Source: an uncultured archaeon
Lineage (GTDB): Archaea; Asgardarchaeota; Heimdallarchaeia; Heimdallarchaeales; Heimdallarchaeaceae
NCBI GenBank assembly: GCA_964534625.1
Contig: CAZHRF010000040.1
Location: 1-28,839 of the forward strand
DNA: 28,839 nt
Reading direction: 5' to 3'
Below the pieces are notes generated by a model. The model was not told where the DNA came from, made no database searches, and saw only the letters and a list, made by a program, of their open reading frames with translations. Positions 1 through 28,839 of this stretch are shown here, one piece after another. A program made the position numbers and the translations under genes. Positions within the stretch are counted from its first letter, which is position 1, and the number at the start of each line of letters is the position of its first letter.

Positions 1-126
1 AGATTTATGAACCTCCCACCCAAAGATATTGTACTCAAAAGTGTAACCGATCTTAGTTGAGTTAACAAAATCCTAATTAGACCCAAAAATGTTTTATGTC
101 AGTAGTCGATTCTATTTTTGATTCAT

Positions 127-1542
127 GTGAGACACGTAAAAATTGTTGCAACAATTGGGCCTAGCTCCCAAAACGAGAAGACTTTAGAAAAAATGATTAA
201 TGCCGGTATGAATGTGGCTAGACTTAATTTCTCTCATGGTTCTCATCCAGAACATGAGAAAGTATTCGAAATCATTCGTTCTATTGATGAGACAATTGGT
301 ATAGCCATTGACATAACAGGCCCTAAAATTCGAATAGGCGAATTAGATCAACCCTACAATTTACAAATTGGTGAAAAAGTCACGCTTACAACTCGCGATA
401 TTATTGGAAATAAAGAGACCATGCCTATTAATTATCCCCAGCTTACTTCTGAGATTGGAGCACATGAGCCTATTTTTGTCAATGATGGTTTAGTCAAATT
501 ACAAACTATAGAGGTGACGGAAGAGGAATTACTTTGTGAAGTTTTAGATGGAGGGATAATATCATCAAGGAAAGGTGTTAACGTCCCTACAGCTAATATT
601 TCCTTACATGTCCCAACTGATAAAGATAAAAATGATTTAGAAAAAGCGTGTGAGTTAGAAGCAGATTTTATTTTTGTCTCATTTGTTCGTAAAGTGAATG
701 ATCTAGAAAAAATACAAGAAATAATTCATTCATGTACAGATAGTCGCATACCCCTCATCTCTAAAATCGAACACAGAGATGCTGTTTCCAATGTTCGTGA
801 AATTCTTTCCCATTGTGATGGTTTAATGGTAGCACGAGGTGATCTTGGTATAGAAATTGGTCCTGCAAGAGTCCCTGTTTTACAAAAACAACTTATAGAC
901 TTGGGTAGAAAAAAAGGTAAACCAGTTATTGTTGCTACTCAAATGCTTGAATCAATGGTAGAAGAGCCCATCCCAACTCGTGCGGAAGCTAGTGATGTTG
1001 CACACGCTGTGTTTGACTGTGCTGATGCTTTAATGCTTTCCGCTGAAACAGCAACGGGTATTCATCCAGCGTATGTTATAAAAGTTATGGACGATATAAT
1101 ACGGGAAGCTGAAACAAGCAAACACGTACAATTCGAACAACAATTGGGCACAGATGATCTAATTGGAGAAGTAATAGGCCAAGCTGCAGTACGTATAGGG
1201 AAACAAATTAAAACAAAAGCAATTGTTGCTTTAACACAAACGGGTTATTCTGCTCGAATGGTTTCAAAAAACAGAATTTCATTGCCTATTATAGCAGTAA
1301 CTCCCGATGAACAAACTCTGAGAAGACTTCAATTGCATTGGGGAATTAAGCCTGTTCTTCATTCATATTATACAGAATATGATCAACTTGTTTATGGAGC
1401 TATTGAAACTCTTCATAAAAAGAAATTTGTTAACCAATCAGATAATATTGTGCTTGTAGCTGGTTCCATGTTAGGCATACCTGGGAAAACCAATACTATT
1501 CAGATATTAAATATAGGTGAGACAATAGCTGGTCGTCATTAA
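127..1542 (+). CDS. pyk: Pyruvate kinase
   Basis: Motifs KIVATIGP, ARLNFSHG, DITGPKIR, SKIE, DGLMVARGDLG, ATQMLESM, PTRAE, MLSAETA, plus a C-terminal alpha/beta domain (TQTGYSAR..., LHWGIKP). The ORF track starts at TTG 118; GTG at 127 (MRHVKIVATIGP) fits typical PK N-termini better. Confidence 0.97.
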   Translation: MRHVKIVATIGPSSQNEKTLEKMINAGMNVARLNFSHGSHPEHEKVFEIIRSIDETIGIAIDITGPKIRIGELDQPYNLQIGEKVTLTTRDIIGNKETMPINYPQLTSEIGAHEPIFVNDGLVKLQTIEVTEEELLCEVLDGGIISSRKGVNVPTANISLHVPTDKDKNDLEKACELEADFIFVSFVRKVNDLEKIQEIIHSCTDSRIPLISKIEHRDAVSNVREILSHCDGLMVARGDLGIEIGPARVPVLQKQLIDLGRKKGKPVIVATQMLESMVEEPIPTRAEASDVAHAVFDCADALMLSAETATGIHPAYVIKVMDDIIREAETSKHVQFEQQLGTDDLIGEVIGQAAVRIGKQIKTKAIVALTQTGYSARMVSKNRISLPIIAVTPDEQTLRRLQLHWGIKPVLHSYYTEYDQLVYGAIETLHKKKFVNQSDNIVLVAGSMLGIPGKTNTIQILNIGETIAGRH

Positions 1543-1557
1543 ATTTTCTTTCTTTTT
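1543..1557 (+). terminator. Putative archaeal oligo-T terminator after pyk
   Basis: T-rich run (attttctttcttttt) directly after the pyk stop codon. Confidence 0.35.
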
Positions 1558-1605
1558 GCGATAAGCATAAAAATGAGTAGTATTATTTTTTAATGTGAAT
1601 AAAAA

Positions 1606-2943
1606 ATGATTCGATTCCTTAAAAACATATTTGGAAAAAAGACGGAAAAAGACGAAAAAGATATTCCTAAAATTTTTAATGCTTTATATGAATTCAATCA
1701 TGATAACATAATTGAAAAAAGCAAAGAAAAAGAAAAACCATTAATAGGAAATGCAAAATCTAATACTTTATTCTTAGAAACAGAGAAAAATAAGTTATCC
1801 GCCAAATTAGCTTTTGTTTTCATCGGTTCTACAGGTGTAAATTATTATACAGCGTTTAAAAAGCGTTTTCCTAAAGATGAGTTTAAAGGGTTAATTTTGA
1901 CTGAAACTGAAAGTCTGAACAGTTTAGATACAAAACTAACCAATTTAGGATATCCCAACATTAATTACAAGGAAGACACATTTCTCAAAGGATATGATTG
2001 GTACGATTCTAACAATGATAAACTATCTGATATCCTTAATAAAATTTTCAAAGAGGTTGAAACAACTTTTATAATTTCCAGTAATAGCCGTTTTGAAATA
2101 GGTCTTACTCAGAAAATTATTGATTCTACACACGCTTTGGGGCCTCAACCCATTCTAGTTTTGCATTTACCACATATTGAAGAAGAAAAACAGAAACAAA
2201 TCAATGCCTTAGCTTTTATGTATCAATTATTACAAGCTGAAGTTAAAAAAACAGCTCCTTTCTTTCTCTTTGATGAAATGCAACTATTAAAATCGCATCC
2301 AAAAAGAGACACAAACAATCTTATACCCCTATTGTATCCTCGTATTAGCAACTGCCTTATTGACTTGTGTTTATCCATACAGTTGTCTTCTAAACTATAC
2401 AGAACCGAAGAGGATAATTTTCATGCTCTATTCAAAAACACAAAAGGTCCTGCTAAATTATTATCATTTGATATTTATGATCAATCAACCGAACTATCTT
2501 ATCTCCTTAAAAAAACACCCTTGGCTTACAGTTATACTTCGGAAGACATAGGAACACGAGGAATGATTATTGTTCAACCATCTTTATCAGGATTAAACAC
2601 TAAACAATATCTAGTTTTCCGGGAATATTTTGCTAATAAAGATGTTCAAATTAATATCATTAAAGAGAGACAGGTAGGTAGTTTAATAAGAGGATTAGTT
2701 CTCTTTTCTAGGTTACCTAAACATATCCTTAACAGATATACAATTTTAGAACAGTTCAGGATGCAAGTTTTAGATGAAGAAGAGGCTACAAAAGAATCAT
2801 TTGATCTTATAGAATTATCTCGCTTGTGGGAATATAAAAACTATCATCTTAAAGAAATTGAAATCACAAAAGATGAATCATTAAAAGAAAAAGTTGGAGA
2901 TAAAATAATAGAAGAGAGAGATGAGAAAAAAAACAATGCATAA
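1606..2943 (+). CDS. Divergent tubulin/FtsZ/CetZ-superfamily-like protein with degenerate GTP-binding motifs
   Basis: Colinear resemblance to the FtsZ/tubulin fold: KLAFVFIGSTGVNYYTAF (T1 loop); LILTETESL; ETTFIISSNSRFEIGLTQKII (position of GGGTGTG); ILVLHLPHIEEEKQKQINALAFMYQL; FFLFDEMQLL; YRTEEDNFHALF (T7 position); GTRGMIIVQ (C-terminal domain). The ORF itself is solid; the fold call is an inference. Confidence 0.6.
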   Translation: MIRFLKNIFGKKTEKDEKDIPKIFNALYEFNHDNIIEKSKEKEKPLIGNAKSNTLFLETEKNKLSAKLAFVFIGSTGVNYYTAFKKRFPKDEFKGLILTETESLNSLDTKLTNLGYPNINYKEDTFLKGYDWYDSNNDKLSDILNKIFKEVETTFIISSNSRFEIGLTQKIIDSTHALGPQPILVLHLPHIEEEKQKQINALAFMYQLLQAEVKKTAPFFLFDEMQLLKSHPKRDTNNLIPLLYPRISNCLIDLCLSIQLSSKLYRTEEDNFHALFKNTKGPAKLLSFDIYDQSTELSYLLKKTPLAYSYTSEDIGTRGMIIVQPSLSGLNTKQYLVFREYFANKDVQINIIKERQVGSLIRGLVLFSRLPKHILNRYTILEQFRMQVLDEEEATKESFDLIELSRLWEYKNYHLKEIEITKDESLKEKVGDKIIEERDEKKNNA

Positions 2944-3026
2944 TAATGCTTTTCATCTTTTTTTTCCATATTAATGCTTATTTTTATCTGCAAAAACTCC
3001 TACACATAATTTTTCACCAACTAGAT

Positions 3027-3048
3027 AGACGTAAAGGCGTCTTTTTTT
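3027..3048 (+). terminator. Short hairpin plus T-tract, possible terminator
   Basis: AGACG(T)-AAAG-(G)CGTCT followed by a run of Ts, in the 2944-3188 intergenic region. Confidence 0.3.
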
Positions 3049-3106
3049 CATTTATAATAGTCATCCGATTTTTTTTGTTGAAATAAAAAATGAGAAAGAA
3101 CTGACC

Positions 3107-3126
3107 AAAACAATTATAATTGTTTT
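3107..3126. promoter_or_regulatory. Perfect 20-bp palindrome, candidate transcription-factor operator
   Basis: AAAACAATTA|TAATTGTTTT, about 10 bp upstream of a TATA-like TTATATA (3137-3143) preceding the 3189 gene. Confidence 0.45.
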
Positions 3127-3188
3127 TTCCACAGCCTTATATAGACTAGTCTCACCAATTCTGATGATGTCGTTACATTTATAAAAAG

Positions 3189-6100
3189 ATGGTGAGAAAA
3201 AAAACTAAAGATTCACTATTAAGAGGAAATGCTATGGAAAAGCGATTACGTATTTTAATGGGTGTTGTCATTTTACTTATTACCGCAGGTAGTGCAATAA
3301 CTATAAGTTATATTCTACCTACACAGACTTATATATTAGTCGACCAAATCAACGCGGATTTAATTCATAATGCACAAATACGCCCGGAAGATGATTTTAG
3401 AGCTTATAATGGACCTGATGATACAAACTATTCGGATTGGATGTATACAGGTGTTAAAAATGAAGACTCAAACTTTACAGTAAAAACCAGATTTGAGTTT
3501 TATAACGTTAGTGACCGATATGGTTGGTTATATCTTAGTTCTTCACCAGCGTATCAATTCCCTCCAGGGCGGCTTATTTTTGATGTGGTTATCAATAAAA
3601 CTGTGATCGATTACAATACTGAACATGATTATGTTGTATATGGCCAACAAAAACAATACATCTACAATAAGGACGAATCAACAGCTGGGTTTAAAGATAG
3701 TTATGTCTTGAATTATAACTATTTATGGCCATATTATATCGAAAAATTTGGTAATGGAACAGAATATGGTTTTCAAGCATATATAGCGTCCTATTTATTA
3801 CATAATGAGTTACAAGAATTACAAGATCGTCTTGCACTCAATGAAGAAGAAATTGCACACTTAGCTTTAAACCGTAATTATGCACAAGGGCAATTTGACA
3901 TTCAAGATTCAGTTTATATTCCACATAATTGGATAGATGTCAGACCAGCTTATATTGATCTAGGTTTTGATGCAGCTACAAGTTATCAAATTTTATATAA
4001 TGCTACCTACGAAGGTAAAAACTTAGGTATATTAAATGGAGATCCTGGTGCAACAAAATTTTTCTTAGATTTAGTTAAAGGGTTATATTATGACCAAACT
4101 TTCTTATCTATCAGTCCTGAGCAATTACTAGCGGATGTTTATAACATTGATACACCCGCAGAAATTCAATATGCTAAATCTTTAGCTGCCTATCTCGAGT
4201 TCTTGCTTGTTGAACCAGCATTAGATTGGTTGTGGGACAATCAAATTTCTTATGTGGCTAGGAGAACAACATGGGAATGGCTTTTTGGCGTCAACGATGT
4301 TTTACTAGGTAACAACAAGTTTCCAATTATTAGAAATATTACTGCAACGACATTTGATACTGACTCAGACATGTACTATATGGAAAAAATGGGATTACAT
4401 AATGTCAGTGAGGTTAGCCAAATAAGGGGTATTGCAAACATTCCAGGATACACTGAAGCCCATACACTTGGGCTAGACTATGATCCCGACACAGGTCTTG
4501 CTTATGCTGTTGAAGGTAAACGAGGATTAAAAATTTCAAACACAACCCATCCACTATTCTTGGCAATTGGACAGTATAAACCTTCAGGTGAGGATTTCAG
4601 AGATGTTGCTGTTGAAAAAACTACAGCAGGCAACACATGGGTCTATACGGTTAGTAATGTAGGGTTAAAAATTATTAATGCAGATGATCCCGAAAATATG
4701 GAACTAGCTACTGTTTTTAATAATTTTGGCAATGTAGACATGCAAAAACTAGAACTATACAATGATAATATATTTATTGCAAATGGTAAATATGGAATCG
4801 TTCGAGTTGGGTATTCAGGTCAAGAATTACAAACTGGTGTCGCTCAAGATAAATATACTGGTACTAATGTCAAAGCTTTAACAATTGGAACGTATACACC
4901 TAATATTATTTTTACAGCGGAAGGTACTGACGGTATTGGTGTATATACTAGCACATTTAGTGATATAACTTCGGTTTTAAATTACACTACAAATCTTAAT
5001 GATGTATACGAGATTAAGGCTTATGGTGATTACGTATATGTTTTAGATAGTGTTAGAGGGCTAGTTATTTTTGAATACGATGATTCAGCTCAGACTTTAA
5101 CCGAGCAATCATCTTACATTACAGGTACTGAACCATATCAATCAATCTATGTTAAGGATGCAAGTACGCTTTATCTGGCTCATGGCACTGAAGGATTTGA
5201 AGTTATAAGCATATCAGATCCCATAAATCCAACCCAAGAATCTACATATGATATTAATGCAAATGATGCAATAGTTTCAGATGTTTATGTTCATGGAGAT
5301 AAGGTATTTGTAGCTGAAACAACCAATGGTTTAATTCGTCTTAATATCACTGCAAGTGGATTTGAGTTTGCTAGTGAAAAACCATTTGAACGTGATCAAC
5401 TCCATACATATGTTGAATGTTGGAATGGTGAGGGATTGGAAGGACGCGATGCCCAAGTACAGCTTAATAATTGGCTATTTTTAGATGAAACGGATTACCA
5501 GAAGATGCCAAATACAGAAACCTATAACAACTATATTATTCGACCTAAAACAACTAGAGGTCTGAGAAATCAATGGTTTGAAGATTTCTTACGCCCAATA
5601 GTATATTCATCAACTGATACAGCTCTTAAATTTGACCTTCCCATGCTCGTATATCTAGCAGAACAACAACAACCAGTAGTAAACTTTAGAAGGTCAGATC
5701 TATATCACCAGCCAGAGGGGTCTACCATCCATAAGAATGTAAGCTTCATTTATTCGGGAAATTGGAACAACTTATATAATGATAAATACGCTTTTCAACC
5801 AGGTAATATATATATAACACATTCCTTACCTGGGTCGCCTCAACATGAAGCACATGAACAACAAATGACTGTAGAGCCAACAACAGGTATGGTGGTTACC
5901 AGAAAAGATAGAATGCAGTATAATACACATTCAACATTCTTTATTGAACACTATCAATATCTTAATGAAACAAGATTGGAAGAATACGTAGATGAATTGA
6001 TTGCTGATAATCCCAACTTAGGATCAGGCGATAAATCAAACTTAATTGCCAACTTAAAAGAGTCCTTTTTATACCGAACATGGCATACTTCAAATCCAGG

Positions 6101-6323
6101 CCTTACTGGTTCAATGGGAACTTTGTTCTGGAAGGAAGAAGTATATGAAGCTACAGAAAAATGGGGAGATGATACAAAAGAACAATTCATCAATCGTATT
6201 AATACAGCAGATAGCTATAGAACATATGGTGCCTTTATTGCAATGGCACTCCTCACAGCTGGTTTTATAGTAACCTCTGTTGTTTTAGATAAAACTAAAC
6301 CTAAATCTCCAGAAGAGAAATAA
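3189..6323 (+). CDS. CD36/scavenger-receptor-class-B-like membrane protein with an inserted LVIVD-type beta-propeller
   Basis: N-terminal TM (ILMGVVILLITAGSAITISYIL) and C-terminal TM (YGAFIAMALLTAGFIVTSVVL) flank a large ectodomain. CD36-like blocks in the correct order: YSDW...TRFEFYNVSD; KQYIYNKDES...DSYVLNYN; RRTTWEWLFGVND; GLHNVSEVSQI; EGRDA; WFEDFLRPI; HEQQMTVEPTTGMVVTRKDRMQYN; LFWKEE. LVIVD-like repeats (LAYAVEGKRGLKI, IFIANGKYGIVRV, YVYVLDSVRGLVIF, LYLAHGTEGFEVISISDP, VFVAETTNGLIRL) lie at ~4450-5360. Confidence 0.75.
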   Translation: MVRKKTKDSLLRGNAMEKRLRILMGVVILLITAGSAITISYILPTQTYILVDQINADLIHNAQIRPEDDFRAYNGPDDTNYSDWMYTGVKNEDSNFTVKTRFEFYNVSDRYGWLYLSSSPAYQFPPGRLIFDVVINKTVIDYNTEHDYVVYGQQKQYIYNKDESTAGFKDSYVLNYNYLWPYYIEKFGNGTEYGFQAYIASYLLHNELQELQDRLALNEEEIAHLALNRNYAQGQFDIQDSVYIPHNWIDVRPAYIDLGFDAATSYQILYNATYEGKNLGILNGDPGATKFFLDLVKGLYYDQTFLSISPEQLLADVYNIDTPAEIQYAKSLAAYLEFLLVEPALDWLWDNQISYVARRTTWEWLFGVNDVLLGNNKFPIIRNITATTFDTDSDMYYMEKMGLHNVSEVSQIRGIANIPGYTEAHTLGLDYDPDTGLAYAVEGKRGLKISNTTHPLFLAIGQYKPSGEDFRDVAVEKTTAGNTWVYTVSNVGLKIINADDPENMELATVFNNFGNVDMQKLELYNDNIFIANGKYGIVRVGYSGQELQTGVAQDKYTGTNVKALTIGTYTPNIIFTAEGTDGIGVYTSTFSDITSVLNYTTNLNDVYEIKAYGDYVYVLDSVRGLVIFEYDDSAQTLTEQSSYITGTEPYQSIYVKDASTLYLAHGTEGFEVISISDPINPTQESTYDINANDAIVSDVYVHGDKVFVAETTNGLIRLNITASGFEFASEKPFERDQLHTYVECWNGEGLEGRDAQVQLNNWLFLDETDYQKMPNTETYNNYIIRPKTTRGLRNQWFEDFLRPIVYSSTDTALKFDLPMLVYLAEQQQPVVNFRRSDLYHQPEGSTIHKNVSFIYSGNWNNLYNDKYAFQPGNIYITHSLPGSPQHEAHEQQMTVEPTTGMVVTRKDRMQYNTHSTFFIEHYQYLNETRLEEYVDELIADNPNLGSGDKSNLIANLKESFLYRTWHTSNPGLTGSMGTLFWKEEVYEATEKWGDDTKEQFINRINTADSYRTYGAFIAMALLTAGFIVTSVVLDKTKPKSPEEK

Positions 6324-6358
6324 TTTTTCCTTCATTTTTTAATCTTTTTTCTTTTTTT
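6324..6358 (+). terminator. Oligo-T terminator region after the CD36-like gene
   Basis: Several T-tracts immediately downstream of the stop codon. Confidence 0.45.
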
Positions 6359-6664
6359 CGTTTTTCCATAGACTAAAGAACGATTTATAATTTGCATCGA
6401 GTGTTTTTAAAGTCATTTGGAGAACTTTGGAATACCCCATTTGTATGGGGGGTATTTTCTCTTGATTTCTGGTAATTCATCTTGCTGTTTGGTATATGTA
6501 ATGTATTTTCGTTCTTTTTTGGGTTTTTCTTTTTGTTCTTTCCAATTGTCGATCCGATCCGAAAGTGCGAAGATATACATCAAACGGCATTTTTCCGATA
6601 CATCTCATAGTACATCCAATTGCTCTTGGATGGGATACATTCGAATTTTTTGACTTACTTGCAC
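6358..6664 (-). pseudogene. tnpB: Truncated tnpB (IS200/IS605 family OrfB) pseudogene, N-terminal HTH region only
   Basis: Minus-strand reading from GTG 6664: MQVSQKIRMYPIQEQLDVL*DVSEKCRLMYIFALSDRIDNWKEQKEKPKKERKYITYTKQQDELPEIKRKYPPYKW, then a 1-nt frameshift at ~6435 into YSKVLQMTLKTLDANYKSFFSLWKN. This matches the TnpB N-terminal pattern (K.R.YP..EQ...L....CR..YN.AL; S.VLQ..L..LD..YK.FF). In-frame TGA at 6607-6605. No RuvC or Zn-finger region follows. Confidence 0.85.
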
Positions 6665-6759
6665 TTTTGATCACTTAATATATTAATAGTGTTTTATATC
6701 TTTAAATATATGTGCGAAATTCATTCCCCCTAAAGAATGGGAACTTCTTTCGCAATCAG
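6358..6759 (-). mobile_element. IS200/IS605-family (IS1341-like, tnpB-only) element remnant with left-end hairpin
   Basis: Upstream of the tnpB start is a subterminal hairpin, GCGAAA(6714-6719)...TTCCC/GGGAA...TTTCGC(6748-6753), resembling archaeal IS605-group ends. It is bordered on the minus strand by TTTAA (6764-6760), a plausible target/TAM pentamer. Confidence 0.7.
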
Positions 6760-6826
6760 TTAAATATACTAGTAATAACTAATTATGCTCACCGAATTAC
6801 TTATCAGTAGCACATTAGTGTTATAG

Positions 6827-6890
6827 TTTATATAGTATAGACTATACATAGTATCCATAGAACGTGTGTAAGAATATATATTTAAGAGGT
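6827..6890 (+). promoter_or_regulatory. Putative top6B promoter: TATA-like TTTATATA, adjacent inverted repeat and Shine-Dalgarno GAGGT
   Basis: TTTATATA 6827-6834; GTATAG-A-CTATAC 6835-6847; GAGGT 6886-6890, six nt before GTG 6897. Confidence 0.4.
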
Positions 6891-6896
6891 AGTTGC

Positions 6897-9800
6897 GTGT
6901 CTAATTCCGAAACAAAAACAAAAAAAATGAGTGCAGCAGCATTTTTTAACGATAACCGAGCCATTGCTGGATTTGGCAATTCTATGCGAGCTGTTTTCAC
7001 TAGCATAAGAGAATTAGTTGAAAATGGTTTGGATGCTGCTGAAAACAGAGGTATTAATCCTAAAATTACAGTTGAATTGCGAAGACTCTCTAGTGACGAA
7101 ATTAAGGAATTGCTTGACATTAGAGAGCATCAAAAACTCGAAAAACATATAGACTTTCTTCAACTTACTTGTAGAGACAATGGGATTGGAGTTTCTGGTA
7201 ATCAAATTGCTGATTTGTTTGGTCGTGTCCTTACTGGTACAAAATATGGGGTAATTCAAACTAGGGGGAGATTTGGTTTAGGAGCTAAAATGTGTCTCCT
7301 TTATTCCATGTCTTCAGTAGACTTACCTGCAAAAATAACCAGTCGTTATTTCATGAATGATATAACACATGAAGTTCATTTAATGATTAACTTAGAGAAA
7401 AATGAACCCATTATAATGGAACAAAAAGAGTATTTGGAAGGTCATCCTAAGTATTTAAATGAACCTGGTACTGAAATTCAGATTTCTTTCACCGGTGCAT
7501 GGAATCTTGCCAAGAATAGTATCAAAGAATATTTCAGACAATTAGCTATTATTACTCCTTATGCTTCATTTGAAATAAAACTCCCTAGTGATGATGATAA
7601 TCAAGAATTTGATGTTTTGGAATATGATTATGTTGTTGAAGATATGCCCCCTCATCCTAAAGTAGTGAAAATACATCCTTACGGATGCGACATTACTCAA
7701 TTTAAAGCTGAACTGTCAGGCACTGATGCAAAAACGCTTACAGAGTTTCTTTCAACACATTTTATGGGAGTAAATGAACGAGTTGCGGAAGGATTCTTTC
7801 ATTTGCTTGAAATTGACCCAAATAAAAACCCCAATGATTTATCTACTAATGAGATCAGGCGTATTGTTCATGAGGGGTTCGTTAAAGCCTATCAAGAAGC
7901 AAAAGATGTAAAAAGAAAAAGAGATAGAATTTTTCAATTTGATGCTCCAAAAGGTGATGCACTTTCTCCATTAGGGGCAAACAGACTTAAGAAGGGATTA
8001 GAAAAAGAATTAGAACCTGTTTTTGTTGAAGCTATCTCTAGACCACCCAAGGCATATTCAGGACACCCATTTATTGTTGAAGCAGCAGTAGGATATGGAG
8101 GTGGAGTGAATAAGGCAGCTCAATCTCGCAGTAGTTATTCATCAGATAACAAAATTATCTACAGATATGCCAATCGCATACCCTTAATTTTCGGGGCAGG
8201 AAATGACGTAATTACAAAAGTTGTTAACTCTATTAAGTGGAATGAATATGGACTAACACGGCAGTCTGATCCGTTGTCTATAGCAGTATCAGTTGTTAGT
8301 ACAAAAATTCCTTTTCCTGAAACCAGCAAAGAATATATTTCCTCTACACCCGAATTAGAAGAAGAAATTCGATTAGCCCTTCAACAGTTAGGAAGAAGAT
8401 TAAAGACCTACTTAGGAAGAGCAAAGCGCAAACGCAGAGAAAATGTTAGACTTTCTCGTTTTGTCAAATCTGCACCAGTCGTAATTGAAAATCTTGTACG
8501 GATCCTTGATGATGAGAAAATAACTTTTACAGACTTAAAACAAGAAATAATGATTACTTCTGCAGCATTAGCACATGGAACACAAAAAAAAGTGAAACTG
8601 TTTAAACCTCTTGGTACAGATATCTTTCAAGCAAATATTTGGTGTTCCGAGGATATACAAGAAAAACTCCATAATAATAGCATAAGTTCCATAGGCCGTT
8701 TTCTTTATACAGACGGATCTGTTTTATCAAAGTTGATAGATGTTTCTCAGGTAGATATCTCTGATATCAAACGTAGAACGATCTACGAATTTGATAAAGC
8801 AGAAATGTCCCCACCATTATTTAATAGATATTTAATACCCAGACAAATAGAAAAACGCTTTAAAAAGAAAAAATCTGATAAATCAAAATCTCTCAAAGAA
8901 TCGCTATATAAACGATGGATTCAAAATAGTTACCATTATTTAGCAACATCAGAAGTGAAGCTAGGAAGAGTCAATGGTTTATTGGAAAGATTGCTGGAAA
9001 CAAAAAAGAATGAGTTGCTCGAGAGACACATAGAAAATAAAAGTCAACACATTGAGCAGCATAAAGACAAGCCAATTCAAAAAGGAACCTTGGATAATTA
9101 TCTTAAACGAGAAGAAAAAGATGAGATGAAAGAAAAAACTAAAATACCAGATGATATTGAATCGTTAGATAAATTATCAGTAAAACACATTTTTCCTTCA
9201 TTTGAATGGTTGAAAGAAAATACAGAAAGCATACAACCAAATCAGACCCTTGAAGAATTTATTTTTGATATAAAACGCCCAAATTCCACAAGATATTATG
9301 AAGATTTAACAAAATCAATTATAGATCATATTGTTAAGGTTTTTACACAATTATCGGAAAAATTTCCTGAATTTGAAAAAATCATTGTAACTAAAATGTC
9401 TCCTGATTGGATGGATGGATATACTAAGAATGCTTTTCATAGAAGAAATATTGAGACTGTCTCTGATTTTATCAATTTTCCTTTAGAAGATCTTATTGAA
9501 ATTAGAGAGATGGAGAGGAGCCTCTATGCAGATTATATTTCTTATTTAGGTAATCAACAATCAATTTCTTTAACAGAATTAGGTATTTCTGATAAAGAAG
9601 AGGAATTATCAAAAGAGATAAAGATGGTTTATTCGTTTCTTAAGAAGAACAACATTCATACCCTTGCCAAATTTCTTTCTCTTCCTATTATTTCCGTTTA
9701 TGAGAAGAGATTTGACAAACTTGCTTTATTTCTATTGGATGAATCAAAGGTTCGTATTTTGGACTATATTAAGAAAAAAGAAGAAAGATATGATTTATCT

Positions 9801-12800
9801 CATATTAAAATGATTCCTAGAGACTTAGAAATAGCTTTAAGGAAGAACCAAATTTTTACTACAACAGAATTTTTATCCACATCCATCACAACCCTTAGGG
9901 ATGATCTTAATTTTACTAAAAAAGAAGTAATTAGAATAAAAAATCTCATAGGTACAGAATTACCTAACTGGATAGAAAACAAGACATTACTAAGTAAACT
10001 TGGTATTAATTCGCTTGAAGAAATTTTTTACAGTTCGCCTGAAAAATATGATTTAGAAGCAGAAGATAAAAAAGATTATTTGAAGAATTTAAAAGTTCTA
10101 AGGACTCCAATTGTATTTGCACTTCCTGAATTGCGACCCGAAGCATATTTTCTAAAGAAAGTGGGTATAAACTGTGTTGGGCGTTTTCTAATCTGGCCTA
10201 ATATCGACCTAGCAGAGATATTAGAGACAAGTGTTGAAAATATCCTAAAATTGAAAGAAAAAATAGATCCAACCACATTTCAGCAAAATATCGATAATTT
10301 TGGCAAAGACTTATCGATTATTAAACATCTTTATCCACGTTTGTACAAATATTTTGAAGGACATAACATTTCTCTTCAAGAACTATTTTATCTGTATCCC
10401 ACAGAAAAACTGCCTTTAGATGAAAATAGTTGGGAAAGGATATCTCATTTAAACTACCTAGCCCAAAAAGATATTTTAGAGATTGTAAATCATATAAACA
10501 TTAGTTCTAGAAAAAAATCACAACTAAGACAAGCACTGCTCCATCTCAAGGGAAGAAATTACCTCACTATAAGATCATTGTTAGATACCCATCCAGATGT
10601 TTTAAGGAAAGAACTACCCAGAAAATCTATCAGAAAGCCAGTCTTGGAGATCTACTCGAAACTAAAAAGTCCAAAAGCATCAAAAGAAGAGTTTACAAAT
10701 GATATCCTCCTAGTAGGAGAATATGATGATTTCCTTCAATCTTTTGCACTTCCTACATTAAGAATTAATGGTTTAGATATTCACGATTGTGATAACCTTA
10801 TGCTTAATGGTATCGTTTCCATTCAACAAATGTTCGATTATAACACAGTCAAATTGTCTGATATCACAGGTCGTACACAAAAAGAGATACAAGATATATT
10901 AAGTGAAATTCAAATAACTAAAAAATGGGCACCATTCTTTACTCGAAAAGGTCGTACAGGATATGAATCGCTTATATTTTTTGATTTTGAAGAATCTGAA
11001 CGTTTTTCATCTGATGAAATTGAATCGCTCATTAATTGTGGCTATTCTTCTGTAGATGAGTTATTTTATTTAACTAACAAGTTAACATTTTCGTCTCCGG
11101 TGGTAAAATGGGAAGTTATTCATAAATTCAAGCAATTACTTAGATCTCCCCTTACACTTGTCAGTTGGGAAGAAAAAATAGTTAAAAAAATCACGAATGA
11201 AGAGACAGGGGAAGAGGAGGAAGTGGAAGATACCAAACATATTACGCTTTCTACCCCTCAACTGAATACACTAAGAGAAGAAAATATAACAAGAATAATT
11301 GACTTGTTGTTCACAAAGTCCGATAGAATAGCTAAAATACTTAATATCGGTGTAGAAAAAGCTTCAAAATTGCAAAGAAATGTTAGAATATCTGATACGG
11401 GTATAAATCTAGCTGATTTTAGTATATTCAAACCAGAAATCATTAAACAACTTGAAAACATAAACATCGTAACAATTGAGGATTTATATTTTTCAACAGC
11501 ACAAGATAAGTGGAAACTGGATAATATTCCTTGGAGCATAATAGAGACGTTTAAGAAGATACTGAATCTTCCTCTTATCAACCTTAAAGATATGCTAGAT
11601 GCTGAGATAATTGATTCTTTAACTAAAGCCAATATATCTACCTTACTCGGATTTCTTTTATCATCTCCAAAACATCTAATGCAAAAAACGGGGATCCCTG
11701 ACGAAAGATTTGAGAATATCCGAAGTGGTTTAGATCTCTCCGAACTTTACAAATATTTCTCTCTACCAATCTATTATTTACCTGAAGTTAGTTTTGATCT
11801 GACTGAAGAGTTACATGAAAATGAAATAACACATATCATCGATTTTATAGACAAAAATTCTTCCGTATTAGGAAGGATAATTAACAGTGGTGAAAAAAGG
11901 GTTGAAATTGGCGACCTTAAAGATTCATTAACAGTAAACAAGATTTTTGGTAGATATGAAGAATTGGGCATTTTTGCTTTTGAAACAAAACTTTTCGATA
12001 AGAACGAGCAACGCAAACTTAGTCGTGACTCTATTTTCATGTTCGAAGGGCTTCAAACAATACAAGAAATCTATTATTTAGTAGAAAAAAGTTATTATCA
12101 ACTGAACCTTGACTTATGGAATAAGATATCTGCTATTAAAAACATTATGGGACTTCCTCTCCGAATGTTTTCAGAGATATCAGATTATTCTATGGAGATT
12201 TTGAAGAATAATAATATTACCTTAGTATATCAATTATTATTTATTCCGGATGGGGATATAACTGAAGATGAATTGTTGTATGATAATGTATCAACCTACT
12301 CTTCTACTTTAATCGATTTTAGGTCATTTCATTATTTTGGCCATATACCTGCAAGGGTTTATAATGCTGAGTTTCTTAAGGATTATGTTGAAAATTTTGA
12401 AGACGTTGCGTTGCTAGATGCCATAACGTCTAAGAAACTGATTGATCATTTTGCGAATAAAGAGAGACAATTTATCATAGAAAAAGTTAATATTAATCTC
12501 ATACGTTCTTTGTTAGAATTACCTCTACAAGTTAGTCCTTTCATAGAACAAATTAGCACAGAGATGAAACCCGAATTATCTACAACAAAGATAGGTGAAC
12601 TATTCACAGATCAATACGATGAGTTTTCAGCAATTGCAAAGATACGAGAACAACTAAAAGAGTACAATGCATTCAATGTCTTAATCCGAGATATTTCATT
12701 TCCTGTCGTTAATCTGGGATTGGAAGGAGACGCAGCTCTAAAACTGAGTAAAGCATCAATTAATACACTCATCGAATTTTATTCTACACCCATAAAAACA

Positions 12801-15800
12801 TTAGCGGATATAGCGGATGTCTCCCAAAAATATATTAGAGAAACAAAAGAACAGATGATTTATTCTGAACTTGTTTCTATACACGAAGAAAGATCTCATC
12901 CTATAAACGAAAGCTCAATAATATCTCAAGAACAAATTAACAAATTAAATGAAATAGGGATTAACTCTATTGAAAGATTCTATTTCTCTTCTCAACTAAT
13001 TGGGGTTGCAGACATTTTATCCTTGGAAGATTATAAATTAGTTAAAGAAATATTATCTGGTTCTTTAAGATTCATTAGTTTTCTTTCTTTTGAGGAATAT
13101 CAGCGATTAGAAGAACACAATATGAATTCTATTATTGACCTATCATTGTTAACAAAACAAAAGCTATTCACTATTACAAATAATATGATTTACCAAGAGT
13201 TTCATATTTTAGATCTAATATCTTTTGATGAGATAGCAATAAAGAGAGAGAAAACAGCCATTCCTCTTACTGCTTGTCCATCCATAAAAGAAGATTATTT
13301 AGAAAAAATAACTAATATAGGTATTCACTCCATTCAAGATTTTATTTCACGAATGGATGAAATAAGAGAATCGCATCCAAATCTAGTTAACCTTAATATA
13401 TTTAAAGAAGTGGAATTATTCAATTCGTCTATTGCTTTTCTCCCACTTCCGATTAAAGATAAGAATAAACTCCTATATTCAGGTTTAGGTGATATTCTCA
13501 CATTTGTTACAGAAGATCCTTCAACTATCAGTTTGATTCTTGACTCGTCTGAGAAACAAATAAAGAAAATAAAGAATAAAATCTCTGTAGATACCCTCAA
13601 GAAACAAATAGAGAATAATGGAATCATACTTGATAATTTTAACCTTCTTACTCCCAACAAAACAAGATCATTATTACGTAGCGGAAAAAAGACAGTACAA
13701 GATTTATATGCTGCTTATTATCAAGCAGGTGTTGTTACGGATGTTTCAGAAACATATCTAGAGAGCTTCATAAAAGATTGCGAGAGTTCTATTTATTGTA
13801 TAGATGAACTCGAATTTACAGTTAAAACGCTTCTTGCTAAAAATGATATTCTACGAGTAATTGATCTGATAAATAGTGATATATCTAATATACTTAAAGA
13901 GTGTATTCCAGAAAGTCACAAAACACTTATGGAAGCAAAACAAGGGACAATCACTTTAAATAAAGGCAACAATATCACTATTGATGAGGAATATATAAAC
14001 CAACTTAAGACTTTCAAACTAGAGCTGGAAAATTTGACAGTAGAATCAATTTATGCTTTTATTCCTCAGTATCTCAAAGAATACTCCGAAACAATTCAGA
14101 TAGAAAAAATAAAGGAGATAACATTACTTTCAAAACTAATTAGTACTTTATCCAAATCGATTTTAGCCATAGACGAGTTTTCATTGAAAACTAAAACTGA
14201 GCTTTGGGCATTAGGTATAAGGAATATTATTGAAATTTTTGTACTTCCACATGAAAAATTACTGAATATTGAATTTTCGGCTCGAAAAGAAGTGAGAGAA
14301 TTTGTTAATACAATCTCTATAAACAAATTGCTATCAATTATACTTCCTAGCAATTTATCACACACTAATGCTGAAATTCAAAATAAACTGCAATCTTATA
14401 ATATCAATAACCATCTAGAATTGTTTAACTTCATTCCCCACACACTTCTATATTTAGAAGAGGAATTATACTCCTTTATTAAACATGTTAGTGCACATCT
14501 TTTATATCCTATCATCTGGGTAAAGCCCATTTTAGAACTGGAACATCATATGATCAAAAGTATAGTGGAGAATGGTGGGGGGAATATCCTTTCTGCTTTG
14601 AGCTTACTTTCTTTTGGTGATAACTGGGATAATACCCTATATGAAAAGAAAAAAGAGCAACTTATCAAAAGTATATATAGCACTCTAGATGAAGTCAAAC
14701 CTCCGAAATGGACCATTAAAATCGCAGATACTTGTTTATTAGATAATTACAATTTAGGAAATAAAAAAACCAAAATTAATGAATTTTACATTTCTGAATT
14801 GTTTACTTTTAGTAGTCTTTTCCAACAAGATATAAGTTTAGCAGAAGAAGTACAAAAAATAGTTACGAATTTAGAGACAATACCTATTTCTTTTGTTGAT
14901 GATCTAACAAAAGAGCAATGTAGAACACTTTTGGAACTTAATTTCTCAAATTTGTCATTGTTTCTCTTTTATCCTGTTCCGTTGTTATCCAAAATTTTAG
15001 ATGTTTCAGAAGAGAAAATTTCTCAAATTAAAAAGAATATCAACTTAAAAGACTTGAATAGTAGAAATAAAAAATTTGGAATAGATATTGCATTACTCGA
15101 TTCTATTTCAGAAACTACAAAAAACAAACTAAAAACTACAGGGTTTGAATCTATTTATCAACTCATTAGTGTAGATTTAAATACAGTGGATTTATCTAAA
15201 GAAGAAAGAGAGAAAGTAGAAAAATCATTCTCTATTCTTTATACACCCATGATACTAGCAGCCAAAAGGTTCAATATAAAAGATAAGGAAATAAAAAGAT
15301 TACATGCCCAATCCCTTTATACCTATTATGATCTTTTAAATCTTCCAATACTTGAATGGAAAAAACTATTAAAACCTTTGTTTGATTCAGCAGATAAAGA
15401 CAACAAACAATTCATCAAAGAACTAGAATTAGCATCTAAAGATGGCATGGACATAATAAAACTTGATCTTCCAAAAAGGTCAACAGAACAATTACAAAAT
15501 ATAGGATTGGATACAATTGAACACTTCTGTTATGCTCCTGTTGAATATATAGCTGATAGAACATATTTACAAGAAGACGCAGTTACAGAGTTAAAATCAA
15601 AACTTTTCAAAAGTTTGGCATTTTTGCAAGAATTATCACCCCAGACTATAATATATGCATATAACCAGAAAATTTATACAGTTATAGATCTTGTGAATCA
15701 TTATCACGATCTACCAGAAAAAATACAAAAGGAAGTAGAACCAGCTATAGAATCGATCCGTGATGTTAATATATTATGTTTTAAAGAAGATAAAAAAGAT

Positions 15801-18800
15801 GTTGAACAACGTTTAATTAGTGCAGGATATCAATCATATAAAGACGTACTCTGTGATCCTCAAATACTACAAAAGAAAGAAGTGTATTCAAGCATAGCAC
15901 CCTATTTACTTGCAAATATAAGATTTCTAAACATAGATAAAAAGACTGAATCAAAATTAAGAGAAAATGGGTTCCATACTATAGCTGATCTCATTATTTT
16001 ATCACCTTCATTTGTGGGTAAAAATGCAAGAATTAAGATAGCTGATATCACCAAACTAGTCTCAACAATAAATATTGCAGATATTCAAAAGAATATCGAA
16101 CAAGAACAAAATAAACATTTTACTGATTTAGAATTTGTCTCTAACAAAAATCAAGAAACACTCAAATCCATGGGGATATATTCATACGAGGATTTACGCA
16201 ATATTAGAGATTACCCTTGGTTATATAATACTAAAGAATTAGAAAAAGTTACTGTGCAAATAGAAAAAATTCTAAAAGTATCTATTCTAAATTGTCCTCA
16301 AATCTACGCTCTGTCTATTGTTGATATTGAACAAATGTTTTATTCAAATAATGTTTACAAACTAAAAGATCTATTAATTAGTACAACTTCAGTTAACAGA
16401 GATGAATTGGATGATTTCATTCAGAATATCGATGTTTTTCAAGAAAAGAAAGAAGAAAAATATATTCAGATGAACATCTTCCTTCAGGATATTTCCCCTT
16501 CTGATTTATTTACCAAAGATGTAGACATTACAGGAGAATATCTAATAGATCTCATTTCAACAATTTTTGAGAACACAGCTACACTTTCAGAAAAAGGAAA
16601 GTTTCTTCATAAAATACTAAAAACTCCTATAACAATAATTACCAAATTAGATCAACACCAAATTTCTAAACTGAAAGAAAATAATATACAAGTAATAGCT
16701 GATTTATTTGTAAAACCAGCAGAATATATTCAAAATATTCTTAGTAAGAAACTTTCTAAACATATTGAAACCATGCTTCCAAAACTAGATATGACAACTC
16801 TACAAAAATATTTCGAGAAAAGAGTGAAAACCACGGATCTTGTTTTCTTATCCGAAAAGGTTTTAGAAGAAGTAACAAATGAGTTTGATATCATTGATCA
16901 ATTATATTTAGCAATTAATAGTGATAAATCCCCATTTAATAAGTCTGTTACTACAAATATTATGAAAAAATTGGATGAATCCCTTCTATTAGTTAAGATT
17001 CCTAAATTGACTATAGATAATTGGATCAAGCTACATGAAACTATTCCTACTGTAAAAGACTTTCTAATGTCCCATCCTCATCGACTGGCAGATGTATGCG
17101 GACTTGATGAACAAGCAATTCTTTCTCTACAAAAAAGTATTACTGATGGTCAATTTATCCGTGCTCCCAGAATAAGTAAAAATAAAATATTCACAGGTAC
17201 TTGTGTATTAAGGTTAAAAGAAGAAGGGATCATTGATTATCCATCTTTATTCTCTTTTGCATCCAACAATTCTAATTTAACCATTAAACTCAAACATCAA
17301 ATCAATTTTGTTACAGGATATGATTTAAATGAATTTGATAGATATAATCTATCTCTTACTTTGAAAGATCTTATTTTCTTATCCTATCACATTGATGAAT
17401 TAACAGATACGGACAAAAAATTAAATGAACTCAAGGAAATGATTGATGTTTTTCTATCAGATGGTAAAGGTTTAGAGGAAATCTTTCCCGAGTTAGATGA
17501 GAAGCAGTTAGAAGAAATTGGATATTATACAATCGAATTTTTATTAATACTTCATGAAAATAATACAGAGATATTTGAGGAGATACTTAATTTATTCGAT
17601 GATAACATTTCAACTCTCATATTAAATTTAATAGACGATTTGTCCCGTCATCCTATTCTTCTTAAAGGTCCTGGATGGGATAACATCAAACTGTTTGAAG
17701 ATCGCCCTTATTCCTCTATTAAAGAGCTCTTTTTCATTCCATCTACTGAATTAAGAGAATTAGATAATTCTTTATATCTTAATTTTAGGAAAATAAATCC
17801 TTCTTTCTTGGAAGAATTAAAAGATGAGCTTGTTACTATTTCTTTACTGTCTTTTGATGAACAAACAATATCGCATTTAGAACGCTATGAGCTTAAATTT
17901 ATCGAGGAAGCACTGATTTATAATATTCAATCAAATTCTCAAACAAGCAAATTATGGCAATATTCGGAAGAGATCCGACGAATCATGTATATGAATCCCT
18001 TACAACTACCTAAAGTTGTTCAAAATGAAATTATTGCGAACGAGGTTGATGAAAAGCATCTTAAGACCATCTATGATTTCATTGTATTTTGCAAGCAAAA
18101 TGATAATAAACAAATACAGAAACAGTTTTCTTCAATATTACAAGACCTTAATCCAGAAAGTATCAATAAATTTGAAGAACAAGAGAGAGAGAGGTTTAAT
18201 AGTTTCATTAAAGATGGTAATCTTATCAATCAGTTGAAAGAAAATAATATTGACAGCATTGGCCTTCTTACACCCTTGATTAACAGCAAACTACCAGATA
18301 CATTAACTGATGAAATTAGAAATCTTATTTCTACACTTACTGCACCTGTGGGATTAATCGTAACTCATTCTACAATCGAAAGTAAATTAAGTAAGCAAGG
18401 AGTAGCGCAAGTTTTTGACTTCACTCAACCTCCAAATAATGATAAATTCTTAGACGTCTATCTTACAGATACTCAAAAACAACGCGTTCTTTCAAAACTG
18501 GAGAATTTAACATATCCTAAACTCTGGGAAGAATTAGAAGACAGAAGTACCCGCTTGGAAAAATGTCTTTTCCTTAAAAAGGAATATTTAGATGCACTTA
18601 GAAGAGTAGGTTATACTCATATCTACCACTTGAATTTACCAGCAGGATTAATATCTACTTACACCAATCTTAATAAATCTGAAGTTCAAGAAATTACAGA
18701 TATACTTTCCTCTCCCATATATTTGCTTAATGACTTATTTATTGGACATCCTCAAGCAATTATGAAATTATATAAACAAGGAATGCTAACGCTAAAAGAC

Positions 18801-19331
18801 TTATATTTGAATAAAAATCAAGCTATTTCCGATATTAGTGGTATTGAAAAGAAGAAAATAGATTATTACTTAGCATCTTTCAGTGAGGATAATCTAGTTC
18901 AAGGAAAGAATGACGAGGTTTCTTTAACTACTTCCATTCCTGGATTTTCAAGAGATTATTTACAACAACTAAAAGATCGAGAGTTCAGAACAGTTCAAGA
19001 TTTAATTGTACCAACAGAAACACAATCTAATAGTAAATACTATAAAGATGATAGAATGAAGGATCTATTAAAAACATACAAGTCTAACATCTCTTTATTA
19101 AATGTGAATGCAAAAGATTTGAAGAGTATAAAATCTCTTGGTATCCAAACCATCCAAGAATTCATTCTTTATCCTACTTCAGAACTCGAGAGGATCATTT
19201 CTTTAGATGTTAAAGAAATCAGAGATATAAAGAGAAAAATACCCATAAAAACGAAGAAGACTTCCACAAAGAAAACTTCAACTAAAAAGAAGACTTCCAC
19301 AAAGAAAACTTCCAAAGGAGGTTCTAAATAA
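6897..19331 (+). CDS. top6B: Giant DNA topoisomerase VI subunit B with a ~3,550-aa C-terminal tandem HhH-like array
   Basis: GHKL motifs ELVENGLDA, DNGIG, QTRGRFGLG, PGTEI; H2TH (LTEFLSTHFMGV...); transducer (AYSGHPFIVEAAVGYGG, YRYANRIPLIF, WNEYGL, STKIPFPETSKEYI, LQQLGRRLKTYL). One uninterrupted ORF. The ORF track starts at GTG 6864; GTG 6897 has the SD and is preferred. Confidence 0.95.
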   Translation: MSNSETKTKKMSAAAFFNDNRAIAGFGNSMRAVFTSIRELVENGLDAAENRGINPKITVELRRLSSDEIKELLDIREHQKLEKHIDFLQLTCRDNGIGVSGNQIADLFGRVLTGTKYGVIQTRGRFGLGAKMCLLYSMSSVDLPAKITSRYFMNDITHEVHLMINLEKNEPIIMEQKEYLEGHPKYLNEPGTEIQISFTGAWNLAKNSIKEYFRQLAIITPYASFEIKLPSDDDNQEFDVLEYDYVVEDMPPHPKVVKIHPYGCDITQFKAELSGTDAKTLTEFLSTHFMGVNERVAEGFFHLLEIDPNKNPNDLSTNEIRRIVHEGFVKAYQEAKDVKRKRDRIFQFDAPKGDALSPLGANRLKKGLEKELEPVFVEAISRPPKAYSGHPFIVEAAVGYGGGVNKAAQSRSSYSSDNKIIYRYANRIPLIFGAGNDVITKVVNSIKWNEYGLTRQSDPLSIAVSVVSTKIPFPETSKEYISSTPELEEEIRLALQQLGRRLKTYLGRAKRKRRENVRLSRFVKSAPVVIENLVRILDDEKITFTDLKQEIMITSAALAHGTQKKVKLFKPLGTDIFQANIWCSEDIQEKLHNNSISSIGRFLYTDGSVLSKLIDVSQVDISDIKRRTIYEFDKAEMSPPLFNRYLIPRQIEKRFKKKKSDKSKSLKESLYKRWIQNSYHYLATSEVKLGRVNGLLERLLETKKNELLERHIENKSQHIEQHKDKPIQKGTLDNYLKREEKDEMKEKTKIPDDIESLDKLSVKHIFPSFEWLKENTESIQPNQTLEEFIFDIKRPNSTRYYEDLTKSIIDHIVKVFTQLSEKFPEFEKIIVTKMSPDWMDGYTKNAFHRRNIETVSDFINFPLEDLIEIREMERSLYADYISYLGNQQSISLTELGISDKEEELSKEIKMVYSFLKKNNIHTLAKFLSLPIISVYEKRFDKLALFLLDESKVRILDYIKKKEERYDLSHIKMIPRDLEIALRKNQIFTTTEFLSTSITTLRDDLNFTKKEVIRIKNLIGTELPNWIENKTLLSKLGINSLEEIFYSSPEKYDLEAEDKKDYLKNLKVLRTPIVFALPELRPEAYFLKKVGINCVGRFLIWPNIDLAEILETSVENILKLKEKIDPTTFQQNIDNFGKDLSIIKHLYPRLYKYFEGHNISLQELFYLYPTEKLPLDENSWERISHLNYLAQKDILEIVNHINISSRKKSQLRQALLHLKGRNYLTIRSLLDTHPDVLRKELPRKSIRKPVLEIYSKLKSPKASKEEFTNDILLVGEYDDFLQSFALPTLRINGLDIHDCDNLMLNGIVSIQQMFDYNTVKLSDITGRTQKEIQDILSEIQITKKWAPFFTRKGRTGYESLIFFDFEESERFSSDEIESLINCGYSSVDELFYLTNKLTFSSPVVKWEVIHKFKQLLRSPLTLVSWEEKIVKKITNEETGEEEEVEDTKHITLSTPQLNTLREENITRIIDLLFTKSDRIAKILNIGVEKASKLQRNVRISDTGINLADFSIFKPEIIKQLENINIVTIEDLYFSTAQDKWKLDNIPWSIIETFKKILNLPLINLKDMLDAEIIDSLTKANISTLLGFLLSSPKHLMQKTGIPDERFENIRSGLDLSELYKYFSLPIYYLPEVSFDLTEELHENEITHIIDFIDKNSSVLGRIINSGEKRVEIGDLKDSLTVNKIFGRYEELGIFAFETKLFDKNEQRKLSRDSIFMFEGLQTIQEIYYLVEKSYYQLNLDLWNKISAIKNIMGLPLRMFSEISDYSMEILKNNNITLVYQLLFIPDGDITEDELLYDNVSTYSSTLIDFRSFHYFGHIPARVYNAEFLKDYVENFEDVALLDAITSKKLIDHFANKERQFIIEKVNINLIRSLLELPLQVSPFIEQISTEMKPELSTTKIGELFTDQYDEFSAIAKIREQLKEYNAFNVLIRDISFPVVNLGLEGDAALKLSKASINTLIEFYSTPIKTLADIADVSQKYIRETKEQMIYSELVSIHEERSHPINESSIISQEQINKLNEIGINSIERFYFSSQLIGVADILSLEDYKLVKEILSGSLRFISFLSFEEYQRLEEHNMNSIIDLSLLTKQKLFTITNNMIYQEFHILDLISFDEIAIKREKTAIPLTACPSIKEDYLEKITNIGIHSIQDFISRMDEIRESHPNLVNLNIFKEVELFNSSIAFLPLPIKDKNKLLYSGLGDILTFVTEDPSTISLILDSSEKQIKKIKNKISVDTLKKQIENNGIILDNFNLLTPNKTRSLLRSGKKTVQDLYAAYYQAGVVTDVSETYLESFIKDCESSIYCIDELEFTVKTLLAKNDILRVIDLINSDISNILKECIPESHKTLMEAKQGTITLNKGNNITIDEEYINQLKTFKLELENLTVESIYAFIPQYLKEYSETIQIEKIKEITLLSKLISTLSKSILAIDEFSLKTKTELWALGIRNIIEIFVLPHEKLLNIEFSARKEVREFVNTISINKLLSIILPSNLSHTNAEIQNKLQSYNINNHLELFNFIPHTLLYLEEELYSFIKHVSAHLLYPIIWVKPILELEHHMIKSIVENGGGNILSALSLLSFGDNWDNTLYEKKKEQLIKSIYSTLDEVKPPKWTIKIADTCLLDNYNLGNKKTKINEFYISELFTFSSLFQQDISLAEEVQKIVTNLETIPISFVDDLTKEQCRTLLELNFSNLSLFLFYPVPLLSKILDVSEEKISQIKKNINLKDLNSRNKKFGIDIALLDSISETTKNKLKTTGFESIYQLISVDLNTVDLSKEEREKVEKSFSILYTPMILAAKRFNIKDKEIKRLHAQSLYTYYDLLNLPILEWKKLLKPLFDSADKDNKQFIKELELASKDGMDIIKLDLPKRSTEQLQNIGLDTIEHFCYAPVEYIADRTYLQEDAVTELKSKLFKSLAFLQELSPQTIIYAYNQKIYTVIDLVNHYHDLPEKIQKEVEPAIESIRDVNILCFKEDKKDVEQRLISAGYQSYKDVLCDPQILQKKEVYSSIAPYLLANIRFLNIDKKTESKLRENGFHTIADLIILSPSFVGKNARIKIADITKLVSTINIADIQKNIEQEQNKHFTDLEFVSNKNQETLKSMGIYSYEDLRNIRDYPWLYNTKELEKVTVQIEKILKVSILNCPQIYALSIVDIEQMFYSNNVYKLKDLLISTTSVNRDELDDFIQNIDVFQEKKEEKYIQMNIFLQDISPSDLFTKDVDITGEYLIDLISTIFENTATLSEKGKFLHKILKTPITIITKLDQHQISKLKENNIQVIADLFVKPAEYIQNILSKKLSKHIETMLPKLDMTTLQKYFEKRVKTTDLVFLSEKVLEEVTNEFDIIDQLYLAINSDKSPFNKSVTTNIMKKLDESLLLVKIPKLTIDNWIKLHETIPTVKDFLMSHPHRLADVCGLDEQAILSLQKSITDGQFIRAPRISKNKIFTGTCVLRLKEEGIIDYPSLFSFASNNSNLTIKLKHQINFVTGYDLNEFDRYNLSLTLKDLIFLSYHIDELTDTDKKLNELKEMIDVFLSDGKGLEEIFPELDEKQLEEIGYYTIEFLLILHENNTEIFEEILNLFDDNISTLILNLIDDLSRHPILLKGPGWDNIKLFEDRPYSSIKELFFIPSTELRELDNSLYLNFRKINPSFLEELKDELVTISLLSFDEQTISHLERYELKFIEEALIYNIQSNSQTSKLWQYSEEIRRIMYMNPLQLPKVVQNEIIANEVDEKHLKTIYDFIVFCKQNDNKQIQKQFSSILQDLNPESINKFEEQERERFNSFIKDGNLINQLKENNIDSIGLLTPLINSKLPDTLTDEIRNLISTLTAPVGLIVTHSTIESKLSKQGVAQVFDFTQPPNNDKFLDVYLTDTQKQRVLSKLENLTYPKLWEELEDRSTRLEKCLFLKKEYLDALRRVGYTHIYHLNLPAGLISTYTNLNKSEVQEITDILSSPIYLLNDLFIGHPQAIMKLYKQGMLTLKDLYLNKNQAISDISGIEKKKIDYYLASFSEDNLVQGKNDEVSLTTSIPGFSRDYLQQLKDREFRTVQDLIVPTETQSNSKYYKDDRMKDLLKTYKSNISLLNVNAKDLKSIKSLGIQTIQEFILYPTSELERIISLDVKEIRDIKRKIPIKTKKTSTKKTSTKKKTSTKKTSKGGSK
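8640..19245 (+). repeat. Protein-level tandem array of ~50-57 degenerate alpha-CTD/RadA-N-like helix-hairpin-helix units (~60-65 aa each)
   Basis: Recurring pattern L..P[IL]..L......L...[GN]I.[TS]I.[DE][LF], e.g. KLGINSLEEIF, NEIGINSIERF, NIGIHSIQDF, DIIKLDLPKRSTEQLQNIGLDTIEHF, RENGFHTIADL, KQGMLTLKDL, SLGIQTIQEF. The count is by eye; no nucleotide-level identity between units is apparent. Confidence 0.8.
19254..19312 (+). repeat. Direct repeat (26 bp x2, 33-bp period) encoding a Lys/Thr/Ser-rich basic tail
   Basis: AAGAAGACTTCCACAAAGAAAACTTC at 19254-19279 and 19287-19312; the tail reads KTKKTSTKKTSTKKKTSTKKTSK. Confidence 0.9.
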
Positions 19332-20743
19332 TGGTTCAACAAGATTTTCTTATCAGAAATTCAACTACTTTACCTGCAGATGAAAAAACCCAAGCATTTG
19401 ATCGCGATATTTATGTTGCTGAAATCTATGAATGGGTAGAACACGCATATGATTTATCAAGAGACAAATTTGTTCTATTCTTACGTAGTGGAAAAAAATG
19501 GTTTTTATTGAATTCAAGAAAGAAGCTCACATCTTATGACCTTAAGAGAGAACGTATGCGTATTGACATTCGGCGTAGTGTTTCATTAGATAAACTCAAA
19601 AAATTACAAAAAGAATTGCTCGAAACAAAAAAAGACGAATATAGTATGCCTTATGGAGTAACCAATGTAGATATGACTACTGCACTCGAAACTAATAGCC
19701 GTTTAGTGAAGGCTGCTTGGGACTTTTTGTACGGAGCAATGAATTATCCTCGTGATGTGAGTTTTAGAATCCCATCTAGAAGTGGATCCAATATCGGATT
19801 TGATGAAGAACAAGAGTTAGTCTTGATTGGCCGCCAAACAATAGATAGACAGTTCCGCAACCTTTCGTCAGTCAGCTCTGTCGAACAAATGACAATTGCC
19901 ATGCGCTTAGTTCATGACCTTTTGTCAAGAGATATTCACTCAACTAAAAGAGATTTGTTTTATATGGATGTAAATGCTTTTGATAAACAGTCAGTTTCTG
20001 ATGCCTTAATTGAAGATTTAGGGGCGATGTTACAAGTTAGTCGTTCTTCACTGAATATTAGTGCATCATCTAAAGGTATTGTTGTGGGTCGCATCTCCTT
20101 TGAGGAGAAAGGTGATCTTATTGATTGTAGAAAAATGGGATCAGGAAAAGCCATAGCACCCAATATTGATGATATTAATAAACTGGAAAGTGACGCAGAA
20201 TTTTGTCTTGTTATTGAAAAAGATGCTATTTTTAATCGTTTGGCTGAAGACCACTTTTATGATTATGTCCCAAGTGTTTTAGTGACAGCCAAGGGACAAC
20301 CAGACATGGCGACCAGACAATTTCTAAAAAAGATAGATGATGAGTTGAATCTTCCTATCCTTGCGATAATGGACGCAGACCCGTATGGGTTTGAGATAAT
20401 GAGAGTATATAGTGTTGGAAGTAAATCGTTAAGCTTTGAATCTACTCATTTAGCTGTCCCAAATATTAAATGGTTGGGGTTGCTGCCTAGTGATTTGCTT
20501 CCAGAGAATGGTTTTGATATACCCAAATCAGCTTTAATTAAATTAACCCAAAAAGATATCAGAAGATCTAAATTGATGTTAGAAGAAGAATTTGTAAAAA
20601 GAAAACCAAAATGGGAAGAACAATTACAATTGCTAATAAATAGTGGATATAAAGCTGAAATACAAGCACTTAACGCAAGAGATCCTCAATTTATAACGAA
20701 TTTTTATCTGCCTGAAAAAATAGAAACAGGTGATTTCATATAA
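19331..20743 (+). CDS. top6A: DNA topoisomerase VI subunit A (Spo11 family) with an N-terminal extension
   Basis: STKRDLFY (catalytic Tyr codon 19961-19963); TOPRIM VIEKDAIF, TAKGQPD, DADPYG; KWLGLLPSDL; KAEIQAL. TAATG stop/start overlap with top6B and GGAGG SD at 19317-19321. Confidence 0.97.
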   Translation: MVQQDFLIRNSTTLPADEKTQAFDRDIYVAEIYEWVEHAYDLSRDKFVLFLRSGKKWFLLNSRKKLTSYDLKRERMRIDIRRSVSLDKLKKLQKELLETKKDEYSMPYGVTNVDMTTALETNSRLVKAAWDFLYGAMNYPRDVSFRIPSRSGSNIGFDEEQELVLIGRQTIDRQFRNLSSVSSVEQMTIAMRLVHDLLSRDIHSTKRDLFYMDVNAFDKQSVSDALIEDLGAMLQVSRSSLNISASSKGIVVGRISFEEKGDLIDCRKMGSGKAIAPNIDDINKLESDAEFCLVIEKDAIFNRLAEDHFYDYVPSVLVTAKGQPDMATRQFLKKIDDELNLPILAIMDADPYGFEIMRVYSVGSKSLSFESTHLAVPNIKWLGLLPSDLLPENGFDIPKSALIKLTQKDIRRSKLMLEEEFVKRKPKWEEQLQLLINSGYKAEIQALNARDPQFITNFYLPEKIETGDFI

Positions 20744-20815
20744 AAAAATTATCTGTTTTGGGTTTACCAAATTTTTTTAATAGTTAAGTGAGAAGTAATT
20801 GAGTGATGAATACAG

Positions 20816-22615
20816 ATGATGAAGAAGAAGAGTGATAAAGGAATATTATTTCTATACATGGGAATACTTGGTTTAATATGCCTTAGAATCATCTTTTCCC
20901 TATTTTCCTCTCTGAAAGAGGGAACAATTGATTCATCTATACTAAATATTAATGCACGTTTGTATTCGAGCTTATTAACAATTATTATTGCTATTTTATT
21001 TGGACCAATAGTAGGTTGGTATATACAAAGATCTTCCTTCTTAAAGGAGAATGAAATAAATGATCAGTTAATATTCAATGTCATTAAACATTTGGGACCA
21101 ATTATGGTATTGGCAATCATTATATCTATTAGTGTGTTTTCTTCGTCACTTCAACAATATACTTGGGTATTATTAATATCTGTGAGTTTGATTGAAACGA
21201 TCCAGTTCTGGTTTCTCTCAATACTATTTGGAATTATTGGATTTAATGTATTGGAAACCTATTTAGGGCCAATATTTTATGGATACATTCTTCAACCCTC
21301 AAAAAACAGTTTAGGAATATCCTTGATTAAACATCAATTTAACCAGTTATCTTCTGATACATTTAAACCAGTTTTACTCTTGTTATCTTTATTGATTGCT
21401 GTTGCAAATTTAGTTGTCTTACTTATTTATCCTTCAATTCCTTCTGAAAACCTAGAATATCTTTTCTTTGCTATTCCGAATTTTAATTATAAATTTACAC
21501 CCTCTGATGCATTTAAACAGGAATTATTCAAGCTTGTTTATATCAACCCTAGATGGTATCTCAATTATAAAATCGTACAATCTTTAATGAGTATCCTCCT
21601 CTTTAGCTTTATGGCTTTAATGATTTACATTAAAAACAAGAGAGAAGTACAGAAAGATTCAAATCTTCTAACTGCAAAAAGAGAAAAAGATATGGGCGAT
21701 GTTATCTATAACATATTAGCTCCGGTAAAAAGAGAGTTATATCAACCTCAATCAAAAATAAAAAAAGATAACAAGAACAAGATCAAAAGGTTCTTGGAAG
21801 ATGTAAAGGAGAGCACCTTACTTTCCGTCATCAAGCTTTGTTTAATCAATACAGCTATTTCTTATGTTATAATCGTAATAGGACTGCTTTTAGGCTTTCC
21901 AGTGCAGATTATAGGAAATCTTGGAGACAGACAAATTTCTTTTCTGAATTTATCACTCTTAGTTTGGGCAGGTTTTTCTGAAGAAGTTACTTTTCGGTTT
22001 TTACTCTTTGGACTGCCTCTCTTCATGATAAAAGCGATCCCCTATGCTTTTAGGAGATGGATAATTAACTCATCAGAATTTGACAATAATTTGAAAAACG
22101 ATCCAAAGGTTCAAGATGACCAAGAAAATATCCAAAAAATGGATATAACCCCCTTTCAAGAGAAAAGAAGAAATTCTGTTAATCCACTTCTTTATCTTAC
22201 AGGTGGGTGGAAAAAACTTGGGATCATCGATTTGTTTTTCTTGTTAGTCTCATCATTCTTATTTGGTTTTGTTCATTATCAAGTAGGAACATGGTTACCT
22301 TGGAAAATCGTTCAAACAGCTTTTGGAGGACTAATTATGGGAATAGCATTTTACAAATATGGTCTTCATGCTGCAATCTTTGTTCATGTAGTGAATAATT
22401 TTGTTATAGGATTAATCACAACCTTGAATTATGGTCTAATAACCATTGGTATTTTAAGTTTGATTATAATCATCTTTCTAGGGCTCCTTTATTCTTTAAT
22501 CGTTTTTAATGGATTTATATCAAACTATTTTCTAAAGATATATACAAAAATCACAAATCACGATTTAGAAATCCGCAATATTAACACTCTAACTTCTTCA
22601 AAGGAGGATAAGTAA
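20816..22615 (+). CDS. Multi-pass membrane protein with a C-terminal CPBP (Rce1/Abi, CAAX protease-like) intramembrane glutamic endopeptidase domain
   Basis: EExxxR (FSEEVTFR), FxxxH (FGFVH) and HxxxN (VHVVNN) motifs; many hydrophobic segments, including an extra N-terminal multi-TM region. Confidence 0.85.
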   Translation: MMKKKSDKGILFLYMGILGLICLRIIFSLFSSLKEGTIDSSILNINARLYSSLLTIIIAILFGPIVGWYIQRSSFLKENEINDQLIFNVIKHLGPIMVLAIIISISVFSSSLQQYTWVLLISVSLIETIQFWFLSILFGIIGFNVLETYLGPIFYGYILQPSKNSLGISLIKHQFNQLSSDTFKPVLLLLSLLIAVANLVVLLIYPSIPSENLEYLFFAIPNFNYKFTPSDAFKQELFKLVYINPRWYLNYKIVQSLMSILLFSFMALMIYIKNKREVQKDSNLLTAKREKDMGDVIYNILAPVKRELYQPQSKIKKDNKNKIKRFLEDVKESTLLSVIKLCLINTAISYVIIVIGLLLGFPVQIIGNLGDRQISFLNLSLLVWAGFSEEVTFRFLLFGLPLFMIKAIPYAFRRWIINSSEFDNNLKNDPKVQDDQENIQKMDITPFQEKRRNSVNPLLYLTGGWKKLGIIDLFFLLVSSFLFGFVHYQVGTWLPWKIVQTAFGGLIMGIAFYKYGLHAAIFVHVVNNFVIGLITTLNYGLITIGILSLIIIIFLGLLYSLIVFNGFISNYFLKIYTKITNHDLEIRNINTLTSSKEDK

Positions 22616-23199
22616 TGAGCCATAGAAAAAGACAATTCCTTAAGGTTATTTTAGCGGGGGAAGCAGGTGTTGGTAAAACAAGTCTGAGAAGGGCTTATCT
22701 TGGAGAAAGTTTCGTTAAACAACACCTATCCACAATAGGAGCTGATTTTTCAAGCATGAAAAAACACATAAATGATAAAATAGTAAATTTTCAAATTTGG
22801 GATTTAGCAGGGCAAGAATTCTTTGAAAATGTCCGCATGATGTATTATCGAGGAGCATTGGGTGCCTTATGTGTTTGGGATGTTACTGAAATTGAAAGTT
22901 TGGTAGATTTAGAGAGATGGATTAATGAATTAGAAAAGAATACTGGGCGAGGAATTGTTCCCTTCATAATTTTAGGCAATAAAATTGATCTTTTAGATGA
23001 TAATGAAAAGGAATTAATCAGAGAAAAAGCAAAAGATTTTGTTGATAAATACAACAAAAAATTCAATAATAAAGGTTTTAAGGTCGATTTTTATGAAACA
23101 TCAGCTAAAACAGGAGAAAATGTAGATAAAGCATTTGAAGATTTAGGTGAAAAAATTATTGAATATATAGAATTCAGAAGAAAAATGAGAAATAAATGA
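22615..23199 (+). CDS. Rab-like small GTPase (Ras superfamily)
   Basis: G1 GEAGVGKTS, G2 STIG, G3 WDLAGQE, G4 GNKID, G5 ETSAK; RabF-like IGADF, FQIW, YYRGA, CVWDVT. TAATG overlap with the upstream gene and a GGAGG SD. Confidence 0.95.
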   Translation: MSHRKRQFLKVILAGEAGVGKTSLRRAYLGESFVKQHLSTIGADFSSMKKHINDKIVNFQIWDLAGQEFFENVRMMYYRGALGALCVWDVTEIESLVDLERWINELEKNTGRGIVPFIILGNKIDLLDDNEKELIREKAKDFVDKYNKKFNNKGFKVDFYETSAKTGENVDKAFEDLGEKIIEYIEFRRKMRNK

Positions 23200-23223
23200 G
23201 GAGTAAAATACGGAGATAAAACA

Positions 23224-25596
23224 ATGAAAGAAGAGGAGCTAATCCAACTAATTGACAATAATAGGGGAGATACAGTTAATTTAAATGATGTGAAAAATAT
23301 TAAAATTTTATTAAAAAATATTTCTGATGACAATAAAACACGTTCTAAACGAATTATAAGTTTATTAGAAAAATCGCCATTTATTGCACCCCAAACAGTA
23401 CTAGATGCATATTATGAACAACCTAGCATATTATTGGGCAACTACATCAAAAATAATTTAGGCTTAGTTATCCCCTATTTATATGAACCCCTTATTGATA
23501 AAAACTATTTTTCAATATTTTCTAAATTACTTAGATCATTAAAAGCTATCACCATTCATGATAAAATAACCGAATCAGCTCAACAAGCTCCTTTATTATC
23601 TGCATTAGCTGAATTGGCTATCAGAACATTTCACGAATCTTATAAAGAAATTTCCCATTCAACCCTTTCCTTTAATCTTATTACTCGAAAAGAACATGAA
23701 TTTAGAAAATTATTAAAATTTCGGTTTAATCAAAACGACCAACACACTACAAGCCTAACTCTTCAAGCTATAAGTAAAAATCCAGAGTTAACCAAATTAG
23801 TCATTACGCAAGTAAAAGATATTATTAAAACTTCTAACAATTCAGAAAATGTCAGTGATGCAACACTTGCACTAATGAACGTACAAGATCCTCAGCATTC
23901 TGATGTTCTCATCGATCGACTTGAAAAAGAAACAGATCCGATTAATGTTCAGCTTACTATAATTGAAGCTTTAGGAAATTTGGGTAGTAAAAAAGCATGT
24001 AATGTTTTAATCAAGCAATTTGAAAGGGAAAAAGACATTGCCTATAATACAACAAAAGCTCTTTCTATGATGGGAGAAACTGCCCTTCCTGATTTAATCG
24101 AAGCTCTGAAAAACGATCAATATGTTCCTTATATTGTAGAAACCATGAAAAGGATAGGAGATGTTAGCGTTGATTACTTGATAGAAGCTTTGGAAGAGGA
24201 TAAAAAAAGTATTCGCAAAAATGCAGCACAGTGTCTCACATTAGTTATGAGCCAGAAATATGGCTATGAAGGCTCTATTACACATTTGGTCAATCAGTTA
24301 GAAGGTAAAAACAAAACCATCATTGAATCAGTTACTAATGCATTACTAGTTCTAGGTACTCCCTCAATCGAGGTACTTATTAAGTATTTGAATGATGAAG
24401 ACAGGCAGCTTCGCAATAATTCATTAAATGTTCTGAATGCTTTTGGAATAGAAAATGTAGAAATCGCACTAGATGGACTATTAGAAATCAATCCTTACCA
24501 GGCTGTAAAATTAGGCTCTTTATTGTACATCTATCATCCAATTGAAGAATATCAACAACTAGGATTAGATTTTGCTATTAAAGACGATAAATTCCGTGTT
24601 AAGCCAGAGGATGAACTTTTTGAACTGATTAGAAGAGGATTAAAAGAACCTGAACCAATTATAAGAGAAAGGACTTGTGAGATACTTTACTATTTCAAAT
24701 CAAAGGCAGTACCTTTACTTACAAATTGTCTTAATGATCATAATATTTCAGTTAAACGAAAGGCAGTTGAAATTCTTCGAAAAATCAAAAGCAAAAGAGC
24801 ACTAGTTTCTCTTATTGAAGCATCTTCTGACAACGATATAATTGTGGCTGAATTGGCCACGAGGGCATTAGGTGAATTAAAAGACCCTGGGGCATTAGTT
24901 AATATAATCGAGAATATGAAACATTCAAGTAAAAAAATACGTGATTCTGCTGTTTATGCTGCAACCCAAATAGGAACAACAGCTGTAAAGAAACTTTCTG
25001 AAGAACTAGATTCAAAAAATCAATACGTGGTGAAAAGTGTATCTGAGGCCATGGAAAAAATAGGGAATGGGGTTTTAAGAATACTGCTTCCTAAAATAGC
25101 CCGTTTTAACGATTATTGGTTTACAAATTTTGAAAAAGTGGTTAGTAAAATAGGTGAATCAAGCATTTCAATTTTACAAGAAGAATATAAAAAAGCAGAA
25201 GGGGTGAAAAAAGATAGAATTGGTATTTTGCTTGCTACAGTTCATTACAAAGAGATAATTCATGATGCTTATAATTTGGTTTGCAAAGGAAAAGATGCAG
25301 GTATTCATATGATAAATCACCTATGCAAGCGGGAACCTTCCTTATTATTAAAAGTAATAAAAGAAAGTTCCAAAAAACAGCTATTACAATTTAGTAAGAA
25401 TAGCGAAGGAGTCATTCCACAAGCACTTTACCCAACTATTAAATATCTCATTGAAAGCGGGTATGGAAAAGAAATTATAGATAATTTGCGAAAAAACAAT
25501 CGTGGAGCACTTAAAAACTACTGTAAAGAAAATAATTTAGAATATGATGATTTAAAAACAGATGATTCAGGTTTTCTTCAATCAATTTTTGGATAA
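23224..25596 (+). CDS. HEAT-repeat (PBS-lyase-like) alpha-solenoid protein
   Basis: Repeated units such as VQLTIIEALGNLGSKKACNVLI, SIRKNAAQCL, SVKRKAVEILRKIKSKRALVSLI, AELATRALGELKDPGALVNII, KIRDSAVYAATQIG. Confidence 0.88.
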   Translation: MKEEELIQLIDNNRGDTVNLNDVKNIKILLKNISDDNKTRSKRIISLLEKSPFIAPQTVLDAYYEQPSILLGNYIKNNLGLVIPYLYEPLIDKNYFSIFSKLLRSLKAITIHDKITESAQQAPLLSALAELAIRTFHESYKEISHSTLSFNLITRKEHEFRKLLKFRFNQNDQHTTSLTLQAISKNPELTKLVITQVKDIIKTSNNSENVSDATLALMNVQDPQHSDVLIDRLEKETDPINVQLTIIEALGNLGSKKACNVLIKQFEREKDIAYNTTKALSMMGETALPDLIEALKNDQYVPYIVETMKRIGDVSVDYLIEALEEDKKSIRKNAAQCLTLVMSQKYGYEGSITHLVNQLEGKNKTIIESVTNALLVLGTPSIEVLIKYLNDEDRQLRNNSLNVLNAFGIENVEIALDGLLEINPYQAVKLGSLLYIYHPIEEYQQLGLDFAIKDDKFRVKPEDELFELIRRGLKEPEPIIRERTCEILYYFKSKAVPLLTNCLNDHNISVKRKAVEILRKIKSKRALVSLIEASSDNDIIVAELATRALGELKDPGALVNIIENMKHSSKKIRDSAVYAATQIGTTAVKKLSEELDSKNQYVVKSVSEAMEKIGNGVLRILLPKIARFNDYWFTNFEKVVSKIGESSISILQEEYKKAEGVKKDRIGILLATVHYKEIIHDAYNLVCKGKDAGIHMINHLCKREPSLLLKVIKESSKKQLLQFSKNSEGVIPQALYPTIKYLIESGYGKEIIDNLRKNNRGALKNYCKENNLEYDDLKTDDSGFLQSIFG

Positions 25597-26625
25597 TAAA
25601 GCAGTCAAACCATTTTTTAATAATGTACCATTTTTAATCTTAGTTGCAAGATGATCTGCAACAAACAACCCCAAACTTAATTCAAGGTCTACAGGTATTG
25701 TTATTCTACAGATATTAGTTAATTCTGAGTAATCAAGCATTGAAGACAACTCATAGCTAGATTGGGTAAAAAGTGAAGCTAAATCAAGAAATTTTATATC
25801 TTTAGGTAGGTAGGAAAAGAGCGAATTAAAAATCCCTCTTAGTTCCATTTCTATTTCATTTTTTTCTTTCATCTCTGATTCTGCAATTATGTTTATATAA
25901 CCGCCTTGTTCGATCCAAAAAAAGAAGTTTTGAGAAATATCCACTATAGATATTTTTGGAAATTTTTCAATAACAGGCGTTAATCCACCTATAATCTTCC
26001 GTTCAGTTTTTTTATGACTGGTGTCAATTAAAAGATCATAATGAAAATGAAACTGCTCTCCAACTATTTTCTTTTTAAGCAAATCTATTTTTACTTTCTC
26101 TTCCTCTATTACCTTGACTCCCAAATTTTTAACCATCTTGAGATATTTTAATGATAAATTGAAGAGATTATCACAAATTAAAGCATTATTTATTCTAATT
26201 GCGGACACTATTTCCTCAACATCCATGATGGGTATATCTGTTTTTAGTTGTGTCTTATTGGTGATATATTCAACACTCGTATTTGCTTTTTCCAATGCAA
26301 TTTTAAGTTTCTCCGCTTTCTGTGCTTCTTTCTTACTTCTAAATAAAATGTACAAAGGATAACTAGAAAACTCAAATCCCGATGTTATCTTCAGCTCTGA
26401 TAATGCATTATAAGTAGTAATATAAATTTGACTTGCCAATTGCTCATTTAGACTATAGACTGGAAAAAGAACACTCGGGATAAATATTTCTTTTTTATTT
26501 TGTGTTAATTTTTCTTTCACTAAAACTATATCTTTATCTGTATTAGTGCTCTTTAAACAGTAAGCCATAAGGTTTGCAATAAGGCTATTCCCTATTACAC
26601 ATATGTCAAATGCTGCAGAGTTCAT
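25582..26625 (-). CDS. FAD-dependent oxidoreductase (DAO/glycine oxidase)-like protein with a degenerate dinucleotide-binding motif
   Basis: N-terminal beta-alpha-beta FDICVIGNSLIANLMAYCL...DIVLVKE; later KMVKNLGVKVIEEEKV...YDLLIDTS and C-terminal LSLGLFVADHLA follow DAO-family layout; length ~347 aa. ATG 26625 is preferred over TTG 26628. Overlaps the HEAT gene 3' end by 15 bp (convergent). Confidence 0.55.
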   Translation of the reverse strand: MNSAAFDICVIGNSLIANLMAYCLKSTNTDKDIVLVKEKLTQNKKEIFIPSVLFPVYSLNEQLASQIYITTYNALSELKITSGFEFSSYPLYILFRSKKEAQKAEKLKIALEKANTSVEYITNKTQLKTDIPIMDVEEIVSAIRINNALICDNLFNLSLKYLKMVKNLGVKVIEEEKVKIDLLKKKIVGEQFHFHYDLLIDTSHKKTERKIIGGLTPVIEKFPKISIVDISQNFFFWIEQGGYINIIAESEMKEKNEIEMELRGIFNSLFSYLPKDIKFLDLASLFTQSSYELSSMLDYSELTNICRITIPVDLELSLGLFVADHLATKIKNGTLLKNGLTALLSKN

Positions 26626-26728
26626 CAAATAAAATATGTAGAATTCAGTTTAAAAACGTGGTGAGTAAAAAATTCTTTAAGAAAAAAATGGAATTTCTAT
26701 TTTTTGTGGGTTAAGAAAAACTAGAAAT

Positions 26729-27646
26729 TTAAAGGAGTATTTTTAATGTTGTATCAACTATAAATATCAGTAAATATCCCAAAAATAACAAGAGTAATAT
26801 CTCTTTTGTCTTATAAGCCCATTCTGGACTAGGATTAATAACAATACCAATCGTTAAAATTGTTACCATAATTGCTACCAAAGAGACCAATATAGTACTA
26901 ATGACATATAAATCCGCTATTATAATACTTACTACTGCTAAAACTACTAATACACTCAAAAACCCAGCAGCTATTAATGCTGCCTTCTTTTTTCCATATT
27001 TAACAGCTATGGTTTTATTTCCAGCTGCTTTATCTCCTGGAATATCCGGCAACCCTTTAATTACTTCCCTACCAACATTTCCTGCACCTGCAGCTATCCC
27101 TACTATAGTTGGGAGCCATGGAAACGAGTTTGGGGTTAATAAATAAGAATGTATACTTCCATACGCAAAAACAGCAACAACATTTAGTCCAATCATTAGG
27201 TTCCCAACAAATCCTCTTTTTTTCAACTTAAAATTGTATAAATCCAAAGTCCCACCAAAGAATAGTGCAGTTATCACGCTAATCCCAGGAAAACCATTTC
27301 GGATATCAATTAGAGCAGCAAATAATACCCCTAAAACAGCCACAACTATAGCATAAATTACTGCGTGTTTAGTTTCTATTTTTCCTGATGGTATTGCTCT
27401 ATGAGGAGCATTGATTTTATCTTCTTTTCTATCTGCTATATCATTGAAAATCATTGCTTGAGATGACACAAAAGTTGCACTCAGTACTACAAATATAATA
27501 GTCACCCAATCTAAGGTTGCTTCTTTAGGGTTGGCAAGTAAGATGGCAAATGTCGCAGCAAATCCTGCTATAATACCATTTAACATCCGCAAAATTTCTA
27601 GATAAGCAAGAAATATAGTCTTCTTTGAATGTCTCGTTTCATTCAT
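26729..27646 (-). CDS. Digeranylgeranylglyceryl phosphate synthase (UbiA prenyltransferase family)
   Basis: AYLEILR; NDIADRKEDKINAPHRAIPSG (first Asp-rich motif); YNFKLKK..FVGN; GREVIKGLPDIPGD...KTIAVKYG (second motif); multiple TM segments. Confidence 0.88.
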   Translation of the reverse strand: MNETRHSKKTIFLAYLEILRMLNGIIAGFAATFAILLANPKEATLDWVTIIFVVLSATFVSSQAMIFNDIADRKEDKINAPHRAIPSGKIETKHAVIYAIVVAVLGVLFAALIDIRNGFPGISVITALFFGGTLDLYNFKLKKRGFVGNLMIGLNVVAVFAYGSIHSYLLTPNSFPWLPTIVGIAAGAGNVGREVIKGLPDIPGDKAAGNKTIAVKYGKKKAALIAAGFLSVLVVLAVVSIIIADLYVISTILVSLVAIMVTILTIGIVINPSPEWAYKTKEILLLLFLGYLLIFIVDTTLKILL

Positions 27647-27728
27647 AATCAGATAAAAGAAAGGTTAAATTTAAACTTTTTATGCAGATAAAAACACCTT
27701 TTCTAGGTTGATGAATAAATTTCAAACA

Positions 27729-27881
27729 TTAAAAATTAATAGATAGATCAAGTGTTTCGATTTCTTCTTCCTTTACGCCCTTTAATGAACCAGTATAACT
27801 TTTAACTAGCTTTGCTAATAACTCTTTCATAAACGGATTCATAGGAACATTTTTCCCATTTATTTCTAAATTTAACTCCAT
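27729..27881 (-). CDS. 50-aa small protein resembling the C-terminal domain of archaeal MobB
   Basis: Translated by hand: MELNLEINGKNVPMNPFMKELLAKLVKSYTGSLKGVKEEEIETLDLSINF*. GGTGG SD-like sequence upstream; fills the gap between co-oriented genes; the pattern L.INGK.VP.NPF...L......SLKG recalls the MobB C-terminal domain. Confidence 0.75.
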   Translation of the reverse strand: MELNLEINGKNVPMNPFMKELLAKLVKSYTGSLKGVKEEEIETLDLSINF

Positions 27882-27900
27882 TTTAACCACCGCACCGAAT

Positions 27901-27920
27901 AAAGAAAAAAGAAAAAAAGA
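27901..27920 (-). terminator. Oligo-T tract after the coiled-coil gene
   Basis: A-runs on + (T-runs on -) immediately after the stop at 27922. Confidence 0.35.
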
Positions 27921-27921
27921 T

Positions 27922-28746
27922 TTATTTTAGCTTTATTGTGGGATTAGGGTCGTCTTTCCCATGCATTTCTACTTCCACTAGTCCAGCTGCTTCTAATTTT
28001 TGTACATATTTCAATATTGCATGTGTAGAAGCTCCCGCGGACATAGCTAATCTTTTTAATTCTATTACTTTATATTGTTCTAGAGTATTTAGCCATGAAT
28101 ATGTAGGATCGGTCTCTGCTATTATGTTAAATCTTCTTAACGCCTCTTCATTAGTTCTTAGTTTTTCTTTTATTTCTTCGATCTTTGCTCTTTCTTTCAT
28201 CAATTCCGTATTTTTATTTTCCAACTCAGCATTTGCTACTTCTAGTTCTTGTATCTTTGTATCTAAATCTGATTTTTCTTGCTCTAATTTGGAAAGTTGA
28301 TCCTTTAAATCGTCTATTTCTTGTTGCTTGCTTTGTTCTTTCTCTTTTAATGACGTTATCTCTCTTTGCAAAGTGCTTATTTCTTCATCTTTCTGAACTA
28401 ACTGATTTTTAACATCTTGTAATTCATTTTCTTTATTTTCTAGTTGTGTATTTAATTCTTTATTGGTCTCTTTAAGAGTTGTAAGCTCTTCTTCTAATTT
28501 ATCGCTAGTAGAGACTTTTTCTTCTAGTTCAGATGATTTTTCCTCCATTGTACTTTGCTCTCCTTCGAGCACTTCACTTTTTTCTTCCAATTGGGCATTT
28601 TTTTCTTCACACAAAGACAATTGTTCTTCTAACTTCTTTACCTTGTTTTCAAGTTCAGTTATTTTTATCGTATTACTCACGGAACTTTGGTCTTCAGATC
28701 TTTTTTCAATTTGAGGTACTTCAGGTTGTTTATTTTCTTCTGACAT
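27922..28746 (-). CDS. Long coiled-coil protein with a C-terminal winged-helix domain
   Basis: E/K/Q/L heptad pattern over ~180 aa, then DPTYSWLNTLEQYKVIELKRLAMSAGASTHAILKYVQKLEAAGLVEVE (wHTH-like). AGGTGA SD upstream of ATG 28746. Confidence 0.75.
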   Translation of the reverse strand: MSEENKQPEVPQIEKRSEDQSSVSNTIKITELENKVKKLEEQLSLCEEKNAQLEEKSEVLEGEQSTMEEKSSELEEKVSTSDKLEEELTTLKETNKELNTQLENKENELQDVKNQLVQKDEEISTLQREITSLKEKEQSKQQEIDDLKDQLSKLEQEKSDLDTKIQELEVANAELENKNTELMKERAKIEEIKEKLRTNEEALRRFNIIAETDPTYSWLNTLEQYKVIELKRLAMSAGASTHAILKYVQKLEAAGLVEVEMHGKDDPNPTIKLK

Positions 28747-28839
28747 ATTTGGTCACCTTATGAATCATAAAAGTTCAATTCTAATAAAAATGATGTTTGA
28801 AAGCTTACTTAAATATTTTGAATGTTTTATGAAAAAAAA

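Follow-up and report, generated by a model that had tools for sequence, protein, structure and literature searches.

Proteins of the tubulin superfamily are defined by GTP-driven assembly. Among the archaeal members, the CetZ proteins are tubulin-like cell-shape proteins and GTPases with an intact signature, and in eukaryotes Misato/DML1 is a divergent member with a non-filament function. In αβ-tubulin, Lys254 of the β subunit sits on the N-site GTP of the α subunit, and the non-catalytic T7 residue Lys248 of the Asgard tubulin AtubA corresponds to it (10.64898/2026.02.15.705738). The thaumarchaeal FtsZ-like protein Nmar_1262 carries the variant signature AGKAGSA, is without a T7 loop, and did not polymerise in yeast (PMC3684127).

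Here we describe a gene, pTub, in a 28,839-nucleotide stretch (the window) of a Heimdallarchaeaceae (Asgard) genome. An earlier note had proposed a pseudo-tubulin at positions 1606–2943; the open reading frame (ATG start, 445 residues) has exactly these coordinates, every quoted motif lies where it was reported, and pTub is confirmed as a real, conserved gene. All window positions given below are on the forward strand. pTub is the degenerate orthologue of Tub1, and Tub1 and Tub2 are two ancient paralogues of one Asgard order, encoded together with a polytopic membrane protein of ~465 residues (Mem).

Predicted fold and superfamily membership

The AF2 model of pTub (pLDDT 89, pTM 0.86) has a two-domain architecture, with a Rossmann-like N-domain, the core helix H7 and a C-terminal domain. 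Foldseek returned TubZ, FtsZ and CetZ at probability 1.00 (TM on target 0.68–0.77). The structural match covers residues 62–416, and thus both domains, with VIA-align Z values of 22–28 within the superfamily: 27.9 for TubZ (PDB 4ei7; rmsd 3.6, 334 aligned), 25.8 for a second TubZ/RepX structure (3m8k), 27.0 for CetZ2 and 26.8 for another CetZ (4b45, 3zid), 23.2 for BtubA, 22.9 for FtsZ and 21–22 for tubulins. The order of tubulin/FtsZ elements read earlier from the sequence is therefore upheld by the predicted fold. A different Rossmann-like fold was rejected, as the best SDR match reached only Z ~10 and covered the N-domain only, and the pseudo-tubulin reading survives this comparison. Taking fold and descent together, we regard it as practically certain that pTub is a two-domain protein of the tubulin/FtsZ superfamily descended from Tub1.

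Sequence comparison is far less direct. As a single sequence pTub matches no superfamily entry in Pfam (RFC_C only, E 0.097), has no matches in the PDB (phmmer) or NCBIfam, and is not recognised by the FtsZ equivalog TIGR00065 (cut-off 295 bits), against which an intact orthologue scores 35.7 bits; intact Tub1 orthologues match PF00091. The genome encodes a separate FtsZ on another contig (C34). A profile of the whole family matches RepX (5.5e-13), CetZ (5.5e-10) and FtsZ (~1e-5), which agrees with the earlier remark that pTub resembles CetZ and tubulin more than FtsZ; the cited blocks LP...E....INA....QL and LFDE..L are residues 188–209 and 221–227. A profile of degenerate members only has RepX as its sole match (1.4e-5), and hhalign aligns it with the Tub2 family over 328 columns (98.9%, E 3e-17).

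By both structure and profile, TubZ/RepX is the best match, and a C-terminal helical extension like that of TubZ/RepX is seen in Tub2 in the complex model discussed below. Unlike TubZ/RepX, pTub is inherited vertically across the order beside pyruvate kinase and has no GTP signature; the pTub loci are chromosomal and syntenic in five genera, and show no sign of the TubR and centromere context in which plasmid and phage partition tubulins are found. CetZ shares with pTub an archaeal host and the same two-domain fold, and the T6 and T7 motifs of intact Tub1 orthologues are tubulin/CetZ-like. The nearness of the two is a ranking by similarity. The degenerate-only profile no longer matches CetZ, and pTub differs in its 60-residue N-terminal extension, its restriction to one order, and its operon, which also encodes a second paralogue and a polytopic membrane protein. 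Membership among eukaryote-type tubulins finds no support in Pfam or in the profile matches, which include no tubulin at E up to 10. Neither Pfam Misato nor Tubulin_3 matches pTub at E up to 1, and Misato is not among the structural matches listed, an absence that does not exclude a relationship.

The N-terminus begins with a hydrophobic-then-basic motif, MIRFLKNIFGKK (1606–1641), a candidate membrane-targeting helix of a pattern common to Tub1 and Tub2 of the order. The same 12 residues occur in frame in an 83%-identical relative whose DNA differs here by two synonymous changes, which supports the long start codon. The amphipathic helix suggested earlier is plausible given the conserved pattern, but is not significant against shuffled sequences (μH 0.68, equalled in 102 of 1000 shuffles, with most relatives worse), and we do not claim it as shown; AF2 gives the segment a pLDDT below 50. 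The following extension, residues 21–58 (1666–1779), packs on the core with a pLDDT of ~95 and is strongly conserved in the degenerate clade, with P21, N25, F30, I35, I36, L46, G48, S52, T54, L55 and E58 at least 90% conserved in the family.

The nucleotide site of pTub

To place the motifs, pTub was aligned in MAFFT to intact relatives and to the FtsZ of the same genome, in HMMER to RepX/TubZ and CetZ, and in hhalign to the Tub2 family. These methods agree on the strings previously assigned to the T1, T4, T5/H5, T6 and T7 positions, and show that six of the seven nucleotide-contact elements have been rewritten. At T4 (residues 158–166; 2077–2103) SSNSRFEIG replaces the tubulin signature GGGTG[ST]G, with GGTG aligned to SNSRF, so the signature is indeed erased; the equivalent is G[SA]GGTGVG in intact orthologues, GLGKGTGTG in the genome's own FtsZ, GSGGGTGAAG in Tub2 and GLgGGTGTG in RepX. 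The T3 region is remodelled to YKEDTFLKGYDW (1966–2001), where the clade-invariant F126, G129 and W132 replace the G-T-x-K-Q-F/Y of intact orthologues. At T6, D223-E224 (2272–2277) replaces D-N, with loss of the guanine-contacting Asn, and H7 has Tyr244 (2335–2337) at the position of a conserved Asn in intact orthologues and Tub2 (Asp in FtsZ). The T7 loop reads RTEEDN (residues 266–271; 2401–2418), an alteration of NxDxxD as had been reported: two independent alignments put Asn271 at the catalytic position, that of the second Asp in FtsZ and of a Glu in RepX and intact orthologues (SSDLNE). Most of the degenerate clade has Asn here, and Asp is kept in Heimdallarchaeum (genomes G004 and G007).

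What remains of T1 is IGSTGVN (1819–1839; GVGGAGSN in FtsZ). The IGSTG that the earlier note considered retained (residues 72–76; 1819–1833) is present in the window protein, which keeps G73, G76 and N78 together with acidic residues in T5 and T7, but it is a remnant within the genus, and its conservation does not extend to the degenerate clade as a whole. We also see that GGTG, the T6 Asn and the H7 Asn are absent from all 18 Heimdallarchaeaceae genomes compared, and intact in two sister families (f2 and f3). In the degenerate clade bulky Phe and Trp residues occupy the phosphate loops, and the former pocket of pTub has new clade-invariant residues (F126, G129, W132 and F163). The features expected of a GTPase, namely the T4 signature, the guanine and phosphate contacts and the T7 catalytic acid, are missing from pTub apart from a partial T1. 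Judged from these motifs, pTub has very probably lost canonical GTP binding and would be unable to activate hydrolysis. As far as computation can show, the refuting condition of normal GTP binding and hydrolysis named in the earlier note does not apply. Nmar_1262 offers a precedent for motif-eroded superfamily members being retained in genomes, although it belongs to another lineage and family, and neither an intact paralogue as partner nor a membrane-protein module is known for it.

Descent from Tub1 and the Tub1–Mem–Tub2 module

In sister families the operon runs Tub1, Mem, Tub2, and its Tub1 keeps T1, T4 (GGTG), the T6 Asn, the H7 Asn and a tubulin-like T7 (D-L-N-E-F). In Heimdallarchaeaceae the Mem–Tub2 pair is inverted, giving Tub2 and Mem on one strand and, on the other, pyruvate kinase, pTub and a CD36-like gene, an order found in 10 of 10 genomes and in the single contig of the nearest relative. 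In the genome of the window, Tub2 lies on another contig (C74, 934–2076, minus strand). Pyruvate kinase (118–1542 in the window; Pfam) adjoins Tub1 in degenerate and intact families alike, and the synteny of the chromosomal pTub with pyruvate kinase, Topo VI and the Mem–Tub2 pair holds across five genera. In the phylogeny, the Tub1 and Tub2 clades each repeat the family structure. The degenerate Tub1 clade, which includes pTub, is monophyletic with a support of 100, its stem (1.28) is the longest in the tree, and pTub branches are three-fold longer than those of Tub2. By its position beside pyruvate kinase, its place in the Tub1 clade and its linkage to Mem and Tub2, pTub is the Tub1 orthologue, and these computations show that the Tub1 nucleotide site was rewritten on the stem of Heimdallarchaeaceae.

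The Tub1–Mem–Tub2 module is undescribed and is named here. Across families, the states of Tub1 and Tub2 are intact/intact, dead/intact or eroded/eroded, and such graded states across sister families are not a feature of Nmar_1262. A neat scheme of reciprocal degeneration, in which Tub1 is dead in one family, Tub2 in another and the other partner is always intact, fails because in one family (f4) an eroded Tub2 stands beside a Tub1 that is itself partly eroded. Tub1 and Tub2 are restricted to one Asgard order, and a search of 36 genomes from other families of the class did not find the module in 35. The remaining genome (G052) has it on a 4-kb contig near-identical in type to f3, and either faulty binning or a transfer may account for this.

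Selection and loss

Of 30 other genomes of the family, 26 carry one copy of pTub, and its dN/dS of 0.15–0.30 in seven pairs, compared with 0.04–0.055 for Tub2, indicates purifying but relaxed selection. Full-length open frames are seen in five genera, at identities as low as 28%, and together with the dN/dS values this led us to reject a pseudogene. In the degenerate clade 19 columns are invariant and 23 nearly so, and many of these are clade novelties; the statistics were computed over kin and are descriptive only. The former nucleotide face is conserved at the level of the protein average and has new invariant residues. A separate partner may therefore bind this face, for which a simple cap model does not account. 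In two genomes (G008 and G042) pTub has been cleanly deleted, and Tub2, Mem and the CD36-like gene are kept. These three are therefore not absolutely dependent on pTub. That one sub-lineage has lost pTub cleanly suggests that its role is accessory and modulatory.

Predicted docking of pTub on Tub2

The earlier note had suggested interaction prediction with FtsZ/tubulin paralogues as a check on pTub. The predicted complex of pTub with Tub2 scored 0.76, and the best of three controls 0.00; among solved complexes 58 of 80 attain this score, and among mismatched pairs 2 of 110, counts that hold only roughly here, where our own alignments were used. Prediction runs had at least 78% of contacts in common, with a partner pLDDT of at least 84. 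In the model the T7-face surface of pTub (residues 261–348; 2386–2649), including N271 of the T7 loop, lies against Tub2 loops T1, T2, T3, T5 and T6. This surface is the best conserved in the clade (mean BLOSUM 2.78 versus 1.89 for the rest). In the same model the C-terminal helical extension of Tub2 reaches the next subunit. Solved structures contain many longitudinal contacts of the tubulin family, and the score may therefore show likeness to filaments that the predictor has learned, instead of binding. On balance, we give even odds that pTub binds Tub2 with its T7 face on the GTP face. Of the roles that had been hypothesised for pTub (cap, anchor or regulator), such docking, as modelled, would fit those of cap and regulator.

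The predicted arrangement is that of the αβ-tubulin intradimer contact. Like α/β-tubulin, BtubA/B and Asgard AtubA/B, it involves two superfamily paralogues in a longitudinal contact, with a non-catalytic T7 residue (Asn271 of pTub) facing the GTP of the partner, which would stay unhydrolysed for that reason. It differs in that pTub stands outside the tubulin clade (no sequence match; Z 22, versus 27–28 for TubZ/CetZ). Both subunits of tubulin bind GTP, whereas pTub is without a recognisable site. There is no sign of microtubule-like assembly, and the gene context is membrane-associated.

The downstream CD36-like gene

The conserved downstream neighbour of pTub (3189–6323) encodes a family-specific hairpin membrane protein of 1044 residues, CD36-like by weak signal. 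A TM scan gives two transmembrane segments and an ectodomain of ~970 residues with a β-propeller. In Pfam, CD36 is sub-threshold in 8 of 10 members and LVIVD is found in 9 of 10. A CD36 fold is not confirmed, because the AF2 model is poor (pLDDT 44.8, with only the propeller at residues ~425–730 confident) and the profile had no match among solved structures. The gene is found in 24 of 24 family genomes and at full length in none of 16 sister-family genomes; it adjoins pTub on the same strand in 18 of 19 loci, through three flank arrangements. Oligo-T runs and TATA-like boxes occur in the intervening spacer (157–245 bp), whose sequence thus does not support co-transcription.

A proposed role for pTub and its alternatives

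The best explanation, which we hold to be probable, is that pTub is a nucleotide-dead protein that serves Tub2 at the membrane as a non-catalytic partner or cap. On the stem of Heimdallarchaeaceae, as the computations show, the Tub1 site was rewritten, new invariant aromatic residues entered the former pocket, the Mem–Tub2 pair was inverted and the CD36-like gene arose directly behind pTub. The T7 (bottom) face of pTub would sit on the GTP-bearing (top) face of canonical Tub2, as β-tubulin does on the non-hydrolysed GTP of α-tubulin, and the interface GTP would be kept because Asn271 replaces the catalytic acid. With its own top face nucleotide-free, pTub would end or modulate a Tub2 filament, as a cap or heterodimer partner, and not extend a polymer that depends on GTP. 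A membrane location of the assembly would follow from the adjacent membrane proteins and from the basic-hydrophobic N-termini of pTub and Tub2. The cap or modulator role taken separately is tentative. Somewhat less likely still is a membrane-bound two-tubulin system of Tub1, Mem and Tub2, with labour split between paralogues as in α/β-tubulin but independently evolved, in which one subunit has in Heimdallarchaeaceae become wholly nucleotide-free and keeps the GTP of the other locked in a non-hydrolysable state.

pTub might instead be a neofunctionalised cytoplasmic scaffold or adaptor for the downstream CD36-like receptor, independent of Tub2. The full-length receptor gene occurs exactly where Tub1 is degenerate, the two genes stay adjacent when their flanks change, and their relaxed rates are similar (dN/dS 0.30 for pTub and 0.21 for the CD36-like gene). 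However, adjacency within a family may simply be inherited, the spacer does not support co-transcription, the cytoplasmic tails of the receptor are just ~20 and ~10 residues, and the receptor persists in G008 and G042 where pTub is gone. We consider this reading unlikely, and it is compatible with the Tub2-partner explanation.

Two further readings are less probable again. The remnants of T1 and the acidic T5 and T7 residues of the window protein, in an intact fold whose remodelled loops are conserved and not random, could indicate a non-canonical pocket that binds GTP or another nucleotide and drives self-polymerisation. This is improbable, since T1 is unconserved across the clade, T3, T4, the T6 Asn and the H7 Asn are all replaced, bulky Phe and Trp lie in the phosphate loops, and the thaumarchaeal Nmar_1262 failed to polymerise even when its variant signature had been restored (PMC3684127). 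The conserved columns, many of them clade-new, the full-length frames in divergent genera and a dN/dS far below 1 in all seven pairs likewise make a functionless relic nearing loss highly improbable, although the dN/dS is four- to six-fold above that of Tub2, the branches are long and G008 and G042 have lost the gene cleanly.

As a selected fold without recognisable nucleotide contacts, pTub offers a natural experiment of a rare kind, in which the fold can be studied free of the nucleotide, and comparison is aided by an intact paralogue in the same genomes and intact orthologues one family away. If the pairing with Tub2 is real, it would be an independent Asgard parallel to α/β-tubulin, with the interface GTP shielded by a non-catalytic T7 residue. 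If the two-tubulin reading is also true, the families would present natural stages by which a heterodimer becomes obligate and its GTP structural, tied to a CD36-like surface receptor and set in the class of archaea closest to eukaryotes.

Homologues of pTub are all annotated 'hypothetical protein', so motif- and Pfam-based censuses of archaeal cytoskeletal genes overlook such members. A word-based search with pTub found one relative only, and the family has only 28 representatives among 1.8 billion clusters. One homologue (UJG40516.1) is encoded in the closed genome of Candidatus Heimdallarchaeum aukensis.

Fold and nucleotide site of the pseudo-tubulin

The window's ORF at 1606..2943 (+) encodes a protein of 445 aa (pTub), exactly as earlier stated, and the motif strings quoted for it were all confirmed: IGSTG at residues 72-76, SSNSRFEIG at 158-166 and RTEEDN at 266-271. 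The N-terminus reads MIRFLKNIFGKK. As a single sequence, pTub gave no match in Pfam, PDB or NCBIfam, and an exhaustive HMMER search among 1.84 billion representatives returned only 28 relatives. The named homologues, each annotated as 'hypothetical protein', come from Candidatus Heimdallarchaeaceae (hereafter the family); one of the genomes, that of Ca. Heimdallarchaeum aukensis, is closed.

An AlphaFold2 model was generated from an alignment of 23 full-length members of the protein family (A1), with a mean pLDDT of 89 and a pTM of 0.86. The top Foldseek matches in the PDB were TubZ, FtsZ and CetZ only (probability 1.00, TM on target length 0.68-0.77). VIA-align, an independent structure search over 48,161 chains, placed TubZ 4ei7 best (Z 27.9, rmsd 3.6, 334 aligned), followed by CetZ2 4b45 (27.0), CetZ 3zid (26.8), TubZ 3m8k (25.8), BtubA (23.2), FtsZ (22.9), and tubulins, AtubA/B and OdinTubulin (21-22). 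The profile of this protein family (the family profile) matches RepX/TubZ (5.5e-13), CetZ (5.5e-10) and some forty FtsZ entries at ~1e-5 and weaker. To check that these matches were not owed to the intact members, a profile was built from 20 degenerate sequences alone (A5); its single significant match is RepX (1.4e-5), and it aligns with the profile of Tub2, a paralogous tubulin-like protein, with 98.9% probability (E 3e-17, 328 columns). Structure searches and sequence profiles therefore agree on the tubulin/FtsZ fold that the earlier note had proposed. Its alternative, another Rossmann-like fold, is rejected on the same structure and profile matches, including the A5 control: the next fold in VIA-align comprises generic short-chain dehydrogenases, at Z ~10 and with coverage of the N-domain only. 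The C-terminus of pTub (residues 418-445, window 2857-2940) is modelled as a Lys/Glu-rich helix-tail with pLDDT 50-63, and is ~25 residues longer in the window's genus than in the rest of the degenerate clade.

Motifs were mapped by alignment with the genome's own FtsZ and second tubulin-like protein, and collected in a per-genome table. In A1, distant members of the protein family have V-I-G-[VI]-G-G-A-G at T1; precisely where the window protein has SSNSRFEIG, they have G-[SA]-G-G-T-G-V-G. Given in the order FtsZ, intact orthologues and pTub, T1 reads GVGGAGSN, GIGGAG and IGSTGVN (partial); T3 reads GxGxxP, G-T-x-K-Q-[FY] and EDTFLKGYDW; T4 reads GLGKGTGTG, G[SA]GGTGVG and SSNSRFEIG; T6 reads P-N, D-N and D-E; the H7 residue is Asp, Asn and Tyr244; and T7 reads NVDLAD, SSDLNE and RTEEDN. 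Asn271 is at the catalytic-acid position of T7, where the HMMER alignment to RepX (F-D-A-S-E-F) also places it; this position is Asn in most family genomes and Asp in both Heimdallarchaeum genomes. The GGTG, the T6 Asn and the H7 Asn are gone from 18/18 family genomes tabulated, which bears out the claim of an erased GTP signature and supports the reading of pTub as a pseudo-tubulin. The T1-like IGSTG that was said to be retained is indeed a partial T1 in the window protein, but is not conserved across the degenerate clade. From these motifs, we infer that pTub does not bind GTP. The degenerate clade has its own T4 pattern, x-N-x-x-F-x-x-G, and invariant F126, G129 and W132 in T3. The former pocket is remodelled and not merely decayed, since N160, F163, F126, G129 and W132 are each found in at least 90% of the clade.

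Origin within a Tub1-Mem-Tub2 module

Whole-genome searches found the gene once in most family genomes, whereas sister families of the same order (f2, f3 and f4) gave a weaker match. The sister-family loci show a three-gene operon beside pyruvate kinase (PK), Tub1 -> Mem -> Tub2, with frames that abut or overlap, encoding Tub1 (~450 aa, intact motifs), a polytopic membrane protein without a Pfam family (Mem, ~465 aa) and Tub2 (~390 aa). There, Mem is translationally coupled to both tubulin-like genes, with overlaps of 1 and 8 nt. In the window's genome the Mem-Tub2 pair lies on another contig (L002/L046), with Mem at L002 2076-3476 (-) and an orthologue at, for example, L025 4561-5955 (-). Tub2 of this genome is fully canonical (GSGGGTGAAG, D-N, Asn). 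The layout Tub2 <- Mem, (PK ->) pTub -> 1044-aa protein -> Topo VI-B is seen in ten family genomes and on a single contig of an 83%-identical relative, and in the window assembly the two contigs break off 255 bp and 117 bp short of where they would be expected to join. pTub thus keeps Tub1's PK-adjacent place.

A tree was built by maximum likelihood (quick search, LG+G4) with the window genome's own FtsZ as root. In it, Tub1 and Tub2 separate with SH-aLRT of 85 and 82, and the family structure is repeated in each. The degenerate clade is monophyletic (100) on the longest internal stem, of 1.28 substitutions per site vs 0.76 for the same family's Tub2. The nucleotide motifs were therefore lost once, on the Heimdallarchaeaceae stem. 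With the family profile, Tub1 was found in every sister-family genome searched (f2 1/1, f3 12/12, f4 3/3) and essentially nowhere in the class's other families (1/22, 0-1/2 and 0/12).

The only other-family genome of the class with the module, G052, carries an f3-type Tub1-Mem-Tub2 (L045, contig C52, 4055 bp) that nests inside f3 in the tree, and may reflect a binning error or lateral transfer. In f4, Tub1 (L031 of G031, 5745-6989 (+); L033 of G029, 5884-7143 (-)) is eroded to GAGSTGVG or GSDSIGVG and the first T7 Asp is gone, while Tub2 (L031 8329-9507 (+); L033 3337-4515 (-)) is eroded at T4 (SSDGFST or SSGTFSS) and T6 (D-L or D-S). As both paralogues are affected, nucleotide-motif erosion has occurred more than once in the module. 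The only canonical FtsZ of the window's genome (L001 1009-2235 (-), contig C34) has a Lys in its signature loop (GLGKGTGTG) and an acidic N-terminal extension of ~75 residues; searches of the 90%-complete assembly with PF00091 and the family profile found neither another FtsZ nor any CetZ or bona fide tubulin.

Relaxed selection and a clean loss

For seven close pairs, dN/dS of pTub was 0.30, 0.26, 0.23, 0.17, 0.16, 0.17 and 0.15, compared to 0.04-0.055 for Tub2, 0.09 for PK and 0.21 for the 1044-aa protein; Mem, at 0.08, is under strong constraint. In five genera, at identities as low as 28%, pTub keeps an uninterrupted full-length frame. Together, these values and intact frames show that selection on pTub is purifying, yet weaker by a factor of four to six than that on Tub2.

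Of the 30 other family genomes, 26 carry pTub, either complete or truncated at a contig end. In G008 and G042, which their PK identity of 83% marks as sisters, an empty slot of ~230 bp separates PK from the 1044-aa gene (L048, G008:C23, 4526-4756; L049, G042:C114, 10074-10320). No pTub was found in these assemblies (86% and 89% complete), where the degenerate-clade profile matches Tub2 only. pTub has thus been cleanly lost at least once, with Tub2, Mem and the 1044-aa gene retained.

A family-specific surface protein downstream

The 1044-aa hairpin membrane protein (window 3189-6323) has two TM segments, at about 19-45 and 1013-1035, short tails of ~20 and ~10 residues and an ectodomain of ~970 residues with a central beta-propeller. 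It is full length in 24/24 family genomes and 0/16 sister-family genomes, a distribution that matches that of the degenerate Tub1. Its gene follows pTub on the same strand in 18/19 loci, and the two remain paired across three different flank arrangements. Co-transcription finds no support in the spacer of 157-245 bp, where TATA-like boxes and oligo-T runs occur. Sub-threshold Pfam matches to CD36 in 8/10 orthologues suggest a CD36-like protein; LVIVD repeats were matched in 9/10. The CD36 assignment is tentative: the structure model is poor except for the beta-propeller, and the profile found no match among solved structures.

Predicted docking on Tub2

Interaction prediction with a paralogue, as suggested in the earlier note, was run for Tub2 (alignment A3) with pTub (A1). 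Scores were 0.72, 0.78 and 0.76 (median 0.76), against 0.00 for the best of three controls. The 0.76 mark is reached by 58/80 solved complexes and 2/110 mismatched pairs, counts that apply only roughly because our own alignments were used. At least 78% of contacts were common to the runs, and partner pLDDT was at least 84. The predicted geometry is the canonical longitudinal one, with the nucleotide face of Tub2 (residue 22 in T1, 52-54 in T2, 75 in T3, 153-159 in T5, 191-203 in T6/H6, and the C-terminal helix) against the T7 face of pTub (261-266, 271, 279-281, 314-348 and others). Solved structures include many protofilament contacts of the superfamily, so this pass may echo them, and the prediction shows likeness to superfamily contacts, not binding. 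Docking is independently fitted by two observations. Within the degenerate clade, no surface is better conserved than that of the predicted-interface residues (mean BLOSUM 2.78 vs 1.89 for the rest, Mann-Whitney p 0.003; vs 2.0 for the former nucleotide loops, p 0.02), statistics that are descriptive because kin are not independent; and, compared with the sister families, Tub2 here is if anything more canonical.

In the docked model, Asn271 would face Tub2's GTP at the catalytic acid's expected site. This may parallel beta-tubulin Lys254, which lies over the non-hydrolysed GTP of alpha-tubulin (10.64898/2026.02.15.705738). As its own top face lacks a nucleotide, pTub would not extend a GTP-dependent polymer but end or modulate a Tub2 assembly. 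The assembly may be located at the membrane, where the polytopic Mem, the hairpin receptor and the N-termini of Tub1 and Tub2 all point; these N-termini have a few aromatic or aliphatic residues and then a polybasic run, with a net charge of +2 to +9. An amphipathic membrane-binding N-terminus had been suggested for pTub: the hydrophobic-then-basic pattern stands, and is common to Tub1/Tub2, but the amphipathic moment of the N-terminal 12-mer is not significant vs shuffles. The biochemical core of this proposal, no GTP binding together with Tub2 binding, is a prediction on both counts.

Relation to described proteins

Intact Tub1 and Tub2 may belong to groups described by Santana-Molina et al.; term searches of two texts on the subject found no mention of a motif-less member or of the Tub1-Mem-Tub2 operon. 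A precedent for a motif-eroded archaeal superfamily member is Nmar_1262, which did not polymerise (PMC3684127); FtsZl1 and FtsZl2 occur in other contexts (PMC2875224). Five points are new here: pTub is orthologous to a gene that is intact elsewhere, and its loss of the motifs dates to a single family stem; it belongs to an order-wide Tub1-Mem-Tub2 module; its distribution and its position both couple it to a surface protein specific to the family; it is under relaxed but real selection and has been cleanly lost once; and it is predicted to dock on Tub2, with its T7 face against the GTP face.

Other genes of the window

The window (G+C ~31%) also encodes PK, a giant Topo VI-B, Topo VI-A, a Ras-family GTPase and a HEAT-repeat protein. 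The Topo VI-B (4155 aa, 6864-19331) has a GHKL and transducer core and then a very long helix-hairpin-helix-type array; it adjoins the module in all relatives examined, with the N-terminal 600 aa 74-85% identical. After Topo VI-A, a tight co-directional block (20816-25596) encodes a 599-aa protein with no Pfam match, a Ras/Rab-like small GTPase and a HEAT-repeat protein of 790 aa; the start of the GTPase gene overlaps the stop of the gene before it.

Follow-up and report, generated by a model that had tools for sequence, protein, structure and literature searches.

A gene in the stretch of Heimdallarchaeaceae DNA analysed here (the window, 28,839 nucleotides) encodes a protein, P0001, that we consider, with a probability of about 85%, to be a cell-surface hairpin protein in which a highly diverged CD36/LIMP-2-type ectodomain carries an expanded apex and an inserted LVIVD beta-propeller, an assessment that covers both identity and architecture. 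Class B scavenger receptors (CD36, SR-BI, LIMP-2 and the SNMPs of insects) play central roles in the uptake of lipids, in innate immunity and in the biology of lysosomes. P0001 is homologous to the CD36 superfamily, bears a propeller insertion and is conserved. A CD36/SR-BI/LIMP-2-like protein in an archaeon had already been proposed in the preliminary description of this DNA, and placement within the CD36/SR-B/LIMP-2 superfamily, by remote homology, is supported because profile–profile matches, the predicted fold of the N-terminal half, membrane topology and phyletic pattern agree.

P0001 is a genuine gene, as full-length open frames are present in 34 family proteins at 37–85% identity and synteny is conserved across its genome family (f1, Heimdallarchaeaceae by source names). 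The source names of the homologues agree with an archaeal (Heimdallarchaeia) origin. Judged by sequence, the true start is probably the ATG at nt 3234 (M16), since this methionine is invariant in 30 homologues, whose proteins begin at that position; a GAGG and a TATA-box-like element lie upstream of it (Table 1). The neighbouring genes, encoding pyruvate kinase, a product of unknown function and topoisomerase VI, give no hint to function.

Hydropathy identifies only two membrane-grade hydrophobic segments, one at each end of the protein, and both tails are short and basic (MEKRLR following the probable start and DKTKPKSPEEK at the C-terminus). P0001 is a two-pass hairpin membrane protein, as the preliminary description had read it, with an ectodomain of ~970 residues. 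The C-terminal transmembrane segment of the family aligns with that of canonical CD36 proteins (hhalign), and the expanded helical region is flanked by blocks whose counterparts in canonical CD36 lie before and after the canonical apex insert.

Table 1 Features of the P0001 gene and protein, with nucleotide positions in the window.
Feature	Residues	Position (nt)	Strand	Basis or remark
TATA-box-like element TTTATAAA		3178..3185	+	Direct sequence reading; ~49 nt 5' of probable start codon; putative promoter
P0001 open reading frame, longest form		3189..6323	+	Single open frame, 1044 aa including stop
GAGG before probable start		3223-3226	+	Sequence reading
N-terminal transmembrane helix	~22-44	3252..3320	+	Hydropathy peak 2.3; helix in model
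CD36-like ectodomain, N half	45-425	3321..4463	+	AF2 model, pLDDT 72.6
FEFYNV(S)	102	3492-3512	+	In N half
KQYIYNKDESTAGFKDSYVLNYN	155-177		+	Motif block of N half
Expanded alpha-helical region	~180-350	3726..4238	+	DSSP helices; at position of CD36 apex three-helix bundle
RTTWEWLFGVND	359	4263-4298	+	In N half
LVIVD-repeat beta-propeller	426-725	4464..5363	+	PF08309, Foldseek, DSSP
CD36-like ectodomain, C half	726-1012	5364..6224	+	Pfam CD36 stretch, hhalign
HEQQMTVEPTTGMVVTRKDRMQYN	889-912		+	Motif block of C half
VEPTTG	895	5871-5888	+	In C half
LFWKEE	979	6123-6140	+	In C half
C-terminal transmembrane helix	~1013-1035	6225..6293	+	Hydropathy peak 2.4; then short basic tail and stop

Comparison with the Pfam CD36 profile (PF01130), a check proposed in the preliminary description, gave a divided result: P0001 scores 22.4 bits, below the gathering cut-off of 26.5 bits, but does so at an E-value of 5e-5 over two colinear stretches, and 17 of its 30 homologues match at E < 0.01 (best 9.6e-7). 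The best stretch places residues 883–915 on HMM positions 361–393. In the genome scan the PF01130 score of P0001 was 19.7 bits, and five homologues carry a precomputed PF01130 match. Profile–profile comparison with 29 canonical CD36 proteins recovered both halves of the ectodomain in colinear order (hhalign; N half, probability 92.9, E 3.6e-7; C half, probability 91.7, E 7.9e-7 over 201 columns that include the C-terminal transmembrane segment). Searches of PDB chains with sequence and family profiles (P0001, A1, A2, A3) did not find CD36 or LIMP-2. A weak match of A3 to the Vps4 MIT domain (E 0.15) among these chains was set aside as noise.

The ordered CD36 blocks listed in the preliminary description are all present in the order given, with VEPTTG beginning at nt 5871 as stated there, although two of its regular expressions were off by one residue in spacing. 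In block alignments they fall on the cognate motifs of bona fide Asgard CD36 proteins, namely YYFWNLTNP, TRTVxEWLW, H-D-T-x-x-D-V-E/D-P-I-S/T-G ... KRLQVN and PLVWVEE. The resemblance of the blocks exceeds chance, because cognate blocks align at E ~1e-6 (hhalign 5.7e-7 and 9e-7) versus E of at least 0.038 in non-cognate or reversed controls. Other signatures are missing. SKPHF, invariant in the 29 canonical proteins, is replaced by unrelated residues across the f1 family, and GTDG-x-F-x-P, which canonical proteins carry with little or no variation, was absent after the propeller in f1 block alignments. Given the score of 22.4 against 26.5 bits and the missing SKPHF, P0001 is a very divergent branch of the CD36 superfamily.

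Structural comparison led to the same family. With the full-length model, Foldseek listed beta-propellers alone, the insert crowding out other matches, and the N half was therefore folded and searched by itself. The top 11 matches of this model were all LIMP-2 or CD36 (probability 0.77–1.0, at E-values of only ~2e-3; best unrelated row 0.04), bearing out the structural match that the preliminary description had proposed to look for. VIA likewise returned LIMP-2 (Z 7.5) and CD36 (Z 6.8) ahead of the next chain (2.5), and in an exhaustive search of 48,161 PDB chains Z ≥ 5 was reached only by LIMP-2 (7.3, 186 aa) and CD36 (6.8, 187 aa), a Z of 7–7.5 being middling on VIA's own scale. Identity to LIMP-2/CD36 is 18–19% over ~186 residues. 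Among the 30 nearest Atlas models of the N half, one family is listed, an archaeal cluster that has PF01130 in 94% of its members and to which 274 of the 382 model residues align. The fold of the N-half model matches that of LIMP-2/CD36, while the C half is poorly modelled (pLDDT 25–45 at residues 740–850 of the full-length model), so that a closed barrel and a tunnel are putative. In an Atlas feature search of the C part, the sixth-ranked entry (score 0.87) was an archaeal CD36 cluster, which serves as a lead only.

A convergent or chance resemblance, with P0001 derived from an unrelated archaeal surface-protein family, is already disfavoured and appears very improbable. The sub-threshold Pfam score, the failure of sequence profiles to match any PDB CD36 chain and the modest Foldseek E-values would fit such an origin, but each of three colinear blocks matches its cognate block and no other, LIMP-2 and CD36 are the unique structural neighbours in the exhaustive search, the topology is identical to that of CD36, and the P0001 form in f1 and canonical CD36 in the sister families have complementary distributions.

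The second component of the ectodomain, the propeller, is recognised by PF08309 at 28.2 bits (cut-off 20.2) in three stretches within residues 420–730, and the same profile matches 27 of 30 family members. Its model contains 28 strands (DSSP), apparently forming seven blades, and matches WD40 and YCF48-type propellers in Foldseek at E 4e-9 to 2.5e-7. The insert is present in all 30 aligned homologues and lies in the loop after the strand equivalent to 'IVEWNGK' of LIMP-2, before the place of the canonical GTDG-x-F-x-P. When shorter, insert-free forms were looked for, only fragments were found, and in an exhaustive HMMER search of representatives LVIVD proteins dominate beyond seven family clusters. 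A propeller inside a CD36-like barrel is an architecture that was found neither in the literature searched nor among the retrieved CD36 proteins.

The preliminary description treated the CD36 family as eukaryotic, a view that does not hold, as genuine PF01130 proteins occur in 28 of the 400 Asgard genomes searched (20 of 135 in family f20 and 0 of 22 in f5). By GTDB ranks the superfamily extends over at least six Asgard families and at least two classes. Canonical PF01130 proteins were found in f2, f3, f4, f6 and f20, not in f1, and the canonical form, carried by sister families and by genomes of Lokiarchaeia type, scores as high as 263 bits. One example is P0184 (819 aa, from another Asgard genome), which matches PF01130 at 263 bits and LIMP-2 at E 1e-33. 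The propeller form is encoded as a single copy in 30 of the 31 f1 genomes and essentially nowhere else. The P0001-type gene belongs to the conserved, single-copy core of one Heimdallarchaeial family, in which it stands in place of the canonical CD36-like gene of the sister families. Positional orthology with canonical CD36 genes was absent, no neighbour of P0001 being found near them in G041 or G055.

In a FastTree phylogeny, the kind of check that the preliminary description proposed for separating vertical inheritance from transfer, the f1 sequences form a clade whose branch is very long, but the tree is unrooted, its attachment of f1 is uninformative and it holds no sequence known to be eukaryotic, so that it cannot polarise the relationship. 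As four short CD36 proteins in the tree (P0218–P0221) also carry no taxonomic label, no donor or direction of transfer can be inferred. That the archaeal CD36-like genes, the P0001 branch included, were acquired horizontally from eukaryotes and do not predate them seems unlikely; the patchy occurrence in Asgard genomes (28 of 400) and a tree that gives no polarity would accommodate such a history, which is at odds with the presence of the superfamily in several families of more than one class, with deep divergence within the archaea and with the conserved archaeal gene context in f1. Cysteine content points the same way: archaeal ectodomains hold 0–5 cysteines versus the two to three ectodomain disulfides of animal and other eukaryotic SR-Bs described in PMC10715195. 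P0001 has one cysteine, and so lacks any ectodomain disulfide of the animal SR-Bs, while the f1 family has 0–3 and canonical Asgard forms have 0–5; cysteine scarcity therefore separates animal from archaeal members, not P0001 from its family.

A tunnel and lipid transfer are established for LIMP-2, SR-BI and CD36, according to PMC5712522, PMC6684646 and PMC10715195. By analogy, P0001 may work like the class B scavenger receptors and handle a lipid or other hydrophobic ligand, a function to which we give slightly less than even odds. In such a mechanism the propeller, together with the membrane-distal apex, would be the binding site for a particle, a carrier or the surface of a partner cell, after which the barrel cavity would carry a hydrophobic ligand (lipid, isoprenoid or quinone-like) between that source and the archaeal membrane. 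It is also conceivable, though rather doubtful, that the CD36-derived scaffold is now mainly an adhesin or surface binder, whose propeller and helical apex bind glycans, S-layer or partner cells and whose barrel no longer conducts lipids. Propellers of the LVIVD type are characteristic building blocks of very large surface proteins in prokaryotes, and the best matches of the P0001 propeller are proteins of 1000–6000 aa. The long f1 branch and the loss of the SKPHF and GTDG-x-F-x-P barrel motifs also favour a binding role, this loss being a sign that constraint on the core has relaxed or changed. However, the 30 f1 members do not vary at many barrel-core positions, RT-x-x-EW, VEP-x-TG, D-R-x-Q-Y-N and F-W-x-E among them, suggesting that strong constraint still acts on the CD36 core.

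P0001 adds to the evidence that a receptor family supposed to be restricted to eukaryotes is also present in the archaea closest to them, and the Heimdallarchaeaceae retain a conserved single-copy derivative of the CD36 fold that has diverged enough for Pfam to miss it. We tentatively suggest, as a scenario we hold to be possible rather than probable, that the CD36/SR-B family predates eukaryotes and descends from a Heimdallarchaeial-type ancestor, and that the Heimdallarchaeaceae remade the gene as a barrel with a nested propeller, coupling the binding of partner cells or particles to the transfer of hydrophobic molecules across the envelope. If this is true, the remodelled receptor would be a candidate for lipid exchange in Asgard syntrophy. 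Together, P0001 and the canonical Asgard forms make it testable whether the family came vertically from Asgard archaea or was transferred, and how archaea with ether lipids move hydrophobic molecules across their envelope.

The closest known counterparts are the canonical Asgard CD36-like proteins (P0184; P0222–P0226, 607–1367 aa), which come from the same phylum as P0001, with P0222 and P0224–P0226 from the same order and P0223 from the same class only. They share with P0001 the hairpin and a helical insert at the apex position, and are related to it by profile–profile matches at E ~1e-6 in three blocks. In contrast to P0001, they score 76–120 bits against LIMP-2, reach 263 bits on PF01130 and have no propeller, and the P0001 family is limited to one genome family and has a different gene neighbourhood. 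Canonical members from the Heimdall order are strongly enriched in N-x-S/T sequons, unlike P0001 (13 versus 9.5 expected), in which five sequons are conserved in at least 28 of the 30 f1 members. No description of the canonical Asgard proteins was found in print, and nothing relevant on CD36 in archaea, whether Asgard in general, Lokiarchaeota or Heimdallarchaeota, came out of the literature searched, which included structure-based work on eukaryotic signature proteins in Asgard archaea and the Eme et al. 2023 supplements.

With the vertebrate class B receptors, LIMP-2/SCARB2 (PDB 4F7B, 4Q4B, 4TW0, 5UPH), CD36 (5LGD) and SR-BI, all of PF01130, P0001 shares the hairpin, the two terminal transmembrane helices, short cytoplasmic tails and the colinear motifs F-x-F-x-N-[VL]-[ST], RT-x-x-E-[WL]-L, VEP-x-TG ... 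R-x-Q-x-N and [LV]-[FVI]-W-x-E-E. It differs from them in being about twice as long, with an LVIVD propeller in the barrel and a larger helical apex, and in falling under the Pfam cut-off without SKPHF or GTDG-x-F-x-P. The most recent evolutionary survey of these receptors that was consulted (Genome Biol Evol 2023, PMC10715195) dates them, in its available text, no further back than the last eukaryotic common ancestor and makes no mention there of archaea. The same text describes long-form protist SR-Bs (Dictyostelium LmpA, Phytophthora, Tetrahymena) with lineage-specific helical expansions at the position of the three-helix bundle and a conserved barrel, as in P0001; those expansions are of the helical apex only, whereas the P0001 propeller occupies a second site downstream of the apex. 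The LVIVD surface proteins (PF08309) resemble P0001 in residues 426–725, by an above-cut-off profile match and a modelled propeller fold, but there the propeller is a module of a long multi-domain protein, while in P0001 it is nested inside another domain.

The preliminary description of P0001, the divergent CD36-like protein with an inserted propeller encoded in the window, had claimed a membrane segment at each end with short basic tails, and hydropathy analysis bears this out: only residues ~22-44 and ~1013-1035 reach membrane-grade hydropathy, on either side of an ectodomain of ~970 residues, and each tail is short and basic. Translation probably does not begin at the first in-frame ATG but at Met16, as this residue is invariant across 30 homologues, which themselves start there. 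Elsewhere in the window, the end of a 4155-aa ORF coincides with the start of a Top6A/Spo11 gene, and the start of a Ras/Rab-like GTPase gene overlaps the stop codon of a 599-aa ORF upstream.

Coordinates of the CD36-like gene, its upstream sequence elements and other genes in the window
Feature	Position	Strand	Remarks
CD36-like ORF (P0001)	3189-6323	+	one open frame, 1044 codons
Favoured start codon (Met16)	ATG 3234	+	probable start
TTTATAAA box	3178-3185	+	read from sequence upstream of P0001
GAGG	7 nt upstream of ATG 3234	+	read from sequence
4155-aa ORF	6864-19331		
Top6A/Spo11 gene	19331-20743		Pfam TP6A_N and Toprim
Ras/Rab-like small GTPase, then 790-aa HEAT-repeat protein	22615-25596		GTPase: PF00071, E 2.6e-41

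The proposed match of P0001 to the Pfam CD36 model proved colinear, with an E-value of 5e-5, but at 22.4 bits it falls under the cut-off of 26.5 bits. It comprises two stretches (residues 130-180 on HMM positions 81-132 and 883-915 on positions 361-393), between which Pfam recognises an LVIVD propeller. The 34 homologues (~1000 aa, 37-85% identity), where named, derive nearly all from Heimdallarchaeia MAGs, and 17 of 30 matched CD36 at E < 0.01 (best 9.6e-7). LIMP-2 and CD36 chains were not found by sequence with profiles of this family, and the relationship is therefore remote. When compared by hhalign with an alignment of 29 canonical Asgard CD36 proteins (PF01130 proteins without a propeller), the N half of the family (residues 45-425 of P0001) matched over 134 columns (probability 92.9, E 3.6e-7) and the C half (residues 726-1012) over 201 columns (probability 91.7, E 7.9e-7), the latter match continuing into the TM helix at the C-terminal end. 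When the blocks were compared separately, the middle block (E 5.7e-7) and the C block (E 9e-7) each matched their cognate only. The N block scored more weakly (E 8e-4), and all non-cognate or reversed controls gave E-values of at least 0.038. The motif blocks originally taken as CD36-type are present in the order described and coincide with the corresponding canonical motifs in these alignments, although the spacing had been given slightly wrongly in two patterns.

Predicted structure pointed to the same family. The full-length AF2 model (pLDDT 69.5) contains a well-formed 28-strand propeller at residues 426-725; residues 740-850 are poorly modelled. Its Foldseek list was filled by propellers. 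A separate model of the N half (pLDDT 72.6) retrieved LIMP-2 or CD36 as all of its top 11 Foldseek matches (E 2e-3 to 0.24, probability 0.77-1.0; best unrelated match 0.04). VIA-align gave Z-scores of 7.5 for LIMP-2 and 6.8 for CD36, with the next chain at 2.5, and when 48,161 representative chains were compared exhaustively, only these two reached Z of at least 5 (LIMP-2, 7.3 over 186 residues, rmsd 4.1; CD36, 6.8 over 187 residues), the third-ranked chain scoring 4.2 over 44 residues. Only one family was listed for the 30 closest models in the ESM Atlas, an archaeal 869-aa cluster with PF01130 in 94% of its members (TM 0.50, 274 residues aligned). These Z-scores are middling in absolute terms; the match carries weight because it is unique to LIMP-2 and CD36 and agrees with independent sequence evidence for the C half.

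A scan of 400 Asgard genomes with a C-part profile found the propeller-bearing form as a single copy in 30 of 31 genomes of f1, the family to which the window belongs (Heimdallarchaeaceae by source names), and, one weak match (P0184) aside, in none of the other 369. P0184 (819 aa) reaches 263 bits with PF01130 and matches LIMP-2 at E 1e-33. Asgard genomes hold canonical CD36 homologues: scanning with PF01130 identified bona fide members in 28 of the 400, including 20 of 135 in f20 (Loki/Promethearchaeota by source names) and others in f2, f3 and f4 (sister families in the window's own order) and f6 (same class), but none in f1. With the propeller form confined to f1 and the canonical form absent from it, the two are complementary in distribution, a pattern that fits an ancestral gene diverging rapidly along the f1 stem as well as an old paralogue taking over from the canonical form. 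A FastTree tree, in which f1 sits on a very long branch, favours neither. One partial propeller-bearing homologue (P0031, 926 aa) is labelled Thorarchaeota at NCBI, all other named ones being Heimdallarchaeia, and may reflect a binning error, a labelling error or a rare transfer.

The gene order at window 118-8700 (pyruvate kinase, an unknown 445-aa gene, the CD36-like gene, Top6B) recurs in two further f1 genera (L032 of genome G014, 7561-15427; L033 of genome G011, 2917-9580). Both keep the 445-aa gene, the CD36-like gene and the start of a giant downstream ORF, whose first ~610 aa are 72-73% identical, and pyruvate kinase (60% identity) also precedes the 445-aa gene in G014. The canonical genes of genomes G041 and G055 lie at other locations, outside this neighbourhood.

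Hairpin topology is common to the five canonical proteins extracted from the PF01130 genomes (P0222-P0226, 607-1367 aa), each of which also carries a large insert of helical repeats where the apex lies. Some Lokiarchaeia-type genomes carry two canonical copies per contig, either adjacent (G264:C33:2974-8298) or ~15 kb apart (G274:C4:21474-41032); P0196 and P0197, each with a longest contig of 54,311 bp, are listed with these cases. N-x-S/T sequons are strongly enriched in the ectodomains of P0222, P0223, P0224 and P0226 (loci L025, L026, L027 and L029; 12-37 observed versus 4-11 expected, reached in 0 of 1000 shuffles), suggesting heavy N-glycosylation of the Heimdall-order canonical ectodomains; no such enrichment was found in P0001 or the Loki-type P0184. 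Four short CD36-family proteins from Logan/JGI contigs of 2-3 kb (P0218-P0221, 478-754 aa; P0219 matches human CD36 at 118 bits) cluster with the Heimdall-order canonical proteins (FastTree support 0.78) and, if eukaryotic, would be relevant to how the CD36 family originated.

In LIMP-2, SR-BI and CD36, the apex is described as binding ligands and the barrel cavity as carrying cholesterol, phospholipid or fatty acids (PMC5712522, PMC6684646, PMC10715195). By homology to these proteins, our best guess is that P0001 is a surface receptor whose apex and propeller would bind something, with a hydrophobic molecule then being delivered to the membrane or taken from it. That the protein serves adhesion alone is a serious competing explanation. 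No mention of archaeal CD36-family proteins was found in the literature searched, and a 2023 survey of SR-B evolution, as far as its available text indicates, covers Eukarya only (PMC10715195). What is new is a Heimdallarchaeaceae-specific, Pfam-invisible CD36-like branch with a nested propeller and a distribution complementary to the canonical form.

Canonical CD36 proteins continue from the equivalent of the strand ending VSQIRGIANI into a GTDG-x-F-x-P loop, whereas P0001 carries its propeller there, an insertion kept in all 30 aligned homologues. The family also lacks the canonical SKPHF and GTDG motifs, and has 0-3 cysteines; five N-x-S/T sequons, including the one within F-x-F-x-N-V-S, are conserved in 28 or more of the 30 members. 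Relative to animal CD36, P0001 has two additions, the LVIVD propeller and an expanded stretch of helices (~180-350) that separates the N-terminal strands from the RT-x-x-EW motif, the latter addition at the same apex position at which canonical Asgard CD36 proteins and, as described in PMC10715195, eukaryotic long-form SR-Bs expand.
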